64,000 bases of DNA. Origin: Bacteriovoracia bacterium (lineage in GTDB: Bacteria > Bdellovibrionota > UBA1018 > CAIPTA01). Position 1 is the stretch's first letter, and each line of letters starts with the position of its first letter. The translations under genes were made by a program, and so were the position numbers. The stretch is from contig JBFWVL010000001.1 in assembly GCA_050246755.1 (NCBI GenBank), positions 1,198,486 to 1,262,485 of the forward strand, written 5' to 3'. This document shows positions 1 through 64,000 of this stretch, one piece after another. The notes beneath the pieces were generated by a model, which saw only the letters and a list, made by a program, of their open reading frames with translations, was not told where the DNA came from and ran no database searches.

Positions 1-351
1 ATAACCCGAGGCACTTTTGGGATTTAAGGTTCTCTCCCAAGAATCCCAAAAATGTTGCGCCGTAAGGGGCACTCCGTCGCTCCATTTCAACCCGGGCTTC
101 AAGGTATAGGTATAGGTTTTTCCGTCTTTGGAAATTTTCCAGGTGGCGAGGCTCGGAACGGGCTCAAGCTTTTCATTGTATTCCGCAAGGCCTTCGATGA
201 GATGATAGAGAATTCCGATAGACACGAAGTCCGTAGCCAGATTCCAGTCCAAGGTGGGCGGTTCCGTCTCCACGCGTAGACTGAATTCTTGCTTTGCCGC
301 CTGAACGGGCAACACAAAAACGAAGGCGAGTGTTAAAAGTAAATATTTCAT
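1..351 (-). CDS. ABC transporter substrate-binding protein, family 5 (OppA/DppA-like); N-terminal part only, gene runs off the window start
   Basis: Open minus-strand frame from ATG (351..349) to the window edge, absent from the ORF track because it has no in-window stop. My translation MKYLLLTLAFVFVLPVQAAKQEFSLRVETEPPTLDWNLATDF...KTYTYTLKPGLKWSDGVPLTAQHF shows a signal peptide and the LKPGLKWSDG..P.TA motif typical of SBP_bac_5. Confidence 0.7.
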   Translation of the reverse strand, partial: MKYLLLTLAFVFVLPVQAAKQEFSLRVETEPPTLDWNLATDFVSIGILYHLIEGLAEYNEKLEPVPSLATWKISKDGKTYTYTLKPGLKWSDGVPLTAQHFWDSWERTLNPKSASGY

Positions 352-809
352 AAGAAATCTCTCTTGAATGGTGGACTCACTTAGGCGAGTTTTGAGCCGG
401 CGTTCCCCATTAACATAGCGCAATTTCTAGGAAAAAATTAGCTGGCGGGAAAAAATTGCACTCCGCCCTTGGTTATGGCCCGCCCGCACACCCAAAGCGG
501 TCGTCCCCATCGGACGGAAATACTTTTGAACATTCGAGCAATGATAGGCGACCGGAGGCCGATTTTTTCTCCAGATGTTTTAGAAAAATTCATCGACTAC
601 TCTTCCATAGCGAAAAATGGTGATGAAAGCCGGCTTGCGGTCAAATGCCGCCATTGTCCTTTTCCTCGACTAATCATGTAAACATTTCTCAACGCTCTCT
701 TGTCGAAATAAATATATTAATAAATATATTTCATGATTAGATTAGTAAAAAATACCAGCCGTCAAACTTGCGATTGGCACAGCTATTTTTTGGCATTGGA
801 GCGGGGGTT

Positions 810-2234
810 ATGAAACCAAAGGAAAAGTTCGCTCTCGGCACAGAACAGGCCTTCCGCGTTTTTTTGGACGCCGCCCCAGACGCCATCGTAGTAGTAGACG
901 ATGGTGGCCATATAGTGATGGCTAATAAATTGGCGGAAGTGATGTTCGCTTACTCTAAGGAAGATCTGCTAGGCCAACGGGTAGAGATGCTTCTTCCAGA
1001 GAAATCGCGCACCGTTCATATTAGCCATAGGACTGGTTATTTTCGTGACCCTAAAGTTCGTCCCATGGGAGAGGGGAGGGAACTCTCGGGGCGACGAAGA
1101 GATGGAACCGAGTTTCCTATCGAAATTTCTCTAAGTCCACTCCATACGGAGCAGGGCATTCTAGCTATCAGCATTATCCGCGATATCGCCCAGAGAAAGC
1201 AGCTGGAGGCTAAATTTCGCGGCCTCTTAGAATCCGCTCCAGATGGCATTGTGGTGGTGAATACTTCTGGTCACATTGTCATCGTCAATAGCCAAGTGGA
1301 AAAACTTTTTGGCTATGCAAGGGATGAGCTTGTTGGTCAACCCATCGAGATCCTAGTGCCCTCACAATTTAAAGATGGGCACATTAAGCTCCGAGATGGC
1401 TACATTCGTCACCCCAAAACCCGGCCCATGGGGGCTGGACGCGCACTTACAGGCCGAAAAAAAGATGGAACAGAATTTCCGGTGGAGATTTCCCTGAGCC
1501 CCCTAGAAACGGAGCAGGGAACTCTTGTCACAAGTATCGTCCGCGACATTACCGATCGAAGGCACGCAGAGGAACAGCTACAAGCCTCCTTACGAGAAAA
1601 GGAGGCCCTTCTTAAAGAAATCCACCATCGGGTAAAAAATAATCTCCAAGTAACTTCGAGCCTCCTTCGGCTTCAGTCCGATTACATCCAAGATCCAGGT
1701 GCACGCGAGATGTTCGCGGAAAGCCAAAACCGCATTCGCTCGATGGCTTTGGTGCATGAAAAGCTATATAGATCGAGCGATTTATCGCGGATTAATTTCT
1801 CCGAATACGTCGACAGCCTTGCCGGACTTCTCTTTCGTTCGTTTGGGGTAAATCCAAGCCAAATTCAATTCCAACTTACGCAAAGCTCTATTTTTCTCAG
1901 CGTAGAAACAGCCGTCCCTTGCGGTCTGATTATCAACGAGCTTCTTTCCAATTGCTTCAAGCACGCTTTTAAGAAAGGGCAACAAGGCGAGATCCGCGTA
2001 GAAACCAGCCTGGAGGGCGAGCACAAAGTGAAGTTTACGGTATCTGATAATGGGGTTGGATTGCCCAGTGGTTTTGATTTCGAAAAAATGGACACCCTCG
2101 GGCTACAGCTCGTGCGCACCCTGGTGAAGCAGCTCGATGGAGCCATCGAAATTCACGGTGACAAAGGTGCGGCCTTTACGGTGATTTTTTCTAAGGAAAG
2201 AGAACATGACGATGCAAGAAAGCAATCTAATTAA
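810..2234 (+). CDS. PAS-PAS sensor histidine kinase (HisKA_2-type H-box EIHHRVKNNLQ, C-terminal HATPase)
   Basis: ORF 768..2234; two repeated PAS-like blocks (...DGTEFPIEISLSPL... twice) followed by HHRVKNNLQVTSSLLRLQ and an ATPase region (DNGVGLP). Start placed at ATG 810, preceded by GGAG at 798..801; ATG 768 is the alternative. Confidence 0.8.
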   Translation: MKPKEKFALGTEQAFRVFLDAAPDAIVVVDDGGHIVMANKLAEVMFAYSKEDLLGQRVEMLLPEKSRTVHISHRTGYFRDPKVRPMGEGRELSGRRRDGTEFPIEISLSPLHTEQGILAISIIRDIAQRKQLEAKFRGLLESAPDGIVVVNTSGHIVIVNSQVEKLFGYARDELVGQPIEILVPSQFKDGHIKLRDGYIRHPKTRPMGAGRALTGRKKDGTEFPVEISLSPLETEQGTLVTSIVRDITDRRHAEEQLQASLREKEALLKEIHHRVKNNLQVTSSLLRLQSDYIQDPGAREMFAESQNRIRSMALVHEKLYRSSDLSRINFSEYVDSLAGLLFRSFGVNPSQIQFQLTQSSIFLSVETAVPCGLIINELLSNCFKHAFKKGQQGEIRVETSLEGEHKVKFTVSDNGVGLPSGFDFEKMDTLGLQLVRTLVKQLDGAIEIHGDKGAAFTVIFSKEREHDDARKQSN

Positions 2235-4119
2235 AATCCTTGTGGTAGAGGACGAGAGCATTGTGGCTCTTGACATTGAGCGTGGACTTAAAAGAATCGG
2301 TTACGATATTGCCGGTGTGGCTGATAACGGTTGCGATGCCATTCGTCTAGTGACGGAGAAGAGCCCACAGTTAGTCCTCATGGATATTCAGCTTAAGGGC
2401 GACATAGACGGAATCGAAACCGCGCAAAAAATTCACAGCCAATTTAATATTCCCGTCATTTTTCTTACGGCTTACGCTGATGAGCCCACCTTGCAAAGAG
2501 CCAAACTCACGGAACCTTTTGGCTATCTCTTAAAGCCGTTCGAGGAAACGGAACTGCGCACCGCGATTGAAGTGGCTCTCCACAAGCATAGTTCCGTAGA
2601 GATCCATAGGGAGAGGGCTGCGACCGCCTTGAAATTAAGTGAAGAGACTTTTCGCATTTTCGTGGAGTCCGTTCAAGATTATGGAATTTTCATGATGGAT
2701 CCTCTCGGTATGGTCATGAGCTGGAATATCGGCTCTCATCGAATCAAAGGCTACGAGGCACACGAGGTGATCGGAAAGCATTTTTCGATTTTTTATTCAG
2801 AAGAGGACATCGCCAACCGCAGGCCGGAGAAGGAACTCGCCATTGCCGAAAAAGAGGGAAGATATGAAGAAGAGTCATGGCGGGTGAGAAAAGATGGCAC
2901 TCGGTTCTGGACCAGAGTCACGATCACCGCCATTCGCGATAAGGAAGGCGCACTTCTCGCTTTCGGCAAAGTCACGCGAGATCTGACGCTGAAAAAGAAA
3001 GCGGAAGACGATTTACGAGAAAGCGAGGAGCGTAAGTCCGCTACGCTGGAGGCGGCTCTGGATTGCGTAGTAACGTTGGATAGCCAGGGAAAAATCTTAG
3101 AGGTTAACCAGGCAGCCGAAAAAACCTTCGGGTGGAAAAGAGAGCAGGTAATTGGCCGGGAAATGGCCAATATCATCATTCCAGAAAAACTTCGCGAAGC
3201 CCACCGCGCGGGACTAAAGCATTTTTTAGCCACGGGGATCGGGCCGGCTTTGCGACAACGGATTGAACTTTCCGCACTTCGCTCTGACGGTAGCGAGTTT
3301 CCAATTGAACTCTCTATTCTTGATCTTAATGTAAACGGCAAAGTGCTTTTTACCGGCTTTCTCCGCGACATCACAACCCAAAAGAAGGCAGAGGAAATTC
3401 TAAAAAATTCGATCAAAGCAAGAGACGAATTTCTCACCATTGCGTCCCATGAGCTTAAAACACCCCTGACCGCTCTAAAGCTTCAACTTCAGCTAAGCCA
3501 AATGCAGCTAAAGAAGCGTACAAAAACCACAGGAAAAAAGCGCACCCGGCCAGTAACTTTAGAGCGTTCATTGTCCCTCTCCATTAAGCAGGTAGATTCC
3601 CTAACCGGTCTCGTGGAAGAACTTCTTGATGTGGGAATGATTCAGACAGGACGACTTTCTTTGCATCTCGGGGAGATGAAACTATCGGATTTAGTACGAG
3701 AAGTGGTGAGTCTATTTTCGCCTAAACTCGCGATGATAAAATGCTCCCCAGAAACTGAGCTTGAAGACGGGATTGTCGGGAATTGGGATGCACATCGCAT
3801 AGAACAGGTATTGGTAAATTTGATTGGAAACATCATAAAATATGCTCCTGGCTCGAGAGTGAAAATCTCTACGAAGCGGGAAAACGACAAAGTCGTACTT
3901 ATGGTGGAGGATGATGGTCCGGGGATTCCGGAAGAAAAACAAAAGCAAATTTTTGAGCGATTTGAAAGAGCGACTTCTGCCAACTACGTTAGTGGCCTTG
4001 GTCTTGGCCTCTTCGTGGTGAAGCATATTGTCGAATCCCATCACGGGACAGTTCAGTTGCATAGTTCCTTGGGGCGTGGATCGCGATTTACGATCTCTCT
4101 TCCAGAAAAGGTAACTTAG
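2206..4119 (+). CDS. Hybrid response-regulator/sensor histidine kinase (N-terminal REC, PAS domains, HisKA, HATPase_c)
   Basis: N-terminus KILVVEDESIVALDIE...LVLMDIQLKGDIDG is a receiver domain; PAS-like segments; H-box IASHELKTPLTALK; G-boxes DDGPGIP and GLGLGLFVVKHIVESHHG. Overlaps the upstream kinase by 29 nt. Confidence 0.85.
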   Translation: MTMQESNLIKILVVEDESIVALDIERGLKRIGYDIAGVADNGCDAIRLVTEKSPQLVLMDIQLKGDIDGIETAQKIHSQFNIPVIFLTAYADEPTLQRAKLTEPFGYLLKPFEETELRTAIEVALHKHSSVEIHRERAATALKLSEETFRIFVESVQDYGIFMMDPLGMVMSWNIGSHRIKGYEAHEVIGKHFSIFYSEEDIANRRPEKELAIAEKEGRYEEESWRVRKDGTRFWTRVTITAIRDKEGALLAFGKVTRDLTLKKKAEDDLRESEERKSATLEAALDCVVTLDSQGKILEVNQAAEKTFGWKREQVIGREMANIIIPEKLREAHRAGLKHFLATGIGPALRQRIELSALRSDGSEFPIELSILDLNVNGKVLFTGFLRDITTQKKAEEILKNSIKARDEFLTIASHELKTPLTALKLQLQLSQMQLKKRTKTTGKKRTRPVTLERSLSLSIKQVDSLTGLVEELLDVGMIQTGRLSLHLGEMKLSDLVREVVSLFSPKLAMIKCSPETELEDGIVGNWDAHRIEQVLVNLIGNIIKYAPGSRVKISTKRENDKVVLMVEDDGPGIPEEKQKQIFERFERATSANYVSGLGLGLFVVKHIVESHHGTVQLHSSLGRGSRFTISLPEKVT

Positions 4120-4317
4120 CTCCGTTTTAAGCGTTTCGTTTCACGTCCGCTGCTCTTTGGAACGATAGCAACCGTATACCGATTTTTTCCTCCAGACGCT
4201 TACGAAACCTAGTTCAGCCTCAAAGTGGTGGACTCAACTGGACGAATTTCGAACTACGTACATCGAGTACGACGCCTAGATAAGTCCTTCTAATCTGAGA
4301 TTAATCCAGTTCGAGTG

Positions 4318-4346
4318 GGAACAAAAGTTGTGTTCCCGAGATTTTT
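4318..4346 (+). terminator. Candidate rho-independent terminator (GGGAACA-loop-TGTTCCC followed by GAGATTTTTCT)
   Basis: 7-bp perfect stem with 7-nt loop then a T-rich tract, in the convergent intergenic region between 4119 and 4357. Confidence 0.35.
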
Positions 4347-4356
4347 CTAGTGTTCC

Positions 4357-5388
4357 CTAAAATGACGACTCGAGAAATGAGAAGCGAGCTATTTTACCAG
4401 TAGCATCTAAACGACAGCGAACCTCTTGGGGAACCGTGATCATGGGAACAGTATGCCCACAGTCAAAATCGTAAATAATCGGATAATTCCGATTTCCAAT
4501 AACCTCAACGATCAAATCTCTGAGGTTATTGGATGATCCATCTTGGCTATAAACCTCTGGTCGGCTGAAGATCAAGCCCGCGATCGAATCGAAAGCCCCC
4601 ATCAGCTGAAGCTGGCGCAAGCCACGTTCCTCTTTCATCAAAGGGGCATCCATTTCTTCTAGAAGTAAGATTTTCCCTTTCAGGTCTGGCCAATAAGGGG
4701 TGCCGGCTGCACTCAAAAAGGTATTAAGATTTACAGCCACAATGGGAGCTTCCACCAATCCTGGTTGAATCACCTGCCAGCCATCATTCTCAATCCACTC
4801 TCTCGGTAAATTTTTCCAATCGTCATTTGTCCAGCTACGTTTGTGATTACTCCAACGAGAAGGCCGAACAATTTCTCGCTGCTTCGGACCATTTTCCATT
4901 ACAGCATCCAGAAACCACTTTGAGCTTTCCTCAATTCCATTTGGCCATTCCCCAAACCAGCACATCACTGTGGGGCCGTAAAATGTCCTCAGACGAGAAA
5001 ATTTCAATATAGATAGATGGAGCGAAGTCACATCCGAGTAGCCACAAATAACTTTGCGACTTTCACGTATCTCGTCAAAGTCTAGAAACGGAATCATACT
5101 GTTGGAGTTGTAGCCGCCGATAGTGGCCATCAGCGCATTCACTTGCGGATTTCGGATTAATGACATGAACTCGTCAGCACGCTCAGCGCCCGCTCCAGAA
5201 CGGTATCCATCCGCTGATCTTTTCTCGGTTAATTTCCCAAGCCTAATCTTGAATCCGAGCTTTTGAAGAGAGGAAAGACCATTTTCAAAAAGAGCATTGT
5301 TGAATTTATAGCCAGGAGAAGAAGGCGTGAAGACACCTATGGTGTCGCCGGCTCGCAATGGCCTTGGGGTAACAAGTGGTTTTTCCAT
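4357..5388 (-). CDS. S66 family LD-carboxypeptidase (LdcA/MccF-like)
   Basis: 343 aa; N-terminal GDTIGVFTPSSPG, mid GYSDVTSLH, C-terminal DFDCGHTVP: the nucleophile-elbow and catalytic-triad context of peptidase family S66. Confidence 0.75.
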   Translation of the reverse strand: MEKPLVTPRPLRAGDTIGVFTPSSPGYKFNNALFENGLSSLQKLGFKIRLGKLTEKRSADGYRSGAGAERADEFMSLIRNPQVNALMATIGGYNSNSMIPFLDFDEIRESRKVICGYSDVTSLHLSILKFSRLRTFYGPTVMCWFGEWPNGIEESSKWFLDAVMENGPKQREIVRPSRWSNHKRSWTNDDWKNLPREWIENDGWQVIQPGLVEAPIVAVNLNTFLSAAGTPYWPDLKGKILLLEEMDAPLMKEERGLRQLQLMGAFDSIAGLIFSRPEVYSQDGSSNNLRDLIVEVIGNRNYPIIYDFDCGHTVPMITVPQEVRCRLDATGKIARFSFLESSF

Positions 5389-5531
5389 GACTCAGTTTTC
5401 CCATCAGAAAGCTTGAATCCAAATCACATAATCAATACTTCGAAGTTCTAGTCCGGCTGAGTGTCGTCGCCCAGTCTGGCTTAATTTCGAATAGAAACTT
5501 CCGTAAAAAAACTCTCCAACCAGAATTCCGC

Positions 5532-5571
5532 ACTGAATACAGTATACTGCATACGGTATTCTGTATTCAGT
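5532..5571. repeat. 11-bp perfect inverted repeat (ACTGAATACAG / CTGTATTCAGT) with 18-nt spacer, 6 nt beyond the tRNA 3' end
   Basis: Read directly: 5532..5542 is the reverse complement of 5561..5571. Confidence 0.6.
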
Positions 5572-5577
5572 CTAGGA

Positions 5578-5654
5578 TGGTGGGCCCACCCGGACTTGAA
5601 CCGGGGACCAGAAGATTATGAGTCTCCTGCTCTAACCAACTGAGCTATAGGCCC
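5578..5654 (-). tRNA. tRNA with CAU anticodon (elongator Met or lysidine-modified Ile2), 77 nt with encoded CCA
   Basis: Minus-strand sequence GGGCCTATAGCTCAGTTGGTTAGAGCAGGAGACTCATAATCTTCTGGTCCCCGGTTCAAGTCCGGGTGGGCCCACCA: 7-bp acceptor stem, D-loop AGCTCAGTTGGTTAGAGC, anticodon loop CTCATAA, T-loop GGTTCAAGTCC. Closely resembles E. coli tRNA-Ile2/Met-type sequences. Confidence 0.9.
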
Positions 5655-5818
5655 TTTGAGAACCCTCGGATCATACGAAACCCAGGGCTCCAAGCAAACC
5701 TCTTTCTCGACGGAAAGCTTCGGAATAATGCGAGGCGCAAACTTCGGGTGGGTTTTTCCCGTTTTCTCGACGAAGTGTTTTTGTCTGCCTAGTATTGCCC
5801 CGTATAATTTGGGCAGAA

Positions 5819-7279
5819 ATGTCGGCTCTTTTATCCCTATTTATCTTTGCTCTCCTCTCTGCTGCCGCCTTTGCGGAGGAAGAATGCACCGACTATACGA
5901 TCCAAACCCAAAAGCAGACCCTCGGCCAGGTGGCACGAGAGGTATACGGCAAATCGCGGGAGTGGAAGAAGATCGCGGCCTGGAACAAAATTACGCCACC
6001 CTATCGCGTAAAAAAAGGCCAAGTGATCAAGCTCTGCGAAGCGCCGAAGCCCAAAAAGGCGAGCCAACTAGCCACCTCGCTTCCCTCCGATACGAAAGTA
6101 TCGAAAGGCAAGAAAATCGTGGCGGCTCCTCCGCCAAAAATCGCGGAGCCCGTGGAACTCGATGGCAGCTACCTGATGCCCGTTACCCAGGAAGTGATCG
6201 AGAAAGACGAAGAAACCATCTACGTGGTGAATGAGCGGGCGCCTTCCCTATCGATGATTGCGCTGGAACTGTATGGCGACGCGAAGCTCGGCAACGAAAT
6301 TGCTAAATGGAACCATCTTAGAAAGCCCTACAAGCTCGCGCTCGGCCAAAAACTCCGACTGAAACGCAAACCCACCAAAGACCCTAAAAAGGCCGATGAG
6401 TCTCTCGTGAACGCCTGGGAATCTTTGGGTAATGATTGGATGGCCGAACGGATCAAGAAGAGTGCAAGCAAGGTGGACGCCCCACCGGTGCCCGCCGATC
6501 TCGAACCCGAAGCCTTGCCGGTGGAAAAGTCTGCGGTAGTGGAAATAAAAACTCCTCGCGCCGATGCTCCCCTATTCGAGGCACCTACCGCCGTGATGGT
6601 CGAGGGCGAACATGAAACGCGCTGGACCACTTCCGGCGGGCCGACGTTTCAATTTTTTCGTATTAACGGCAGAGACAAAGCAACCGGCGCGGATGCTTTT
6701 CTTCTCTCAAAACTTAGCCCGGGCCTCGAAATAAATGTGGGGGCTCTCGTTCACCCAAGCGTCCGCGCACTGTTTCGTATCTCAGGCTACCGCTCTTCTC
6801 TTTATCCCAATACCGCGAGCACGGCCGTTATTGAAAACTCCCGGCAGACCGCGCTGCGTTTTGGCCTCGGCGCCGAGAAATTGTTTGGCGCACATACCTC
6901 GGTGGGCGCCCTGCTAAATTTTTCCGACGAGCTGTACGTGCGCGGCATCAGTGGGTTGAGCGGAGTGATGATGGATTCGGTAAAAGTATTTCGTACCGAT
7001 CTACATGGCCAATATGAACTTTTCCGCTATCGCGGCGGCCTCATGCGCGCAATGGCCGGGCTTGGTTTACTTTTTCCTGCTACCACTACTTTTTACCAAA
7101 CTCGAGCTGGATTAGCGGCCGGACTGGGCCTCGGTGCGGTTACGGAATTAGGCCGCGAGTGGAAGTTGGCATCCGACATCGAGTACCGCGTTCAAAGCCA
7201 AAGCACCTCGGTGCTAACTGCCAGCCGCAAGGATTTTATTTTAGGTTTTCAATTCGAATGGAAAGGCGATCCGCTATGA
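5819..7279 (+). CDS. Secreted protein with two LysM-like repeats and a C-terminal beta-strand-rich (possible outer-membrane barrel) domain
   Basis: ORF 5795..7279; start taken at ATG 5819 giving signal peptide MSALLSLFIFALLSAAAFA. Two ~45-aa LysM-like blocks (YTIQTQKQTLGQVAREVYG...WNKITPPYRVKKGQVIKL and YVVNERAPSLSMIALELYGD...WNHLRKPYKLALGQKLRL). C-terminal half has alternating hydrophobic/polar pattern. Confidence 0.6.
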   Translation: MSALLSLFIFALLSAAAFAEEECTDYTIQTQKQTLGQVAREVYGKSREWKKIAAWNKITPPYRVKKGQVIKLCEAPKPKKASQLATSLPSDTKVSKGKKIVAAPPPKIAEPVELDGSYLMPVTQEVIEKDEETIYVVNERAPSLSMIALELYGDAKLGNEIAKWNHLRKPYKLALGQKLRLKRKPTKDPKKADESLVNAWESLGNDWMAERIKKSASKVDAPPVPADLEPEALPVEKSAVVEIKTPRADAPLFEAPTAVMVEGEHETRWTTSGGPTFQFFRINGRDKATGADAFLLSKLSPGLEINVGALVHPSVRALFRISGYRSSLYPNTASTAVIENSRQTALRFGLGAEKLFGAHTSVGALLNFSDELYVRGISGLSGVMMDSVKVFRTDLHGQYELFRYRGGLMRAMAGLGLLFPATTTFYQTRAGLAAGLGLGAVTELGREWKLASDIEYRVQSQSTSVLTASRKDFILGFQFEWKGDPL

Positions 7280-8835
7280 AATTAAAAAAGTACTCGCGGC
7301 TCGCTCTTTTATTGTCGTTGTTTTTGGTGGCCTGCAATCCGCTGGGCGATAGCGATTCTAGCAAAATACCGCTGGATTTTCATCCGGGCGCTAGCGTTCC
7401 CGCTACTCCGGATACCATTTCACCTTCCGTGAGCTTTTCGAATGGCACGGGTAGTAGCATCCCCGCTTCCGTTACCCTAACCTTCAGTGAAGGAGTCTAT
7501 GGGCTAAGCACAGGTGCCGTATCCCTCTCCACTTCCACGCTCTGCGCGGCCACGATTAGTTCCGTGACCTTCAACGCCGGAGCTTCCACTGCCACCGTAA
7601 ACCTCGGCGGAACCTTGAATCGCCTCGGAGATATTTGCACGCTCACGATTGATTCCAGCCAGGTGAAGGATGCCGCGAATAACTTTCTCACCGGAACGGC
7701 GGCCAAAATCCTTTCGGTTGATACCGTAACCGCGGCCAATCAGCAGGTGAATGTATACGCGTCCGTCACAAACGCGACTCTATCCGCGGGCGCGACCGCG
7801 ATCGACCTCAATAGCGCAACCGGATTCTACGTAGGCGACAAAGCACTCGTGATTCAGATGCAGAATAGCGTGACGCCCGCCCTCGCCGGCACCTACGAGA
7901 TCGTGCAAATTTCGGGAATCGCCGGAAATCAAATCACTCTTTCCGCTGGACTAGCGAATGCCTACGTTTCCAATACATTTGGAACCACTGCCTCGAAGGC
8001 AGCTCAAGTTTTGCGTTTGCCTCGCTTTACCAATTTTAATATCGCTTCTGGAGGATCGGTAGTAGCTCCGGCCTGGGATGGTAGTACGGGAGGGATCGTG
8101 GCCGTGAATGCCAGCGGCTCCATTACCATCGCTGGATCTATTGACGTGGCCGCCAAAGGATTTCGGGGCGGCACTACCACTGCCAACCTTGCCTGCGGGG
8201 CGATGCCTTCCGTGTCTGCAACGGCAGGAGAATCGGTAGCCGGTATCGGTTCAGCAACTACCGCCACAAACCAATCCGGTGGGGGAGCAGGAAATTCCGG
8301 ACAGTGCAGCTTTGGTGGATACATCGGCGCCGCCGGGGGGGGCGGAGGTGGCTATGGCGCGGCCGGAGAAGACCGCTCGGCGTATACTTCGGGAGCTACA
8401 GTGGTTCAGGGTACGGGCGGCCCGGTAACCGGCGTGGCCACATTAGCGCGAATCTTACTCGGATCGGGCGGCGGGGCCGGAGGGTCCCATGACGCAGGCG
8501 TGGCGGGAGCCGGAGGAATTGGTGGTGGCGCCGCAATTCTTTTCGCAAATTCCATCTCCGTCACTGGCTCTATCGCCGCCACCGGAGCCGCAGGAACTGG
8601 CTGCACCAGCCCCGATGGGTCGGGCGGCGGCGGCGCGGGTGGAAGTATTTATTTGAACGCCACGAATGCTGTCACGGTGGGAACAAACCTCGTGACCGCC
8701 CTGGGCGGCGCACGCGGACTCTGCACCGACGCACAACCTAATCCCGACTACCGTACCGGTGGAGCCGGAGGGGAAGGAAGAATCAAAGTAGTAGGTGGTT
8801 CGGTCAACGGAACAACTAATCCCATCTCGCCCTAA
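7276..8835 (+). CDS. Lipoprotein with Ig-like N-terminal region and glycine-rich repeat domain (adhesin-like)
   Basis: ORF 7159..8835; start taken at ATG 7276 (ATGA overlap with upstream stop) giving MKLKKYSRLALLLSLFLVAC lipoprotein signal. Followed by S/T-rich segment and long GGxGG/GAGG-rich repeats. Confidence 0.6.
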   Translation: MKLKKYSRLALLLSLFLVACNPLGDSDSSKIPLDFHPGASVPATPDTISPSVSFSNGTGSSIPASVTLTFSEGVYGLSTGAVSLSTSTLCAATISSVTFNAGASTATVNLGGTLNRLGDICTLTIDSSQVKDAANNFLTGTAAKILSVDTVTAANQQVNVYASVTNATLSAGATAIDLNSATGFYVGDKALVIQMQNSVTPALAGTYEIVQISGIAGNQITLSAGLANAYVSNTFGTTASKAAQVLRLPRFTNFNIASGGSVVAPAWDGSTGGIVAVNASGSITIAGSIDVAAKGFRGGTTTANLACGAMPSVSATAGESVAGIGSATTATNQSGGGAGNSGQCSFGGYIGAAGGGGGGYGAAGEDRSAYTSGATVVQGTGGPVTGVATLARILLGSGGGAGGSHDAGVAGAGGIGGGAAILFANSISVTGSIAATGAAGTGCTSPDGSGGGGAGGSIYLNATNAVTVGTNLVTALGGARGLCTDAQPNPDYRTGGAGGEGRIKVVGGSVNGTTNPISP

Positions 8836-8845
8836 TCATAGTAAT

Positions 8846-10522
8846 TTAATGCAATAGCGAATCGGGAATTTGGGGCAAATCCTGCTTGAGCACCAAATTC
8901 CGGGGAAATTCGACCGTAAACTTCGAGCCTTCCCCCATTTTGCTCGAGAGAGAAATCTTTCCATGATGCTGGTCCATTATCTCGCGCACGATAAATAGTC
9001 CCAATCCCAGCCCGCTCACGTGATTGCCAGGCACGGCCCGCTCGAAGCGCTCGAAAATTCGCTTCTGGTCCGCGGGCGCGATCCCTACGCCATGGTCTTG
9101 CACCGAAATAAGAATCATTTCTCTCGAAACATTCTCTTCCACTCGAAGCTGAACGGGAGAGCCAGCGCCGTATTTACAGGAATTCGAAAGTAAATTCATC
9201 AGCACCTGAGAAATCCTAACCTTATCCGCCTGCACCATGAGTACGGGCGGAGTGCTTAATTCCAACTCCGAGCCTGCCGAATGAAACTCCGCCGCCATTT
9301 GATTCGCAATTTCCTTGATGAGCACCACTAAATCGAATTGCTCCAGGTGAAGGCGGAATTTCCCCGTTTCGATCCTACCGATATCGAGCATATCCTCGAT
9401 CAGGCGGGAAAGACGCATGATTTGGCGCTCGGCCAGATCGAAAAACTGCGCCATTTTCGGATCCCGATTTTCGGAATCACTCTGTTTGGCCCGAAAACGC
9501 CTTTGCATCTGCACTTGCATCTTTAAACTGGTCAGCGGGGTTTTTAATTCATGGCTGGCAATGGAAAGAAATTCATCGCGGGCATGTACGGCGCGCTCTA
9601 AGCTTTTCGCGTGAAACTCCAAATCGCTCAGAAACTTTTGCTCGGCGGCAACCTTTTCTTCGAAGGCATAATTCAAGGCGCGGCCACTACGATAGATAAG
9701 GATGGAAAACAGAACCATATAGGAAATTACAGAGATAGACGTGCCCTGGGATAAATCATAATAACCGGCTCGCTGGCCATAGAGCCTCACGGCCCCGATT
9801 AAAGGTGGCAAGAAAATAGCCATGGGCAAAAGACGACGAATCGCCATTCCACCCGGCGTTTGGCTGGTAACCAAGCGCAGAATGCTGGATCTTCCGCCCA
9901 CGATCAGCCCCGCGAAAGCCAACAGCAGCAGACAGACGGCGGTATACGGCGAAATTCGAATGAAGGGCCCGACTTTATAAAGGGCGGATACGCCTAAGAT
10001 ATACCCGTTGATCGCGAAAATAGAGATGAGCATCAGCACGATGGTGAGCGCCTGGTGTAGCCAGGCAATGAAGGGCCGCGCACTAAAGGCGAGTAATGTG
10101 AGAGAGCCGAGCAAAAAAATTCCACCCGCTGCAATCGGCGACATCCTTCCAGGGTAAAGGGCGCTCTCCGCGTTGCCCACATCACGCACAATAAATTCGT
10201 CGATACCCAAGCTTCGATCAGTCCAGTATTCCATCAAAGTGGCGGCGCCCACGCAAACGGCAAAGAAGCCAAGAAAAAATATCGGAAGCCGCCAGCGGTT
10301 CGCGCCTTCTTTGCCTTTAGTATAACAAAGCAGAAACATCGCTACCGCGCAGGTCGTAAGGCAGAGGCTGGTATTGGGCTTCATCGACATACCGGCGAGA
10401 TTCCGCCAGGCCTGGGCCGAAGAGCTAAGCCAAATCATCAAGAAAAAAGAGCTAATAACGAAAGACGCCGCAACTGCTACTTGGCAGACGCGGCGTAAAT
10501 CAATAAAGGATTCTTTTTCCAT
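8846..10522 (-). CDS. Membrane-integrated sensor histidine kinase (polytopic N-terminal sensor, HisKA, HATPase_c)
   Basis: 558 aa; multiple hydrophobic helices in the N-terminal ~300 aa, H-box IASHELKTPLTSLK, G-box GLGLGLFIVREIMDQHHG. Confidence 0.8.
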   Translation of the reverse strand: MEKESFIDLRRVCQVAVAASFVISSFFLMIWLSSSAQAWRNLAGMSMKPNTSLCLTTCAVAMFLLCYTKGKEGANRWRLPIFFLGFFAVCVGAATLMEYWTDRSLGIDEFIVRDVGNAESALYPGRMSPIAAGGIFLLGSLTLLAFSARPFIAWLHQALTIVLMLISIFAINGYILGVSALYKVGPFIRISPYTAVCLLLLAFAGLIVGGRSSILRLVTSQTPGGMAIRRLLPMAIFLPPLIGAVRLYGQRAGYYDLSQGTSISVISYMVLFSILIYRSGRALNYAFEEKVAAEQKFLSDLEFHAKSLERAVHARDEFLSIASHELKTPLTSLKMQVQMQRRFRAKQSDSENRDPKMAQFFDLAERQIMRLSRLIEDMLDIGRIETGKFRLHLEQFDLVVLIKEIANQMAAEFHSAGSELELSTPPVLMVQADKVRISQVLMNLLSNSCKYGAGSPVQLRVEENVSREMILISVQDHGVGIAPADQKRIFERFERAVPGNHVSGLGLGLFIVREIMDQHHGKISLSSKMGEGSKFTVEFPRNLVLKQDLPQIPDSLLH

Positions 10523-10534
10523 GGAGGGTTAAAA

Positions 10535-12343
10535 TTAGCCGTCCACGAAACTCTTGAGCAGACGAGCACGCGAGGAATGGCGAAGCTTACGCAACGCCTT
10601 CGCCTCGATCTGACGGATACGCTCCCTCGTCACGAAGAAGTCCTGGCCCACTTCCTCGAGGGTATGATCGCTCTTCTCGCCGATACCGAAACGCATGCGC
10701 AATACCTTCTCTTCACGAGGCGTGAGAGTGGCGAGGACGCGACGGGTCTGTTCGGAGAGGTTGATATTGATCACGGCCTCAGCGGGGTTAATGATGTTTT
10801 TGTCCTCGATGAAATCGCCCAAGTAAGAATCTTCGTCTTCCCCGATAGGAGTCTCGAGGGAGATCGGCTCTTTTGCGATCTTAAGAACCTTGCGAACCTT
10901 ATCCACCGGCATATCCATCTTCTCGGCGATTTCTTCCGGAGTGGCCTCACGGCCGAGCTGCTGTACTAGCTGACGCGAAGTGCGCACTAGCTTATTGATC
11001 GTCTCGATCATGTGCACGGGAATACGAATGGTACGAGCCTGGTCGGCGATCGCGCGGGTAATTGCCTGACGAATCCACCAGGTGGCGTAGGTAGAGAACT
11101 TATAACCGCGGCGGTATTCGAATTTATCCACGGCCTTCATCAAACCGATATTTCCTTCCTGGATGAGATCCAAGAACTGCAAGCCGCGGTTAGTGTATTT
11201 TTTTGCGATCGATACCACGAGGCGCAAGTTCGCTTCCACGAGCTCGCTCTTGGCGTGGTCGGCGCGCTGCTCGCCCTGCATGGCTACGTCGTAGATGTCC
11301 TTCAGGGAGTTAATGTCTACGCCGGAGGTGTGCTCCACCTCGGTTACGCGGGCAAAGCCCTGCTCGTAAGAAGCGGCCATCTGCTCGAACTTCTGCGCAG
11401 TGATGTCTTGCTCTTTCAAAAGCGTGATTTTCGTACGGTCGTCGCCTTCGCGGTAGGTGGCAACGAGCTTCATGAAATCAGTGTGGGTTTTTTGGTCGTA
11501 GAATTTAAGCGTGCGCTCTTGCTCGCTGCGAATAGTAACCGTCTCTTGGTAGGCGGATTTAATCGCATCAAGGAGCATGTTGATCGTCTTGCGGTTAAAG
11601 GAGATGAGGAGGAATTGTTTAATTACCTCGTTCTTCTTCTTTGCCATGTCTTTTTCGATCTTCTGCTTATCCTTGGCGGCGATGGAGGGATTCAGGTACG
11701 TCGCTTTTACTTTTTTAAAGTGGTCGAGCTGGCTTTTTAGCGCATTCATCGACTGGAGAAGGCGCTGCTGGTGGGCCTTTTCATCTTCTTCGGAGATTTC
11801 TTCGTCCACGCCGCGAATCATGTCCTTCACGCGAATCTGACCGTCTTGTACTTTTTGCGAAAGACCCAAGATTGCGTCCACGCCGATCTGGCAGCTCATG
11901 AGTGCGGAAACGATTTGTTCCTCACCCTGCTCAATACGTTTAGCAATTTCCACTTCGCCTTCGCGAGTCAGCAGGGAAACGGAACCCATCTTGCGGAGAT
12001 AAAGTTTTACGGGATCAATCGAGCGAACGCTGGCTTCTTCTTCTTTTTGCTTCTTCTTGAGGAACTCGTCAAGCTCCACGCCCTCGTCTTCGTCGTCACC
12101 GTCGTCGGCGCCCTTGGCCTTCACGGTTTCATCCACCTCGATATCGTTATCGAGCAAGAACTCCATCACCGCGTCCACGCGGGGAGCGTCTTGAATGTCT
12201 GCGGGAACAAGATCGTTCACTTCTTCGTAAGTAAGAACGCCGCGAACCTTTCCCAACTCAAGGATTTTTTTCAAAACCTTCGCAGCGAGAAAATCGGCGG
12301 CTTGCATTTTTGTCTTGTTGTCGGCCATTCGCAATGTCTCCAA
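10535..12343 (-). CDS. rpoD: RNA polymerase primary sigma factor (sigma-70)
   Basis: 602 aa; acidic region 1.1, region 2 [54 protein letters not shown], region 4 helix-turn-helix near the C-terminus. Confidence 0.95.
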
Positions 12344-12345
12344 AA

Positions 12346-14226
12346 TTATTTCCCTGCCCTTTGGCGCCGGAGCTCAATGAGCTTCACAAACGCTTGTTCG
12401 CTTTCTTCCGCGTTACCTTCGCGGATGAGTTGCTGTAGATTCGCTTCCTGCCGCCTCAATGCTTCGTCCTTCAGCCGGTGAATTGCCGCGGCCACATCGG
12501 GCGCCGAGAGCGCGTCGTCTGCAGCCACCAGCGCTTCGGCAACCAAATTCCTAATCAGCGGTTGTTCGCGAACATCTTCCCGCAATCGCTGCAATCTGCT
12601 TTCTTCGGTTTCGCCCGGAGTAAGGGGTTCGAAAAGAAGAGCGAATGCTTGCTGAATCTGGGGATCACTCACAAAGGGTAAAACTTCTCCGGATTCATGC
12701 TGGCGCAATTCTGAAATCCGGGAGGGATGTTTCACAAGACCGCTCAAAAACCTCCGCTCAAAGCCAACGTCTTTCTTAACACTACGTGCTTGAATTTGCC
12801 TGCTTTTTTCAATTATTGCCGGCCTTTTTTGGAAGCCATTTGCCTCGAAGTTCGGCCCGGAACTTGCTTTCTCCTGGCTCGAAACAAAACCTTTTCTGTA
12901 GCGACGTATAGCGTCCGTCAACAATTCTAGTTCAATGCCGAGCCCCTTCGCTACGCCAGGCAAGCGCGCCTGAATCCACAACTCGTCGCGTAATTTCGCG
13001 AGTTTACTGGCTATTTTGTCGAGAATTTCCGTGCGCGCCTGAAGACTATTGGGGGCATCGGCGATTCTTTTCTCTATCCAGAGGTCGAGGGCGGCGGGTG
13101 CGTTCTGCAAAATTCCCGCCATCTGGAGGGCTCCATCGTCGTGGGCACGCAAAAATTCGTCGGGATCTTTCCCATCGGGAAGGCGGGCCATCAAAAGGGG
13201 AAAGCCCTCGTTGTCGAGAAAAAGGTTCATGGCGCGCTCGGTGGCCGCCTTGCCCGCATTGTCGGAGTCGTAGAGACAAATAACCCGGGGCGCGAGCTTA
13301 CGCAGAGCGGAGGCTTGGTTGCGAGTGAGGGCCGTGCCGCAATTGGCAACCACATTGGAAAAACCGGCCTGAACTAACGATAAACAATCCATGTAACCCT
13401 CGACGAGGACTACGGCTTCGAGCTCACGAATCGATTTCTTCGCCTGATCCAGATTATAAAGAACTTTTTCTTTTTCGTAGACGACGGACTCCGGGCTGTT
13501 CAAGTACTTCGGAGCATCCGCGCCATTTGCGCCGAGCCAGCGGCCGCCAAAACCCAGAACTTCGCCATTAAGGTCCCGAATGGGAAAAATAAGGCGGTTC
13601 CGGAAAGTATCGAACAAATTCGAGCCGTCCTCTTTGGGCGGCTCTCCGCCCTTGGTGCGAAAAAGCCCAAGCGCGTGGGCCTTGATCATCGGCGCTTGAA
13701 TTTTCAAAAAATAGTCGCGCAGGGACGTCCAGGACTCGGGCGCGTAGCCGATGGCAAATCCGAGCATCGATTCCGGGTTGATTCCGCGCTTTAGCACGTA
13801 ATCCCGCGCGGGGCCGCCCTCTGGGCCCTCGAGAGTTTCCTGATAAAAACGAGCCGCAAAGCGATTGAGCTTCAGGAGTTGCTTTTTCTCTTCGGCGGCC
13901 TGGCGATCCTGGGCCAGCTGTTCAGGCGTCCGCTTTTCGTCATCAAGCTGAAGGCCCGCTTTGGCCGCCAAAAATTCGATCGCTTCGCGGAAAGAAAACC
14001 CCTTCGTGAGCTCGATGAAGGTGATGATATCGCCGCCCTGATTGGTAGAATAGCAGTAGAAACCCTGGTTCTCTGGATTCACGAAAAACGAAGGAGATTT
14101 TTCTTTGGAAAAAGGAGAGAGGCCAGTGAGGTATTTGCCAGATCGGCGCAGCTGTACCGTTTCCGACACCAGTTGCACGATGTCGATCGATTCCTTCAGC
14201 TTTGCGATGAACTCCTTACTGGCCAT
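12346..14226 (-). CDS. dnaG: DNA primase
   Basis: 626 aa; N-terminal primase zinc-binding-domain region and TOPRIM core ([24 protein letters not shown]). Immediately upstream of rpoD. Confidence 0.85.
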
Positions 14227-14233
14227 GAAAGCC

Positions 14234-14689
14234 TTAAGGCTGTAACAGCGCGAGCTTCTTTTTCACGGTTTCGCTGATTACGGACCCTTCCGCACGCCCG
14301 GCCACTTTCGCGCCCACGGCTTTCATCACGGCGCCCATATCGCGCATACTTTTTGCGCCCGTTTCTGCAATGGCCGCATCTACGAGCAAAGCAAGCTCAT
14401 CGGCGCCCATCTGCTCGGGGAGAAAGCTCTGGATGAGCTTCAATTCGGACTCTTCCTTCACGGCAAGATCCTCCCGGCCGCCTTTGCGAAACTGCTCGAT
14501 GGAATCCCGGCGCTGCTTGGCGAGGTTCATCAAAATAGGAATTACGGCGGCATCGTCCATTTCTTTACGCGTATCCACTTCAATTTTTTTGATGGCGGCC
14601 TGGATGAAACGGATGGCGCCGAGCTTTTCCGCTTCTTTGGCCTTCATCGACGTAATCATGGCTTCCTTGAGGCGATCTTTAATGCTCAT
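14234..14689 (-). CDS. GatB/YqeY domain protein
   Basis: ORF 14234..14746; start taken at internal Met (MSIKDRLKEAM...). Placed between rpsU and dnaG as in many macromolecular-synthesis operons. Confidence 0.75.
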   Translation of the reverse strand: MSIKDRLKEAMITSMKAKEAEKLGAIRFIQAAIKKIEVDTRKEMDDAAVIPILMNLAKQRRDSIEQFRKGGREDLAVKEESELKLIQSFLPEQMGADELALLVDAAIAETGAKSMRDMGAVMKAVGAKVAGRAEGSVISETVKKKLALLQP

Positions 14690-14787
14690 GGGCACTCCTT
14701 CATAACGGTGAGATAGGAAATATGGGAATAAAATAAAGAAGGGCAAGACCGCGAAGCCTTGCCCATACTTATTGTTTACAATCTGAA

Positions 14788-14991
14788 CTAGAAGCTAGGG
14801 CGACGGCCTTTTTTCTCCGAACGCTTGCGGGCGGCCAAAGATTTTTTCTTGCGGCGAACGCTGGGCTTTTCGTAATGCTCACGCTTACGAACTTCGGAAA
14901 GAATACCGGCTTTTTCACAAAGCTTTTTGAAACGCTTAATGGCGTTTTCGAAGGACTCGCCTTCGTTTACGCGAATGGTAGGTTTTTCCAT
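14788..14991 (-). CDS. rpsU: 30S ribosomal protein S21
   Basis: 67 aa, [50 protein letters not shown]..., basic C-terminus; characteristic S21. Confidence 0.9.
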
Positions 14992-15022
14992 AATTAAAGA
15001 TCACCCCGCTTTCAGAGTCCCC

Positions 15023-15051
15023 AACTTAGTGGCTAGGAAGCGAGATGTCAA
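15023..15051 (-). promoter_or_regulatory. Candidate sigma-70 promoter for the rpsU-yqeY-dnaG-rpoD operon (TTGACA-N17-TAAGTT on minus strand)
   Basis: Minus strand reads TTGACA (15051..15046), 17-nt spacer, TAAGTT (15028..15023), about 30 nt upstream of the rpsU ATG. Confidence 0.4.
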
Positions 15052-15053
15052 TT

Positions 15054-15416
15054 TCACATGGTTTTTACGCTATAGCCAAAGGCCCGAATCCGGCCCAAAT
15101 CCATCTCAGAGATCTCGAGATCTACGGTTTTCCCGGTAGGTGCGCCGCATTTGGTAACGCGCATGCGCCCATCCGTGCCGCTCCTAGCATTAAAAACTAC
15201 CACCCCGGCTGCAGTTACCTCTTGGGCCGCCGCTTTAGGTGTGAGCTTAGAAGGACTTTCACATTGCTTAGAACCATCAGCCTTAGAAACCCAAACGCGA
15301 TTATCGCTCTCTTTTTTCACTTTCACCTCCCAGCGATTTTCGGATTTTTGCACCGCGCTAGTGCAGGCGGCAAAGGCCAGGAATGCCAGGAAAGAAAACA
15401 GATAAGAAAAACGCAT
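15054..15416 (-). CDS. Small putative lipoprotein, unknown function
   Basis: 120 aa; N-terminus MRFSYLFSFLAFLAFAAC resembles a lipoprotein signal peptide with lipobox cysteine. Overlapping plus-strand ORF 15045..15455 is Arg-rich with no features. Confidence 0.5.
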   Translation of the reverse strand: MRFSYLFSFLAFLAFAACTSAVQKSENRWEVKVKKESDNRVWVSKADGSKQCESPSKLTPKAAAQEVTAAGVVVFNARSGTDGRMRVTKCGAPTGKTVDLEISEMDLGRIRAFGYSVKTM

Positions 15417-15601
15417 AGTCCTCCTAGAAATTCAGTACTTGAAGCGAAAAGATAGCATCATTTTGCGGGTATAGGCAAAGCTGGCCTGGGCTTAAAAACG
15501 GCGCTATGATCGCCAAATCCATTTCTACCTATAGCCCCGCGGCCCCGCTTCAACAAAACGGCCGCAATTGGGGCAATACAGAAACGGCTAAAAGAGGAAC
15601 T

Positions 15602-17902
15602 ATGTCGCTAGAACAAGACGCGCTCGAGTACCATTCACGAGACCCCAAAGGGAAAATTGAAGTTGTCCCCACTAAGCCCTGCTTCACGGCCCGAGACCTC
15701 ACTCTTGCCTACTCGCCCGGCGTAGCAATTCCCTGCAACGTAATCGCCGCCAATCCCGATGCGGTTTACGAATACACCAGCAAGGGCAACCTTGTGGCCG
15801 TGCTTTCCAATGGAACGGCAGTGCTCGGGCTGGGAAATATCGGCCCCCTCGCCGCCAAGCCGGTGATGGAAGGGAAGGGAATTCTTTTCAAAAAATTCGC
15901 CAATATCAACGTGTTCGATATCGAGCTCAATGCTCCCGATCCCGACGATGTGATCAAAGCCTGCAAAATGCTGGAGCCCACGTTCGGCGGCATCAATCTC
16001 GAAGATATCAAAGCCCCAGAGTGCTTCTACATCGAAGAAACGCTGAAGAAAGAACTGAATATTCCGGTTTTCCACGACGACCAGCATGGCACCGCCGTGA
16101 TTTCGGCGGCCGCGTTTGCGAACGCCATTGAGATCATCGGTAAAGATCCCGCCAAGATGAAAGTGGTTTTCTCCGGCGGCGGTGCGGCCGCGATGGCGTG
16201 CGCCAACATGTATCTGAACATGGGCATTCGAAAAGAAAATCTTACCATGTGCGACTCCAAAGGAGTGATCTATAAAGGCCGCACCGAAGGGATGAACCCC
16301 TATAAAGAACGTTTCGCGATCGACACCAAGAAACGCACGCTGGCTGAAGCAATGGAGGGCGCGGATGCGTTCGTGGGGGTTTCCGTAAAAGGGGCCGTTA
16401 CTTCCGCAATGGTAAAAAGCATGGCAAAGGACCCCATCATCTTTGCGATGGCGAATCCAGATCCCGAAATTCTACCCGAAGAAATTCTAAAGGTGCGCTC
16501 CGACGCGATCATCGCCACCGGCCGCTCCGACTACGTGAACCAGGTAAATAACGTACTCTGCTTCCCCTTCATGTTCCGCGGCGCCCTCGACGTACGTGCC
16601 CGACAGATCAACGAAGAAATGAAAGTGGCCGCCGCCAAAGCCCTCGCTGCCCTTGCCAAAGAACCGGTTCCCGAAATGGTATCGGCCGCTTACGGTGGAA
16701 ATAAGTTTTCATTCGGCCGAGAGTATTTAATTCCCAAGCCCTTCGACCCCCGCGTCCTTCTCTGGGTTGCCCCTGCGGTGGCGAAAGCTGCGTCCGATAC
16801 CGGCGTGGCCCGTTTTCCGATTACCGATGTCGAAGCCTACAAGGAAAGCCTCGAGAGCCTGATGGGCAACCGCTACGTGGTGATGCGCACCTTGCGCAAT
16901 ACCGTGAAGCGCGCGGCCGAAAGCAAAAAATATCTCCCGAAGATCGTATTTGCCGAAGGCGAAAACGAAACCATCCTCAAAGCCGCGCAAATCGTGCTCG
17001 AAGAAAAAATCGCGATCCCGGTCCTCCTCGGAGATCCCACGCTGATTCGCCAGCGCATCCAAACATATAAGCTCGATGGCCTACAAAACGTGCAGATCGA
17101 GGATCCTATTCATTCCGATAAGACCGAGCGTTACGCCAAAACCCTGCTGCAGAAGCGGCAACGCAAAGGAATGACCCCTGTTCGTTCCGAGCGGATCATG
17201 AAAAATCGCAACTATTACGGCCCCATGATGGTGGAAATTGGCGAAGCCGATGGCGTGCTCAACGGATTGACCCAGAGTTATCCGGATACCATCCGCCCCA
17301 TGCTCCATACGATTGGAACTAAACCCGGCCAGCGCGTGGCGGGAATTTACATGATGATCTTCAAATCCCGGGTAATGTTCTTCGCGGACACTACGGTGAA
17401 CACCGGAATGGGTGCCGACGAACTTGCGTCCGTGGCGATCGAAACTGCCAATATGGCTCAACAGTACCTCCAAACGCCCGCACGCGTGGCGATGCTTTCC
17501 TATTCAAACTTCGGATCGGCCCCCACCGCTTCCAGCCAAATGATGAAGCAGGCCGTGGCGATCGCGAAAAAACGGCGCCCAGATTTAATTATTGACGGAG
17601 AAATGCAAGTCGAACCCGCGGTGGACGAGAAAATCGCGTCCGAATTCTTCCCCTTCTCCGCTATTCAGGGCGATGCCAACGTGCTAATTTTCCCCAACCT
17701 TTCCTCGGCCAATATCGCCTACAAACTGTTACAACGCCTTGGCGGCGCCGAAGCGATCGGCCCGATCTTGATCGGAATGAATAAGCCCGTGAACGTAATC
17801 CCCACCGGGGCCGACGTGCAAGACGTGGTAAACATCGCCATTTTCACTTCGATCGCCATCCAGAATACCCGCGAACAGCAAGCCCAAATAGGACACTCAT
17901 GA
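15602..17902 (+). CDS. maeB: NADP-dependent malic enzyme (malic enzyme domain plus C-terminal phosphotransacetylase-like domain)
   Basis: ORF 15506..17902; start taken at ATG 15602 (AGAGGA 5 nt upstream). N-terminal malic-enzyme motifs ([30 protein letters not shown]) and C-terminal PTA-like domain. Confidence 0.85.
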
Positions 17903-18285
17903 AGCAAGTAATCGCCAGTAAGAATGCCCCCGCCGCCATCGGCCCCTACTCACAAGCTATCGCGGTGGAAGGCGCTAAGCGCATGGTGTTTCTTTCCGGG
18001 CAAATAGGGCTAGATCCGACCACCGGCCAGCTCGTTACGGGCGGAATTGATGCCGAAACCAAACAAGTGATGAAAAATATCGAAGCCCTTCTCAAAGAGT
18101 GCAACGCCTCTTTTGCCCAGGTAGTGAAGAGCACGATTTTTTTGAAAGATTTTAACGATTTCACCGTCGTGAACCAGATCTACGGGTCCCATTTTCCGAA
18201 GGAGCCGCCGGCGCGTTCCACCGTGGAAGTAGCGCGTCTGCCCCGCGATGCCAAGATTGAGATCGAGTGCCTCGTAGCGCTTTAA
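17899..18285 (+). CDS. ridA: RidA/YjgF family enamine/imine deaminase
   Basis: 128 aa; APAAIGPYSQA...FLSGQIG...ARSTVEVARLPRDAKIEIE, classic YjgF/RidA signature. ATGA overlap with maeB stop. Confidence 0.85.
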   Translation: MKQVIASKNAPAAIGPYSQAIAVEGAKRMVFLSGQIGLDPTTGQLVTGGIDAETKQVMKNIEALLKECNASFAQVVKSTIFLKDFNDFTVVNQIYGSHFPKEPPARSTVEVARLPRDAKIEIECLVAL

Positions 18286-18387
18286 CCTGCTGAAATCAGC
18301 GGCATATATTCATTTACATCCCAAAAGGATTCGCATTTATTTTAGCGAAATACCTGTTATCGTGAGCTCCGGAATACGGGAGAAAAA

Positions 18388-19275
18388 ATGGTCGTTTTCA
18401 AACCAAAGATTTTCGGGATCGTGATCAAACATAACGTGCCTAAGGCTACCAAGCTCGCGCTGGAAGTAGCGGCCTGGCTCGAAAAGAAAAAATGTAAAGT
18501 TATCGTGGCCGACGAAGCCAAATCTTTTATCGAAAAGAAAAAGAGCGTAAAGGCTGTTCCCAAAGAAGAGCTCCCGGCCAATTGCGATATGGTGATCGTA
18601 TTCGGCGGAGACGGAACATTCCTCTCCATCGCTCGCCAGATGATCTGGAAATCTATCCCGATCTTAGGCGTTAACTTGGGCACCCTCGGTTTTCTTACCG
18701 AAGTAAAAGTCGACGAAGTATACGAAACGCTCGAAGGGGTGTTGAAGGGCAAATACAGCGTGCAGGAACGCTCGATGCTCGAAGCCTGCGTAAAACGCGG
18801 CGGAAAAGAATTGTTCTGCCTGCCCGTACTGAACGACGTGGTGATCACCAAAAGCGCGATCGCCCGCGTGATCGATTTCCAGCTTTCTCTGAATGGCGTG
18901 CCGGTAGCCCTGCTTAAGGCAGATGGTTTGATCGCCGCCACTCCCACCGGATCCACGGCTTATTCTCTGGCCGCCGGCGGACCAATCGTGCACCCCCAAG
19001 TGGGCGGCATGGTAATCGTGGCGATCTGCCCGCATAGCCTGAATGTCCGCCCCCTGGTGATCCCCGAAGACGCCAACGTGGAAGTGGAGTTGATGAAGAA
19101 GGACGGGGATATCATGCTCACTCTCGATGGCCAGTTCGGCTACGAACTCCACCAAGGCGATAAAATCCTGATCACCAAGTACAAAAGGCACTCTCTGCTC
19201 GTGGTACAATCTCCGCGACGGGATTATTTCGAACTGTTGCGCACTAAGCTATCGCTGGGTTCGCGGAGGGAATAA
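18388..19275 (+). CDS. nadK: NAD(+) kinase
   Basis: 295 aa; GGDGTFL motif, NDVVI, and C-terminal conserved DGQ region typical of NadK/PpnK. Confidence 0.85.
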   Translation: MVVFKPKIFGIVIKHNVPKATKLALEVAAWLEKKKCKVIVADEAKSFIEKKKSVKAVPKEELPANCDMVIVFGGDGTFLSIARQMIWKSIPILGVNLGTLGFLTEVKVDEVYETLEGVLKGKYSVQERSMLEACVKRGGKELFCLPVLNDVVITKSAIARVIDFQLSLNGVPVALLKADGLIAATPTGSTAYSLAAGGPIVHPQVGGMVIVAICPHSLNVRPLVIPEDANVEVELMKKDGDIMLTLDGQFGYELHQGDKILITKYKRHSLLVVQSPRRDYFELLRTKLSLGSRRE

Positions 19276-21036
19276 ATGCTTACGAGACTACGCATTCAGA
19301 ATTTTGCCATTATCGATGAAGTGGAAATCGATTTTGGGGCCGGCTTGAATATTATTTCCGGGGAAACCGGGGCGGGAAAATCCATTCTCATGGATGCGCT
19401 CGTATTGATCCTCGGCGGCCGCGCCTCGGCGGATTTGATTCGCCTTGGCACCGACGAGGCCACCGTAGAGGCGCTTTTCGACCTCGGTGAAAGCACGAAC
19501 CTCAAGGAGGCTCTCGAGCTTCACGGCATTCCCACCGAGGAAGGCGAACTAATTATCCGCCGTATCGTGCATCGCTCGGGAAAGAACCGAATTTTCGTGA
19601 ACGGCACCATGGCCAATATGGCCACCTTGCAGTCCCTCACCGCCGCCCTCGTAGACCTTTGCTCACAGCACGATCAGCAGTTGATCGCGCGCCCCGAAGA
19701 GCAACTTCTCTGGATCGACCGATTCGGCGAACTAGAGGGCCAGCGGGCGGAAATAAAAACTCTCCACCAAAAATGGCGGGAGAAGAAAACCGCCCTTGAT
19801 TCTCTGTCTACCGATTCCGTTCAGCGCGCCCAAAAGCTGGATTTCCTGCGCTTTCAAATAGGAGAGCTCGAAGACGCTGAATTAACCTCTCCCTCGGAAG
19901 ACGAAGAGCTTCAGCAGGAACTAAAAATCCTGGATAATGCGGAAGCCTTATTCGCGTTCGTATCAGAAGCCGAAGGACTCGTGGGCGGCGGTGAAAGCGC
20001 TCCTTCGATGCTCGATCAAGTAAACGTATTGCTCATGAAAGTAAAAGCGCTGCAGAATTCCGACCCCAAGCTAGCGGAAGCCACGGAATACCTCGGGGCA
20101 CTTAAAGTACATGCCGAAGAGCTTGGTTTTTTCATTCGCCGGTATTCGCAAGGTGTCAGCCGCGACGAAGGCCGTCTCGAAGGCATCAATGCCCGCCTCG
20201 CGTTACTGGCTAAGTTGAAACGGAAATACGGCCCCACTCTGGCTGACGTGTTCACGCAGCTGAGCCATTTCCGCCAGGAAATCTCTCTGCTCGAGAACCA
20301 CGACTCCTCCCTCGCCGCCGCTACCGATGCCGCAAGAGAAGCTCTCGCGGATCTACGGAAAGCTTCCGAAAAACTTTCCCAGGCCCGCAACAAAGCCGCC
20401 AAGGCATTTGCCTCCGCCGTGGCCGCCGAGCTAGCCGATCTGCACATGGACCGAGCCCGCTTTCACGTGTCCCTGCAGCGCCTCGAGGAGCCGAACAATA
20501 CTGGGTTCGACCTCGCACGTTTTGAAATTGCCGCGAATCCCGGAGAGCCTATGGGCCCCCTCACCAAGGTGGCATCGGGCGGTGAGCTTTCCCGTATCAT
20601 GCTCGCCATGCACAACGTGGTATCTACTCGCGGCGATATCGCTGTTTACCTCTTCGACGAAGTGGATACCGGTATCGGCGGAAAAACTGCGGTGGCGGTT
20701 GGGGCAAAACTACAAAAAGTGGCCGCGCACAATCAGGTAATCTGCATCACCCACCTGCCTCAGGTGGCGGCCTATGCCGATCGCCATTTTCACGTAGAGA
20801 AATCGGTGAAGAAGCGCGAAGGCCAGGAACGTACCGTGGCCACGGTGGTGGCGCTCTCCGCGAATGAGCGTGAGCTAGAGCTGGCCCGCATGCTGGGCGG
20901 TAATGATCGCGACAAAGCCGCCCTGGCGAATGCGAAGGCTATGCTGGATAAAGTGAAGCGCCGGCCCGTGGCCAAAGCCTCCCCGCTAGATAAAAAGCCA
21001 AAAGGAAAAGACTCCGTTTCACTGCGTAAGCACTAA
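19276..21036 (+). CDS. recN: DNA repair protein RecN
   Basis: 586 aa; N-terminal Walker A GETGAGKSILMDAL, long coiled-coil middle, C-terminal signature/Walker B region (LFDEVDTGIGG). Confidence 0.9.
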   Translation: MLTRLRIQNFAIIDEVEIDFGAGLNIISGETGAGKSILMDALVLILGGRASADLIRLGTDEATVEALFDLGESTNLKEALELHGIPTEEGELIIRRIVHRSGKNRIFVNGTMANMATLQSLTAALVDLCSQHDQQLIARPEEQLLWIDRFGELEGQRAEIKTLHQKWREKKTALDSLSTDSVQRAQKLDFLRFQIGELEDAELTSPSEDEELQQELKILDNAEALFAFVSEAEGLVGGGESAPSMLDQVNVLLMKVKALQNSDPKLAEATEYLGALKVHAEELGFFIRRYSQGVSRDEGRLEGINARLALLAKLKRKYGPTLADVFTQLSHFRQEISLLENHDSSLAAATDAAREALADLRKASEKLSQARNKAAKAFASAVAAELADLHMDRARFHVSLQRLEEPNNTGFDLARFEIAANPGEPMGPLTKVASGGELSRIMLAMHNVVSTRGDIAVYLFDEVDTGIGGKTAVAVGAKLQKVAAHNQVICITHLPQVAAYADRHFHVEKSVKKREGQERTVATVVALSANERELELARMLGGNDRDKAALANAKAMLDKVKRRPVAKASPLDKKPKGKDSVSLRKH

Positions 21037-21094
21037 GCCAAAATCAAAAAATTTTGAGTCTCTGCATTCGGTAGCACCGGGGTAAGCTTCCTCT

Positions 21095-22294
21095 ATGATT
21101 CAGGAAGAATTAGCAATCAACGGCGGCCGCCCCGTTCGAGACTCCTACCTAATTTTCGGCAAACCCGATATCCGCGAAGAAGAAATCCAAGAAGTAATCG
21201 ATTGCTTGCGCTCCGGATGGGTAGGCACCGGCCCTCGCGTGGCGAAATTCCAGGAAAAAATTAAGAGCTACGTGAATGCCACGCACGCGCTGGCCGTTAA
21301 TTCCTGCACCGCCGGCCTGCACCTCTCCATGATCGCGAGTAATCTCGGGCCCGGCGACGAAGTAATCACCACGCCAATGACGTTCGCCGCTACCGCGAAC
21401 GTGATCGAACACGTGGGCGCCACCCCGATTTTTGCCGACTGTAAATCGGAAGATATGCTGATCGATCCACACGAGATCGAAAAGAAAATCACTCCCCACA
21501 CCAAAGCCATCGTGCCCGTGCACCTGGCCGGACGCTCCTGCGACATGGATCCCATCATGCGGATGGCGAAAGCCCGGGGCCTGAAGGTAATTTCCGATGC
21601 CGCCCACGCGCTTGGATCGGAGTACAAAGGGAAAAAAATCGGCTCTTTCAGCGATTTCACGGTTTTTAGCTTCTATGCCACCAAGAATTTAGTTACCGCC
21701 GAGGGCGGAATGGTTACCACCAGCAATGAAGAGGGGCTAGCGAAGCTCGCCACCTATTCCCTTCACGGCATGAGCCGCGATGCCTGGAAGCGCTATAGTG
21801 ATGCCGGCTTCAAACACTACCTCGTGGAAGCCGCCGGATTTAAATACAACATGACCGATATGCAGGCAGCCATCGGCCTGCGCCAGATGGATCGCTTCGA
21901 GGCAATGCAAACGCGGCGCAAAGAGATTTGGCACCGCTATATGCGGGAACTGCAAGAACTGCCTATCGATCTACCGGCCGTAGAAGATCCCGCGAGCCAG
22001 CACAGCTACCATCTATTCACGATCTTTCCCCGCCTCGGCGAACTGAAAGCGGATCGAGATACGATTCTCCAGGCCCTGCATAAAGAGAATATCGGTGTAG
22101 GCGTGCATTACGTAGCCCTGCATCTCCATCCGTACTACCAGCAAAAATACGGCTATAAACGTGGCGATTTTCCTAATGCGGAAAATATCTCCGACCGCAC
22201 GATTTCCATCCCCATGGGCAGCAACCTTAGCGATACCGACGTGAGCGACGTTATCTACGCCATCCGTAAGGTGCTCAGCCACTATAAGCGATAA
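21095..22294 (+). CDS. DegT/DnrJ/EryC1/StrS family PLP-dependent aminotransferase (sugar aminotransferase)
   Basis: 399 aa; ITTPMTFAATANVI, AIVPVHLAG, FSFYATKNL (PLP-lysine region) typical of the DegT/ArnB/PglE family. Confidence 0.8.
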   Translation: MIQEELAINGGRPVRDSYLIFGKPDIREEEIQEVIDCLRSGWVGTGPRVAKFQEKIKSYVNATHALAVNSCTAGLHLSMIASNLGPGDEVITTPMTFAATANVIEHVGATPIFADCKSEDMLIDPHEIEKKITPHTKAIVPVHLAGRSCDMDPIMRMAKARGLKVISDAAHALGSEYKGKKIGSFSDFTVFSFYATKNLVTAEGGMVTTSNEEGLAKLATYSLHGMSRDAWKRYSDAGFKHYLVEAAGFKYNMTDMQAAIGLRQMDRFEAMQTRRKEIWHRYMRELQELPIDLPAVEDPASQHSYHLFTIFPRLGELKADRDTILQALHKENIGVGVHYVALHLHPYYQQKYGYKRGDFPNAENISDRTISIPMGSNLSDTDVSDVIYAIRKVLSHYKR

Positions 22295-22302
22295 GAGACC
22301 AT

Positions 22303-23445
22303 TTGACGGGCCGGGGCGCGGGAGTTACGTTCCGTCCCGCCATGAGCAAAGACCTCGCCTATCTTTACGTTCACCTGCCTTTTTGCGAGGTGATTTGCCA
22401 CTATTGCGATTTCTATACGGCGCGCGCCAAGGATGCGCGGCATGAAGATTTTTTTGCGGCACTCACCGCCGAAGCCCAAACCCAGCTACCCAGCTTGGCG
22501 CCACGGCTAAAAGCTATTTATTTTGGCGGCGGAACCCCGAGCGCTTCTCCACCCGCGCTGATCGAGCGTTTTTTGGATCTATTCCGCGATAGAATTTCAG
22601 CCGATACGGAGATAACTCTCGAGGCCAATCCCACGAATATAAATGCAACGCTCGTGACTGCCTGGAAAAAAGCCGGCATCACGCGCATTTCGCTCGGGAT
22701 CCAAAGCCTAGATGATTCCATGCTGAAAAAATTAGGGCGCATGCATTCCGGAGAACGGGCAATTTCGGCCCTAAGAATGTGCCTGGCTGAGTTCGAGAAC
22801 GTGACCGGCGATCTGATCTACGGAGTTCCCGGACAGGCGGAAGAGCAGCCCGCCGAACACGCCGGCGTCATGGCCAAACTTGGGTTAAAGCATATTTCCG
22901 CCTATAACCTCACGCTGGAACCCACCCATTTCCTTCACCCGAAGCTTCCCGACGACGCCTTCTCCTGGAAACAGATCCAAAAATTGGCCGAAATTCTCGA
23001 GGCGAGGGGATTTCGTCACTATGAAATTTCCAATTTTGGGATGCCAGGATTTGAATCACGCAACAATAAAAACTATTGGGCCGGGGGAGGGTATTTGGCC
23101 CTTGGTCCTTCGGCTCACGGCTTTGATGGAGCTTTTACCAGGTGGCGTAATGTGGCCGATTGGGAAAAATACATACGCTTGGCGAACCTCGGAGAAAGCG
23201 TACGGGAAGAGGTGGAGGAGCTGACCCTGGAACAGCGAAGGATCGAGACGATCTTTACGTCTTTACGCACCGCAGAGGGTCTGGAAATCGGCAAATTTGC
23301 CGAAAAATTTGGGCAAAACTTGCTCGAAAATCCAGCCATAAAAGAATGCGAAAAAAGTGGCCTCGGAAGAGTGACAAACGGCTCTTTCGTGCTTACTTTC
23401 TCGGGGCGAATGCTGGGAGATGAAATAGCCCGGAAGCTGTTATAA
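22303..23445 (+). CDS. hemW: Radical SAM heme chaperone HemW (HemN-like, oxygen-independent coproporphyrinogen III oxidase family)
   Basis: Radical SAM motif CEVICHYC in the LYVHLPFCEVICHYCDFY context, AIYFGGGTPS, C-terminal HemN_C-like region. Real start may be ATG 22342 (MSKDLAYLYVHLPFC). Confidence 0.8.
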   Translation: MTGRGAGVTFRPAMSKDLAYLYVHLPFCEVICHYCDFYTARAKDARHEDFFAALTAEAQTQLPSLAPRLKAIYFGGGTPSASPPALIERFLDLFRDRISADTEITLEANPTNINATLVTAWKKAGITRISLGIQSLDDSMLKKLGRMHSGERAISALRMCLAEFENVTGDLIYGVPGQAEEQPAEHAGVMAKLGLKHISAYNLTLEPTHFLHPKLPDDAFSWKQIQKLAEILEARGFRHYEISNFGMPGFESRNNKNYWAGGGYLALGPSAHGFDGAFTRWRNVADWEKYIRLANLGESVREEVEELTLEQRRIETIFTSLRTAEGLEIGKFAEKFGQNLLENPAIKECEKSGLGRVTNGSFVLTFSGRMLGDEIARKLL

Positions 23446-23470
23446 CGGATGTCTTTTTATGGTCACTTTT

Positions 23471-23500
23471 CTTGACAGTTTCTAATCCGCCACCATATTT
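23471..23500 (+). promoter_or_regulatory. Candidate sigma-32 (heat-shock) promoter upstream of grpE-dnaK-dnaJ
   Basis: CTTGACA at 23471..23477 and CCACCATATTT at 23490..23500, resembling the sigma-32 consensus (CTTGAAA ... CCCCATNT), about 45 nt upstream of the grpE ATG. Confidence 0.35.
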
Positions 23501-23541
23501 CCTAGTAGCAGAGGCCATACCTTAATTGACGGAAAAACATA

Positions 23542-24117
23542 ATGAATTCAGATGCTTATAAAGAAGAGGCCAAGTCGAATCCGAGCCTAGATGGCCGGGA
23601 TGAGGAGGCCACCAAAGAGGCCGGCGGAGATGCCGCGGCCGATGGGGCGGTTTCCGATCCGGTGCAGGAGCTTCAGAGCAAGCTGCAAGATTCGGAAAAG
23701 AAATACTTATACCTCTATTCCGAATTCGAAAACTTTCGCCGCCGCTCGGAGCGTGACCGCATCGATTTTATTAAGTTCGGCCATGAAGGTTTTCTGCGGG
23801 AGCTATTGCAGGTGGTCGATAATTTCGAGCGTGCCCTGGAGCACGCGAAAGGCTTGGCTACCGAAAAGGCTTCACCCGTTAGCCAAGTTACCCAAGGCAT
23901 CGAAATGATTCATTACCAAATGCTGGAGTCGCTAAAGGCTCAGGGCGTAGCTGAGATTCAAGCATTGGGGAAAAAATTTGATCCGGCGCTGCACGAAGCG
24001 GTGGGAGAAGAAGCAGCGGATAGTGAACCGGGCATTATTCTGAAGGTGATGCAGAAGGGCTACCAGCTACACGGAAGATTGCTGCGTGCTGCCCGCGTGA
24101 TTGTGGCAAAAAGTTAA
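23542..24117 (+). CDS. grpE: Nucleotide exchange factor GrpE
   Basis: 191 aa; coiled-coil region YLYLYSEFENFRRRSERD, C-terminal GRLLRAARVIVAK motif. Confidence 0.9.
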   Translation: MNSDAYKEEAKSNPSLDGRDEEATKEAGGDAAADGAVSDPVQELQSKLQDSEKKYLYLYSEFENFRRRSERDRIDFIKFGHEGFLRELLQVVDNFERALEHAKGLATEKASPVSQVTQGIEMIHYQMLESLKAQGVAEIQALGKKFDPALHEAVGEEAADSEPGIILKVMQKGYQLHGRLLRAARVIVAKS

Positions 24118-24155
24118 TTTTTGATTAGTAAACGTTTTTTGATTAGGAGGAATTT

Positions 24156-26090
24156 ATGGGAAAAATGATTGGAATCGACTTAGGTACTACTAACTCTTGC
24201 GTATCGGTGCTTGAGGGTGGGAGCCCAAAAGTAATCGCCAACTCCGAGGGAGCGAACACCACGCCCTCCGTGGTAGGCTTTACCGAAGGCGGCGAAGTAC
24301 TCACCGGACAAATCGCCAAACGCCAAGCGGTTACGAACCCCGATAAGACCATCTTCGAAGCCAAGCGCCTAATTGGCCGCAAGTTCAACTCGAAAGAAGT
24401 TCAGGAGTTCATCAAAGTAGCTCCTTTCAAGATCATCGAGATGAAAAACGGCGACGCCGGAATTGAAGTGAAAGGGAAACAGTATTCTCCTCAGGAAATT
24501 TCCGCACATGTGCTCATGAAGATGAAAAAGACTGCGGAAGATTATCTCGGCCAGCCGGTAACGGAAGCCGTGGTCACCGTACCCGCTTATTTCGACGACT
24601 TGCAGCGCCAGGCCACCAAAGACGCCGGACGCATCGCCGGCCTCGACGTGAAGCGTATTATTAACGAACCCACCGCGGCGGCTCTCGCCTACGGCCTCGA
24701 TAAGAAACGCGACATGAAAATCGCCGTATTCGATCTCGGGGGCGGTACCTTCGACGTTTCGATTCTCGAAATCGGCGACGGCGTATTCGAAGTAAAAGCC
24801 ACCAATGGGGATACCTTCCTCGGCGGCGGTAACTTCGACCAAAAAATCATCAACTTCCTTGCCGACGAGTTTAAAAAAGAAAACGGCATCGATCTTCGTT
24901 CAGATAAAATGGCTCTCCAGCGCTTGAAAGAAGCCGCCGAAAAAGCCAAGCACGAGCTTTCGAGCTCGGTGGAAACCACCGTGAATCTTCCCTTCATCAC
25001 CGCGGATGCCACTGGCCCCAAACACTTAAACGTGAATATCTCACGCTCGAAGTTCGAAGCCCTTGTGGCCGATTTAATACAGGCGCTCGTTAAGCCTTGT
25101 GAAATGGCCCTCAAGGATTCGGGTATCTCTAAGAGCGACATCAACGAGGTAATTCTCGTGGGTGGTATGACTCGCATGCCGAAAGTTCAGGAAAAAGTGC
25201 GCGAGATCTTCGGGCGCGAAGCCTCCAAGGGAGTTAACCCCGACGAAGTAGTAGCCGTGGGCGCTGCGATCCAGGGTGGCGTGCTTCAGGGCGATGTAAA
25301 AGACGTTCTCCTTCTCGACGTGACTCCACTCTCTCTCGGGATCGAAACCTTGGGCGGCGTGTTCACGAAACTCATCGATAAAAACACCACGATTCCGGCC
25401 AAGAAGAGCCAAACCTTCTCGACCGCCGCCGATAACCAGACGGCGGTAACGATCAACGTGCTTCAGGGTGAACGTGAGTTCGCGGCCGATAACCGCCCGC
25501 TCGGACGATTCGACCTCGTGGGTCTTCCTCCTGCTCCCCGCGGTATGCCGCAAGTAGAGGTTACTTTTGATATCGATGCCAACGGGATCGTGAACGTTTC
25601 GGCCAAAGATTTGGGCACCGGAAAAGAACAGAAGATCCAGATCACTCCCAGCTCAGGCCTTTCGGAAGAGGAGATCAAGCGCATGGTTGCCGACGCCGAG
25701 AAAAACCGCGGCACCGACGAAGCCAAGAAGAAATTGGTTACGGCGCGAAACGAACTCGATGGTCTCACTTACTCGGTGGAGAAAACCCTGAAGGAGAACG
25801 AAGCGAAGGTAGACGCGGCTGCCAAGGGTGAAGTAGAAGCCGCCATCGCCGCCGCGAAATCGGCGCTCGAGGGCGAAAGCGCCGACACCATGAAAACCGC
25901 TTTGGAAGGATTGCAGAAGGCCTCCAATAAAATGGCCGAGCAACTCTATAAGCAGACGGCCGATGCGGCTCAGCAAGCAGGCGCTAATGGCCAAGCCGCG
26001 AACGGAAACGGCGCAAACGGCGCGGCCGCTTCCGGCGACAGTAAGAAAGATGGCGACGACGTAATCGACGCTGACTTCAAAGAACTCTAA
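24156..26090 (+). CDS. dnaK: Molecular chaperone DnaK (Hsp70)
   Basis: 644 aa; [41 protein letters not shown]-terminal lid. Confidence 0.97.
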
Positions 26091-26112
26091 TCCGATAACT
26101 AAAAAAATAGGA

Positions 26113-26146
26113 CCGTTAGCCTCCAAGTGGGGCTAACGGTTTTCTT
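26113..26146 (+). terminator. Intrinsic terminator/attenuator hairpin between dnaK and dnaJ
   Basis: Perfect 9-bp stem CCGTTAGCC / GGCTAACGG with 9-nt loop, followed by TTTTCTT, ending 1 nt before the dnaJ ATG. Confidence 0.6.
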
Positions 26147-27277
26147 ATGGCAACCAAGCGCGACTATTACGAAATTCTGGAAGTTACCAAAACCGTCACG
26201 GCCGAGGATTTGAAGAAAGCCTACCGTAAGAAAGCGGTTCAATTTCATCCCGATAAAAATCCTGGCGATAAGGAGTCGGAAGAAAAGTTCAAGGAGGTCT
26301 CTGAGGCCTACGAAGTGCTTTCGAATCCCGAGAAACGCCGCGCCTACGATCAATTCGGCCACGCCGGAGTGGGTCAAGGAAGCCCGTTCGGTGGAGGGGG
26401 TGGCTTCGAGGGCGCCAACATCAATGATATTTTCGGTGATATCTTCGGCGATATTTTCGGCCAAGGCGGAGGAAGAAGCCGTGGGCGCCGCTCTCGTTCC
26501 CATGGGCGTCCCGGGGAAGATTTAGCTTACGATTTAGAAGTAAAATTTGAAGAGGCGGCATTTGGGAAAACCGAAACCGTCGAAGTATGGCGTGAAACCG
26601 CCTGCGGTACTTGCAGTGGCACCGGCTCTAAATCCGGCAAGGCTCAGTCTTGTGGTACCTGCGGCGGTGCGGGTGAAGTGCACTTCCAGCAAGGATTTTT
26701 TAGTGTTTCACGGCCTTGTCCCGCCTGCCACGGCGAGGGGATCACGATCAAAGATCCCTGCTCAGCATGCCGCGGTCATGGTCGCACCCAAACCAAATCG
26801 AAATTGGAAGTCCGCATTCCGGGCGGTATCGCCACGGGGCAGCGACTTAAGTTGTCGGGTGAAGGTAATAGTGGAGTGCGTGGCGGAGAAGCGGGCGATC
26901 TCTACGTGAGTATTCAAGTAAAACCCCACCCTATATTCGAGCGCGATGGCGATAACGTGCTCTGCGACATTCCGGTAAGCATTGCGCAGGCCGCGATTGG
27001 CGCAGAGCTAGAAGCCCCCAGCCTCGACGGGAAAGTAAAAGTAAAAATCCCGAGCGGAACGCAAAGCCATCAGACCCTAAGGCTCAAGGGAAAGGGGATT
27101 CCCCACCTCGGTGGCTATGGACGAGGAGATCAACTCTTGCGTATACTTGTGGAAACCCCGACGAAGCTTTCGCAGAAGCAAAAGGATCTCTTGCTGGAGC
27201 TCGAAAAGAGCTTCGGAGTGGAATCCCAGCCGCTCACGAAAACGTTCCTCGGCAAAGTGAAGGATCTCTTTGGATGA
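26147..27277 (+). CDS. dnaJ: Molecular chaperone DnaJ (Hsp40)
   Basis: 376 aa; J-domain with [10 protein letters not shown]-rich linker, four CxxCxG zinc-finger repeats ([32 protein letters not shown]). Confidence 0.95.
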
Positions 27278-29286
27278 AAATCATGCTCGCGCTTTTGGTG
27301 GCCCTTTTCTTTTTTGCCCCGCAAGCACGCGCTGCCGATCCCTCCCCTGACGCAGAAACTCTTTACGCCGACGCCGAACGCCTTTACTTAAAAAGTAATT
27401 CTCAAGGGGCCCTTCAAAGCCTGGGGAAATTTTTTGCTCTTCCTAGCAGCGCGGTTCCGGTTCGTTCGAAAATCCGAGCCCATAACCTACGGGGCCTTAT
27501 TTACTTTCAATCCCGCACCCTGCAGCCCGCGATGCAGGAGTTCGAAGCGGCCGTGCAGCTAGCCAATCGTGGCCTGCAAGACAACGACTCGCTTCTTCAC
27601 CTTACTCGTTACAACCTCGGAAATGCATATTTCCAGGTAAATAAGGCCGAAGACGCCTACGACCTACTGAAAACCGTGACTCCCGACGCCCTCGACGCGG
27701 ATACGCGCGCGCGCTTTCACCATCTTTTTGGAAACGTACTTTCGGCCCGCGAAGAAAAACTAGAGGCACTCGTTCAATATCTTGGCGCCGCCAACCTCGC
27801 CAAAGACGTAGCCGCGCGCGATACTTTTTTGCAAAAAGCCCAGAATGCCTCCAAGAGCATTTACCTAAAAAACCCGAAGGTAGACCTAGACCGCCTCGCG
27901 AATCTTTCTTTTCCGGGCGGAAGCGCCGCGGATCTTGCTACCCGGATTTTCATGGCCCGCGGTTATATGTATCTCGGAGATACGAGCAAGGCCGAGAGCT
28001 TGCTCGAAAAAGTACTCAAAGAAATTGAGCCTAATCATCCTCTTCGCCCGCGCGCTGAAGAAATGCTTTCCGACTTGGGAAAACTTTCGCGCGTAAACCC
28101 TAAGGCTATCGGCGTACTGCTTCCGCTCAGCGGAAAATTCGGAAAATTTGGCCGTCTCTGCCTGAATGCGATCCTCATGGCCCACGGCGTATTCGAAGAA
28201 ATGGCCGAAAAAGTAGACGCAAACGGCCTCCGCCTCGTGATTCGCGATTCTGGGGAAACCCCCGAGTCGGCTACGGAGAAATTCGAGGAGCTCGTGAAAG
28301 ACGAGGGCGCGATCGCGGTAATCGGCCCGCTCCTCAGCAAACAGTTTCCCGCCTTGGCACGCAAGGCCCAAGAGTTTGGGGTACCGCTTATCAGCCTTAG
28401 CCAACGCATCGAAGCCGGCCAAATGGGTTCTTATATTTTTCCCGTAGCGCTCTCCCCCAACCAACAAATCGAAACGATCGTCTCTCACGCCATAGGTAAG
28501 GAAGGCTTCAAGCGGTTCGCCATTCTCGCCCCGAGCGATACTTTCGGCGAAGAATACGTACATTTATTCTGGGACGCCGTGGAAAAAGCCGGTGGAAAAA
28601 TCGTGGGCATAGAAAGATACGAACCCAGGAGCACCGACTTCCGCGAAGAAGTGCGGCGCTTGCTTGGGCAAGAATATTTAGGTGCCCGGAAAATCGAGCT
28701 TGAAGATCTCGAGCGCCGCAAAGAGCGCTACGCTGCCACCCTAAAGGTAAAGGGCAAGCTGCGCCAGCGCATGCTAAAAGTATATGATCCTAAACCAGTG
28801 GTCGATTTCGACGCACTCTTTATCCCCGACGATCCGGCAACGGTAGGCCAGATTGCTCCCGCCTTCGCCGTGGAAGACGTGGCCAATCTGCCCCTCTTGG
28901 GAATCAATACCTGGAATACTCCGGACATCGTGCAACGCGCTGGCAGGTACCTGCAAAGGGCGCTATTTGTGGATGGTTTTTTTGCCAATAGCCAGGACGC
29001 CAAGAGCATTCAATTCACCCAGGACTACATGAAATTTTTCAAATCCGTACCTGGTACCATTGAAGTGCAGGCGTACGATGCCGCTTCAATCCTGATCGAA
29101 GCACTTAAGGATCATTCCATCGGGAATCGTTCCGCGCTTCGCGATCAACTTCTTTCCAAGGAGAAATTCTCCGGAATATCGGGCGATTACCGCTTTAGCG
29201 AAAATGGCGTAGAAAGAAGCGCCCATCTTTTGACGGTCCGGGGAAATTCAATCGCAGAAATTTCCGAATCTCAGGGCAAGCGGTAG
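27274..29286 (+). CDS. Secreted TPR-repeat protein with C-terminal periplasmic ligand-binding (LppC/LpoA-like, type-I PBP fold) domain
   Basis: 670 aa; signal peptide [23 protein letters not shown]-like helical N-terminal half, C-terminal half ([15 protein letters not shown]...[13 protein letters not shown]...) resembling Peripla_BP_6/LppC. ATGA overlap with dnaJ stop. Confidence 0.55.
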
Positions 29287-29295
29287 CGGCATTTC

Positions 29296-29324
29296 TTGCT
29301 AGCTATGTAGTCGTTACGTATAAT
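29296..29324 (+). promoter_or_regulatory. Candidate sigma-70 promoter upstream of fliD (TTGCTA-N17-TATAAT)
   Basis: TTGCTA at 29296..29301, 17-nt spacer, perfect TATAAT at 29319..29324; then AAGGAGG at 29348..29354 and TTG start at 29361. Confidence 0.5.
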
Positions 29325-29360
29325 TTTAAGAGGTGGTTCTTTTGTCAAGGAGGATAAAAG

Positions 29361-30737
29361 TTGCCGTCCATATCACTTGGGCCAATTGCATCGGGACTTC
29401 CCAAAGACTTAGTCAAGCAGCTCGTAGAAGCTGAGCGCGAACCCATTCGTAAATTGGAAAATCGTAAGCAAGATGAAGAGGCGAAGCTGAAACTCGTCCA
29501 AGACCTTTCTTCGCGCATCAATGACATCTCCAGCGGCCTAAAGGACCTCACTAAATTCAGAAATTTCCGCGATCTCATGGCCGTGAACCCCAGAGCCGAT
29601 CTCATGGACGTAACCGTAGATAAGAATTCCGCGGAACCCGGCAGCTACCAGATCGAAGTGGTGCGCCTCGCCGGACAATCTTCGATTATGTCGAATGGAT
29701 TTCCCGACGCCGACGATACCCAAGTGGGCGCCGGTTATTTCAGCTACGAGCTACCGAACGGCGAGACCAAAGAAGTTTATATTGACCCCGACAACAGCAC
29801 GCTTCAGGGCGTGGCGAGGATGATCAATAAAGAAAAGGACCTGCAGTTAAATGCCATCGTCGTGGACGACGGAACCGGCTCCGAAAACCCCTTCCGCCTC
29901 ATCGTGACCCACACCAAAACCGGCGAAGTGAACGACGCAGAATTTCCTAATTTTTATTTCCTCGATGGCGACGAAGACTTCTACATGGAGAAGGAAAGGC
30001 CTGCGCAAAACTCCTTAGTGAAGGTGAACGGTTTCGAGGTGGAGTTTGAAGGAAATAAGATCGACACCCTTCTTCCCGGGGTAACCTTGGACCTGAAAGA
30101 CGCGGCCCCCGGAAAAGAATTCACGCTCAAAGTGCAAGAAGACAATAAGAGCGTACGCGGAAAAGTGGAAGGAATGGTTGGCAAGCTCAATGAAGTGCTG
30201 AGCTTCATCCAGGGCCAGAATAAACTCGATAAAGACAGTAATACTAGGACCACGCTCGGCGGAGATATCACGCTGCAAACTCTCGAGTATAAAGTACGCC
30301 AGCTGGTGCAAACCCCAGTGGCCACCGAATTCGGCGGGGTGCGCATGGGCGATCTCGGGGTCACTTTCACCCGTAACGGACTGCTGGAATTCTCGGGCGA
30401 TAAATTCGAGAAAGCACTTAATAAGAACTTCGCGGCGGTATCGCAGTTTTTCGTGGGCCTCGAGGACGAGGGGGACGGTTTTGCCTCCAAATTAGACGGC
30501 ACCGTGAAATCCATGACCCGCCAAGAGGGCGTGGTACAATCGCGGGTAGATGGGATCAAGCGCAGGATTCGCGATATTGACCAGCAGATTGAAGTGAAAG
30601 AGCGGCAAATCGCGCGCACGGAACAGGCGCTTAAAGACAAATTTTCTGCACTCGAAGGAACGATCGCGAAACTAAAAGGACAACAAGCATCAGTGGCGGG
30701 AGCCTTGGGCGGCGGTGGCGCCCTTCCCGGACTTTAA
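29361..30737 (+). CDS. fliD: Flagellar filament capping protein FliD
   Basis: 458 aa; apparent TTG start 6 nt after AAGGAGG; N-terminal SISLGPIASGLPKDLVKQLVEAEREPIRKL and C-terminal coiled coil typical of FliD; followed by fliS. Confidence 0.8.
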   Translation: MPSISLGPIASGLPKDLVKQLVEAEREPIRKLENRKQDEEAKLKLVQDLSSRINDISSGLKDLTKFRNFRDLMAVNPRADLMDVTVDKNSAEPGSYQIEVVRLAGQSSIMSNGFPDADDTQVGAGYFSYELPNGETKEVYIDPDNSTLQGVARMINKEKDLQLNAIVVDDGTGSENPFRLIVTHTKTGEVNDAEFPNFYFLDGDEDFYMEKERPAQNSLVKVNGFEVEFEGNKIDTLLPGVTLDLKDAAPGKEFTLKVQEDNKSVRGKVEGMVGKLNEVLSFIQGQNKLDKDSNTRTTLGGDITLQTLEYKVRQLVQTPVATEFGGVRMGDLGVTFTRNGLLEFSGDKFEKALNKNFAAVSQFFVGLEDEGDGFASKLDGTVKSMTRQEGVVQSRVDGIKRRIRDIDQQIEVKERQIARTEQALKDKFSALEGTIAKLKGQQASVAGALGGGGALPGL

Positions 30738-30765
30738 AAACTACCCTAAGGATGGGGACTAAAAA

Positions 30766-31161
30766 ATGAACCAGCACGGCGCAAAGGCATACCACAACAC
30801 CTCGGTCCAAACGGCCAGCAAGGAAAAAATCCTGTTGATGCTCTACGAAGGCTGCATTCGCAATCTAAAGAAGTGCAAGATTGCGATGGAAAACAAACAA
30901 TGGGCCGAAAAGGGCCAATACTTGGGTAAGGCTCAGGACATTATCAATGAGCTTTCGAACTCGTTAAACTTCGAAGTGGGCGGAGAGCTTTCTAAGCAAC
31001 TGGAAGGCCTTTATATTTATATTTTCAGCCAAACCACTCAGGCCAATATCGATAACGATCCAAATAAAATCGCTCATTGCATCAAGCTCCTGGAAACGCT
31101 CTACGAAGGCTGGAAAGAAGCCGTGGAAAAGCTAAAAGGCCCCGAAGGGAGCAAAAAATGA
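30766..31161 (+). CDS. fliS: Flagellar export chaperone FliS
   Basis: 131 aa; AYHNTSVQTASKEKILLMLYEGCIRNL...GGELSKQLEGLYIYI, the FliS four-helix pattern. Confidence 0.85.
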   Translation: MNQHGAKAYHNTSVQTASKEKILLMLYEGCIRNLKKCKIAMENKQWAEKGQYLGKAQDIINELSNSLNFEVGGELSKQLEGLYIYIFSQTTQANIDNDPNKIAHCIKLLETLYEGWKEAVEKLKGPEGSKK

Positions 31162-31598
31162 CGCACTTATACAAGCTGCTCGAGCAAAAGAACTACTGGT
31201 ACGGAAAATACCTTAATTGCACCGCCGCTTTCCAGGCCGCGCTTAAGCACGCCCCGGAGATTGCGCTCTCCGAGCTCGAGCTTTTTTACGGCAACCGCGA
31301 CAGCCTCCTGAAGATTTTAGAAGGCATAGACCAAAAAATCGATGAGCTATTGGCCACCCCGGAATGGCAGGCCCACCAGTACTCTTCCGAGCAAACCGCG
31401 CGTATCCAGCAGTTCATCCGGGAAAAAGATAACGCCGTGGAAAAGATCGTGGCCATCGATAAGGTGGTTATCGCCGAATTAGAGAGAATTCAGCTGGAAG
31501 GCCGAGGTAAGATGCAGTCTCTGCTTAGGGGAAAAAAGGCTCTTGCCAAATATAAGAGCGAGCCCAAACATAATGAAAAAATCGATAAGCGGGTATAA
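31158..31598 (+). CDS. Hypothetical protein in flagellar locus (possibly FliT/FlgN-like chaperone)
   Basis: ORF 31077..31598; start taken at ATG 31158 (ATGA overlap with fliS stop); ~146 aa, predicted helical and charged; no motif I can assign. Confidence 0.45.
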   Translation: MTHLYKLLEQKNYWYGKYLNCTAAFQAALKHAPEIALSELELFYGNRDSLLKILEGIDQKIDELLATPEWQAHQYSSEQTARIQQFIREKDNAVEKIVAIDKVVIAELERIQLEGRGKMQSLLRGKKALAKYKSEPKHNEKIDKRV

Positions 31599-32612
31599 AT
31601 GAGCCGGGATAAAGAAATCGAATTCAGTCAGAGCTTTGAACACCAAGCGGCGGTGAATAATTTGGTGGCCGAAACGTTTGAGAGCGCCGATGCTAGCGGC
31701 GGCGAGCAAGTATTTGAGTCCAATGGGCGCCTCAATACCTCCGTGCTCGTGCGTAACGCCAAAATTCTTTTGGCCGCCGGCGACGTAATCCTCGCCAAAA
31801 ATATTTTCCGCGCCCTCGTGGAAGCCGGAGAGTCGTTAGGCGTGGCTTATTCAGGCCTCGGAAGCTGCTATGAGCTGGAGAACAAGCCCGACCTCGCCAT
31901 CAAAGCTTACCGCGAAGCCATCATCTTTGAGCCCACCTATGGATGCCTCTACGCTCTCGCGGATCTCTACATCAAGCGCGAAGAATATCAAAATGCCGTG
32001 GGAACTTTGCTTCGCGCCCAGAACTTGAATCGCCTTTCTTCTACCCACTTATTCGAAATCCATAAAAGCCTTGGTAGCTGCTATATGCAGCTCTCCCAGC
32101 TCAATAACGCCGAAGCCCACTATCGCCGCGCCTACGAAATCAATCCCGGCTCAGATGCGCTTCACGTGAATATCGGATCTCTTGCAATGAAAAAGGGGGA
32201 TCTCTCTACCGCGCTTCTGCATTTTAAAGAAGCCACGCGGATCAATCCCCTCAACGGCGGCGCTTATACCGGTCTGGGCTTGGCTCATATCGGACTAGGA
32301 AACAGAGAGCCGGCTCACGAAGCATTTGCCAATTCCCTCCGCATTGATATTCACGATGTAACCGCGCTTTACCATCTGGTGAAGCTTGCCTACGAGCTCA
32401 AGCAGTTTGAAACCGTTTCCGAGCTCCTGAATAAATATATTCAGAACAACACCGTGAACTCGAATATTTTGTATAGCTACGCGGGGATTCTTTATCACCG
32501 CATGCTCTATAGAGAAGCACTGGAAGAATGTGAAAAGTTATCGGCCCTTAAGCCGGATCACGAAGGTGCAAAAAAAATGAAAGAGCTGATCCTGACGAAA
32601 TTATCAAACTGA
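31599..32612 (+). CDS. TPR-repeat protein
   Basis: 337 aa; repeated 34-aa helical units with TPR-like A/Y/G spacing (AYSGLGSCYELENKPDLAIKAYREAI..., AHYRRAYEINPGSDALHVNIGSLAMKKGDLSTALLHFKEATRINP). Confidence 0.65.
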   Translation: MSRDKEIEFSQSFEHQAAVNNLVAETFESADASGGEQVFESNGRLNTSVLVRNAKILLAAGDVILAKNIFRALVEAGESLGVAYSGLGSCYELENKPDLAIKAYREAIIFEPTYGCLYALADLYIKREEYQNAVGTLLRAQNLNRLSSTHLFEIHKSLGSCYMQLSQLNNAEAHYRRAYEINPGSDALHVNIGSLAMKKGDLSTALLHFKEATRINPLNGGAYTGLGLAHIGLGNREPAHEAFANSLRIDIHDVTALYHLVKLAYELKQFETVSELLNKYIQNNTVNSNILYSYAGILYHRMLYREALEECEKLSALKPDHEGAKKMKELILTKLSN

Positions 32613-32646
32613 AGAGTCAGGACGCCGGACAAGGATTGTTGGCGCT

Positions 32647-34185
32647 ATGAAAAATAACAGAATTGCCGTTCGCGGCGACAATACACTCGAAGGAACGATC
32701 TCCTTGGCGCCCGCCATTGCGGCGCTTCGGTCCCGTTATCCCGAATCGGAGATCATCTTCGTGGGCAATGAGTCCATGCGTGAGGCGGCGGGCCTCTTGC
32801 CCGGAGTGAATGGTTTCTCGAGCGATTTTAATTCCGTAAATCCGGGCGCCACTTTTAGTATTTCGGGTCCTGCCGGATCTGAATCCGTAGACTGGAAAAT
32901 TTATCTCGAAGGTCCAGCGTTAGGCGCCGAGGGTAACCCCTATCACCACATTGATCTTCTCCGGAAGGTAATAGGAGCCGATTTGGTGGACGTGAATTTC
33001 GAGCTTATAGCTCCTTCCACCGACACCGGCCTTCTTCCGCCCGGATTACTGAGTGGCGAAGAAGGCCTGCGGATCGCGATCTGCGTTGGCTCACTGGAAA
33101 TCTCCGAACTAGAAGCGATTTTACAAGGCATATCCTCGCTCACCATTCCCCGCGAAGTATATCTAGTGGGAACCGTGAAGGACAAAAAGAAATCCTCCGA
33201 GATCATTTCTCGCCGTGATGGACAGCTGGCCATCCACGATCTATGCGGCCGCCTAACCCTAACCCAATTTTCGCAAGTGCTCCGTTCCGCCGATGTTTGC
33301 ATCGCCGGCCCCGGAGCCAGCATTCTCCTTAGCTCCGGTTACGGAACATTTACTGTATGTTTCGATAACCAACCCAAACGCGGTCCGCTGCACTATCCTT
33401 ATGGCCATGGCCACCTAGTGATCCAGAGCGCGGCCGAGCAAGATTTCGCCGCCAGCATCGGGCTGCTTACGCGGGAAATTCTCGAATATGCCGTGAGTGC
33501 CAACACGGGTAGCGTGCCCACACTGGACCAATGGCAGGCCTTCGCCGATTCCCGCTTGGATGAATATTTGGGGAAAATCCGTCTGCTCGCCACGCAGAGA
33601 ATAGAGATCGTGCTCGACGAAGAAAAACGACTCACCGAGCTCTACCTGCGCCCGCTAATCTATCTCGGCTCGGAAGCCAGCGACGTGATGGAAACCTTTT
33701 ACCGTTTACTGTGGGAACATTCGCTAAATGCCCGTACGCTCTCCAGCGAAGATATCGAGATGCTGCATCAGGATACGGTGGCTTCGATCTGCACGCTGCT
33801 TGCTCCCCTAGAAAAACTATTCGAGTTATCGAAGTTCGGACATAGCTATTGTCAGCAGGTGAAGAAGGCGCTTATTGCGGGAGACGTGGGTCTAGCGCAG
33901 CAAGAATCATCGAAAGTGCAAGAAGTAGAAGAGTTGGTTTTTCAGCTAAGTGAAAGTTTTCCAGCTCTTAGCGCACTTTGTGCGTTTCATAGGAAGAGCC
34001 AGGCTCATATTCCTGAACTCGACGCGGTGGATATGGCGGAAGAAATGTCGGACGTATTCGCCGACCTCCAATCTCGAGTACTCGTGGTGCTCGACTTGGC
34101 CAAAACTTTGTTCCATACTACTTTCCAGAAAGAGTCCGCGCAGCTAGCGGAATCCTCTCCGGTGGAGGGCTTATCCGATGGTTAA
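32647..34185 (+). CDS. Hypothetical protein (N-terminal region weakly resembles a GT-B/heptosyltransferase-like fold)
   Basis: 512 aa; N-terminus RIAVRGDNTLEGTISLAPAIAALRSRYPESEIIFVG resembles the N-terminal strand-helix of GT9 enzymes, but key motifs cannot be confirmed by eye. Confidence 0.45.
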   Translation: MKNNRIAVRGDNTLEGTISLAPAIAALRSRYPESEIIFVGNESMREAAGLLPGVNGFSSDFNSVNPGATFSISGPAGSESVDWKIYLEGPALGAEGNPYHHIDLLRKVIGADLVDVNFELIAPSTDTGLLPPGLLSGEEGLRIAICVGSLEISELEAILQGISSLTIPREVYLVGTVKDKKKSSEIISRRDGQLAIHDLCGRLTLTQFSQVLRSADVCIAGPGASILLSSGYGTFTVCFDNQPKRGPLHYPYGHGHLVIQSAAEQDFAASIGLLTREILEYAVSANTGSVPTLDQWQAFADSRLDEYLGKIRLLATQRIEIVLDEEKRLTELYLRPLIYLGSEASDVMETFYRLLWEHSLNARTLSSEDIEMLHQDTVASICTLLAPLEKLFELSKFGHSYCQQVKKALIAGDVGLAQQESSKVQEVEELVFQLSESFPALSALCAFHRKSQAHIPELDAVDMAEEMSDVFADLQSRVLVVLDLAKTLFHTTFQKESAQLAESSPVEGLSDG

Positions 34186-34792
34186 TTTAGTTATTAATGG
34201 CAGAAGACATGAGAAAGAAGAAACCGTTCTCTTTGGTGAATTCCTGAACGGTCTCAATAAAGACTTGGCGTCGCGAGCGCAGGTTATTTCTATATTAAAA
34301 ATCGACGGCCAAACCATCGACGAGAAAAATGAAATTAGCTACGCCATGCGTGCACTGGGCCAAATCGGCAAGATTGAAATCACCACCGTTGATCAGTTGG
34401 AGCTCGCGTTCGAGGCCCTTACTTCGGCCAAGGCCTACAGTAAAAAACTTATCTCTTATTGCCGGCTAAATGCTCAAAGCTATAAGACGGGTAATATCAA
34501 AGAAGCCGATAAAAATTTCGTGGATCTAGTAGAAGGCCTCGAGAATCTTACGCAGCTAATTATGGCGTCGCAAAGCATTCTGCGCGGCAAGTACCGCGGG
34601 ATTCACACCAATGATTCCTCGCTTCGTATCGCCCAGGTGCGCTTGGTTTCGGCGATCGAAGAATTACTTCCCGCCAAACGCGGAAACGATCACCAAATGC
34701 TCGCCGATATTCTCGGCAATGAGCTACCGGACGCTCTGCTCGAGATGGCCGAATATGGTATCCCGGTGCTGCAGCGGCTGCGCACCTCCTAA
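34178..34792 (+). CDS. Hypothetical protein
   Basis: 204 aa ORF overlapping the upstream gene by 8 nt; no recognizable motif. Confidence 0.45.
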   Translation: MVNLVINGRRHEKEETVLFGEFLNGLNKDLASRAQVISILKIDGQTIDEKNEISYAMRALGQIGKIEITTVDQLELAFEALTSAKAYSKKLISYCRLNAQSYKTGNIKEADKNFVDLVEGLENLTQLIMASQSILRGKYRGIHTNDSSLRIAQVRLVSAIEELLPAKRGNDHQMLADILGNELPDALLEMAEYGIPVLQRLRTS

Positions 34793-34795
34793 AAG

Positions 34796-36760
34796 ATGCC
34801 GGCCTCTCTTCGACTAAAACTGGTAGGCGAAGGGCCGGAAATCGATAGCATCGAGAACTCTATTCGCGCGGCGTCTATCGCCTACCAGCGATTTCCCGAA
34901 ATCGAGGGCGCCTGCGAAAGCCAAGAGCTGGAACCGGCAGAAATTTTCTTGCTTAGCCCTTCGCTTTATTTTCAATCCCACCTAAGTCAAATTTCGAAGC
35001 TAGATCGTGCGCCCGAAGTCCTACTGGTGACCGGAAAGAAATTACCGAACTTAGCAAAAATTTTGGTTCCTCATCCCATTTATACCAATTGGGGCCCCGG
35101 TGAAATCGACTGGCAAATTCAGCGAGCCGCCGAATTCCACCGTCGCAAGCGCCGCCTAGACGCGCTTCGCGATCATCACAAGCGAAGCTGGAATTTAGAA
35201 TCTAATCCCGCTATCAATCTCGTAACGAATTTGATGCGTAAATGCACCATGGCCGAGGAATATCAGGATCTACTCACCGCGGTGCTCACGCTGCGCTCGG
35301 TAATTGACTTTCACGACTGCTGCCTTGTTACGCTCGATGGGGACCAAAACCTAATTGAAGGCTGGCACTGCCCACGAGAATCCAAAGAACGCTTTGAACG
35401 TATTGATTTAAGTAAAGCAGAGCCGCAGGTTCTCCGTTCCCTAGAGGAAGGCACTGCCCAGCTCTTTAGCACCGAGCAAGCTGGAAAATGGGAAAAATTC
35501 ACCAAGCACCCTTGGAGTTTCGGCATGGCCATGCCTTTCTCCGTGCACGAAAGCCCCCGCCGCTCAAAGGCTGCTAAATCAGCGGTACTTCTGCTTTTTC
35601 GTCGGGAACTGGTGCCATTCGTGGAGCGGGATGTCTGGCTGCTGGAGCTCACCTATGGCCCGCTAGCGCTCGCCCTGGAAAAAATCGCGATGCTCAAGGC
35701 CATCGGTCAGGCGAGCAAAGAATGGCGCGCCACCTTCGACGGAATATCCGAACCGCTTACCGTAATTGACTCTACCTACCAAATCGTGAAAGCGAACAAA
35801 GCATTCGCGGCCCTAGTAGACCAAGACTACAAGAAACTTAAAGGGAAGCGTTGCTATTCTTTACTTGCCAACCGTCGCACCCCCTGTGTCGGATGTCCCG
35901 TCGGCATGGGAACTCAGCCGCAGGGTGGTTCTCGCGTGCAGCTGCAAGGCAAAATCCGCAAGGATCTTCTGGTTTGGTCTTACGGCATTCGCACCGGCCT
36001 GGAATCTTACCAGTTCCAATTTTATCGTAACGTTTCCAAAGAAACTGCGTTGGCTTCTACGCTTATCCAATCCGAGAAAATGGCGGCGCTCGGTCGCCTA
36101 GTGGGGGCGGTAGCGCACGAATTAAATAATCCCCTCGCCGGAATCTTAGCCACCAGCCAGATTCTTCTGCAGGAAGGCAAAGAAGACGGCCTGGATGCCG
36201 CCACGATGGATGATCTCGAAGAAATTCGTTCCGCTGCCTGGCGCTCCAAAAAGATTATCGATGATCTTCTCGGTTTCACTTCCACCGAGGAACAAAAACT
36301 CGTGGAAGCGAACTTGCTTGATGCCGTACGCTCAGCGCTCACCTTCTCCAAGGCCGCCCTGAAAGACGTAGCCGTTAAAGTGCATTCAGAAAAAGTCGTT
36401 CCGCGCGGAATCGTTTCTACGCACGCCCTGCAGCAAGTTCTCTTCAATCTGATCACGAATGCCGCCCAAGCCATGAACGGAAAGGGGGCGATCGAGATCT
36501 CGATCCGCGGCGAGGACGAAAGTTACCGCATCGACGTAAAAGACTCCGGGCCTGGCATTCCGGCCGAAAAATTGAAAAATATCTTTGAGCCCTTCTTCAC
36601 GAGCAAGCAAGAGGGAATGGGTACCGGCCTCGGGCTTTCCATTGTGCGCCACCTTACCCAAAAAATGAATGCTCGCCTCGAGGTAACGAGCGCCCCGGGC
36701 AAAGGCACTTGTTTCAGCATCTTCGTTCCACTTGCTCCTTCCCCCGAGGAAAAAGCATGA
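34796..36760 (+). CDS. Sensor histidine kinase with cysteine-motif sensory region
   Basis: 654 aa; H-box VGAVAHELNNPLAGI, G-box GTGLGLSIVRHL, and a CYSLLANRRTPCVGCPVG cysteine cluster in the sensory region. Confidence 0.8.
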   Translation: MPASLRLKLVGEGPEIDSIENSIRAASIAYQRFPEIEGACESQELEPAEIFLLSPSLYFQSHLSQISKLDRAPEVLLVTGKKLPNLAKILVPHPIYTNWGPGEIDWQIQRAAEFHRRKRRLDALRDHHKRSWNLESNPAINLVTNLMRKCTMAEEYQDLLTAVLTLRSVIDFHDCCLVTLDGDQNLIEGWHCPRESKERFERIDLSKAEPQVLRSLEEGTAQLFSTEQAGKWEKFTKHPWSFGMAMPFSVHESPRRSKAAKSAVLLLFRRELVPFVERDVWLLELTYGPLALALEKIAMLKAIGQASKEWRATFDGISEPLTVIDSTYQIVKANKAFAALVDQDYKKLKGKRCYSLLANRRTPCVGCPVGMGTQPQGGSRVQLQGKIRKDLLVWSYGIRTGLESYQFQFYRNVSKETALASTLIQSEKMAALGRLVGAVAHELNNPLAGILATSQILLQEGKEDGLDAATMDDLEEIRSAAWRSKKIIDDLLGFTSTEEQKLVEANLLDAVRSALTFSKAALKDVAVKVHSEKVVPRGIVSTHALQQVLFNLITNAAQAMNGKGAIEISIRGEDESYRIDVKDSGPGIPAEKLKNIFEPFFTSKQEGMGTGLGLSIVRHLTQKMNARLEVTSAPGKGTCFSIFVPLAPSPEEKA

Positions 36761-37116
36761 AAATTCTAGTGGTAGACGATGAAAAAATAATTTCTAGCAG
36801 CCTCCAGCGAGTGCTTACTCGCGCTGGCCACGAGGTAATGGTGGCAAATAACGGCGTAGAAGCATTGCGCATCATCTCCGAAAATAAAAAATTTGAAGTG
36901 GTTTTTCTGGATCTCCTGATGCCGGAAATCGGCGGCGCGGAAGTTCTGGATTTCGCGAAAAGAGCAATGCCCCAGGCTAAAGTATTGATGATGACGGCCT
37001 ACGGGGATCTATCGGTGAAAGAAGATCTAGTGGCCCGCGGCGCGCTCCGAGTGCTTGCCAAGCCCTTCGACGACATTACTTTAATTCCGCAAATGGTAAC
37101 AGAACTTGGGAATTAA
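36757..37116 (+). CDS. Single-domain response regulator (CheY-like receiver)
   Basis: ORF 36709..37116; start taken at ATG 36757 (ATGA overlap with kinase stop, GAGGA RBS); MKILVVDDE...VFLDLLMPEIGG...VLAKPF. Confidence 0.8.
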   Translation: MKILVVDDEKIISSSLQRVLTRAGHEVMVANNGVEALRIISENKKFEVVFLDLLMPEIGGAEVLDFAKRAMPQAKVLMMTAYGDLSVKEDLVARGALRVLAKPFDDITLIPQMVTELGN

Positions 37117-38639
37117 AAAATCGCGGCCTTTTTCACGGTGGCGATCAGCGCACCCGGAAACAAGCCATAGTTAATCGTGAGAAATATGCAAATCGCGATT
37201 GCCAGGTAGGCAAAGTTAGATTTGCGGAATACCAGACTGGGCTCAGTTCCCTCGCTCATATACATGAGCACCACGAGGCGCAGGTAGTAGTAAACGGATA
37301 CGGCGCTCGTGAGAACGGCGATCAATACCAGCAGGCCTTCACCCGCTTCGAGGGCGCCCGAGAACATATAGTATTTTCCCACGAAGCCCGCGGTCGGCGG
37401 AAAGCCTCCCAGACTGAGCAAGAAAATCGTCAGCGCCGCGGCCACCCAGGGGTGGCGTTTTGCAAGGCCGGCCAGGCCCTGCGTGGTGAGCGCGCCGTCG
37501 GCTTTGCCGGCGAAGAGCGACATCAGGGTGAAAGCCCCGATATTCATCGCCGAATAGGCCACTAGGTAGAAAATAATTCCCGAATATCCCACCCAGGGAC
37601 CCGCCAGTAGGCCCACCAGCAAATAGCCCGTGTGGGCAATCGCCGAATAGGCCATTAGCCGCTTTAGGTTCGTCTGCATTAGAGCCACGAAATTCCCGAT
37701 GAGCATGGTGGAAAGAGCAATCCACCAGAAGATCGTATGAATGAGATGAAATGCCTGCACGTGAGCGCCAATTCCATCCACCACCCCGTGTACCTGAGGC
37801 CCCCAAAAGGCATGCCCAACGCGAATCAGCGCTGCAAATACGGCGGCCTTCAAAGCGGTGGCCATATAGGAGGTAATGTTCGTAGGCGCGCCCTCGTATA
37901 CGTCGGGGGCCCACATGTGAAAAGGAGCAGCAGCAATTTTAAACAAGAACCCCACGAGCAAGAACACGAATCCCGCGATCAGCAGAGGATTCGAAAAGGC
38001 ATCGGGTTGGGCGGTAAGGGCCTTCGAAATATCCACGAGCTTCGTGGTATTCAGAGCACCGTAGATCAGCGCCATTCCGTAGAGATAAATCGCAGCGGAA
38101 GCGCCGCCCATCACGAAATATTTTACCGAGGCTTCATTGCTGAACGCATTCATGCGGCGCATGCCCACGAGCACATACACCATGAGGCTCATCAGCTCGA
38201 GCGCCACGAAAAGCATGAGGAGTTCTTCCGAGCAAGCCAGCAGCATCATACCGAGAGTGGAAGCGAGCAGGATCGGGTAAAATTCGGCGAAGTGGATCTC
38301 GCTTTCGTCGAGGTAGGAATAAGAGCCCATCATTACGAGTAAAGTGGCTCCACAGAGAAGCACATTAAAAAAAGACGAGAAGTAGTCGAGTACGATTGCG
38401 CCGCCAAATACGCGGATGGGCTCCTGCACCCAATGGAGTTCCGTCCAAACGATGGTCATCACGAGTGTAATCGCCGAAAAGATAAAAAGCGGAAGCTTCT
38501 TGCCCGGGCCTTCGCCGAAGTGGACGGTAGCCAAAAGCATCGAAAGCATAATTCCCAGCGTGAGAATTAGGTACGGGCCGAGCGCCATCCACTGGGCCGT
38601 GGAGAGCACCAAGTTTTGTGGATTAATTATAGTGAGCAT
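37113..38639 (-). CDS. nuoN: NADH-quinone oxidoreductase subunit N
   Basis: 508 aa polytopic protein; LFKIAAAPFHMWAPDVYEGAPT motif; last gene of the canonical operon. Confidence 0.9.
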   Translation of the reverse strand: MLTIINPQNLVLSTAQWMALGPYLILTLGIMLSMLLATVHFGEGPGKKLPLFIFSAITLVMTIVWTELHWVQEPIRVFGGAIVLDYFSSFFNVLLCGATLLVMMGSYSYLDESEIHFAEFYPILLASTLGMMLLACSEELLMLFVALELMSLMVYVLVGMRRMNAFSNEASVKYFVMGGASAAIYLYGMALIYGALNTTKLVDISKALTAQPDAFSNPLLIAGFVFLLVGFLFKIAAAPFHMWAPDVYEGAPTNITSYMATALKAAVFAALIRVGHAFWGPQVHGVVDGIGAHVQAFHLIHTIFWWIALSTMLIGNFVALMQTNLKRLMAYSAIAHTGYLLVGLLAGPWVGYSGIIFYLVAYSAMNIGAFTLMSLFAGKADGALTTQGLAGLAKRHPWVAAALTIFLLSLGGFPPTAGFVGKYYMFSGALEAGEGLLVLIAVLTSAVSVYYYLRLVVLMYMSEGTEPSLVFRKSNFAYLAIAICIFLTINYGLFPGALIATVKKAAIF

Positions 38640-40182
38640 CGGGAATAGCCTTTCTCAGCAGGGCGGTCTCTTCGGGTGTAGGCACCGAAATGCGCTTCGT
38701 GAATTCTTTTACGGAAGGTTCCATGTGCCGGAAGAAGGTCTTAGGAAAGAGCCCCATATAACCAATGAGGAAAATCAGCGGGAGAAGATAAGCAAACTCT
38801 CTCCAGTTGATATCCGTTAGGCCTTCCGATTTTTTCGCGTCCGGCACGCCGAAAAGAATACGCTGGGTGAGCCAAAGCATATAGACGGCACCGAAAATCA
38901 CCCCCGTAGCGGCCAGGGCCGTCCAGTAGGGGTGCGCGAGGAATCCACCCTGCAGAATGAGAAATTCGCCGATGAAACCATTCGTGCCCGGAAGCGCGAT
39001 CGAGCTGAAAGTTACTATGAGCCACACGATCGAAAAGAAAGGTAAAGTTTTGGCGAGACCGCTATACGCAATAATCTCGCGAGTATGTTTACGCTCGTAG
39101 AGAACACCTACCAAAAGGAAGAGCGCGCCGGTGGAAACGCCGTGATTCAGCATTTGATAGAGTGAGCCGGTGATCCCGATTTGATTTAGGGCGAAAAGAC
39201 CAAGAATCACGTAACCCATATGAGACACGGAGCTATACGCCACCAGCTTTTTGATATCGTCTTGCGCAATGGCCACAAAGGCACCATAAACGATCGCGAT
39301 CGCGGCAATACCCATCATCCAAGGAGCAACGATCGGCAAAATAGAAACCGAAAGCGGCATCGCGAAGCGCATGAGTCCGTAGCCGCCGAGCTTCAAGAGA
39401 ACGCCCGCTAGAATCACGGAACCTCCCGTTGGAGCCTGCACGTGGGCGTCCGGCAGCCAAGTATGCAGAGGGAAAAGCGGAACCTTGATTGCAAACGCCA
39501 AGGTAAAGGCCAGAAAGATCAGCCCTTGGGGGGTCATCATGTGTCCGCCGGCAAGCTGCAGCCTTAGAATATCTGGCAAGTAGGCCGAGTACCCGCCGAA
39601 CTGCGCCTTCGTTTGGAAAACTAAATAGATAATTGCCACCAGCATCGGCACGGAACCGGCGAAAGTGTAGAGCAGGAATTTCTGGGCCGCGTAGATCTTG
39701 TCTTTGCCGCCCCAGATTCCGATCAAGAAAAACATGGGAATCAACATCGCTTCCCAGAAAACGTAGAAGAGAAAAAGATCCAGCGCGAGGAAAGCGCCGA
39801 GGATGGTGCTTTCAAGCATCAGCATGAAGAAAAGGTATTTCTTGATGTCTTTCTCCACGGCGTGCCATGCGGACAGTACGATGATAGGAATCAAAAATGT
39901 CGTGAGTAAAATCAAATAGAGGCTGATGCCGTCGATACCCAGCGCGTAGCGAGCTCCGATCTGGGGGAGCCAGTCCATTTGCGAAACCATCTGCAAACCG
40001 GCGTTGCCTATGTCGAAGTTTTTATACATGCAAATTGAAAGGGCAAAAATCGCGGAGGAACCGATAAAAGCGACCCAGCGCACGGCCACTTCTAGCTTGG
40101 AAGGAATCAAAGCTACGATCACGGCCAGCAGGAGCGGGCTAAAGACCAAGCAAGAAAGAATATGTTCAGAAATGCCCTGCAT
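38623..40182 (-). CDS. nuoM: NADH-quinone oxidoreductase subunit M
   Basis: 519 aa; FAIKVPLFPLHTWLPDAHVQAPTGGSV motif. Confidence 0.9.
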   Translation of the reverse strand: MQGISEHILSCLVFSPLLLAVIVALIPSKLEVAVRWVAFIGSSAIFALSICMYKNFDIGNAGLQMVSQMDWLPQIGARYALGIDGISLYLILLTTFLIPIIVLSAWHAVEKDIKKYLFFMLMLESTILGAFLALDLFLFYVFWEAMLIPMFFLIGIWGGKDKIYAAQKFLLYTFAGSVPMLVAIIYLVFQTKAQFGGYSAYLPDILRLQLAGGHMMTPQGLIFLAFTLAFAIKVPLFPLHTWLPDAHVQAPTGGSVILAGVLLKLGGYGLMRFAMPLSVSILPIVAPWMMGIAAIAIVYGAFVAIAQDDIKKLVAYSSVSHMGYVILGLFALNQIGITGSLYQMLNHGVSTGALFLLVGVLYERKHTREIIAYSGLAKTLPFFSIVWLIVTFSSIALPGTNGFIGEFLILQGGFLAHPYWTALAATGVIFGAVYMLWLTQRILFGVPDAKKSEGLTDINWREFAYLLPLIFLIGYMGLFPKTFFRHMEPSVKEFTKRISVPTPEETALLRKAIPDAHYN

Positions 40183-40191
40183 GTAGCTCTC

Positions 40192-42132
40192 CTAGAAAAA
40201 GCGCACTACGGTTATCAGCAAAAACACCAGCATGCCCAGCATGAGCGCGGTGAGGTAATGTTCGAGCCGGCCCGTGTGCATCAAGCGCAAGGTGCGACCA
40301 GAAATTTTCGAAACTTTTGCGGTTAGCAGTACCGCCCCGTCGATTACCACCACGTCTACCATTTTCCAGAGAAAAACGGAGAAGGCGTGGATGGGACGAA
40401 CCACCAAAGCCTCGTAAAACTCATTGAGGTAGTAGCTATTGTAGAGAAAAGAAAACAGCGGGCCTTCTTCTCGGCTTTCCGGTTTCGAGAGGAACAGCGT
40501 TTTCGCGAGGAAAAGGCAACCCACTGCCACCACCACAGAAACCAGCATGAGCCCCCATTCCATGGCCAGAGTTCCGTGCCCCTGACTAGCCGGAACGATT
40601 CCCTCGAGCAAATGCTCTAGGTAATTCGGGATTGAGTGGCCGCCGAGAAAATGAGGCACGCTGAGAAACCCACCCAATGCCGCGAGCGCCGCAAGAATAA
40701 TCAGCGGAACCGTCATTAAGGGAGGAGATTCGTGCAAGTGGTGGCGCACCTCTTCGGTAGAGCGATTCTTGCCGAGGAAGGTCAAGCACACGAGACGCCC
40801 CATGTACGTGGCGGTGAGCCCCGCGGTAGCCAGCCCAACGATATAGAGAGGCAATCCACCGAGAGGGCTGGAGAAGGTCTGCCAGAGAATCTCATCTTTG
40901 GAGAAGAACCCCGAAAAAATCGGCACACCAGAAATCGCGAGAGTTCCCACCACGAAGGTCCAGTAAGTAATCGGCATATACTTCTGCAGGCCGCCCATCT
41001 TTCGCATGTCTTGCTCGCCGCCGCAGGCGTGAATCACCGAGCCCGAGCCGAGGAACATCAATGCTTTGAAAAAAGCGTGAGTCATAAGATGGAAAATCGC
41101 GGTGGTATACGCGCCCACGCCCACGGCGAGGAACATATAACCGAGCTGACTCACGGTGGAGTATGCGAGCACTTTCTTGATATCCGTCTGCACGATCGCG
41201 ATCGTCGCGGCCACGAACGCGGTCCCCACCCCGATCACCGCGATCACCGTCGAAGTAATCGGCGCGAGGCTGAATAGGAATCCTAGGCGGCAGCACATGT
41301 ATACCCCGGCCGTCACCATGGTAGCGGCGTGAATGAGAGCGGAAACGGGAGTAGGGCCGGCCATTGCATCGGGCAGCCAAACGAAGAGCGGAATCTGCGC
41401 CGATTTACCTGTAGCGCCCACGAAGAGCAAAAGGGTAATTACGGTTAGGATGCCGAAACCCACTTCCACCGAAAGACTTCCCATTGCCTCTTTCAGCTCC
41501 ACAAAGTCGAGAGTGCTGAAATGCATGAAAATTAGGAACATGCCGAGGAGGAATCCAAGGTCTCCGATACGGTTCACTACAAAAGCTTTTTTTCCGGCCT
41601 TCGCCTTTTCGATATCTTCGAACCAGAAACCAATTAGGAGGTAAGAGCAAAGCCCCACGCCTTCCCAGCCAATGAAGAGAATGGGCAGACTCGCGCCCAA
41701 GATGAGGATGAGCATCGAGGCCGTGAACATATTGAGGTAGGTGAAATAGCGGGCGGGATTCTCGTCCTCATGCATGTAGGCGATCGAATAAATGTGAATT
41801 AGGCAACCAACGCCGCTCACTACGAGGGAAAGCACGCCGGAGAGCGCGTCCACGCGGAAACGCATCGGAATATTGAAGTTCGCCACTTCGATCCAAGAAA
41901 ATGCCGTTTGCTCGAAGGCGGAGGAAACGCCCTCCTTGCCGGTGAGACGGAGATAGAGCGACACAGCCAATGCAAAGCTGCCGAAAACGCAGCCACTGGC
42001 GATCACGCCGGCCAAATCGCCAGGAATTCGCGGGATTTTTTTCCAGGGTATAGCCCCGAACAATCCGTTAATCGTGGCGCCGATAAGCGGCAGCAGGACA
42101 ATCCAACCTAAGAGACTTGTTTGTTCGGTCAT
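40192..42132 (-). CDS. nuoL: NADH-quinone oxidoreductase subunit L
   Basis: 646 aa; IPLFVWLPDAMAGPTPVSALIHAATMVTAGVYM motif and long C-terminal extension. Confidence 0.9.
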   Translation of the reverse strand: MTEQTSLLGWIVLLPLIGATINGLFGAIPWKKIPRIPGDLAGVIASGCVFGSFALAVSLYLRLTGKEGVSSAFEQTAFSWIEVANFNIPMRFRVDALSGVLSLVVSGVGCLIHIYSIAYMHEDENPARYFTYLNMFTASMLILILGASLPILFIGWEGVGLCSYLLIGFWFEDIEKAKAGKKAFVVNRIGDLGFLLGMFLIFMHFSTLDFVELKEAMGSLSVEVGFGILTVITLLLFVGATGKSAQIPLFVWLPDAMAGPTPVSALIHAATMVTAGVYMCCRLGFLFSLAPITSTVIAVIGVGTAFVAATIAIVQTDIKKVLAYSTVSQLGYMFLAVGVGAYTTAIFHLMTHAFFKALMFLGSGSVIHACGGEQDMRKMGGLQKYMPITYWTFVVGTLAISGVPIFSGFFSKDEILWQTFSSPLGGLPLYIVGLATAGLTATYMGRLVCLTFLGKNRSTEEVRHHLHESPPLMTVPLIILAALAALGGFLSVPHFLGGHSIPNYLEHLLEGIVPASQGHGTLAMEWGLMLVSVVVAVGCLFLAKTLFLSKPESREEGPLFSFLYNSYYLNEFYEALVVRPIHAFSVFLWKMVDVVVIDGAVLLTAKVSKISGRTLRLMHTGRLEHYLTALMLGMLVFLLITVVRFF

Positions 42133-42142
42133 GACGAAATCC

Positions 42143-42460
42143 TTATTGCTTCATCTGGTTCAGCTGCGCGGTGCCCACTTCACGTAAGTTCCGATAGAGC
42201 GCAATTAAGAGGCCTAATCCGATCGCGCCCTCGGCGGCGGCCACGGTCACGATAAAAAACACCATGAGCTGGCCGTTCATATCTTGATTTAAGCGGGAAA
42301 AGGTCACGAGGGTGAGGTTCACGGCCGTGAGCATTAGCTCGATGCACATTAAAACCGCGATGAGGGAGCGGCGAAGCATAATGCCCGTAAGCCCAATCGC
42401 AAACAAGGCCGCGCCCGTTATTAGCGCTGGAAAAATCATGGGGTCCGCTAAGTGATGCAT
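42143..42460 (-). CDS. nuoK: NADH-quinone oxidoreductase subunit K
   Basis: 105 aa, three helices, conserved Glu in CIELMLTAVN and VAAAEGAIGL. Confidence 0.85.
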   Translation of the reverse strand: MHHLADPMIFPALITGAALFAIGLTGIMLRRSLIAVLMCIELMLTAVNLTLVTFSRLNQDMNGQLMVFFIVTVAAAEGAIGLGLLIALYRNLREVGTAQLNQMKQ

Positions 42461-42999
42461 CAGTCCACCCTTCTTTTTGCCAGAACCACGCAGCCCACTA
42501 CCGCGATGGAAAGCAGCATGCCCACCGTGAGGAAGGGCATTACGTAATCCGAAAACATAATTTCCGAAACCACTCTCACGTTTCCACCGTTCTCGGCCAC
42601 GGCCGCCGAGGTGAATGGGCCTTTATTCGCGGCGGGAATCGACTTCATAAAAATAATCGTCATCAACGCGCAGAATCCCACCGCAATCGCGATCGGTACC
42701 GGCCAAAAACCTCTGTTCGTAGGCCAATCGATTTCCACCTGCTCCACGCTGAGAAGCATGATCACGAACACGAAGAGCACCATGATCGCGCCGGCATAAA
42801 CAAGAACTTGCACCGCGGAAACGAAATAGGCTTCCTGCATGGCGAATACTCCCGCCACATTCAGCAATACGGAGATCAGCGAGAAAGCACTCGATACTGG
42901 ATTCTTCAATGCGATCACGCCGATGGCGGAGAGCACGGCCAAGCCGCAAAAAAGATAAAAAAGAATTTGTGGGAGTAGATCCTGAAAAAATTCGTTCAT
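42460..42999 (-). CDS. nuoJ: NADH-quinone oxidoreductase subunit J
   Basis: 179 aa membrane protein in conserved position between nuoI and nuoK. Confidence 0.8.
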   Translation of the reverse strand: MNEFFQDLLPQILFYLFCGLAVLSAIGVIALKNPVSSAFSLISVLLNVAGVFAMQEAYFVSAVQVLVYAGAIMVLFVFVIMLLSVEQVEIDWPTNRGFWPVPIAIAVGFCALMTIIFMKSIPAANKGPFTSAAVAENGGNVRVVSEIMFSDYVMPFLTVGMLLSIAVVGCVVLAKRRVD

Positions 43000-43439
43000 T
43001 TCTTCGCCCTTTGAATCAAGAGATAATCTTTGTCATACACGCGGCGCTCGTAGTCGGCCATTTCGTAAATATTCGAAAGCTTAATGGCGTCCTTCGGGCA
43101 GGCTTCTTCACAAAAACCGCAAAAGCAGCAGCGTAAGATATCGATTTCGAATTTCACGGGATACTTCTCTTTATTGGCGCGCTCGCCGGCTTCAATGTGA
43201 ATGCAATCGGCGGGGCAAATCGTGGGGCAAAGCATGCAGGCCGTGCAGTTCTCCACGCCATTTACGGTTTTGATGTAATGCTGGCCACGGTAACGCGGAG
43301 AATAACTACGGCGCTCCTCGGGATATTGGTACGTGATGTTTTTTCCGAAAAACCAGAACTTCATCGTGATCAGAAGCCCTTTGAAGAGCTCGATCAAGTA
43401 GAAGCGCTGCAGAAATCCATGTTCGCGTTTAATCAGCAT
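42996..43439 (-). CDS. nuoI: NADH-quinone oxidoreductase subunit I (2x[4Fe-4S])
   Basis: 147 aa; two CxxCxxCxxxCP motifs (CTACMLCPTICP, CCFCGFCEEACP). Confidence 0.9.
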   Translation of the reverse strand: MLIKREHGFLQRFYLIELFKGLLITMKFWFFGKNITYQYPEERRSYSPRYRGQHYIKTVNGVENCTACMLCPTICPADCIHIEAGERANKEKYPVKFEIDILRCCFCGFCEEACPKDAIKLSNIYEMADYERRVYDKDYLLIQRAKK

Positions 43440-43448
43440 AAATTTTCC

Positions 43449-44552
43449 TTAATGCCCGTACATTACGGCGATCGAAACCGCCGTTGCTAGAATATTAATG
43501 AGAGCCAAGGGGACCAAAACTTTCCATCCCAGCCACATCAGCTGATCGTAGCGGAAGCGCGGAAGCGTAAAGCGAACCACGATGAAGAAAAGCATAAAGA
43601 GGATTACTTTTAGCCAGAACGTAAGCACTTGGCCGATCACCACCGCCCAATAGAGCATTTGGTCGGTGAGATGGAAATGGCTCAGGAGCGCGTGCAGGCC
43701 GGGGGCTTGCCAGCCGCCAAGAAAAAATGTCGCCACTAACCCGGAGGCGGTGATCATATGCGCGTACTCGGCCATGAAAAACAGCGACCACTTCATGCCG
43801 CCGTACTCCAGGTGATATCCGGCCACGATCTCGGCTTCCCCCTCGGGAAGGTCGAAGGGCAGACGGTTGGTTTCGGCGAAAGCGGCCACGATAAAAATCA
43901 ATGCGGCGAGAGGCTGATGAAAGATTCCCCAGTTCGGCAGAAAGCTAATCTGCTGGCCGAAGATCATCAGGGGGCCGCCCTGACTAACGGCCATCTCCAT
44001 TAAGTCTACCGTATTGTAGTTCATGATGATGGCCACAAGGCTCATCCCCATCGCGAGCTCGTAGCTGATCATTTGGGCCGTGGAGCGAAGTCCGCCGAGC
44101 ATGGAATATTTATTATTAGAAGCCCACGAAGCCACGATGATTCCATATACGGCAAGCGAAGATATCGAAGTGATGTATACGAAGCCCACGTTCATCGAAG
44201 AAAGCTGCAGGGAAATGATCGTTCCATTTACGTCGATCACCGGACCGAAAGGAACCACGGCGAAGGTCATGAAAGCGGGAACTACGCAAATTCCGGGAGC
44301 CAACAAGTAGTACCACTTGCGCACGTGACCGGGCACTAGGTCTTCCTTGAAGATAAACTTCACGGCATCGGCGATCGATTGCAGAAGGCCGAATGGGCCC
44401 ACGCGGTTCGGTCCGGTTCGATTCTGCATCCAGGAACAGATTCGGCGTTCGGCCCACGCCATTAACGGCGCCACGTGCAGGAGCACTAAAAGCACCATCG
44501 CGAGCTTTCCCACCATCGCTATCAATAAAATATTCGGAACGGTCATTTCCAC
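43449..44552 (-). CDS. nuoH: NADH-quinone oxidoreductase subunit H
   Basis: 367 aa; RTGPNRVGPFGLLQSIADAVKF and LPRFRYDQLMWLGWK motifs. Confidence 0.9.
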   Translation of the reverse strand: MEMTVPNILLIAMVGKLAMVLLVLLHVAPLMAWAERRICSWMQNRTGPNRVGPFGLLQSIADAVKFIFKEDLVPGHVRKWYYLLAPGICVVPAFMTFAVVPFGPVIDVNGTIISLQLSSMNVGFVYITSISSLAVYGIIVASWASNNKYSMLGGLRSTAQMISYELAMGMSLVAIIMNYNTVDLMEMAVSQGGPLMIFGQQISFLPNWGIFHQPLAALIFIVAAFAETNRLPFDLPEGEAEIVAGYHLEYGGMKWSLFFMAEYAHMITASGLVATFFLGGWQAPGLHALLSHFHLTDQMLYWAVVIGQVLTFWLKVILFMLFFIVVRFTLPRFRYDQLMWLGWKVLVPLALINILATAVSIAVMYGH

Positions 44553-44555
44553 GAC

Positions 44556-45974
44556 TTAACTCACTTTCCGCGACGATTCGATCAACGCGCCGATCAGGCT
44601 CGCGAGGGGCCGGCTCATGCCGATCGGCTGCGTAACGGCCTGGAAGGTTTGCTGCATTCCCTGATAATTCACGAAAGTTCCGGCTTTTTCGTACGTCGAG
44701 AGACCGGGCAATACGAATTGGTAACCGAGAAGCTCTTCCTTCAAAAACAACCCGATCGCCACCGCTTTTTTCGCTTTCTTCGCCAGCCCGTAAGGGGGGC
44801 GCACTTTGCCCGCGCTCACGAAGAAGCAAAGGTCGAATTTCGCCGGATCGAATTCCGCCGAAGCCTTAAATCCCACGGCTTCGAGTCCCTTCAAATTAGG
44901 AGATTTATCTTTACGGCGCAGCAAGTGATCGAGCGGCTTATCTTCTGAGCTCGAATTCACGGTTGGGCTATAGGAAAAATAGGCGGCGTTTGGAAATGCT
45001 TTCTTCAGCGCATGAGCTTCTTCTTGCGTGGCATCAGCGCACACGAAGAAAGCAATCGACTTGGCGCCATCCATCATTTCTTTTACGGCGGGAAGCGCTT
45101 CGTTCCACATCATGCCCTTAGGATTTCCGCCACGGAGATCCGTAGGCCCCAGTACGCGAGAGGGAGTGTGCACGTGGTGAAAGCCGTAACGGCCTTCATC
45201 GCACATCCACCACTTATTCACTTCCATATTCACGCGCGGCTCCAGACGGAAAACCACGCCGGAATCCTGCGAACCAAGAATATTACAGCCCTGCGCACAG
45301 CCGTCGCATACGCTTTCGGCCGTTTTGAGATACCACACGCGCTTTTTGAAGCGGAAATCCTTGGTGGTGAGAGAGCCCACAGGGCAAACATCAGCCAGCC
45401 CGCCGGCATAAGCAGTTTGCAGGGGCTTATCATCGATCGTGATGATCTCAGTGCTGTTTCCGCGCTGCTCGGCGATCATTTCGTGGATACCACCCACTTC
45501 GTCGCAATAGCGGATGCAGCGGGTGCAGTGAATGCAACGATTCATATTCTTCTTGATCGAAGGGCCCATATCCACATCGATAAAGGTACGGCGGAAAAAC
45601 TGGTTCCGGGTGTCTTCGGCGCCGTGGTTATAGCTATACTCCTGAAGGCTGCATTCTCCGGCCTGATCGCAAATCGGGCAATCGAGCGGATGGTTAGCGA
45701 GCAAAAATTCCTGCACGCCACCCACAGATTTTTTTACTTTTTCGGAAGTGGTGGAAATTTTCATTCCATCGGCGCAGGGCGTGGAACAAGCGGTCACCAG
45801 TTTCTTCTGGCCCTCCACTTCCACCAAGCACATTCGGCACTGTGCCACGATCGAAAGACCGTCGTGGTAGCAATAGCGGGGAATATGATTGTTTTTGGCA
45901 CGGTCGGTAGCCTGGATGATCTTCTCACCCGGCTTAAACTCTACCTGCACTCCGTCGACTATAATGTTCGGCAT
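44556..45974 (-). CDS. nuoG: NADH-quinone oxidoreductase subunit G (compact form)
   Basis: 472 aa; N-terminal 2Fe-2S and 4Fe-4S cysteine motifs (CRMCLVEVEG, CPICDQAGEC, CIHCTRCIRYC); shorter than typical NuoG. Confidence 0.85.
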   Translation of the reverse strand: MPNIIVDGVQVEFKPGEKIIQATDRAKNNHIPRYCYHDGLSIVAQCRMCLVEVEGQKKLVTACSTPCADGMKISTTSEKVKKSVGGVQEFLLANHPLDCPICDQAGECSLQEYSYNHGAEDTRNQFFRRTFIDVDMGPSIKKNMNRCIHCTRCIRYCDEVGGIHEMIAEQRGNSTEIITIDDKPLQTAYAGGLADVCPVGSLTTKDFRFKKRVWYLKTAESVCDGCAQGCNILGSQDSGVVFRLEPRVNMEVNKWWMCDEGRYGFHHVHTPSRVLGPTDLRGGNPKGMMWNEALPAVKEMMDGAKSIAFFVCADATQEEAHALKKAFPNAAYFSYSPTVNSSSEDKPLDHLLRRKDKSPNLKGLEAVGFKASAEFDPAKFDLCFFVSAGKVRPPYGLAKKAKKAVAIGLFLKEELLGYQFVLPGLSTYEKAGTFVNYQGMQQTFQAVTQPIGMSRPLASLIGALIESSRKVS

Positions 45975-45988
45975 TTTATTCCTTTAAT

Positions 45989-47278
45989 CTAGTGGCTATA
46001 GCTCGAGCTTCCAAAAGGGCAACGCTTCTCGTTCACGTGTTGCTCGTATTCGGTTCGGAATTTTTTCACCATTGAACGCAACGGCCAGGCAGTGGCTTCG
46101 CCGAATGCACAGATCGTGGTTCCGTCCATGTTATTGCAAATGTCTTCGATCAGATCGAGGTCGCCAATATTCCCCTCGCCCCGCTCGAGGCGCAGGTGAA
46201 GATCTTTGAGCCACATGGAGCCCTCGCGGCAAGGTGTACATTGTCCGCAGCTTTCCACTTGGTAAAAATGCGCGGTGCGGATCGCCACCTTGAGAATACA
46301 AGTAGCGTCGTCTATTACCATAATGCCGGCCGAGCCGAGCATGGAACCAGCCTTCGCCAAAGAATCAAAATCCAGGTTCACACTGCATTCTTCGGCCGTG
46401 AGCACCGGCGAGGAGGATCCGCCGGGAAAAGCCGCCTTCAGCTTCCGGCCCTTCCAAATTCCCCCACAATCTTCGTTGATCAACTGCATGAGAGGGTAAC
46501 CGAGGGGACGCTCGTATAGGCCAGGACGGTTTACGTGTCCAGAAATACAGAACAGCTTCATGCCGTGATTGCGCTCGGGACCGAACTGCTTGAACCAGGC
46601 GGCGCCGCGATTAATGATCATCGGAATGCAGGCTAAGGTTTCCACGTTATTCACTACCGTGGGGCAACCGAACAAACCGATAGCGGCCGGGAAAAAAGGA
46701 GGCTTGATTCGCGGTTCGCCCCGCTTTCCCTCGAGGGAATTCAGGAGCGCGGTTTCTTCTCCGCAAATATACGCGCCGGCCCCGCGATGCACGATCATGT
46801 CGAGCTGGTATCCCGTGCCGTTCACGTTTTTTCCAAGCAAACCGGCCTTATAGGCTTCTTCGATCGCTTTATCGAGGATCTTTGCCTCCTTCACGTATTC
46901 ACCGCGGATATAGCAGTAAATCATATGAGCATTGATCGCCATCGCGGCGATGATGGCACCTTCGATCATGAGATGAGGCTGGTAAGCCATGATCGCGCGA
47001 TCCTTAAAAGTGCCGGGCTCAGATTCGTCGGCGTTGATCACGAGATACTTCGGTTTATCTGAATTCTTCGGAATGAATCCCCATTTCGTGCCGCAAGGAA
47101 ATCCGGCGCCCCCGCGCCCGCGAAGGCCGCTTTCCTTTACCTCGGCCAAAACTTTTTCTGGCCCCATTTCCACGGCCTTCGGAAGAGCCGTATAACCCGA
47201 TTCATTCTTTTTATAGGCGTCGAGGCCTTCCACACCGGCCTGGCCGTAATATTTAGAGAATACGATTTCCTGCTGCAT
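45989..47278 (-). CDS. nuoF: NADH-quinone oxidoreductase subunit F (FMN/NADH-binding)
   Basis: 429 aa; GRGGAGFPCGTKW, GAGAYICGEETALLNSLEG, ESCGQCTPCREG. Confidence 0.92.
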   Translation of the reverse strand: MQQEIVFSKYYGQAGVEGLDAYKKNESGYTALPKAVEMGPEKVLAEVKESGLRGRGGAGFPCGTKWGFIPKNSDKPKYLVINADESEPGTFKDRAIMAYQPHLMIEGAIIAAMAINAHMIYCYIRGEYVKEAKILDKAIEEAYKAGLLGKNVNGTGYQLDMIVHRGAGAYICGEETALLNSLEGKRGEPRIKPPFFPAAIGLFGCPTVVNNVETLACIPMIINRGAAWFKQFGPERNHGMKLFCISGHVNRPGLYERPLGYPLMQLINEDCGGIWKGRKLKAAFPGGSSSPVLTAEECSVNLDFDSLAKAGSMLGSAGIMVIDDATCILKVAIRTAHFYQVESCGQCTPCREGSMWLKDLHLRLERGEGNIGDLDLIEDICNNMDGTTICAFGEATAWPLRSMVKKFRTEYEQHVNEKRCPFGSSSYSH

Positions 47279-47751
47279 TAGCGGAACTCCTCAAGCACTT
47301 TATCGAGCTGTTTCTCATCGAAATTCTCGTGGTAGTCGTCGTTGATCTGGCAAACCGGCGCCGTGCCGCAAGATCCGAGGCACTCCACTTCGGAAATAGT
47401 GAACATTCCATCCTTGGTGGTACCACCCAGAGAAACACCGCACTTCTTTTCCGCGCGGTGAATGAGGTCTTCGGAGCCGCGCAGCCAGCATGCGATGTTA
47501 TTGCAAAACTGGAGGTTATACTTGCCCACCGGCTTGGTGTGGAACATGTGATAAAACGTAACCACTTCTTTCACCCGCGTTTTCGGAATCGCGAGAAAAT
47601 CGGCCACATCTTGCATCGTATCGTCGGAGATCCAGCCGCGGTCTTTTTGGGCCGCATGCAGAGCCGGTAAGAGCATGGCTAGCTTATTGGGATACATTCC
47701 TTGAATGCGGTCCATCTCGGCGTAAAATTCGTTTCCAAATTTCTTTTCCAT
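47278..47751 (-). CDS. nuoE: NADH-quinone oxidoreductase subunit E (2Fe-2S)
   Basis: 157 aa; CNNIACW...CLGSCGTAPV thioredoxin-like 2Fe-2S motif. Confidence 0.9.
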   Translation of the reverse strand: MEKKFGNEFYAEMDRIQGMYPNKLAMLLPALHAAQKDRGWISDDTMQDVADFLAIPKTRVKEVVTFYHMFHTKPVGKYNLQFCNNIACWLRGSEDLIHRAEKKCGVSLGGTTKDGMFTISEVECLGSCGTAPVCQINDDYHENFDEKQLDKVLEEFR

Positions 47752-47752
47752 A

Positions 47753-48994
47753 TTAGCGGTCTAACTCCCCGGCAATAATATTCACGGAACCAATCACGGC
47801 GATCACGTCGCCCACGTTTTCACCCTTCACCATCTCGTCTACGGGCTGGAACATGAAGAAAGAGGGGGCGCGGATACGCAAGCGGTAGGCCTTGGGACCG
47901 CCGCGGCTGATCGCGTAGAAGCCCATTTCGCCATTTGGGCCCTCCATAGGGCAGTACGCTTCTCCTGGAGGAACATCGAAACCTTCCATGAAAAATTTGA
48001 AATGGTGGATCAAGGACTCCATCGAATTATAAACGCGTTCCTTTTCCGGAATCTTCACGCGTTTATCGTCGGCCCAGATTGGGCCTTTGGGCATTTTCTG
48101 CGCGATCTGGCGGAGCATGCGGATGGATTCGAAAATTTCCGCCATACGCACCAGATAGCGATCGTACACGTCGCCGCCCTTTGCCACCGGAACGTCGAAC
48201 TCCAGCTCGCGGTACGCAAGATAAGGGCGGTCCCTGCGTAGGTCGATATTTACGTTGGAAGCGCGGAGGCAAGGGCCCGTCATCGAGTAAGCGAGTGCCT
48301 GTTCGGCGGTGAAAACGCCCACACCGCGGGTACGATCCACCCAGATACGGTTGTTCGTGAGCAGCTTGTCGAGCTCCTTAAAACATCTTTCGGTTTCATC
48401 AAGCCAAGCGTTCAGACGGGGAATGAAGCCATCGGGCAAATCACCAGAAAGACCGCCCACGCGGGTATAGGTGGTGGTCAACCGTGACCCACAGAGACTT
48501 TCGATCAAACTATAAGCTTCTTCGCGCTGGTGGAATCCGATGAGAAAGTAGGTCATGGCGCCAAGGTCGAAGGCATTGATGCCCACGCAAATGATATGAT
48601 CAATGATCCGCGCCATTTCGCAAACCATCGTGCGAATCCACACGTTGCGCGGAGGAATCTCGATGCCCATGAGCTTCTCGATCGTGGTCACGTAGGCCAC
48701 GTTATTCTGCAGGGCCGAACAATAATTCAGGCGGTCCGTATAGGGAATAAACTTATGGTAGGTTTTCACCTCGCCGAGCTTTTCCATCCCGCGATGCAAA
48801 TAACCGATCTCACATTTGCTCTCCTCCACCACTTCGCCGTTGAGCCGGCAAACGATACGAAGCGTTCCGTGGGTCGCCGGATGCTGGGGACCGATATTGA
48901 TAAGCATCTGCGAACTCTCGAAGATATCGCCATTATCGTCGTCTTCGAAGGCATCGCCTTTTCTAGGGAGCTGGAGTCCGGTTAGTTTATCCAT
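47753..48994 (-). CDS. nuoD: NADH-quinone oxidoreductase subunit D
   Basis: 413 aa; NIGPQHPATHGTLRIV, IGYLHRGMEKL, YTDRLNY, C-terminal GSVNIIAGELDR. Confidence 0.92.
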   Translation of the reverse strand: MDKLTGLQLPRKGDAFEDDDNGDIFESSQMLINIGPQHPATHGTLRIVCRLNGEVVEESKCEIGYLHRGMEKLGEVKTYHKFIPYTDRLNYCSALQNNVAYVTTIEKLMGIEIPPRNVWIRTMVCEMARIIDHIICVGINAFDLGAMTYFLIGFHQREEAYSLIESLCGSRLTTTYTRVGGLSGDLPDGFIPRLNAWLDETERCFKELDKLLTNNRIWVDRTRGVGVFTAEQALAYSMTGPCLRASNVNIDLRRDRPYLAYRELEFDVPVAKGGDVYDRYLVRMAEIFESIRMLRQIAQKMPKGPIWADDKRVKIPEKERVYNSMESLIHHFKFFMEGFDVPPGEAYCPMEGPNGEMGFYAISRGGPKAYRLRIRAPSFFMFQPVDEMVKGENVGDVIAVIGSVNIIAGELDR

Positions 48995-49647
48995 TATTCA
49001 CGCTCCAATACGGTCTTGGCCGAGCCTGGAGAGCCGATTGTTTTTTCTTTACGCAGCTCGTGCCGCGACATTCTCTCCGCCGATGGATCAAGACCGAAGC
49101 TATCGGTGGATGCCGATCCCTCGAAGCGCTGGTAGCGCTTAATGGGATAGTCCTTACGCTGGGGATGCCCCACCCAGCGCTCGTCGAGCAGAATGCGGTG
49201 CAGGTGGGGATGGCCCGAAAATCTCACGCCGTACATATCGAACACCTCGCGCTCCAGCCAATTGGCGGCCCTCCAGATGCCCACCACCGAGGGAGTTTCT
49301 TCTTCTTCTCTCACCCGCACCTTAATACGGATGCGGTCGTGGTTCTGCAGGGAAAAAAGCTGGTACACCACCACGAAGCGGTGCGCCCCGCCGGGGTTCT
49401 TCAAAGTGCCGAGGCCGTAGTCCGCGATCTTATCCAGCGGAGGATTATCATCGTAAGCGGTGAGATCAGAAAGGAAGCTGTACTCGAGGCCCTCTTCCGT
49501 GCGGATCGACTGCAAAAATTCTACGATTTTTTCTTTGCGCACGAAAAAAATAGGATCATCGGTATTTTCCGATACTACTTCCTCAATGGCATCGCCGTAA
49601 CGGGCTTTGATCCTGTCGATTTTTTCCTTCGGAAAATCCATCTTCAT
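48994..49647 (-). CDS. nuoC: NADH-quinone oxidoreductase subunit C
   Basis: 217 aa; [24 protein letters not shown] signature. Confidence 0.9.
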
Positions 49648-50126
49648 TGCAGCATCGCCTTACTTTTTTTAATTTTTTCCTGGAGCCGCATCACGCCGTG
49701 AATCACGCCCTCAGGAGAGGGCGGGCAGCCGGGAATATAGATGTCCACCGGAATTACTTCATCCGCACCCTGCATAACACTGTAGGTATCGAAAATGCCG
49801 CCGGAAGAAGAACAAGCGCCCATTGCGATCACCCACTTAGGATCGGCCATTTGCTCATAGAGAGTCTTGAGCACGGGGCCCATCTTCTCCGTGATCGTGC
49901 CGGCGATGATCATCATATCGCTCTGACGAGGAGAAAAGCGCACCACCTCGGCGCCGAAACGCGCAAGATCGTAGTCGGCCGAAAGCGTGGCCATCATCTC
50001 GATTCCGCAGCAGCTCGTACCGAAAGGATAGGGCCAGAGAGAGTTGGCTCTCGCCCAATTTACAAAATCTTCCAGTCTAGTAGTTAAAACATCCGGTGCG
50101 CCGTCTTTTGGCATATCGCCCCCCAT
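49644..50126 (-). CDS. nuoB: NADH-quinone oxidoreductase subunit B (N2 cluster)
   Basis: 160 aa; [23 protein letters not shown] cysteine motifs. Confidence 0.92.
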
Positions 50127-50151
50127 TCAGGCCGCTTCTGCGGCCCAGAAA

Positions 50152-50514
50152 CTATTCCCACTCGAGCCCGCCGCGGCGCCATTCGTATAAAAAGGCCACG
50201 GTAATCATGGTCATGAAAAATAGCATTACGCCGAGGATGAAAAAGTTCACCCCGAGAAATTTCCGGTACGCGAGGGCCCACGGAAAGAGCAGGGCTACCT
50301 CCACATCGAATAATAGAAAAGAAAGTGCCACGAGATAGAAGCGAACCGAAAAACGCTTTCTCGCGTCTCCACTAGGAGGTACGCCGCATTCGTATACGGA
50401 ATTTTTGAATTTATTAGGTCGCTTTGGTCCCAAGAGAGCCGCGCCGAAAATTACGGCGAACGAGATGCCTAACCCCACGAGAAACAAAAGCAAAACCGGA
50501 AAATACCCGGACAT
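50152..50514 (-). CDS. nuoA: NADH-quinone oxidoreductase subunit A
   Basis: 120 aa; YECG motif and FDVEVALLFPW; AGGGGG-type RBS upstream of the ATG. Confidence 0.88.
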   Translation of the reverse strand: MSGYFPVLLLFLVGLGISFAVIFGAALLGPKRPNKFKNSVYECGVPPSGDARKRFSVRFYLVALSFLLFDVEVALLFPWALAYRKFLGVNFFILGVMLFFMTMITVAFLYEWRRGGLEWE

Positions 50515-50556
50515 GCTGCACCCCCTAATGTGTGCAAAAAATTTAGCATGTTGGAT

Positions 50557-52011
50557 TTATTTAAGAAAGACTTTTGCAGTTTCGAAAAGTAAGGCAAATA
50601 CCCGATGCCAAAGGAATCCAAGCGCGGCGAGAGCAACGATTGCGACGGCTAACGAGAGCCACTCCAACGCGCCGTACCGAAACAGAACAAGAGGCGCAGT
50701 GTTTGTCGACGACGAAGCGCGTTGGCGGAATAGTAAATCCGTTCCCACGCGAATGGAAATTAGCGAAAGGGTGGCCACCAGCAGTACTTCGGCCGCGAGG
50801 AAAAATAGGGATTTCTGTTCCATCATCGCCGCCAAAAGATTCAATGCCATGGGAAATCCAGGTAAACCAGGAATGCAAAGCGGGCTGGCGAGCGCCAATA
50901 ATAGCAATAACCCCGAAGAGCGAAACGTGCGCGCGGCACCGTAGACATCTTTTAAATTTTCGCCGCCGGCACTTTCTTGAAATCGTCCCCAGTTAAAACC
51001 CAAAAGACTGGTCCAAACAAAAACCGAGGCAAAAGCATAGGTAATGGAGGATGCACTAAGTACGGTCGGCAATGCACCGGCCACTAAAATGGCCGACCAC
51101 TGCGCGCCCACTAGGGCACTGAAAAGACGCTTTGAATTTTCCTGCGTGAGCGCCACTAGGGCCAGCCAAAAGCCACCGCTAAGCCCACAGAGCTGTAACG
51201 TGCGCAGTCCCTCGGAAACTTCCCCGGGCCGAGCCTTGCCAAAAACCTCCACTCCCATTTTCCACAAAGCGAGGGTAACCGTTCCCTGCCAGATCACGGA
51301 AAGGGTTACCACTACCGGCCAGGGCATTCCTTGGTCGCGATCCACGTGCGCAAAGTGAAATGGAAAGAGTCCGGCGGCCATCACGAAGGGCAGGCAAAGC
51401 GCAAACACCACGAGAAGCGCGCTGAGGGAATAAATCGATTGCGCGTGAAGAAAAGAAGAGATCACATCATAGTGAACGCCGCCGGCGACCACGGCCAGAG
51501 CCGTAGCCGCGCCAAACCCACCCGCCATTACCAGAGAAGCTTGAATCCAGTACTTCAAGACGGCTTCCCCTTCACCGCGACCCCGAAACGCCAGGCCGCC
51601 GAGGAAAAGAGATAACCACGATCCGCAAACCAGAAGGATAATCGAAAGGGTCATCTGTCGGGAAAGCAGCAAGAGATCACAAAGCATTACCAGCGTGGAA
51701 AGCAGGAAAAGAACTTCGTGTTTTCTTTTTGCGGGTAACTCTTTGGTGGCCACAACGCCGCGCCCCAGGAGAAGGGCCGCCACGAAAAGAGCCGCACGCG
51801 GCAAACGGAAAAGCGGTTGATCTTCCAGAAGCCCGAACCAGATTTGGGACTGATCGGCCGATTGGCCCACGGCCAAGGTTGCCATTGCCGCCAAAAATCC
51901 GAGGCTTGAAAGAAATTCAATCGCCGTGCGCGAGCGAGAACTGCGGTTAAAAAGCAGCGCCACTCCTTGCGCTAGCGTGGCTAATCCGACGACTAAAATC
52001 GATAAGGGCAT
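50557..52011 (-). CDS. Divergent complex I antiporter-like membrane subunit (NuoN-like)
   Basis: 484 aa polytopic protein; EAVLKYWIQASLVMAGGFGA and GLFPFHFAHVDRDQGMP align by eye with nuoN EASVKYFVMGGASAAIYLYG and AAPFHMWAPDVYEGAP, but charged residues differ. Confidence 0.65.
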   Translation of the reverse strand: MPLSILVVGLATLAQGVALLFNRSSRSRTAIEFLSSLGFLAAMATLAVGQSADQSQIWFGLLEDQPLFRLPRAALFVAALLLGRGVVATKELPAKRKHEVLFLLSTLVMLCDLLLLSRQMTLSIILLVCGSWLSLFLGGLAFRGRGEGEAVLKYWIQASLVMAGGFGAATALAVVAGGVHYDVISSFLHAQSIYSLSALLVVFALCLPFVMAAGLFPFHFAHVDRDQGMPWPVVVTLSVIWQGTVTLALWKMGVEVFGKARPGEVSEGLRTLQLCGLSGGFWLALVALTQENSKRLFSALVGAQWSAILVAGALPTVLSASSITYAFASVFVWTSLLGFNWGRFQESAGGENLKDVYGAARTFRSSGLLLLLALASPLCIPGLPGFPMALNLLAAMMEQKSLFFLAAEVLLVATLSLISIRVGTDLLFRQRASSSTNTAPLVLFRYGALEWLSLAVAIVALAALGFLWHRVFALLFETAKVFLK

Positions 52012-52023
52012 GCCGACCTCAAA

Positions 52024-53478
52024 CTAATTGCCATTTAATCCTTTCAGCAGGGCCGCCACCGATACTCCCATGGGCCCCAGAAGCAGGCTCGGCAAAACCC
52101 CTAAAACCAAAAGCACCAGACCAAGCGGTGCAATCGCAAGAATCTCTTCCCAAACCAAGTCGTGAAACTCTCCGCGATCTCCATCACCGGCCCCGGCGTC
52201 GAGACGAAAAAACATAATGCTCATCCCAGCAAAAGCAACCACCGGAACTGCTAGCGTAACCACGAGCAGCGGCCAGCTATGCACCCCGCTCAGCGACCAA
52301 ATAACGAAAAGTACCCCGTAGAATCCAATGGAAACCGGCAGAAAGAGCGCAAAAAGGGAGGCCGCCGCCGTGCTGAGCGCAAAGGCAGGAAATTCACGGA
52401 TTCTTTGGAGCGGTAAGGGGAATTTTCTTCTCTCGTGACAAGCAAGCACGAAGAGCATGAACGGAATAGAGAGCGTTTGGAAAAATAGGAGAATAAGAGA
52501 GCCGTGCCACCCTTTGGGATTTAAATTGAACAAGCCGATGGCGATGAACGAGCAAACGGTCTGCTGCAACCAAAATACGCGATCGCGCGCCTGGCGTGCG
52601 CCGAGAAAATTCAGCGCACAGTAAAGGGCGCCGATGGAGAAAAAGGCCAGAAGGTAATGGCCGAACCGCAAAAGCTCGCCGGGAAAAAGCTCCACCACGA
52701 AACGAGAGAGCAAAGTAAATCCCAGAAGCGGCTGCAGCGCTAGCGGCACCGCTTTTTCTACGGATTCCATTTCGAATATCCGGCGGGTGCTGCCGTGAAA
52801 GGGAAATATTCCGGCGCCGATCCCGAATGCCAGCAGCAATAATCCAAAGCCGATCGACCCCGGCAGTACCATATAGGTATCGCCCGATAGTCGGAACCAC
52901 TCCCCGATGGAACCACGGAATCCCTCCGAGAACGCCAGCACGCAAAGCAATAACGACAATGAAGCGATGGTAGAGAGAAAAGCCGCCTCGCGTACCGGCT
53001 CAATGCGATTTTCCTTTGCGTCTACCCCGGAAAATATAAATCGGGGGAGTAATGCGCCGGCAAAGAAAACAGAGAAAAGCAAAAGGTGATCAGCGCCTAG
53101 GGCACCGAGCACACAAGTCAAGTAGGCGGAAAGGCTGGCTACCGAGGCGCGGGATTTCTCGAGCATTCCCCTCGCCAGAAAGTGATAGCAAACGGTTACG
53201 GAAGAGACCGCTAGCGCCAATATTCCCGAATGAAATACCCAGCGGAGGCCCGTGTGATTCGACCAAGCGCTCTGGGCGAGAATCGCCGGAGAAAGCACGC
53301 TTCCGGCGTATTCGTTGGGCGAATAGAAGCCGATGGCCAAAAACAGAAAACAAACCCAAGAGAGAAGGTGCACCAACAACGAAAATGCCCAGAGCTTCTT
53401 CCCGCGCACGGGACCGCAAGCCGCCACCGTGACGAGCAGAGGCAAAAACGTAGCGATTAGTCCCGCCCAGCCTTTCAC
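52024..53478 (-). CDS. Divergent complex I antiporter-like membrane subunit (NuoM-like)
   Basis: ORF 52024..53520; start possibly GTG 53478 overlapping the upstream stop (GTGA). GIGAGIFPFHGSTRRIF aligns with nuoM AIKVPLFPLHTWLPDAH; polytopic. Confidence 0.6.
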   Translation of the reverse strand: MKGWAGLIATFLPLLVTVAACGPVRGKKLWAFSLLVHLLSWVCFLFLAIGFYSPNEYAGSVLSPAILAQSAWSNHTGLRWVFHSGILALAVSSVTVCYHFLARGMLEKSRASVASLSAYLTCVLGALGADHLLLFSVFFAGALLPRFIFSGVDAKENRIEPVREAAFLSTIASLSLLLCVLAFSEGFRGSIGEWFRLSGDTYMVLPGSIGFGLLLLAFGIGAGIFPFHGSTRRIFEMESVEKAVPLALQPLLGFTLLSRFVVELFPGELLRFGHYLLAFFSIGALYCALNFLGARQARDRVFWLQQTVCSFIAIGLFNLNPKGWHGSLILLFFQTLSIPFMLFVLACHERRKFPLPLQRIREFPAFALSTAAASLFALFLPVSIGFYGVLFVIWSLSGVHSWPLLVVTLAVPVVAFAGMSIMFFRLDAGAGDGDRGEFHDLVWEEILAIAPLGLVLLVLGVLPSLLLGPMGVSVAALLKGLNGN

Positions 53479-54818
53479 AGGATCCCCCCGGCCAGCTGCG
53501 TGGCCACGACAATGAAACACATCAGGAAAACTCCATACCCAGCGAAAGCGGCCGGGGCCGACTCGAGAGAGGATTCCGCTCCCGGCTCAGGAGGACGATC
53601 ATCCACAAAAATTCTTCGGCAGATATGCACGTTGGCGCAGAAGTAAAAAAACCAAAGCAAGCCGAATACGATGCCGTAGCTGATACCGAGATCGAGGGAA
53701 CGAGCGCCGATCCCACTGAAAATCTGAAACACCGGGGTGCCGGGCACTCCGAGGATAAGCGCGAAAAGAATTCCCACGAAAACCTTCTGTAGCGGGCGCA
53801 CCACTTTGACCACCGAAGCATAAAGTACTAGCCCGGTGAATACTGGTACGAAGAGACAGGTAAAGTACGCGGATAGTACTAAGCTTGTCTTCGAGACTCC
53901 CACCGAAACCAAAATGAGCGAAAAGAAAAAACTCGGTAGGCTTCCCAGCATTTTTCGCCTGGATCCGGCCGCAAAAAGACCGCTGATAGAAAAGGCGCAG
54001 CCGGAGATTCCCAGTAGATACAAAGCCAGCTTCTGCTTCCACCCCATATCGGGATAAACCACAGAAAAAAGCGTGGATATCTTCAAGGCCACCGCGCTGA
54101 TGAAGGTAACCAAGGTAACGGTTACGCCTTCCGGAAGATTTTCCACCGCCATACTGAACCATCGGGACCATGGCGGAAGCGGAATCGAGAGCACTACAAG
54201 GCCCAGCCAGATAAATAAACCGAGCGAAGAACCGGAGCGGGGGCCGAATAGCATATCCTTCGCGCCGAATTCCACCACGCCCCATACAATCATCAGCAGT
54301 CCCAACAAGAAGTAGAGGCTATACATACGGCGGGAAATTCTATCTCCCATCTCACGACTGGCCCCGGCAATGGCAAAGCGAATTAGGTAGAAGAACACCG
54401 CCGCCGCCAGCAAAAGCAAACCCCCAGTAGCTACCGCGTTGTTAGAAATTATAAAAAGGCTGGTAAACGCCTGCGCCAGCGATAGCAGCACGCTTACCAC
54501 TCGCAGGCCGCCCGCCACCGCCCCCATCGCATGGGCAAAAAGAAAGCAGAGTTCTGCGGTGAGCAAAAAACCAAGCCGGAAAGAATCAAGCGAGAGCACG
54601 AATTCGAGCGGATAACCATCAGCAAGCGAGGTAGAAATTTCAATTACCGCTCCGCCAAATACAACCGGGCGTAAAAGCACGATGAGAAGTAGAGCGCGAA
54701 GGCTCGACGCGATGATCCCCGGGGAAACGAGCCTTTTGTGAAATGCATTCGGCAAAGGTATCGCGGCGGCGAAGGGCAAAACTATATACAGTAAGAATAT
54801 TAGCCGTTCTAAGCTCAT
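53475..54818 (-). CDS. Divergent complex I antiporter-like membrane subunit (additional NuoM/N-like paralog)
   Basis: 447 aa polytopic protein; IPLPPWSRWFSMAVENLPEG loosely aligns with the antiporter-like PLFPLHTWLPDAHVQAP region; 4-nt overlap with upstream gene. Confidence 0.55.
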   Translation of the reverse strand: MSLERLIFLLYIVLPFAAAIPLPNAFHKRLVSPGIIASSLRALLLIVLLRPVVFGGAVIEISTSLADGYPLEFVLSLDSFRLGFLLTAELCFLFAHAMGAVAGGLRVVSVLLSLAQAFTSLFIISNNAVATGGLLLLAAAVFFYLIRFAIAGASREMGDRISRRMYSLYFLLGLLMIVWGVVEFGAKDMLFGPRSGSSLGLFIWLGLVVLSIPLPPWSRWFSMAVENLPEGVTVTLVTFISAVALKISTLFSVVYPDMGWKQKLALYLLGISGCAFSISGLFAAGSRRKMLGSLPSFFFSLILVSVGVSKTSLVLSAYFTCLFVPVFTGLVLYASVVKVVRPLQKVFVGILFALILGVPGTPVFQIFSGIGARSLDLGISYGIVFGLLWFFYFCANVHICRRIFVDDRPPEPGAESSLESAPAAFAGYGVFLMCFIVVATQLAGGIL

Positions 54819-56563
54819 TTAGCCCCCAGGAGAAAGAGCACTCCGGCGAAAAGCGTGAGCACGGTTCCAAAAAACAAATAAAAGCGAATATTTCCGGAAT
54901 GAAGAAAACGCATCAGCCGAGAAAGCGAGGATCCGTAAGCGAGAAAACCACCCGGAAATTTCTCGGCAAAGAGCATCCGATCCGTCTCTTGCAGGGCACT
55001 GGCAGCGCGAATATTTATGGTTCCAGCTCTAAGCGCAATCCAGTCCATTCCTTTTTCGGGCGCAAGCACGGCCGCCTGATTCCAGCGGACAACCGCAGGA
55101 TCGATTCGCGGAAAAAGATCTTCCATTTTCTTTTCCTTATTGGCGCTCCAAATACTAAGGCGAGAATTAGCTCCAAGGAGCATACCCGCCAACCCTCCCA
55201 CCAGCAGGGCGGCCCCGCGCACTACAAGGGAAATATCGGATAAGAAATCTATCGGGAACTGAAGCAGCCCGGACAACCCATCGTAGGCCCGGAATAGAGC
55301 GGCCAGTTGAATCAGGATAACCAGTGACGCGGGCAAAACCGCGGAAGCGAAAGTAAAATTATTTTCCTTCTCTTTGTTCTGCCGCAGAGAACCCACCAAT
55401 GCCTTCACGGCCACCAGAGAAAGCAGAAAAGTGAGTATTCCCATGATGGCTATTTTCAAGATCGTTTCCCGATTCTCGGTATGCGCCGAAGGTACGCTCG
55501 TAAAAGGAACCACGCCGGAGATGATTCCCAGCAAAAACAGTGTGGCTAAGAATATGAGCGCCGTTCGCCACGCTTGGGCACTTTGGCGGGCGAAGCGGAG
55601 CAAAAGGCTTAGGGCGTAACAAGAAAGCAGGCCCATCGCTTCGAAGGCTCCCCAGCTTAATTCTTCCGGCTTTAAAGACGAGAAGCGCAGAAAGAGGATG
55701 TATCCAAAAATGCCGAATAACATCCAAAAGCTGGCGCTAAGCGTGGTGGAGGCGAGAAAAGACAAAGCCGAAAACAGTGCCGTGGCAACTGCAAATAGCG
55801 CCGAAAGCGGGATCCATAATTCGCCCGACATGTCCTCGTGGATAACTCTACCCAGCAGAAAAAAGGCCGTACCCGCCTGAATCAACGCGAGCGGAACATA
55901 GCGCCACTCGCTGAAATTATGCTTAGAAAGCATGAATGCCATCACGTAAAGCACCATGCCGAGCAGAACGACGGAGCTATTGGTAAAGAAGCTCGCCGCG
56001 GTGAGGCCGAGCATCGCGATCAATCCGAGAAATAAAAAACTATTTCGCTTAAAATAGGAAATTCTCTCGAGCTCGCCCTCTGTGCCGCCCATTTCTAGGC
56101 TGAAAGAATGCAAGAGGAAAACGGTGATTTCGATGAACATCAGCGAAAGGAGCGCGTTCTCGCTCAAGTAGGCGAGGGCCAGGAATAAGAACGAACCGCT
56201 TAGGAATAGAAAGCGCAGCGTACCCCTCGCGCCGCCGAAGGAAGAAGCGCCGTCGAACATGACCAAACCAAGCAAAACGGAGGCAGAAAGAAAAATCCAA
56301 ACGTACCGCACCCAATACATGAGTAACGACGGCTCAAAATAGCCGGAAGTGTCGGTGGAAAGGGGCAATAGAAATTCCATTTTCACCGGAAGCTCAAACT
56401 GAAAAATCCCGATTAGGGAGGCGAGCAGCATCGTGCCGAACAAAATAAGACCGCCACGCTTCTCGGAATCGGAACGGCGATCGCTCTTAAGCGCAAACAA
56501 AACCAGCGCCGCAAGCGGGGCGCAGAATATAAGCAGTGGCACTACGATATTCCCAAAATTCAT
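54815..56563 (-). CDS. Divergent complex I antiporter-like membrane subunit (NuoL-like by position and length)
   Basis: 582 aa polytopic protein immediately after the NuoK-like gene, with extended C-terminal region; canonical NuoL motifs not recognizable by eye. Confidence 0.55.
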   Translation of the reverse strand: MNFGNIVVPLLIFCAPLAALVLFALKSDRRSDSEKRGGLILFGTMLLASLIGIFQFELPVKMEFLLPLSTDTSGYFEPSLLMYWVRYVWIFLSASVLLGLVMFDGASSFGGARGTLRFLFLSGSFLFLALAYLSENALLSLMFIEITVFLLHSFSLEMGGTEGELERISYFKRNSFLFLGLIAMLGLTAASFFTNSSVVLLGMVLYVMAFMLSKHNFSEWRYVPLALIQAGTAFFLLGRVIHEDMSGELWIPLSALFAVATALFSALSFLASTTLSASFWMLFGIFGYILFLRFSSLKPEELSWGAFEAMGLLSCYALSLLLRFARQSAQAWRTALIFLATLFLLGIISGVVPFTSVPSAHTENRETILKIAIMGILTFLLSLVAVKALVGSLRQNKEKENNFTFASAVLPASLVILIQLAALFRAYDGLSGLLQFPIDFLSDISLVVRGAALLVGGLAGMLLGANSRLSIWSANKEKKMEDLFPRIDPAVVRWNQAAVLAPEKGMDWIALRAGTINIRAASALQETDRMLFAEKFPGGFLAYGSSLSRLMRFLHSGNIRFYLFFGTVLTLFAGVLFLLGAK

Positions 56564-56578
56564 CCGTTAAAACTCCAG

Positions 56579-56899
56579 CTAATGCCGCAAACTATCTTCT
56601 TCATCCACATCCAGCGTTCCGCGAAATCGGCTACAGCGGTGCAATACCAGCAGACCCACCGCCACGAGCGCGGGAACCATTCCCAATGCCACTAACGAGA
56701 GCACGATGAGATCTCCGCCGCCGGAAGAAAAATATTGCGAGAATAAAAATCCACATGCCACCACGGCCTTAAGTGCGGTGGCCTGACCCACCAGCCCCCA
56801 TGCCGCCACCCGGCGCAGCGCGATGGCCGAAAGGCCCGCCACAAATACGGCCAAGAGCAAGATCACGTTAATTTTGTTTGCCACCGAGGTTAAATCCAT
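56579..56899 (-). CDS. Divergent NuoK-like small membrane subunit
   Basis: Track ORF 56579..57289 overlaps the NuoJ-like gene in another frame; start taken at ATG 56899 (MDLTSVANKINVILLLAVFVAG...), giving 106 aa with three hydrophobic helices at the NuoK position. Confidence 0.55.
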   Translation of the reverse strand: MDLTSVANKINVILLLAVFVAGLSAIALRRVAAWGLVGQATALKAVVACGFLFSQYFSSGGGDLIVLSLVALGMVPALVAVGLLVLHRCSRFRGTLDVDEEDSLRH

Positions 56900-57393
56900 T
56901 ACCGCTCCCTCCGCACAAGGAAGAATCCTCCGGTAACGATTACGATCAGGAAAAGCAGCGGAATCACCGCTAGCAGCCAGTCGGAGGTCCAGATTTTTTC
57001 GTGGAGCAGAGACAAACTTGGCGCCGGCGTCACCCCCGGTGGCATCAACTCCTCGAGCTCCAAGATCGCCAGCGCGCCGGTGACCACCGAGCAAAGGCCT
57101 AGCCATAGGAAAAACAGGCGATACAGCCAATCGGCACGGCGATTGCGGGCCGGGCGCGCGGGAAGCAGTTCTTGGGTGCGAAAATAAAGATAAATAGCGA
57201 AATCGGCCGAAAGAAATACCGCAATCATCATAATCCCAAAGTATCCGCCACTCATGAGTTCTACGGCCGCGCCCAAGCCAATGGAGCAAAGAATAGATCC
57301 CCAGAGTAAACGTTCGGTGGAATCGGCGGTGATCGCCATAATCGCGGAAATCAATGCCAACGCCAAACAGCTGCCAACAAAAAATGAGATCAT
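56899..57393 (-). CDS. Divergent NuoJ-like membrane subunit
   Basis: 164 aa, hydrophobic helices, in the J position between the NuoI-like and NuoK-like genes. Confidence 0.55.
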   Translation of the reverse strand: MISFFVGSCLALALISAIMAITADSTERLLWGSILCSIGLGAAVELMSGGYFGIMMIAVFLSADFAIYLYFRTQELLPARPARNRRADWLYRLFFLWLGLCSVVTGALAILELEELMPPGVTPAPSLSLLHEKIWTSDWLLAVIPLLFLIVIVTGGFFLVRRER

Positions 57394-57863
57394 CGTCTCA
57401 CCTCGTAAGTACGAATACGGGTGATGTCTTTATCGCTCTTCTGGCCGCCACCACGAAATACGGCGATTAAATCTTTCGTGCTCTCGGTAACGATTTCAAA
57501 TTCTTTGGAATAGGAAAGGCTAGCCTCGGGACAGATCTCGATACAAACACCGCACGAAAAGCATTTTCCCAAATGAATATTGAATTCTTGCACGCGAATC
57601 GTACCGTCGCGCAGGTTCTCGGAAGTAAAATCAATTGCCTTCACCGGACAGGCCGGAACGCAAAGACCGCATCCACTGCACTTCGATAAATCATTGGTCA
57701 CGTAGCCCTTATAGCTAGTGAACATGTCTAATGGGGCCTTGGCGGACACTAGGTCTGGATACTTTTCCACGACGCTTTTGTAACGATGCTTCGTACGGCG
57801 CAGAAAGCCGAAATTGATTTTCAGCGTGCTCTTGAGGGCGTTAATTACCTGCCTGACCTTCAT
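57390..57863 (-). CDS. Divergent NuoI-like 2x[4Fe-4S] ferredoxin subunit
   Basis: ORF 57390..57911; start probably Met17 at 57863 (ATGA overlap with upstream stop); two CxxCxxCxxxCP motifs (CSGCGLCVPACP, CFSCGVCIEICP). Confidence 0.75.
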   Translation of the reverse strand: MKVRQVINALKSTLKINFGFLRRTKHRYKSVVEKYPDLVSAKAPLDMFTSYKGYVTNDLSKCSGCGLCVPACPVKAIDFTSENLRDGTIRVQEFNIHLGKCFSCGVCIEICPEASLSYSKEFEIVTESTKDLIAVFRGGGQKSDKDITRIRTYEVRR

Positions 57864-58795
57864 CCGCGCACCCCCACCCAAACGGCTTCGAGAAAGAATC
57901 CGATGAGACATAGACGCAATAGCCAGCGGGCCGCCAATTCACTGGCGTCGGCCGAGCGAATCTTAGGAAAACTAGCCTGCAGAAGGGTGAACACGAATAT
58001 TCCGGCCGCCACTTTCAGCGGAAAGAGAACTTTCACGATGAGCCCGCTGGCCCCTCCGCAAAAAACGTATACCCAGAAACAAATCAAAGAGAATACCCAC
58101 ATTTTCTGCACGAAAATCGTGATGTATTGCATCGAGTGATTGAGGCTCTGCTCATCTTGCAGCTGCACTGGACTTTCCGTGGCGAAAAGGAAAATGGAGC
58201 AGAAGGCGGTTATGCCGCAAAGGAAAAGACCCGGACTGCTCAGCAGCGCGTGATAGGGGAAATAAATCTGAAAATCCGAAATCGCGCTCAAGTTGAGCTG
58301 ACCCACCCTTAGGGTTACGGCGAAAACCGATAGCAGCAATCCCGAAACTCCCATCGCCCGAAGCAAAAGCCGGCGGCGGCGGTCGAAACGCTCGCGTGAA
58401 TCGGCGGTGGCATGCACCAGCAGCGCCTCTAAAGCGGCCGCGATCATCGGAAAAAGCAGCAGGAGTGGAAGATCAATTTGATCGCCGCCCTCCGGGTAAG
58501 TTACCGCCAGCAAAGCCAGCAGGAATACTATGGGAAGAATTCGCCAAACCAAGGAGGCGAGACGTATCCGAAACGGCAGGGCCAATAAATCCGCCGGCTT
58601 CTTTTTCCGGGTTTTCTGAAAATCTTTCCAGACCTGAAAAAAATCCGTTTGCCCATGCCGGCCGGGCCCGTCGCGATGCTGCACGCGAGCAGCGACGAAG
58701 CGTTCGCAAAAAAGAAGGAAGAAGGTTCCCCCAAAGAGAAAGAGTAGCGAGCCCACGAGCGCCGCCCCGGCGAGCAAGAAATCTAGCGCACTCAT
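57860..58795 (-). CDS. Divergent NuoH-like membrane subunit
   Basis: 311 aa; RVQHRDGPGRHGQTDFFQVWKDFQK aligns with NuoH RxGPNxVGxxGLLQxxADxxK; polytopic. Confidence 0.7.
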   Translation of the reverse strand: MSALDFLLAGAALVGSLLFLFGGTFFLLFCERFVAARVQHRDGPGRHGQTDFFQVWKDFQKTRKKKPADLLALPFRIRLASLVWRILPIVFLLALLAVTYPEGGDQIDLPLLLLFPMIAAALEALLVHATADSRERFDRRRRLLLRAMGVSGLLLSVFAVTLRVGQLNLSAISDFQIYFPYHALLSSPGLFLCGITAFCSIFLFATESPVQLQDEQSLNHSMQYITIFVQKMWVFSLICFWVYVFCGGASGLIVKVLFPLKVAAGIFVFTLLQASFPKIRSADASELAARWLLRLCLIGFFLEAVWVGVRG

Positions 58796-59868
58796 TTGTC
58801 TACCTCCGAAAAGGAGATATCGAGCGAATGAATCACGAGGAAAGCGTCTTCCGCGTGAATTCCGCGCAGCAGGCGCGGCAGCACCTGAACCGCCATAGCC
58901 GAAGGGCAGAAAAAACTTACTTGCGACGGCTGCGAACGGCCATCGGATTCAACCATCGCGTAGATAGCTCCGCGAGGGCCCTCCACGCCACAAACTGCTT
59001 TTCCGGGCGCCGGGCGCACGTCTAGACCCACCCGGATGCGGTGGTTACCCGAAGGAATATGGCGAAATACGGATTCGATGAGCTGAGCCGACTGCAAAAT
59101 TTCCCGCTTGCGAATGTGTGCGCGGTCGAACGCGTCTCCCAGATAATTCCTCGAGGTGTCTAGCATCATCTCTGTGCCACGATAAGCGCCGTAGGGGCGC
59201 GAAACCCGAAGATCGCAGTCCGCTAAGCCGCTCGCACGCGCGTTAGGACCAGTAATATTCCAATTTTTAACCATCGCCGCATCTAACTGGCCCAAACCCC
59301 GGGTGCGCTTTTCGAAAAACGGGTGCGTAAGGAGGGAGCTTTCTAGATCCGGCAAAAATTCTCTTAAGCTGGCCACGGCTTTTTCGATTTTAAAAAACCA
59401 TCCGTCGGTGGCGTCGCTGATCACTCCACCAAGGCAAATAGAGCCGAAACCAAGGCGCGAACCGCAATACATCTCAAATATATCCGCGAAGCGCTCGCGT
59501 TCCCGGAGGCAGTGATTCATGATCGCAGCCTGCCCGGCAGCCCTGGCCAAATTTCCGTAGTAATGAAGATGGCTGGCAATTCGGTTGAGCTCGAGCAGAA
59601 TTAGGCGAATCTGCTCAGACCGAGCCGAGATTTCTATGCGCAGCAAGTCTTCGCAGGCCGAGGCAAGAGCGAAATTGAAGGCCGGAGCCGCGAGATAATC
59701 GAGGCGATCCATGTAATTTAGGGCTTGGGCTAAAGGTAGCTGCAATGCGATCGCTTCCAGGCTACGGCGTCCATAACCCACGGTCATCCGGGCGTCGGCC
59801 ACTAAGCCACCGTCTTCTTCGAGCTTCAGCCCGAAAGCACCGATTCCCTGCGTTCCCGCAAGATACAT
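58792..59868 (-). CDS. Divergent NuoD-like (49-kDa-type) subunit; no NiFe-binding cysteine motifs
   Basis: ORF 58792..59967; start probably Met34 at 59868. LAGTQGIGAFGLKLEEDGGLV / VGYGRRSLEAI / YMDRLDY / HSLDISFSEVDK align with canonical nuoD GPQHPATHGTLRIV / IGYLHRGMEKL / YTDRLNY / GSVNIIAGELDR. No CxxC pairs at either terminus. Confidence 0.75.
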   Translation of the reverse strand: MYLAGTQGIGAFGLKLEEDGGLVADARMTVGYGRRSLEAIALQLPLAQALNYMDRLDYLAAPAFNFALASACEDLLRIEISARSEQIRLILLELNRIASHLHYYGNLARAAGQAAIMNHCLRERERFADIFEMYCGSRLGFGSICLGGVISDATDGWFFKIEKAVASLREFLPDLESSLLTHPFFEKRTRGLGQLDAAMVKNWNITGPNARASGLADCDLRVSRPYGAYRGTEMMLDTSRNYLGDAFDRAHIRKREILQSAQLIESVFRHIPSGNHRIRVGLDVRPAPGKAVCGVEGPRGAIYAMVESDGRSQPSQVSFFCPSAMAVQVLPRLLRGIHAEDAFLVIHSLDISFSEVDK

Positions 59869-59879
59869 AGGAGTATAAT

Positions 59880-60272
59880 CTAAAGTGGTCGCCACGTGGC
59901 GTCCCTTTCTGGAATCATGCCGGCGAACTCTACTCCGTTGAAAGTGCGTAGCTCTTCTTCCCACCAAAGACTAAACGGCCAGAGGGCGCTGGGGCGCGGA
60001 AAGGCCGAAGAAGGAGCAACTTCCAGAATAAAAAAGATCGGTTCATTTCCGCACGTAAGCAGCAGCTCGATGGAAAGATTCGTGCCCGCGCCGGCCGTCG
60101 ATAACCCATGCAAAGCGGGGCGTTCGCCAGAGGGTAGCGCGCCCCAATGCTCGAGCAATTTTGCCAGCTCCGAAGTTCCCGCCTGGACGCGAGAAACTTT
60201 ATCTCCGGCCGCAGGGGTGCCCGGCACCTTCACGATGCCTCCCCAAATATTTTTTTCTCCGCCTGATCTCAC
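59880..60272 (-). CDS. Divergent, shortened NuoC-like (30-kDa-type) subunit
   Basis: 130 aa; LWPFSLWWEEELRTFNGVEFAG aligns with canonical [22 protein letters not shown]. Confidence 0.6.
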   Translation of the reverse strand: MRSGGEKNIWGGIVKVPGTPAAGDKVSRVQAGTSELAKLLEHWGALPSGERPALHGLSTAGAGTNLSIELLLTCGNEPIFFILEVAPSSAFPRPSALWPFSLWWEEELRTFNGVEFAGMIPERDATWRPL

Positions 60273-60718
60273 GACGCGGACCTCCGGATTTTTTCCTGCA
60301 ATTTAATCAGCGCATGAATCAATGACTCCGGTCGTGGAGGACAGCCCGGAATAAAAAGATCCACGGGAATTATGGCCTCGAGACCCGGGATACGATGTTT
60401 TCCTTCGGCCGAAAACATTCCACCGGTGCTGGCGCAACTGCCAACGGCCACCACGAATTTTGGATCGCGCATCTCGGCGTAAATCTTTTTCAGTTCTTCG
60501 GCAATGCCGGGAGTTACCGGGCCTGAAACAAAGAGCACATCGGCGTTACGATGATCGGTCACAATCCGGCAACCGAGCCTCTCCCAATCGAATCTCGGTC
60601 CGGAAGCAGCTTCCACTTCCAGGGTACAGCAAGAAAGCCCCACATGATAAACCCATAACGAATCCGCGAGCGCGGATTTTGGCTGAGAGGGAGCGGATTC
60701 TTTTTGGATCTCCATCAT
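60269..60718 (-). CDS. Divergent NuoB-like (PSST-type) subunit with N2-cluster cysteines retained
   Basis: 149 aa; SCCTLEVEA, GSCASTGG, PGCPP: all four N2 cysteine ligands in canonical spacing. Confidence 0.8.
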   Translation of the reverse strand: MMEIQKESAPSQPKSALADSLWVYHVGLSCCTLEVEAASGPRFDWERLGCRIVTDHRNADVLFVSGPVTPGIAEELKKIYAEMRDPKFVVAVGSCASTGGMFSAEGKHRIPGLEAIIPVDLFIPGCPPRPESLIHALIKLQEKIRRSAS

Positions 60719-61137
60719 TGGTTTTCCTTATCGGGCCACTCGAGATTGTCTATCCACTTCAGGTAGCTTTTACGGCCGCCGTACCAAAGTAGGGCCAGCA
60801 TCAACGCGGGAAAAATCAAAACCTTTCCCATCACCAGCCAGCGGTCGTGCATTTCGAGGGAAACTATTTTTTGCCGGTACGAAGCCCACATCGGCAAAGA
60901 GAGTGCGATTCCGCACCAGAGCATTAGCAGCCAAAGAACGTGATAGAATGAACGGAACGCACCTTCCGGGGCGCCGTTCCCTGGCTCACGAATTCCCTGA
61001 ACCTTTTCGAGACGATCCCATAGCACGAGCACCAAAATGGCCACAAAAAGCAGCACTGCTGGAATTAAAAAGAGGAGAAATCTAGAATACATCTGCCGTC
61101 CTTGAGTTTCAGTGCCTCTTCCCACAGCCATATTCAC
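60715..61137 (-). CDS. Divergent NuoA-like small membrane subunit
   Basis: 140 aa (start ambiguous: GTG 61137, ATG 61131 or ATG 61092); three hydrophobic helices; C-terminal YLKWIDNLEW resembles NuoA YEWRRGGLEW. Confidence 0.5.
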   Translation of the reverse strand: MNMAVGRGTETQGRQMYSRFLLFLIPAVLLFVAILVLVLWDRLEKVQGIREPGNGAPEGAFRSFYHVLWLLMLWCGIALSLPMWASYRQKIVSLEMHDRWLVMGKVLIFPALMLALLWYGGRKSYLKWIDNLEWPDKENQ

Positions 61138-61194
61138 CCGGCGGCAATGCCGATCCGGATCCTTGAAATGCCTAATGTGAGAACTGACCTAGGA

Positions 61195-61223
61195 AGCGTA
61201 AGAACTTTGCAGGAACGTGTCAA
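61195..61223 (-). promoter_or_regulatory. Candidate sigma-70 promoter for the divergent complex I-like cluster (TTGACA-N17-TACGCT, minus strand)
   Basis: Minus strand reads TTGACA (61223..61218), 17-nt spacer, TACGCT (61200..61195), in the 114-nt divergent intergenic region shared with mfd. Confidence 0.35.
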
Positions 61224-61251
61224 GAATTATGCTGTAATATGGGATAGTTAG

Positions 61252-64000
61252 ATGTCGCAATCCGCCGGTAAAAAACAGTCCGCAGTTTCGCTCAACGGGC
61301 TTTCCCCGGCGGCCTTCGCTTATCTGCTTCCGGAACTTCTGAGCGAAGGCAATGAATTGCGGGCAGTTGTGCTCGTAAGCGATGAGAGCGCGGCGGACCA
61401 AGTTGCGGAAGATATCGCTTTTTTTGCGGACTTTCGGGGCGGTGCGTGGAAACACACTTCCTTGTTACGTTTGGGGGGGTGGGAGCAAAGCCCTTACCGA
61501 AACCTCCAGCCCGGTCTTTCCGCCCGGCTCGATCGCATCAAAGCGAGTCACTTTCTCGTTTCACCCAGCTCCAACCGAAACTGGATTCTGGTCAGCTCCG
61601 CCCGTTCATTTCTTCAGGCCGCCGCCACCCGCGAGCATTTAACCGAAACGGTTCAAGTGGGTAAGGGCATCGCTATTCATCCGGAAACCTTAGCCGCCCA
61701 ACTTACTAAAATAGGCTACACGAAAACCGAAAACGTAGAAGATCCCGGAAACTTCAGCGTGAGGGGCGGGATCGTGGATGTATTTCCCCCTTCGCTGGAA
61801 AATCCCGTGCGCCTTGAATTCTTCGATGAGGAAATCGAGTCCGTTCGCATATTCAATCCCGAAACTCAACGCAGCGTGCGCCTGCTTTCCGAAAAAGAAA
61901 CCGTAGAACTGATCCCGGTACGCGAGTTCACCTGCGATCCCCTGAGCCTCGCCGCGGCCAGAGAAACGATCAAGGAATGGTGTGATCAGCACGATCTCCC
62001 GCGGGCGGCAAGGGAAAGAATAGGCCTATTGCTGAGCCAAGGCGTGGCCACGCCCGAAATGGATTATTTGCTGCCCTTTTTCCGGAACGAGCAAACCTGG
62101 CCGGTCCAGCTTTTACCTCCCGGCGTAACCCTTTGCATTTTCGAGCCAGAAATCTTCCGCGAAACCGTGGCGGCCTGGCGGGAAAAAGAAGAAGAACTAT
62201 ATAAGAACAGTTTAGATAGGCAGCAGGTAGTTCCCGAGCCCGATCGATTGTTCATGCCGCTCAACACCGCGCTCGCCCCGGAACGCTGGAATAAAATTAT
62301 GGAAACCCGCGAGCTCGCCCTCGGCGAAGGTTCGCCGCGCTTCGAGCGCATCCGGCTGGGATCCAAGAAAAAAGCCACCGACATGCCGGGCCTCATGCGC
62401 ACCCTCACAAGTATGCGGGAGCGCGGCACCACCACGGTTATAGTGGCGAATTCTCAGTCGCAGCTCGATCGCGTACTTTTCCTGCTCAATCAAAGTAAAG
62501 TGCGCGCGGTGGCGGTGAAGGGTGAATTCGACCTGCCGAAAGATCCCTCGATCGTAGCCCTTGCGCTCGGCCAGCTCTCCGAGAGTTTTCACCTCCTCGA
62601 GAAAAAAATCGCTTTCCTTTCCGAAGACGAGATCTTCGGTGAAAAACAGCATATTCACCGGCCGGGACGTAAGCGTTCCGCGGCGCCCACCGTTACGATG
62701 GACGATCTCGTAGCGGGCGATATGGTGGTGCATATCGAGCACGGAATCGGACGTTACGTGGGGCTGGCGCGGGTAAAAGCGCTGGGCAATGAGGGCGATT
62801 TCGTTCAGCTGGAATATGCCGACGGCGATAAGCTTTATATTCCGGTTTACCGCCTCGAAGGCCTTTCCCGCTACGTGGGAACATCGGGCGAAAACGCATC
62901 GCTCGACCGCCTTGGCTCAGGCTCTTTCGCAAAAACGAAAGATAAAGTAAAAGCCGCGATCAAAGACATCGCCCAGGACTTGCTACGGGTACAGGCTGAG
63001 CGCGAGCTCCGCGAGGGTTACGCCTTTTCCTCTCCCGACGACGAATATCGCCGCTTTGAAGCCGAATTCCCTTTCGACGAAACGCCGGACCAGGCCAAAG
63101 CCATTCAGGAAACTATCGATGATATGACCGAAGGAAAGCCCATGGATCGTCTCGTATGCGGCGACGTGGGTTTTGGAAAAACGGAAGTGGCCATCCGGGC
63201 GGCGTTCAAGGCCGCCCAGGATGGGAAGCAGGTGGCGGTGCTGGTGCCCACCACGATCCTCGCCGAGCAGCACTACCTCACGTTCAGTCAAAGAATTTCT
63301 TCTTACCCCTTTAAGATCGCAAGTCTCTCTCGCTTCAAAACGCGCAAAGAACAAGCCGAGATCCTAGAAAATCTGGCGGCCGGAAAAATAGACATCGCGA
63401 TCGGAACGCATCGTTTGCTTTCCAAAGACGTAAAATTTAAAGAGCTCGGCCTCGTGATCATCGACGAAGAACAGCGCTTCGGCGTGGAGCACAAGGAAAA
63501 ATTAAAACAACTGAAGGCTACGACCGACGTGCTCACGCTCACGGCCACGCCCATTCCCCGCACCCTGCAGATGTCGCTGATGGGCTTAAAAGACGTGAGC
63601 ATCATCCGCACCCCGCCGGGCGATCGCCTTTCTATCAAAACCCACCTCGCTACTTTCGATCACGAACTGATCCGCGACGCGATTCGCACCGAGCTCAGCC
63701 GGGGCGGGCAAGTTTTTTTCATCCATAATCGCATACAAACCATTGGAAAAATGGAAGAGTTGCTTCAGCGGCTGGTGCCCGAGGCGAAATTCGTAGTGGC
63801 GCATGGCCAGATGGCCGAGGGACAGCTCGAGCGGGCCATGATCGGCTTTTATCAGAAAAAGTTCGACGTGCTGATCGCTACCGCCATTATCGAAAATGGT
63901 CTCGACGTGCCCAACGCGAACACGCTGATAGTAAATCGTGCCGATACCTTCGGCCTCTCGCAACTTTACCAAATCCGGGGCCGCGTGGGCCGCTCCCAGA
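61252..64000 (+). CDS. mfd: Transcription-repair coupling factor Mfd (N-terminal ~916 aa; runs off window end)
   Basis: Open frame from ATG 61252 to the window edge (absent from ORF track, no stop in window). Translation contains [37 protein letters not shown], helicase motif [16 protein letters not shown], and motif [11 protein letters not shown] at the window edge. Confidence 0.9.

Follow-up and report, generated by a model that had tools for sequence, protein, structure and literature searches.

A 12-gene module in the window (the whole 64 000-nucleotide stretch of Bacteriovoracia bacterium DNA analysed here) encodes a second complex I-like assembly that consists of the 11 core subunits and one extra subunit and lacks the NADH module. 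Its four large membrane proteins, P1–P4, are the L-type, extra M/D-like, M-type and N-type subunits of this assembly. The module is a single tightly packed string of genes, mostly with overlapping stop and start codons, that heads the canonical nuo operon. Taken as a whole, the data are best explained by a non-pumping, structurally conserved complex I paralogue that is made together with the canonical complex I; judging from the sequences, we give this reading a probability of about 70%. The genes are arranged as follows.

60715–61092, minus strand: A′, assigned from a weak hhalign match and its position
60269–60718, minus strand: B′ (NuoB), Pfam/NCBIfam match under the equivalog cutoff
59880–60272, minus strand: C′, assigned from a weak hhalign match and its position
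58792–59868, minus strand: D′ (NuoD), Pfam/NCBIfam match under the equivalog cutoff
57860–58795, minus strand: H′ (NuoH), Pfam/NCBIfam match under the equivalog cutoff
57390–57863, minus strand: I′ (NuoI), Pfam/NCBIfam match under the equivalog cutoff
56899–57393, minus strand: J′, assigned from a weak hhalign match and its position
56579–56899, minus strand: K′ (NuoK), Pfam/NCBIfam match under the equivalog cutoff
56579–61092, minus strand: A′–K′ together, the proximal part of the module
54815–56563, minus strand: P1, NuoL-type antiporter-like subunit (582 aa) that has a long lateral helix and, at its C-terminus, an anchor TM helix
53475–54818, minus strand: P2, extra antiporter-like subunit of 447 aa with an MrpD/NuoM-like fold
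52024–53478, minus strand: P3, NuoM-type antiporter-like subunit of 484 aa, its GTG start overlapping the P2 stop
50557–52011, minus strand: P4, NuoN-type antiporter-like subunit of 484 aa, the final gene ahead of the canonical nuoA
37113–50514, minus strand: canonical nuoABCDEFGHIJKLMN, 42 nt downstream of P4, used as context and internal control

The gene order is A′B′C′D′H′I′J′K′ followed by P1–P4, which form the distal part. Neighbouring genes of the module overlap by 1–4 nt or are separated by gaps of 11–15 nt. An ATGA overlap joins P1 to P2 and a GTGA overlap joins P2 to P3, both read directly in the sequence, in agreement with the translational coupling proposed in an earlier note on this DNA. 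The protein sizes given there (582, 447, about 484 and 484 aa) are also found; P3 is 484 aa long when counted from its GTG codon, the longest ORF being 498 aa. The divergently transcribed mfd lies upstream of the module and nuoA lies downstream, and no electron-input or partner gene adjoins it. No NuoE, NuoF or NuoG homologue is present within the module, and the sole NuoEFG genes are those of the downstream canonical operon. A scan of the 42 nt gap between P4 and nuoA found no terminator-like site (such sites are at chance level overall) and the scan for promoter-like sites returned none. In NCBI and JGI records P1 and P2 are carried as hypothetical proteins.

The homology of P1–P4 is far from obvious in conventional searches. 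None of the four proteins matched a Pfam model at E ≤ 1, and the gathering score of PF00361 was not reached; it is reached by a few orthologues and by more distant relatives. In the NCBIfam scan only sub-threshold matches to NuoM and NuoN were obtained, for P3 and P4. The four family profiles matched nothing among the PDB sequences at E ≤ 10, and sequence-only methods consequently fail for P1, P2 and P4. The assignment of P1 and P2 is therefore based on structure prediction and fold search, and that of P3 and P4 on profile–profile comparison. P1 has a NuoL-type fold with the lateral helix and TM16. The AlphaFold2 model of P2 (pLDDT 88, pTM 0.91) contains 14 TM helices, with TM7 and TM12 broken, and Foldseek places it with probability 1.0 and a TM-score of ∼0.8 next to MrpD, NdhD and NuoL/M/N at 11–17% identity; P2 has no Pfam, NCBIfam or PDB sequence match. 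P3 aligns with canonical NuoM over its full length in hhalign (probability 96%, E = 2e-9), and it matches TIGR01972 with E = 4e-22, yet at 78 bits compared with a cutoff of 264. P4 aligns over 466 columns (probability 99.8%, E = 7e-30) with an 81-sequence NuoN profile assembled from an exhaustive search, a match that is decisive only with that profile, and exhaustive HMMER searches link its family to genuine PF00361 proteins. Against single canonical sequences hhalign is significant for P3 only, and for P1 and P2 it stays non-significant (probability 0.3–3.5%), such that residue assignments in these two proteins derive from weak profile alignments anchored by motifs and predicted helices. The hallmark of the antiporter-like superfamily, a fold of 14 TM helices with two inverted repeats in which TM7 and TM12 are discontinuous, was found. 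Four antiporter-like subunits in place of three, as first proposed from the ORFs, are thus borne out by fold search for P1 and P2 and by profile–profile comparison for P3 and P4. Current family models can evidently miss complex I paralogues even when these are large and conserved.

The canonical NuoL, NuoM and NuoN of the window keep all key residues. Where the canonical nuoN reads FKIAAAPFHMW and the canonical nuoM reads AIKVPLFPLHTW, the TM7 segments of P4 and P3 read LPFVMAAGLFPFHF and FGIGAGIFPFHGS, respectively, and these motifs are present as quoted in the earlier note. The loss of the TM7 Lys claimed there holds for P2–P4, in which alignment confirms that the conserved Lys/Glu residues are absent, but it is not uniform, since P1 retains Lys or Arg. 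In the profile alignment of the P4 family the TM7 Lys column contains 18 Ala, four Val, one Thr and one Gly, with Lys in 0 of 24 sequences. The P3 column holds Ser, Gly, Asn, Ala or Val, with Arg in one distant orthologue (Lys 0/14), and the P2 column Ala, Ser or Thr (Lys 0/33). For comparison, Lys occupies this column in 84 of 103 diverse NuoN-type proteins. The P2, P3 and P4 families have likewise lost the TM5 Glu and the TM12 Lys/Glu throughout, with uncharged columns in their place, and TM7a of P2–P4 contains no ionisable residue at all. The TM5 Glu/TM7 Lys pair is kept in P1 only, where Glu145 is invariant and the TM7 break carries Lys (15) or Arg (6) in 21 sequences (Lys/Arg214).

At the remaining relay positions P1 has Gln or His in TM8 and no conserved Lys in TM12, and P2 has Leu/Ile/Met in TM5, Ala/Ser/Thr in TM7 and Phe in TM12 while keeping the TM8 lysine, Lys246, all of these columns coming from weak alignments. 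Among the P2–P4 families the TM8 Lys survives in P2 only. In P3 the substitutions are Glu to Ala140 (TM5), Lys to Gly221 (TM7), Lys to Leu251 (TM8), His to Gln334 (TM11) and Glu to Val389 (TM12), and in P4 they are Glu to Val128 (TM5), Lys to Ala212 (TM7), Lys to Gln242 (TM8, in 24 of 24 sequences) and Lys to Ala389 (TM12, a column of Ala, Val or Ile in the family). All canonical relay positions of P3 and P4 are thereby devoid of an ionisable residue. P4 carries Gln and Ala where Escherichia coli NuoN has Lys247 and Lys395, and the E. coli variants K247A and K395A each fall to ∼5–17% of activity in proteoliposomes (PMC13073174). At the helix breaks the Pro/Gly motifs FPFH, PGxPGFP and VPGTP are invariant, and there are invariant motifs specific to single families: EGEAxLKxW, FPFHFxxxDRDQGxPW and QENSKRLFS in P4 and PLPPWSRW in P2. 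P4 further keeps Glu149, Lys153, His219, Asp224, Lys294 and Arg295. The intramembrane charges that are left in the large subunits are Glu145, Lys/Arg214 and Lys387 of P1, Glu89, Lys246 and Arg41 of P2 and Lys251 of P4, and in the small subunits an Asp in TM3 of J′ and a Lys in TM2 of K′. These charges could make up an unrecognised pathway, and several positions that used to be Lys or His now hold polar residues, Gln among them, which might support water wires.

Similar losses are seen in the other subunits. K′ has Ala/Val/Thr and Pro at the two NuoK Glu columns, so that both glutamates are gone, and in A′ Trp and Gly replace the NuoA Asp and Glu; we take these four residues to be the E-channel carboxylates. 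PMC13073174 refers to NuoK Glu72. The RSTAQMISYE segment is missing from H′, which has also lost part of the NuoH acidic segments. The His of the GPQHPxxHG loop and the Tyr of DRxDY in NuoD are presumably the ligands of the quinone head group. In D′ this loop reads GTQGIGAFG and the His is conserved nowhere in the family, while the Tyr is present in the window and is Phe in four of ten orthologues. We also considered D′ as an [NiFe]-hydrogenase large subunit. This was rejected as there is no Cys at the N- or C-terminal CxxC columns (the C-terminus reads SLDISFSEVDK); the best models for D′ are NuoD and FpoD rather than hydrogenase large subunits. The iron–sulfur ligands are better preserved. 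I′ of the window has two CxxCxxCxxxCP motifs, and the eight NuoI cysteines are found in all orthologues. The four N2 cysteines of B′ (CC...C...C) are present in the window and in eight of ten orthologues including it. Two relatives have lost them, L003 (three of four) and L009 (all four), with all 12 genes still intact in both; their P4 proteins have since diverged to 49% identity. Given the N2 cysteines in most orthologues and the NuoI cysteines in all, electron transfer may still matter.

The clusters are the starting point of the alternative that survives best, in which the module is still an energy-converting oxidoreductase. Electrons from a ferredoxin-like soluble donor or from a shared NuoEFG would enter the I′/B′ clusters, an unusual acceptor would be reduced at the remodelled D′/H′ pocket and ions would follow a non-canonical path of remaining or relocated polar residues. 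The invariant NuoI′ cysteines and the prevalence of the N2 ligands count in its favour, and the architecture fits that of the 11-subunit complex I, an enzyme that functions with no N-module of its own (PMC3144371). New invariant intramembrane charges (Glu89 and Lys246 of P2, Glu145 and Lys387 of P1 and Lys251 of P4) and purifying selection on every subunit point in the same direction. We nevertheless consider this reading unlikely. L003 and L009 have lost N2 ligands although their other genes show no decay, the quinone-site His is missing in all orthologues with the Tyr variable, and K′ and A′ have no acidic residue at the NuoK and NuoA positions, with the acidic segments of H′ partly deleted. 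Moreover, single Ala changes at sites equivalent to those in P4 nearly abolish E. coli complex I activity (PMC13073174), and every canonical position of P3 and P4 is without an ionisable residue.

Alternatively, the large subunits may have been repurposed for a non-redox membrane task, for example substrate transport or hydration, with the complex I core serving as an anchor only. Antiporter-like proteins serve the transport or hydration of another substrate in the DAB and CupA/NDH-1MS systems. The conservation of the fold and broken helices without the proton-relay residues agrees with such a role, as do the invariant motifs private to the P4 and P2 families, but no carbonic anhydrase-like or Cup-like partner gene is found in or next to the module, and a relative (L015) with the same core has a single antiporter-like gene. 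This makes repurposing very improbable.

The synteny of mfd, the 12-gene module and nuoA–N is constant in Bacteriovoracia, Bdellovibrionales and Oligoflexia MAGs. In two further loci, L016 and L017, N- and M-like genes of a more canonical kind lie immediately ahead of nuoA, which makes them natural outgroups. The reading frames are intact and of the same length in at least ten independent assemblies at ∼20–97% identity, and the overlapping start and stop codons are conserved. As P1–P4 are constant in length across 7–14 orthologous loci, none of the four ORFs is a frameshift fragment of a neighbour, a possibility that had been raised with the original description and is rejected by these independent assemblies. 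For P4, dN/dS is 0.056 relative to a 97%-identical relative (dS 0.245, unsaturated), and for all 12 genes it is 0.03–0.2 relative to L012, where dS is saturated, which also rejects a pseudogene. These sequence comparisons indicate that the module is under purifying selection across Bdellovibrionota. These data contradict the idea that the module is a functionless leftover of a duplicated nuo operon in the course of decay, or an artefact of assembly or annotation, even though it diverges far more rapidly than the canonical operon (40–65% versus 80–97% identity between loci) and has lost almost all catalytic signatures.

We therefore return to the non-pumping complex I paralogue. The coupling mechanism of complex I is debated, with the focus on a chain of Lys, Glu and His residues that extends across NuoH/A/J/K and into the three antiporter-like subunits. 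If the module is built like complex I, P4 would be located next to A′/J′/K′/H′, followed by P3 and P2, with P1 distal, and the lateral helix and terminal TM helix of P1 would clamp the membrane arm. The discontinuous TM7 and TM12 helices are retained. The central protonatable chain is broken almost everywhere, in the large subunits, at the NuoK/NuoA carboxylates and at the quinone-site His. With this chain interrupted, redox-driven proton pumping by the canonical complex I mechanism should be impossible. Candidate roles are those of a scaffold, a partner, a regulator or a redox role that is independent of cluster N2 and of quinone chemistry. Tentatively, and with more doubt than confidence, one can go further and picture a pseudoenzyme at the level of a whole complex: twelve subunits, structurally faithful and catalytically inert, with no proton relay, no quinone chemistry and a dispensable N2, co-expressed with a genuine complex I and kept in the respiratory membrane of Bdellovibrionota as a structural, assembly or regulatory element. 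Whatever its role, evolution has taken the charge chain out of an otherwise intact four-antiporter arm that has long been under purifying selection. Should the complex assemble, it offers a natural negative control for the fold without its charges, with scaffolding, lipid or quinone handling and conformational transmission as possible roles of a charge-free fold; if the module still moves ions, it would reveal a pathway independent of the canonical residues. A literature search for a description of such a module found nothing specific, and the genome paper on Peredibacter, which notes two nuo clusters in Bdellovibrionota, does not mention the 12-gene module.

Among known systems the closest is the 11-subunit complex I/NDH-1 without NuoEFG (Moparthi & Hägerhäll, 2011; PMC3144371), with which the module shares the A, B, C, D, H, I, J, K, L, M, N set and the gene order. 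It differs in its one extra antiporter-like subunit, in that every subunit scores under the NCBIfam equivalog cutoffs, in the missing proton-relay residues, NuoK/NuoA carboxylates and quinone-site His, and in always being joined to the 5′ end of a canonical 14-gene nuo operon. Compared with the 14-subunit NDH-1, the module lacks the N-module NuoE/F/G, whereas the Cys ligands of N2 and N6a/N6b are present in the window. The Ehr complexes (PMC6349859) are relatives of complex I and group 4 hydrogenases and similarly combine a NuoD-like subunit that lacks Ni–Fe ligands with antiporter-like subunits. The comparison is made on the absence of these ligands; the membrane set of complex I is complete in the module, A′, J′ and K′ included, and Ehr complexes are presumed to translocate charge (PMC6349859). 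With NuoL/M/N and MrpA/D (PF00361), P1–P4 share the 14-TM fold, the discontinuous TM7 and TM12 and the β-hairpin after TM2, and P4 additionally shares non-relay motifs, namely ExxxK of TM6 and KR before TM10. They differ in having lost most of the relay residues, namely TM5 Glu, TM7 Lys, TM8 Lys/His and TM12 Lys/Glu.

An extra antiporter-like subunit combined with charge loss had been called unusual in the earlier note. The fourth subunit alone has precedents, and the loss is larger than described, reaching past the TM7 Lys to TM5, TM8 and TM12, the small membrane subunits, the quinone site and, in some relatives, N2. Complex I with four or five antiporter-like subunits occurs as the Nitrospira 2M, rhizobial green and Manganitrophaceae Complex_I_3 enzymes (PMC9040806), and the module has the same order of L, extra M-like, M and N. 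The 2M enzymes combine the extra NuoM with a 26-amino-acid insertion in the lateral helix of NuoL (PMC9040806). The TM15–TM16 linker measures ∼94 aa in P1 and 78 aa in the window's canonical NuoL, a difference in the direction expected if there is one more subunit to span; the lengthening is only ∼16 aa and lies in a low-confidence part of the model (pLDDT < 65). The four- and five-antiporter enzymes are read as having an increased pumping capacity (PMC9040806), while the module has instead given up the pumping residues.

The module comprises twelve tightly packed genes on the minus strand (61092 to 50557): a core of divergent Nuo homologues, A′B′C′D′H′I′J′K′, followed by the four large membrane proteins P1–P4. 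Neighbouring genes overlap by 1–4 nt or lie 11–15 nt apart, and direct reading of the sequence confirmed the ATGA and GTGA overlaps and the motifs quoted in an earlier note. The membrane proteins and flanking genes are arranged as follows.

61252–64000, plus strand: mfd (transcription-repair coupling factor), upstream of and divergent from the module
54815–56563, minus strand: P1, 582 aa
53475–54818, minus strand: P2, 447 aa
52024–53478, minus strand: P3, 484 aa, with a GTG start codon that shares GTGA with the stop codon of P2
50557–52011, minus strand: P4, 484 aa
50514–37113, minus strand: canonical nuoABCDEFGHIJKLMN, starting 42 nt downstream of the module

No terminator-like site was found in the 42 nt gap between P4 and nuoA. 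The intergenic region shared by mfd and the module is only ∼115–160 nt. The start of A′ (60715–61137, minus strand) is ambiguous between GTG 61137 and ATG 61092, and that of D′ (58792–59967, minus strand) between TTG 59967 and ATG 59868; the gene calls of L012, the closest full-length locus, and the lengths of several orthologues favour the shorter A′ (125 aa) and D′ (358 aa). Canonical NuoG (44556–45974, minus strand), a protein that is usually much longer, has only 472 aa here and 470–473 aa in all related loci. Positions 1–6000, with genes including a hybrid PAS histidine kinase/response regulator, have a GC content of 0.47–0.48 compared with 0.51–0.56 in the remaining window.

P1 and P2 are annotated as 'hypothetical protein' in the NCBI record of the Bacteriovoracia bacterium MAG, and sequence models alone mostly fail for P1–P4. 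A Pfam scan of all four gave no match at E ≤ 1, an NCBIfam scan of P1 and P2 gave none, and the P1, P2 and P4 family profiles matched no PDB sequence at E ≤ 10. The proposal of four antiporter-like subunits is supported by profile alignment for P3 and P4 and by the predicted folds of P1 and P2. In hhalign, P3 and the window's canonical NuoM match across the whole of P3 (96%, E = 2e-9), and P3 also matches TIGR01972 below threshold. An exhaustive HMMER search with the P4 family profile retrieved 206 proteins at E ≤ 1e-3. Members of the P4 family score best, and the lower-scoring matches, which are full length (E 1e-14 to 1e-4), are genuine PF00361 proteins. A NuoN-type profile was built from 81 of these PF00361 proteins in which every canonical residue is present; its alignment to the P4 family spans 466 columns, with a probability of 99.8% (E = 7e-30). 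The AlphaFold2 model of P2 (33 homologues; pLDDT 88, pTM 0.91) has 14 TM helices, a β-hairpin after TM2 and broken TM7 and TM12 helices, and Foldseek returns MrpD, NdhD and NuoL/M/N at probability 1.0 with a TM-score of ∼0.8 and 11–17% identity. The gene order P1–P4 is therefore L-type, extra M/D-like, M-type and N-type.

The Glu/Lys positions of the Escherichia coli subunits are E144/K229 in NuoL, E144/K234 in NuoM and E133/K217 in NuoN, the last also having K247 in TM8 and K395 in TM12 (PMC13073174). In proteoliposomes, NuoN K247A retains ∼10% of NADH oxidase activity and ∼8% of proton pumping, and K395A ∼17% and ∼6%, respectively (PMC13073174). All of these key residues are present in canonical NuoN and NuoM of the window, and the canonical E, K and K are each found in 84–87 of 103 diverse NuoN-type sequences.

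Residues at the relay positions of P1–P4. Assignments for P3 and P4 come from high-confidence profile alignments; those for P1 and P2 are less certain, as the alignments are weak (probability 0.3–3.5%) and anchored on motifs and predicted helices.
P1 (21 sequences): TM5 E145 kept in all; TM7 break K15 R6; TM8 Q18 H3; TM12 without conserved Lys
P2 (33 sequences): TM5 L/I/M/F/A/V; TM7 A22 S9 T2; TM8 K246 kept (K32 R1); TM12 F31 L2
P3 (14 sequences): TM5 A11 V1 F1 S1; TM7 S6 G3 N1 A1 V1 R1; TM8 L/I/V/G; TM11 His column Q/E/G/V; TM12 V/A/L/I
P4 (24 sequences): TM5 V15 I5 A3 L1; TM7 A18 V4 T1 G1; TM8 Q24; TM12 V/I/A/L/S/T; retained E149, K153, H219, D224, K294, R295

The TM7 lysine, which the earlier note described as apparently replaced, is indeed missing from P2, P3 and P4, the TM7a segments of which contain zero ionisable residues, but P1 has a basic residue in the break. 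Distant Oligoflexia orthologues have the same relay-residue pattern.

The remaining subunits of the module are equally stripped. Pfam and NCBIfam identify B′ (NuoB), D′ (NuoD), H′ (NuoH), I′ (NuoI) and K′ (NuoK), none of which reaches its NCBIfam equivalog cutoff; the assignments of A′, C′ and J′ rely on gene position and weak matches in hhalign. At the positions of the two membrane glutamates of NuoK, K′ has Ala/Val/Thr and Pro, and A′ has Trp and Gly at the NuoA Asp and Glu positions. These NuoK and NuoA residues, like the quinone-site residues, have functional roles in complex I. NuoK Glu72 is mentioned in PMC13073174. H′ lacks the RSTAQMISYE segment and has a shortened PFDLPEGEAE loop. The quinone-site loop GPQHPxxHG reads GTQGIGAFG in D′, which also lacks a 22-residue helix and has no Ni–Fe cysteines; at the position of the quinone-site Tyr, orthologues have either Tyr or Phe. 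The eight cysteines of I′, which has two 4Fe–4S motifs, are invariant, and the four N2 cysteines of B′ are kept in the window and in most relatives. Three are lost in locus L003 (L003:1281–1709; CC to FS and PGCPP to PGNPP) and all four ligands in locus L009 (L009:1336–1722); both loci, with P4 proteins 49% identical, nevertheless have all twelve module genes intact.

The module followed by nuoA–N recurs as a complete arrangement in Bdellovibrionota GTDB and metagenome contigs, including uncultured Bdellovibrionales and one Oligoflexia MAG, L014, and mfd lies upstream wherever the contig extends far enough (L012, L014 and L015). In L014 canonical nuoC and nuoD, separate in the window, are fused (12299–14092, 597 aa). 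Frameshift fragments, the alternative named in the earlier note, are excluded because every module ORF keeps its length across orthologous loci. Identity between loci is 40–65% for the module compared with 80–97% for the canonical operon. Against a 97% identical relative, P4 gives dN = 0.0137, dS = 0.245 and ω = 0.056; in the comparison with L012, ω is ≤ 0.2 for each of the twelve genes, but dS is saturated there. Taken together, the constant ORFs, the identity contrast and the low ω indicate that the module genes are functional but fast-evolving.

The freshwater metagenome locus L015 (L015:5360–11461) has the same mfd and A′B′C′D′H′I′J′K′ core, but canonical nuoA is preceded by a single antiporter-like gene, of P4 type, where the window has four. 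In the more distant L016 (L016:2–1986) and L017 (L017:86–1558), the gene immediately upstream of nuoA is NuoN-like, more canonical and PF00361-positive; in L016 it follows a NuoM-like gene that still has the TM12 Glu. These genes may represent the same module in a less degenerate state, and the variants suggest, but do not prove, that the relay was progressively lost from an 11-subunit-type ancestor.

The module conserves the features that define the fold but not the residues that define the chemistry. The evidence best supports a structurally intact complex in which the canonical redox-driven proton relay would not be possible. A conserved quinone reductase function is disfavoured, since N2 appears dispensable in one subclade and both quinone ligands are unconserved; a redox role is possible, as the NuoI clusters are invariant and N2 is kept in most members. 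The structurally intact complex may serve the co-encoded complex I as a scaffold or partner, act as a redox enzyme that does not pump, or have been repurposed as a transporter.

Literature on Ehr complexes, Bdellovibrionota nuo clusters and lysine-lacking antiporter-like subunits yielded only general or unrelated work and no description of the module. Its architecture is that of the 11-subunit complex I (PMC3144371) with one antiporter-like subunit added, similar to the extra subunit of the 2M and related enzymes (PMC9040806). The TM15–TM16 linker of P1 is ∼94 aa, in a low-confidence region of the model, compared with 78 aa in the resident NuoL; a longer linker is what spanning a fourth subunit would call for, although the lengthening is shorter than the 26 aa insertion reported for the 2M type (PMC9040806). 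The module belongs to the complex I superfamily; what is unusual is that a conserved arm with four antiporter-like subunits has lost nearly all of its charge relay.

What the first reader, a model, noticed from the sequence alone, without database searches (positions are those of the whole stretch)
56579..61137. Small membrane subunits of the divergent module lack the conserved acidic residues of NuoK and NuoA
Canonical nuoK here has glutamates in two helices (CIELMLTAVN, VAAAEGAIGL). The NuoK-like protein has no Glu/Asp inside any predicted helix (TM2 VAAWGLVGQATALKAVVACGFLF, TM3 LIVLSLVALGMVPALVAVGLL). Likewise canonical nuoA FDVE aligns with WCGI in the NuoA-like protein. Loss of these residues, needed for proton translocation in complex I, points to a non-pumping or mechanistically different membrane arm.
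Basis: partly seen in the sequence, partly recalled or inferred. Interest (0 to 1): 0.65.

Follow-up and report, generated by a model that had tools for sequence, protein, structure and literature searches.

The report
Charge-stripped second complex I in Bdellovibrionota
The missing acidic residues are real, and they are one sign that this bacterium carries, next to its normal respiratory complex I genes, a complete second 12-gene copy that has lost nearly all residues needed for quinone chemistry and proton pumping, yet is still kept by selection.

Summary
Observation confirmed. The NuoK-like ORF (56579-56899, minus strand) aligns to E. coli NuoK. Both helix glutamates (E36, E72) are replaced by small or hydrophobic residues in all 15 orthologues examined. 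The NuoA-like ORF (60715-61092) has no acid in TM2; canonical FDVE aligns with W-CG.

The loss runs through the whole 12-gene module A-B-C-D-H-I-J-K-L-M-M'-N (61137 to 50557):
- The NuoM-like and NuoN-like subunits have lost all four TM5/TM7/TM8/TM12 Lys/Glu.
- The NuoD-like family (81 clusters) lacks the quinone His and Asp, and keeps the Tyr in only 28 of 81.
- The NuoH-like TM5-6 loop is gutted.
- Some relatives have lost the N2 cluster cysteines.

All 12 genes are nevertheless under purifying selection (dN/dS 0.03-0.2). Their order is fixed, and they always sit directly upstream of a fully competent canonical nuoA-N, in one Bdellovibrionota clade only. Two large subunits have no sequence match to any family but fold as NuoL-like and MrpD/NuoM-like proteins.

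Best reading: a conserved, catalytically degenerate complex I paralogue that cannot pump by the canonical mechanism. Its positive function is unknown. I found no description of it in the literature searched.

The parts
60715..61137 (-). A2, the NuoA-like 3-TM subunit. The longest ORF is 140 aa from a GTG; the likely start is the ATG at 61092, giving 125 aa as in the orthologues. No Asp/Glu in TM2. PEGAFRxFYH is invariant within the close clade and degenerate in the three distant orthologues; the C-terminal YLKWID..WPD motif is conserved.
60269..60718 (-). B2, NuoB-like. The four N2-cluster Cys are present in the window copy, but are lost in part in relatives L001, L007 and L005.
59880..60272 (-). 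C2, a truncated NuoC-like subunit (130 aa against 217 aa for canonical NuoC).
   Evidence: hhalign 85%, 90 columns; Pfam Complex1_30kDa hit in distant orthologue L018
58792..59967 (-). D2, NuoD-like. The NCBI call is 367 aa, which I compute starts near 59895. It lacks the quinone-site His34, His38 and Asp139. Tyr87 is present here but is not conserved in the family. There are no NiFe cysteine motifs.
57860..58795 (-). H2, NuoH-like. The N-terminal ER..Q.R.GP..G..Q..D..K motif is kept. The TM5-6 loop has lost most of its acids and carries an 8-residue deletion.
57390..57911 (-). I2, NuoI-like (likely 157 aa, starting at 57863). All 8 Cys of the two 4Fe-4S clusters are invariant in 15 orthologues.
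56899..57393 (-). J2, in the NuoJ position. No detectable sequence similarity to NuoJ. Four hydrophobic segments pass the hydropathy threshold and a fifth (about residues 28-50) is evident by eye. An Asp (D64) in the third segment is invariant.
56579..56899 (-). K2, NuoK-like 3-TM subunit. The E36 and E72 equivalents are replaced. K44 in TM2 is invariant; Q39 (14 of 15) and the VP pair in TM3 are nearly so.
54815..56563 (-). L2, NuoL-like by fold only. It has a long C-terminal lateral helix followed by a final TM with an HSGN.R.Y motif. The TM5 Glu (E145) is invariant, and position 214 at the end of TM7a is K or R.
53475..54818 (-). M2a, an extra antiporter-like subunit recognised by fold only (MrpD/NdhD/NuoM-like). 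No conserved charge in TM5, TM7 or TM12. K246 in TM8 is kept.
52024..53520 (-). M2b, NuoM-like (hhalign 97.8%). E144 aligns with A, K234 with G, K265 with L and E407 with V.
50557..52011 (-). N2, NuoN-like (hhalign 94.8%). E133 aligns with V, K217 with A, K247 with Q and K395 with A.
37113..50514 (-). Canonical nuoA-N, 42 nt downstream of N2. All the reference acids and lysines are present in nuoA, nuoK, nuoL, nuoM and nuoN.

Best explanation
K2 and A2 are the NuoK and NuoA counterparts of a complete, conserved, catalytically degenerate paralogue of respiratory complex I. It has 12 subunits in nuo order, ABCDHIJKL-M-M'-N, includes four antiporter-like subunits, and has no N-module of its own.

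The missing acids are part of a coordinated, module-wide removal of the coupling machinery:
- the NuoD Tyr/His/Asp quinone-protonation site;
- the NuoH loop acids;
- the NuoA and NuoK E-channel acids;
- the TM5/TM7/TM8/TM12 Lys/Glu of three of the four antiporter-like subunits.

Shown: the subunits are homologous or fold-equivalent to Nuo subunits; the residues are absent across the clade; the genes are under purifying selection and tightly packed; and the module always lies directly upstream of an intact canonical nuo operon.

Inferred: the proteins still assemble into an L-shaped complex. That complex cannot move protons along the canonical central axis and probably does not reduce quinone in the canonical way. 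It most likely acts as a non-pumping auxiliary or structural partner made together with the active complex I. Which positive function selection is maintaining is not known.
For: - K2 is a NuoK homologue lacking both Glu in 15 of 15 orthologues.
- A2 lacks the TM2 acids.
- M2b and N2 lack all four key residues.
- D2 family, 81 clusters: His38 0 of 81, Asp139 0 of 81, Tyr87 28 of 81. The 37 nearest ordinary NuoD have each residue in 36 of 37.
- The H2 loop is degenerate.
- B2 N2-cluster ligands are lost in L001 and L007, and one in L005.
- dN/dS is 0.03-0.2 for 11 of the 12 genes between the window and its closest relative L015; for B2, dS was too saturated to compute.
- Gene order and the nuoA-N neighbour are identical in every locus fetched that reaches them.
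- Start and stop codons overlap along the module, and nothing terminator-like lies in the 42-nt gap before nuoA.
- L2 and M2a fold as NuoL-like and MrpD/NuoM-like proteins.
- The mechanistic importance of the lost sites is set out in PMC10212512 and PMC9802314.
Against: - All 8 Cys of I2 are invariant, and most relatives keep the N2 ligands. This suggests that electron transfer may still matter.
- L2 keeps an invariant TM5 Glu and a K/R at the end of TM7a.
- K2 has an invariant TM2 Lys and J2 an invariant TM3 Asp. These could belong to a rewired pathway.
- Keeping twelve genes, four of them large membrane proteins, for a purely structural role is costly, and I know of no precedent.
- No expression, assembly or activity data exist.
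- The residue mapping for M2a and L2 rests on helix order in AlphaFold models plus motif anchors, not on a superposition.
Confidence: 0.6

Rival explanations
1. It is an uncoupled redox isozyme. The module borrows NuoEFG from the operon downstream, or takes electrons from a ferredoxin. It passes them through the I2 and B2 clusters to quinone or another acceptor without pumping, acting as a redox-balancing NADH dehydrogenase.
For: - The I2 clusters are invariant, and the N2 ligands are kept in the window and most relatives.
- The module has no E, F or G genes but sits upstream of nuoEFG.
- There is a proposed precedent: Syntrophobacter fumaroxidans has one nuoEFG set and two sets of the remaining genes (Spero et al. 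2015, PMC4453560).
Against: - The Tyr/His/Asp quinone site is degenerate across the family.
- The N2 ligands are lost in at least two independent assemblies while the rest of the module stays conserved.
- An uncoupled dehydrogenase has no obvious need for four antiporter-like subunits.
Confidence: 0.2
2. It is a rewired transporter. The arm still moves an ion or another substrate, using a different set of residues: K2 K44, J2 D64, L2 E145 with K/R214, and M2a R41, E89, H96 and K246. In that case the module is a mechanistically new kind of complex I relative.
For: These residues are invariant or nearly so and lie inside predicted helices. Purifying selection on all membrane subunits is strong.
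Against: M2b and N2, which lie between the E-channel and L2, keep no conserved protonatable residue at any of the four canonical sites. No continuous path is therefore evident. The redox trigger (the Q site) is also degenerate.
Confidence: 0.13
3. It is an artefact or decay product. On this view the ORFs are pseudogenes or are not Nuo homologues, so the missing acids mean nothing.
For: A2, C2, J2, L2, M2a, M2b and N2 have no Pfam hit in the window copy. The A2, L2 and M2a profiles have no PDB sequence hit.
Against: - The reading frames are intact in every assembly examined, and dN/dS is far below 1.
- Synteny is fixed.
- Profile-profile or fold matches exist for all subunits except J2.
Confidence: 0.02

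Closest known systems
Canonical bacterial complex I (NDH-1, nuoA-N), as encoded 42 nt downstream in the same window
   Same: - Same subunit set and gene order for A, B, C, D, H, I, J, K, L, M and N.
- NuoB, NuoD, NuoH, NuoI and NuoK are recognisable by Pfam.
- NuoM, NuoN and NuoC are recognisable by hhalign.
- NuoL is recognisable by fold, with a lateral helix.
   Different: - No E, F or G genes, and an extra antiporter-like subunit.
- Quinone His/Asp lost, and the Tyr variable.
- E-channel acids of A and K lost.
- TM5/7/8/12 Lys/Glu lost in the M'-like and N-like subunits.
- Only 22-28% identity to the neighbouring canonical subunits.
11-subunit complex I relatives without an N-module (NUO11, NUO11+M, cyanobacterial NDH-1)
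   Same: It lacks nuoEFG and has 11 core subunits plus an extra M, matching the 'NUO11+M' label used by Degli Esposti 2015 (PMC4758237). The nearest ordinary NuoD relatives are short NuoDs of 366-391 aa at 34-37% identity.
   Different: Those enzymes keep H38, D139 and Y87. From general knowledge, they also keep the charged central axis. This module does not.
Second nuo gene set sharing one nuoEFG (Syntrophobacter fumaroxidans, Spero et al. 2015)
   Same: Two sets of the non-EFG genes with a single nuoEFG.
   Different: I know of no report of catalytic-residue loss there. Here the second set is degenerate and is fused head-to-tail to the canonical operon.
'2M' complex I with a second NuoM (Chadwick et al. 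2018, recalled from memory, not retrieved)
   Same: Four antiporter-like subunits in the membrane arm.
   Different: As I recall, 2M enzymes keep the pumping residues and have a lengthened NuoL lateral helix. L2 is shorter than canonical NuoL (582 aa against 646 aa), and the other three subunits lack the residues.
Ehr complexes and group 4 membrane-bound hydrogenases, MBS and Mrp
   Same: They share NuoB/D/H/I-like and antiporter-like modules. Ehr large subunits have also lost their ancestral active-site ligands (Marreiros et al. 2013, from memory).
   Different: The gene order here is strictly nuo-type, with A, J, K and N counterparts. D2 scores best against NuoD models and has no NiFe cysteine motifs. 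There are no MrpE, F or G genes.

Membership tests
NuoK / ND4L (Pfam PF00420) | Sequence match to the family profile at or above the curated threshold | tested here: met
   27.7 bits against a gathering score of 26.1. The profile matches E. coli NuoK at E=3.8e-6. NCBIfam NuoK models match only below their cut-offs.
NuoK / ND4L (Pfam PF00420) | Three TM helices, encoded between the J-position and L-position genes | tested here: met
   Full-length collinear alignment to the 3-TM E. coli NuoK. Gene order is J2-K2-L2 in every locus where all three genes are held.
NuoK / ND4L (Pfam PF00420) | Conserved Glu in TM2 (E36) and in TM3 (E72) | tested here: not met
   Both positions are Ala, Val, Leu or similar in 15 of 15 orthologues.
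NuoA / ND3 (Pfam PF00507) | Sequence match to the family profile | tested here: inconclusive
   No hit for the window copy. Six of 12 orthologues give sub-threshold hits, best E=0.014. hhalign against canonical NuoA gives 54.7%, E=1.2e-4. The PDB profile search found nothing.
NuoA / ND3 (Pfam PF00507) | Three TM helices, first gene of the operon, directly before nuoB | tested here: met
   Three hydrophobic segments. The position upstream of B2 holds in all loci that reach it.
NuoA / ND3 (Pfam PF00507) | Acidic pair in TM2 (E. coli D79/E81; FDVE in the canonical copy here) | tested here: not met
   FDVE aligns with W-CG, and no acid occurs in TM2 in any of 12 orthologues. The E. coli numbering is from memory (Kao et al. 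2004).
Proton-pumping complex I (NDH-1) | Core Q-module and P-module subunits A, B, C, D, H, I, J, K, L, M and N | tested here: met
   All positions are filled. Ten of 11 are supported by sequence, profile or fold. J is supported by position and topology only.
Proton-pumping complex I (NDH-1) | Quinone-site Tyr87, His38 and Asp139 in NuoD (T. thermophilus numbering) | tested here: not met
   His 0 of 81, Asp 0 of 81, Tyr 28 of 81 in the family. The outgroup has each in 36 of 37.
Proton-pumping complex I (NDH-1) | Cys ligands of FeS clusters N2, N6a and N6b | tested here: inconclusive
   N6a and N6b are invariant. N2 is intact in the window but its ligands are lost in L001 and L007, and one in L005.
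Proton-pumping complex I (NDH-1) | Charged central axis: TM5 Glu, TM7 Lys, TM8 Lys/His and TM12 Lys/Glu in each antiporter-like subunit | tested here: not met
   M2b and N2 have lost all four. M2a has no conserved charge in TM5, TM7 or TM12. L2 keeps only the TM5 Glu and a K/R at the end of TM7a.
Proton-pumping complex I (NDH-1) | NADH-oxidising N-module (NuoE, F, G) | tested here: not met
   None lies within the module. The only nuoEFG genes in the window belong to the canonical operon.
Group 4 [NiFe] hydrogenase | N-terminal and C-terminal CxxC NiFe-binding motifs in the large subunit | tested here: not met
   The D2 N-terminal loop is ...GTQGIGAFG... and the C-terminus is ...HSLDISFSEVDK, with no Cys. 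The hydrogenase model scores are negligible.
Mrp-type antiporter | MrpA/MrpD-like subunits together with MrpE, F and G, and no redox module | tested here: not met
   Antiporter-like folds are present, but they are embedded in a nuo-type operon with B-, C-, D-, H- and I-like genes.

The most novel reading that the evidence does not exclude
An entire respiratory complex has been converted into a conserved pseudo-enzyme. On this reading, the 12-subunit 'pseudo-complex I' assembles but neither reduces quinone nor pumps. It is kept because it partners with the active complex I made from the same transcript, as a scaffold, a supercomplex or membrane-organising partner, or a regulator. A variant of the same reading is that it has acquired a wholly new membrane function that uses its own conserved residues.
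Probability: 0.4. Interest if true: 0.85.

Novelty: new variant of a known kind. Interest (0 to 1): 0.74.

Why it matters
Complex I research still debates which charged residues carry protons and how the quinone site drives the distant antiporter-like subunits. This module is a natural, evolutionarily stable version of the full architecture in which almost every one of those residues has been removed at once. The folds, the subunit order and, probably, the assembly are kept.

If it assembles, it shows what the scaffold does without its chemistry. It would also be a ready-made negative control for structural and biophysical work. And it raises a new question: what selective benefit could a charge-free complex I arm give to one clade of Bdellovibrionota?

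There is also a practical annotation point. Seven of the 12 genes have no Pfam hit, and the L-like and extra M-like ones are named 'hypothetical protein' where the source databases give any name, so the module is invisible to routine pipelines.

Tried and rejected
- HMM profile searches of the A2, L2 and M2a families against all PDB sequences found nothing at E<=10.
- An L2 profile against 1.84 billion representative proteins found only 32 relatives, none of them an ordinary NuoL. The distant ones have no Pfam hit.
- J2 shows no similarity to NuoJ by hhalign or Pfam. Its assignment rests on position and topology only.
- I first assigned Asp139 to the RIIDH motif. This was wrong; the Asp lies in the FDLGAM motif. 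I corrected it and recounted.
- Relocation of the Glu residues within K2 is rejected, because no acid exists in any K2 helix. Relocation to J2 (D64) is kept as part of a rival explanation.
- The hydrogenase, Ehr and Mrp readings are rejected on gene order, model scores and the absence of Cys motifs.
- The pseudogene reading is rejected by dN/dS and conserved reading frames.
- Six literature searches found no description of the module. The Peredibacter paper describes two ordinary nuo clusters 37.5-41.5% identical to each other, which is a different matter.
- Torres-Bacete 2012 (PMC3522275) is not held, so the NuoK and NuoA mutagenesis facts are from memory.
- The promoter and terminator scan gave nothing above chance.


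Full report
**Layout**

All the relevant genes are on the minus strand. From 61137 down to 50557 lie twelve tightly packed ORFs. Many start and stop codons overlap, and the gaps are at most 15 nt. Canonical nuoA follows 42 nt after the last ORF. The canonical operon nuoABCDEFGHIJKLMN then runs down to 37113.

Pfam and NCBIfam recognise five of the twelve: NuoB-like, NuoD-like, NuoH-like, NuoI-like and, just above threshold, NuoK-like (27.7 bits against 26.1). The other seven have no hit. They are the first gene, the third gene, the gene before the K-like one, and four large membrane proteins of 582, 447, 498 and 484 aa. The rest of the window is ordinary chromosome: rpoD, dnaG, dnaK, a recN-like gene, malic enzyme and sensor kinases.

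**The observation**

The K-like ORF is 56579-56899, 106 aa.
- Alone it aligns to E. coli NuoK (3rko_K) at E=1.4e-4. As a 12-sequence profile it reaches 3.8e-6 and also finds mycobacterial NuoK.
- In both alignments E36 and E72 face Ala, Val or Leu.
- D63 aligns with the loop Asp of E. coli NuoK, so it is not a helix acid.

I collected orthologues from three GTDB genomes and eleven metagenome or MAG contigs. These gave 15 K-like sequences down to about 20% identity.
- None has Asp or Glu in TM2 or TM3.
- A TM2 Lys (K44) is invariant.
- A Gln five residues before it is present in 14 of 15.

The first gene (A2; likely 125 aa from the ATG at 61092) has three hydrophobic segments and no acid in TM2 in any of 12 orthologues. 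Its homology to NuoA is moderately supported:
- six of 12 members give sub-threshold Oxidored_q4 hits;
- profile-profile alignment with the canonical NuoA family gives 54.7%, E=1.2e-4, running from the FY at the start of TM2 to the C-terminal R..YL.W;
- there is no PDB sequence hit.

In that alignment canonical FDVE faces W-CG.

**What the module is**

Family profiles built from 15 loci were compared with the canonical subunits of the window:

| Module subunit | Canonical match | hhalign probability | Aligned columns |
|---|---|---|---|
| 498-aa protein (M2b) | NuoM | 97.8% | 381 |
| 484-aa protein (N2) | NuoN | 94.8% | 330 |
| H2 | NuoH | 79% | 277 |
| C2 | NuoC | 85% | 90 |
| K2 | NuoK | 60% | 89 |

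The 582-aa and 447-aa proteins gave nothing, including against all PDB sequences. A profile of the 582-aa family found only 32 relatives among 1.84 billion representative proteins, none of them an ordinary NuoL.

AlphaFold models settled both.
- The 582-aa protein (pLDDT 78, pTM 0.78) matches NuoL/ND5/NdhF chains first (E about 2e-8, 12-14% identity). It has a 45-residue C-terminal helix followed by a last TM that carries an HSGN.R.Y motif.
- The 447-aa protein (pLDDT 88.8, pTM 0.91) matches MrpD, NdhD and NuoM/N/L at TM-scores of 0.77-0.81 for the best matches.

The module is therefore A-B-C-D-H-I-J-K-L-M-M'-N, with four antiporter-like subunits and no E, F or G. Only J2 lacks any support beyond position and topology.

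**The loss is module-wide**

From the hhalign alignments:

| Subunit | TM5 | TM7 | TM8 | TM12 |
|---|---|---|---|---|
| M2b (NuoM numbering) | E144 → A | K234 → G | K265 → L | E407 → V |
| N2 (NuoN numbering) | E133 → V | K217 → A | K247 → Q | K395 → A |

- The canonical copies next door keep all of these.
- M2a has no conserved charged residue in the model's TM5, TM7a/b or TM12a/b apart from Arg at helix ends. It keeps a TM8 Lys, K246. This mapping uses helix order and motif anchors, so it is an inference.
- L2 keeps an invariant mid-TM5 Glu (E145, 40 of 40) and K or R at the end of TM7a (36 of 40).

In the NuoD-like family I compared 81 clusters with the 37 nearest ordinary NuoD sequences:

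| Quinone-site residue | D2 family | Nearest ordinary NuoD |
|---|---|---|
| His38 | 0/81 | 36/37 |
| His34 | 1/81 | 36/37 |
| Asp139 | 0/81 | 36/37 |
| Tyr87 | 28/81 (Phe in 42) | 36/37 |

Other subunits:
- In H2 the TM5-6 loop [25 protein letters not shown] has become ATESPVQLQDE, then an 8-residue gap, then QSLNHS.
- All eight Cys of I2 are invariant.
- The N2 ligands of B2 are intact in the window. In L001, SCC is replaced by SFS and PGC by PGN. In L007, SCC is replaced by ECS and PGC by PGS. These are two independent assemblies. One ligand is also replaced in L005.

**Why these residues matter**

The Sazanov review (PMC10212512) makes these points:
- The E-channel is formed by ND1, ND3, ND6 and ND4L and contains the key glutamates.
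- K_E36 and K_E72 hold protons that are eventually pumped.
- The NuoCD His/Asp pair donates the substrate protons whose replacement starts the proton movements.
- The TM5/7, TM8 and TM12 sites are described as the minimum necessary.

Jarman and Hirst (PMC9802314) confirm the importance of the Glu-Lys pair and the terminal residue in Nqo13. The mutagenesis of NuoK E36/E72 and NuoA D79/E81 (Yagi laboratory) is recalled from memory; the papers were not held.

**It is not decay**

- Between the window and its closest relative L015, dN/dS is 0.03-0.20 for 11 of the 12 genes. dS is saturated, so these values are rough, and for B2 the ratio could not be computed.
- The gene order is identical in every locus. 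In the loci that extend upstream, an opposite-strand mfd sits immediately upstream, with the two SurA-like genes beyond it in nearly all of them and a TPR gene and serS further out where the locus reaches that far. nuoA lies immediately downstream, 42-240 nt away.
- The module evolves faster than its neighbour: 40-76% identity for most subunits (C2 about 30%) against 69-97% between the same genomes.
- D2 is closer to short NuoDs of other phyla (34-37%) than to its own neighbour (27-28%). The module is therefore not a recent duplicate.
- Every source that names an organism says Bdellovibrionota, apart from two partial contigs labelled only 'Proteobacteria bacterium'. The window's own proteins are 'MAG: Bacteriovoracia bacterium'.

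**Interpretation**

- Shown: a conserved 12-subunit complex I paralogue whose coupling residues are gone from the quinone site to the NuoN-like subunit.
- Inferred: it assembles (tight translational coupling, conserved interface motifs), it is co-transcribed with canonical nuo (no terminator-like signal in the gap), and it cannot pump by the canonical mechanism.

I rank a non-pumping, probably non-quinone-reducing auxiliary partner of complex I first (0.6). The rivals are:
- an uncoupled redox isozyme sharing NuoEFG, for which Syntrophobacter fumaroxidans is a proposed precedent;
- a rewired transporter using the module's own invariant residues (K2 K44, J2 D64, L2 E145 with K/R214, M2a E89, H96 and K246).

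**Novelty**

Searches of the held literature found nothing on this module. I file it as a new variant within the complex I superfamily. It is not a member of proton-pumping complex I, because several defining features were tested and not met.

Noticed in passing
L001:5855-6289, L007:5831-6277, L005:5785-6252 (B2 orthologues): The cysteine ligands of FeS cluster N2 are replaced in some relatives: SCC to SFS or ECS, PGC to PGN or PGS, and GSC to GSS. The rest of the module stays conserved, and the NuoI-like clusters stay intact.
   Followed up: partly
window 56579-56899 and 56899-57393: The NuoK-like protein has an invariant Lys in TM2 (K44). The J-position protein has an invariant Asp in its third hydrophobic segment (D64). 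They might form a buried ion pair that replaces the E-channel glutamates. This was not tested.
   Followed up: no
window 54815-56563: The module has one more antiporter-like subunit than usual, yet the NuoL-like protein is shorter than canonical NuoL (582 aa against 646 aa). Its predicted lateral helix is about 45-66 residues long, so it may not span three neighbouring subunits.
   Followed up: no
window 44556-45974: Canonical NuoG is short (472 aa) and has only a remnant of the molybdopterin domain. The orthologues in the related loci are of similar length (472-477 aa).
   Followed up: no
window 50515-50556 and the related loci: The gap between the last module gene and canonical nuoA is 42-49 nt in 7 of the 11 loci with called genes, and up to about 240 nt in the rest. 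No hairpin or terminator signal was seen in the window's 42-nt gap.
   Followed up: partly
window 58792-59967: NCBI names one orthologue 'NADH-quinone oxidoreductase subunit D-related protein', so its pipeline already separates this family from NuoD. The L-like and extra M-like proteins are named 'hypothetical protein' wherever a source gives a name.
   Followed up: no
window 768-4119 and 8846-10522: A cluster of PAS-domain histidine kinases and a hybrid response-regulator kinase lies far upstream. A tRNA-Met gene is at 5578-5654, and rpoD and dnaG at 10535-14226. This is ordinary core-chromosome context.
   Followed up: no

Follow-up and report, generated by a model that had tools for sequence, protein, structure and literature searches.

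A NuoD-like protein in a putatively degenerate complex I paralogue of Bdellovibrionota

The gene at 58792..59895 on the minus strand of the window (the whole 64,000-nt stretch of a Bacteriovoracia contig analysed here) encodes a 367-aa protein, D', that we read as the 49-kDa/NuoD-type subunit of Nuo2, a degenerate paralogue of complex I with a conserved role independent of the iron–sulfur cluster N2. We give this reading about an even chance of being correct. The coupling mechanism of complex I is still debated, and it has been argued from residues held to be indispensable: His38, Tyr87, Asp139, the three N2 loops, and the chain of Glu and Lys residues along the membrane arm. Nuo2 is a full-size paralogue from which almost all such residues have been removed, and its proteins have long been under purifying selection.

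D' matches the Complex1_49kDa family (PF00346, E 7e-49), and its AlphaFold2 model (pLDDT 93.9) superposes on 49-kDa/NuoD chains with TM scores of 0.92–0.94. Translation most likely begins at the GTG at 59895, with a ribosome-binding-like site (AAAGGGA) 7 nt 5' of it. The closest relative also begins at GTG; members of the family share the N-terminal sequence MATxLxYSP, which in the model makes up strand beta1. An identical deposited protein from the same MAG (P0001, labelled "hypothetical") has the same 367 aa. On the evidence of the RBS-like site, the relative and the deposited protein, the ATG at 59868 was set aside as a start. The 5' end of the gene overlaps the 3' end of the C' gene by 16 nt. 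D' scores under the cut-off of every NCBIfam NuoD model, the best being NF004739 (233.8 bits against 360), with NF008974 at 232.6 bits (cut-off 522). The D' family profile scores 256 and 248 bits with NuoD/NdhH, versus 200 and 197 bits with MbhL/MbsL. A rough neighbor-joining tree, drawn without support values, places D' in a clade of 47 clusters, lacking His38 throughout, apart from canonical NuoD. A sequence-only reading of this DNA had noted that NiFe ligands are missing, and this proved correct: CxxC is absent from the whole protein, whose cysteines are at 81, 129, 144, 154, 227, 302 and 330. In one alignment with true hydrogenases, D' shows DRLDYL and SLDISFSEVD where these have ERVCGICS and DPCFSC, the C-terminal SLDISFSEVDK occupying the position of the hydrogenase DPCxxCxDR motif. 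The missing Cys ligands and the lower profile scores rule out membership of D' in the hydrogenases or MBS.

Judged from its sequence, D' has lost the canonical quinone head-group site: other residues stand in place of His38, Asp139 and His169, and the family can do without the tyrosine. Both alignments and model show a remodelled, histidine-free beta1–beta2 loop (codons 8–21, TPMYLAGTQGIGAF, 59833..59874; this and all other nuo features below are on the minus strand). There is no His in residues 1–108, the first being H109, so neither loop histidine is present under any alignment, and the earlier statement that both are replaced is borne out. The pairing given with it (Gly17 with His34, Phe21 with His38) does not hold up as well: it needs a gap of 3–4 residues inside strand beta2. 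The alignment of the family profile to Thermus Nqo4 and the L-INS-i alignment both run ungapped from Gly19=Gly39 and favor Ile18 at His38, with Gly14 at His34, while a single-sequence phmmer alignment puts Tyr11 at His34 and Gln16 at His38. The D' loop, from Pro9 to Gly19, has three residues more than Nqo4 Pro32 to Gly39, and residues 9–15 form a short helix in the AlphaFold2 model. Among 55 members of the D' family, position 18 is L, I, V or M in 48 and His in none, and position 16 is Gln in 24 and His in 11 (Gln or His in 35/55); all four candidate ligand positions (11, 16, 18 and 67) are variable. The tyrosine of YMDRLDY, previously described as kept, is indeed present here as Tyr67 (codon 59695..59697), which profile alignment and family column equate with Nqo4 Tyr87, a residue adjacent to N2 in complex I. 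Across the family the claim fails, the 55 members having F30, Y20, C2, A1, S1 and H1 in this column. Further along, codons 119–150 (59446..59541) carry Ala119 for Asp139, which in complex I pairs with His38, and Gly149-Phe150 for His169-His170, His169 being close to N2, within a segment whose MYCGSRLGFG motif is family-specific. The losses of the loop histidines, Asp139 and His169 recur in all 55 family members and hence are not due to chance. Strongly conserved residues (R44, D66, C144, S146 and R147) lie near the former site; the conserved segments around it fit a functional pocket and a structural core equally well. The canonical NuoD of the same window (47753–48994) retains GPQHPATHG, DRLNY and Asp139, and with them His34, His38 and Tyr87.

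D' belongs to nuo2, a 12-gene nuo-like operon at 50557–61092 without nuoEFG genes; the sole copy of these is in the canonical operon downstream. In this organism's branch nuo2 comprises A', B', C', D', H', I', J', K', L', two M-position genes and N', in the gene order of complex I. Six products (B', H', I', K', Mb' and N') are recognizable by sequence, and six have no Pfam match. All 12 ORFs are intact, with overlaps of 1–4 nt typical of translational coupling. The canonical 14-gene nuoA-N operon (nuo1, 37113..50514) begins 42 nt after the N' stop, and this gap before canonical nuoA (50515–50556) contains nothing that resembles a promoter and no convincing terminator; scanning for the same signals upstream of A' gave nothing usable. 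Based on this arrangement, nuo2 is probably cotranscribed with canonical nuoA-N. Divergent from nuo2 is mfd (transcription-repair coupling factor; 61252..64000, plus strand), which runs past the window edge and serves as a synteny anchor: the order mfd/nuo2/nuo1 is repeated in every Bdellovibrionota locus examined that had enough flank. A search of 10-kb flanks at more than ten loci for linked donor or accessory genes returned only mfd, surA-like, pdxA and canonical nuo genes. All 12 nuo2 genes are under purifying selection, with dN/dS values of 0.03–0.2 against an 85%-identical relative; D' (0.05) is among the more constrained, C' (0.2) is the least, and the membrane subunits (0.06–0.10) are under constraint equal to that on the peripheral arm.

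The peripheral arm retains its iron–sulfur motifs in this organism. B' (NuoB-like, 149 aa, 60269..60718) has the four N2 cysteines, C30, C31, C95 and C126 (codons 60626–60631, 60434–60436 and 60341–60343). In I' (NuoI-like, 157 aa from MKVRQV, 57390..57863; the ORF reaches 57911) both CxxCxxCxxxCP motifs are intact and the C-terminal tail RIRTYEVRR is conserved, which brings the intact Fe-S cysteines of the window to 12/12 (N2, N6a, N6b). C' (59880..60272, 130 aa) is a truncated NuoC-like protein that keeps the WPxxxWxExE..G..F motif and is missing about 80 C-terminal residues; its gene is missing altogether in one relative, L021. Outside this organism, the eight I' cysteines are present in every operon seen, but two to four of the four N2 cysteines are replaced in 16 of the 80 NuoB' cluster representatives (~20%). 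I' is intact in three N2-less operons, which are those readable for I', and the adjoining D' gene of N2-less operons is still 56%–61% identical. Four N2-less operons were read for D' Arg64, assigned to Nqo4 Arg84 through the column beside Asp66 = Asp86, and two of them have Gln there. A role that outlasts the loss of N2, as in these sister operons, could not consist in passing electrons to a new acceptor between B' and D'. The intact N2 cysteines mean that a residual or novel redox reaction is still possible in this organism, where, going by these motifs, electrons may still have a route to the D' pocket.

The membrane arm is altered as well; residue assignments in these very divergent subunits come from profile alignments and one model. 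In A' (NuoA-like, 125 aa from MYSRF, 60715..61092; the ORF reaches 61137), which has no Pfam match, the FDVE acidic motif has become WCGI. H' (NuoH-like, 311 aa, 57860..58795) keeps the TM1–2 loop motif, and its TM5–6 loop motif PFDLxEGExEhVxGYxxEYxG is deleted or replaced. J' (164 aa, 56899..57393), identified by its NuoJ position and without a Pfam match, has a conserved intramembrane Asp64. K' (NuoK-like, 106 aa, 56579..56899; PF00420, 27.7 bits) has Gln and Pro in place of both NuoK glutamates. The antiporter-like subunits number four. Two of them align to solved structures: Mb' (NuoM-like, 484 aa from GTG, 52024..53478; the ORF reaches 53520) to NuoM with E 2e-31, and N' (NuoN-like, 484 aa, 50557..52011) to NuoN with E 3e-22. 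Mb' has Ala for the TM5 Glu, Gly for the TM7 Lys, Leu for the TM8 Lys and Val for the TM12 Glu. In N' the TM5 Glu, TM7 Lys and TM12 Lys are replaced; Lys251 lies near the position of the TM8 Lys, and is Lys in ten of 11 operons and invariant in an eight-row alignment. L' (582 aa, 54815..56563), in the NuoL position, and Ma' (447 aa, 53475..54818), the extra antiporter-like subunit, have no Pfam match; neither profile had a hit among PDB sequences, and profile–profile comparison with Mb' is weak (probability 47% for L', 9% for Ma'). L' has an invariant Glu145 (FIEITVF), and its C-terminal RLMRFLHSGNIRFYL bears a weak resemblance to the NuoL lateral-helix/TM16 junction motif. Ma' belongs to an orphan family of 49 homologues, none with a Pfam domain and all of those named in their source called "hypothetical"; its antiporter-like fold is seen only in the AlphaFold model (pLDDT 88.8; Foldseek TM 0.77–0.81 at 11%–17% identity). 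Conserved intramembrane charges are sparse and occur at E135 and E145 of L', E89, K246 and R147 of Ma', K251 of N', D64 of J', K44 of K', and E123, K261 and E303 of H'. L' E145, Ma' K246 and N' K251 are possible remnants of the antiporter Glu/Lys residues, and a noncanonical ion path may run through the charges that are left. Two Nuo2 operons in related MAGs (L018 and L019) are milder, keeping many pump residues and the NuoH loop; because of these, Nuo2 probably began as a functioning enzyme.

The losses outside D' bear on the suggestion in the sequence-only reading of an altered or nonquinone acceptor site. It was right that the canonical quinone site is gone and that there is no NiFe site in its place. 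A change confined to the acceptor pocket of an enzyme that otherwise works, however, is not supported, because the H' loop, the acids of A' and K', the Glu and Lys residues of Mb' and N' and, in some sister operons, N2 cysteines have also been lost. A redox enzyme is still conceivable, in which electrons would pass from NuoI' through N2 in B' to a nonquinone or unusually bound acceptor in a pocket of D', B' and H', with little or no energy conservation, the donor being ferredoxin or a similar carrier or a shared NuoEFG module. The complete set of N2, N6a and N6b cysteines in the window, the strong constraint on D', and the new conserved residues near the old site (C144, C154 and the Gln or His at 16) speak for it, as do precedents among relatives of complex I with other acceptors (MBH, MBS) and in the NiFe-less Ehr (PMC8165549, PMC6349859). 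We nonetheless regard it as unlikely: D' stays conserved in the sister operons that have lost N2, no locus examined has a linked donor or accessory gene, the candidate ligand positions vary within the family, and the three-loop coupling system is gone together with the pump residues. More doubtful still is an NADH:quinone (or ferredoxin:quinone) isozyme that would borrow NuoEFG, bind quinone through Tyr67 and Gln16, and act as a nonpumping NADH valve. Tyr67 is there, position 16 is often Gln or His, the tandem layout makes coexpression with NuoEFG likely, and a single nuoEFG set for two sets of the other genes is also found in Syntrophobacter fumaroxidans (PMC4453560). But 35 of the 55 family members have Phe, Cys, Ala, Ser or His for the tyrosine, positions 11 and 16 are not conserved, Asp139 and His169 are lost, and N2 is missing in a subclade; the truncated C', absent in L021, also argues against docking of a full N-module.

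Just as improbable as the isozyme, in our view, is that Nuo2 has turned into an Mrp-like membrane transporter or channel that works without redox chemistry and relies on new charged residues. This would fit the equal constraint on membrane and peripheral subunits, the spread of conserved charges in hydrophobic segments along the arm, and the dispensability of N2 in the subclade. Mrp antiporters and complex I share Glu and Lys residues, yet it is precisely these that Mb' and N' have lost; moreover, the full peripheral arm has been kept, and a pure transporter would have no need for it or for the eight invariant Fe-S cysteines of I'. The least credible explanation, to which we attach almost no weight, is that nuo2 is a decaying duplicate (a set of pseudogenes) or an artefact of MAG assembly or annotation. 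The extreme divergence from canonical subunits, the six products without a Pfam match and the "hypothetical" label of P0001 might invite it. It is ruled out by the low dN/dS values of all the genes, by the intact, coupled ORFs, and by the recurrence of nuo2 on independent contigs from many samples, including one of 1.9 Mb; the two confident AlphaFold models (D' and Ma') also tell against it.

Comparison with known systems helps to place Nuo2. It resembles complex I (Thermus Nqo4, mitochondrial 49-kDa) in the order A-B-C-D-H-I-J-K-L-M-N, in the D' fold, in the NuoB-type N2 and NuoI-type 2x[4Fe-4S] motifs of this organism, and in its antiporter-like subunits, Ma' by its modeled fold and Mb' and N' by sequence. 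It differs in having no NuoEFG of its own, in the fourth antiporter-like subunit, in the absence of His38, Asp139 and His169 and the variability of Tyr87 in the D' family, and in the loss of the H' TM5–6 loop, the NuoA and NuoK acids, and the TM5 Glu, TM7 Lys and TM12 Lys or Glu of Mb' and N'. The 11-subunit relatives, cyanobacterial and chloroplast NDH-1 and archaeal Fpo, likewise have no NuoEFG. Among PDB sequences, the D' family profile matches chloroplast NdhH best, and D' is short like FpoD, without the NuoD insertion, aligning unbroken with the models for FpoD and PRK12322. NDH-1 and Fpo keep the His/Tyr site for quinone (or methanophenazine), the coupling loops and the pump residues, and bind their donors through dedicated subunits; Nuo2 has none of these features. 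Ehr is defined by a large-subunit homologue without NiFe ligands together with antiporter-like membrane subunits (PMC6349859; also PMC4758237). Nuo2 shares with it a large-subunit homologue that has neither NiFe cysteines nor quinone ligands, and antiporter-like subunits. In contrast to Ehr, D' scores nearer to NuoD/NdhH than to MbhL/MbsL, Nuo2 has a full complex-I membrane arm with NuoA, NuoJ and NuoK homologues rather than an Mrp-type module, and it always stands in tandem with a canonical nuo operon. Nuo2 has also lost its pump residues and, in a subclade, the proximal cluster, losses that to our knowledge have not been described for Ehr. In Syntrophobacter fumaroxidans, too, the N-module genes are present once and the remaining 11 genes twice; both sets there encode typical clade E enzymes, which have been proposed as isozymes (PMC4453560), whereas the Nuo2 set has degenerated catalytically and has a fixed place in tandem with nuo1, upstream of it.

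Our preferred reading, a degenerate paralogue with a conserved role that has no need of N2, would make Nuo2 a lineage-specific, fast-evolving, NuoEFG-less version of complex I in Bdellovibrionota, encoded directly upstream of canonical nuoA-N. It would still assemble as a complex-I-shaped particle in the membrane, in which quinone reduction at the canonical site and proton pumping by the canonical route would be impossible. Its conserved role would be independent of electron delivery to the B'/D' interface, and our guess is that it is structural or regulatory: Nuo2, noncatalytic or with no more than vestigial redox activity, would be a membrane partner of the genuine complex I. The Fe-S clusters of NuoI' would then be kept mainly for folding and stability. 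A more specific proposal, advanced here tentatively, is that Nuo2 is a pseudo-complex I, a complete membrane assembly shaped like complex I that selection has kept without quinone reduction or pumping and that may act as a scaffold, assembly platform or sensor partner of the complex I encoded downstream. A literature search for a published description of the Nuo2 paralogue found none, only general statements on two nuo clusters in Bdellovibrionota (PMC13147790) and on Ehr.

At present the nuo2 genes carry names such as NuoB and NuoD, or the label "hypothetical," and metabolic reconstructions from Bdellovibrionota MAGs may be counting a second complex I that is unable to work as one. The possibility arises that a whole respiratory complex has been retained as a pseudoenzyme, and if this is true, the pseudo-complex I would be the first case of an entire multi-subunit respiratory complex turned into a noncatalytic paralogue. 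Between related Nuo2 operons the degeneration grades from almost none to complete. The series separates the structural features of complex I from the catalytic ones, and offers structural work a natural, ordered set of loss-of-function variants.

Two tandem nuo-like gene sets lie on the minus strand of the window, from 61137 down to 37113. The downstream set (nuo1, 50514–37113) is a canonical 14-gene nuoA-N operon. The upstream set (nuo2, 61092–50557) comprises 12 genes, encoding A', B', C', D', H', I', J', K', L', Ma', Mb', and N', with no E, F, or G genes among them, and most adjacent nuo2 genes overlap by 1–4 nt. A gap of 42 nt, in which no promoter or terminator is detectable, separates nuo2 from nuo1, and on this basis the two are probably co-transcribed. 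Plus-strand AT skew reaches 0.25–0.37 across the Nuo2 membrane-arm genes (50000–58000), exceeding that of the canonical nuo membrane genes. The canonical NuoG (44556–45974, minus strand) is only 472 aa long, with complete N-terminal Fe-S domains and a molybdopterin-like domain cut down to a ~50-residue remnant. Convergent with the end of canonical nuoN are genes for a histidine kinase of the PAS type and a response regulator with a single domain (34796–37116, plus strand); the gene ends overlap by 4 nt (37113–37116). Translations also point to a flagellar group (fliD-like, fliS, and neighbors) followed by a TPR protein at 29361–32612 on the plus strand.

The NuoD-like protein D' (58792–59895, minus strand) matches Pfam Complex1_49kDa (E = 7e-49) and falls under all curated NCBIfam NuoD cut-offs (top score 233.8 bits versus 360). 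Its start had been placed at ATG 59868; GTG 59895 is favored, because the identical protein deposited for a "Bacteriovoracia bacterium" MAG, on a contig of 1.9 Mb, has 367 aa, a ribosome-binding-like site, AAAGGGA, precedes the GTG by 7 nt, the N-terminus MATxLxYSP is kept across the family, and the GTG-started N-terminus is the same in the closest relative.

The sequence-only reading had both histidines of the quinone-site loop replaced, pairing Gly17 with His34 and Phe21 with His38 (Thermus Nqo4 numbering). The replacement stands, as the first histidine of D' is H109, but the pairing requires a gap within strand beta2 and is supported by no method. Three independent alignments give differing replacements: phmmer with the single sequence yields Tyr11 for His34 and Gln16 for His38, while a 55-member family profile against Nqo4 and an L-INS-i alignment that includes canonical and intermediate proteins both yield Gly14 and Ile18, with no gap from Gly19 (= Gly39) as far as Gly29 (= Gly49) in the beta2-beta3 hairpin. 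The AlphaFold2 model of D' (pLDDT 93.9) superposes on 49-kDa/NuoD chains with TM 0.92–0.94; its layout (beta1 at 3–7, a short helix at 9–15, beta2 at 22–28) shows that the loop has been rebuilt and is 3 residues longer than that of Nqo4. Over the 55-member D' family, position 18 (= His38) is L/I/V/M in 48/55 and never His. Position 16 (His38 by phmmer) is Q in 24 and H in 11, and position 11 (His34 by phmmer; Tyr in the window's D') is H in 18, Q in nine, or another residue. Position 119 (= Asp139) is V/A/S/E/T/L/C and never Asp, position 149 (= His169) is G in 46, and position 67 (= Tyr87) is F30, Y20, C2, A1, S1, and H1. These counts establish that the loss of quinone ligands is real, conserved, and broader than first seen, and that the tyrosine of YMDRLDY, reported as kept and indeed present in the window's D' (Tyr67), is not a conserved feature of the family. 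The canonical NuoD within the window retains GPQHPATHG, DRLNY, and the Asp. The earlier argument against a hydrogenase active site holds: D' has no CxxC anywhere, and its seven cysteines are scattered. By its residues, D' has lost the canonical quinone site, and it has no NiFe site either.

Losses extend through the other nuo2 subunits. The coupling element common to complex I, MBH, and MBS consists of three loops, NuoA TM1-2, NuoD beta1-beta2, and NuoH TM5-6 (PMC8165549), and all three are changed (A', D', H'): FDVE has become WCGI in A', and H' (311 versus 367 aa) lacks the TM5-6 motif PFDLxEGExEhVxGYxxEYxG while retaining the TM1-2 loop motif. K' has Gln and Pro in place of both NuoK glutamates, and C' is an N-terminal NuoC remnant of 130 aa. 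Mb' aligns to NuoM chains of solved structure (E = 2e-31) but has Ala for TM5 Glu, Gly for TM7 Lys, Leu for TM8 Lys, and Val for TM12 Glu; N', which matches NuoN (E = 3e-22), has other residues in place of TM5 Glu, TM7 Lys, and TM12 Lys. Alignment shows that the coupling loops have been lost, as have the pump residues in those antiporter-like subunits that can be aligned. L' and Ma' have no match in Pfam searches to E ≤ 10 or in family-profile searches of PDB sequences, and residue assignments within them are tentative. Ma' (53475–54818, minus strand) represents an orphan family: 5.8 billion proteins yielded just 49 homologues, of which none carries a Pfam domain and the source-named ones are called "hypothetical". 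An antiporter-like fold is detectable only through structure prediction (pLDDT 88.8; Mrp/NuoL-M-N type, TM 0.77–0.81, 11%–17% identity), by which Ma' is a predicted fourth antiporter-like subunit gained in the window's branch.

Fe-S ligands are the exception to this degeneracy. Both CxxCxxCxxxCP motifs of I' are intact in all operons read, and the window's B' has four of four cysteines for cluster N2. However, 16/80 B' cluster representatives have lost two to four of these (CSCS, YSCS, FSCN, GDSN, and other patterns), and N2 is dispensable in part of the family. The N2-cysteine-less sub-clade includes B' genes from relatives' loci L002, L007, L022, and L023 and database proteins P0135-P0190. 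In L002, L022, and L023, D' is 56%–61% identical to the window's and I' keeps eight cysteines (the L007 contig ends before I'); D' Arg64 (= Nqo4 Arg84, adjoining N2) is Gln in L022 and L023. I' (57390–57863, minus strand) also ends in a strongly conserved, family-specific tail (..RIRTYEVRR at the C-terminus) and is extended at its N-terminus; canonical NuoI has neither feature, and this could be a docking element.

The search for relatives recovered sixteen genome loci and further metagenome contigs; apart from loci merely matching canonical NuoD, those with a named taxon are all uncultured Bdellovibrionota, Oligoflexia, Bdellovibrionia, or Bacteriovoracia MAGs. Gene order on long-enough contigs is surA-like (usually two), divergent mfd, nuo2, nuo1; mfd (61252–64000, plus strand, extending beyond the window) is a neighbor in every locus with enough flank, and pdxA also lies upstream in milder loci. 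NuoB of nuo1 is 80%–97% identical to the window's across these loci, versus 23%–75% for nuo2 subunits. The operons form a graded series from near-canonical to fully degenerate, with His38 missing throughout. L018, L019, and L020 have 11 Pfam-recognizable genes; in the two aligned, L018 and L019, many pump residues are retained, as is the loop motif of NuoH (in full in L018), and Tyr87 is kept, which L020 lacks. L015 and L016 (11 genes) are intermediate, the 12-gene window family is the most degenerate, and L021 (2270–10903) has ten genes (A, B, D, H, I, J, K, L, M, N), nuoC being wholly absent. The nearest 150 cluster representatives of D' at 50% identity include 70 without His38 (56 also without Tyr87), 61 canonical, and 17 NiFe-type. 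A rough NJ tree, built without support values, places D' and the three sampled milder forms in one clade of 47 sequences; His38 is absent from 47/47, and the clade has no canonical or NiFe-type member.

The operon is under purifying selection and is not decaying: against the 85%-identical relative L017, dN/dS is 0.03–0.10 in eleven genes and 0.20 in C', values that are if anything overestimates, since dS is near saturation. Nuo2 appears to work like no characterized relative. It qualifies as Ehr if that name is defined loosely, for a complex related to hydrogenases but devoid of NiFe ligands (PMC6349859, PMC4758237), but D' scores lower against MbhL/MbsL than against NuoD/NdhH, and Nuo2 has a complex I-type membrane arm. 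Syntrophobacter has one nuoEFG set for two sets of the remaining genes (PMC4453560); there, unlike in nuo2/nuo1, each of the two is a typical enzyme. Two nuo clusters in Bdellovibrionota are reported, without mention of degeneracy, in a recent paper on a Peredibacter genome (PMC13147790), and we found no published description of the Nuo2 paralogue in the searchable literature.

An altered acceptor site at D', as originally proposed, is a serious rival explanation in the window's organism, where all Fe-S ligands are intact; the dispensability of N2 and the lost loops and pump residues rank it second. A non-canonical ion path may run through Nuo2, given the few conserved intramembrane charges that persist. 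Complete subunit sets, translational coupling, and confident D' and Ma' models suggest that the proteins would still assemble into a complex-I-shaped particle. Its family-wide role would not consist in delivering electrons to the B'/D' interface. Taken with the losses, the selection, and the N2-less relatives, this computational analysis of MAG sequences favors a catalytically degenerate complex, which may have a structural or regulatory role tied to the co-encoded genuine complex I.
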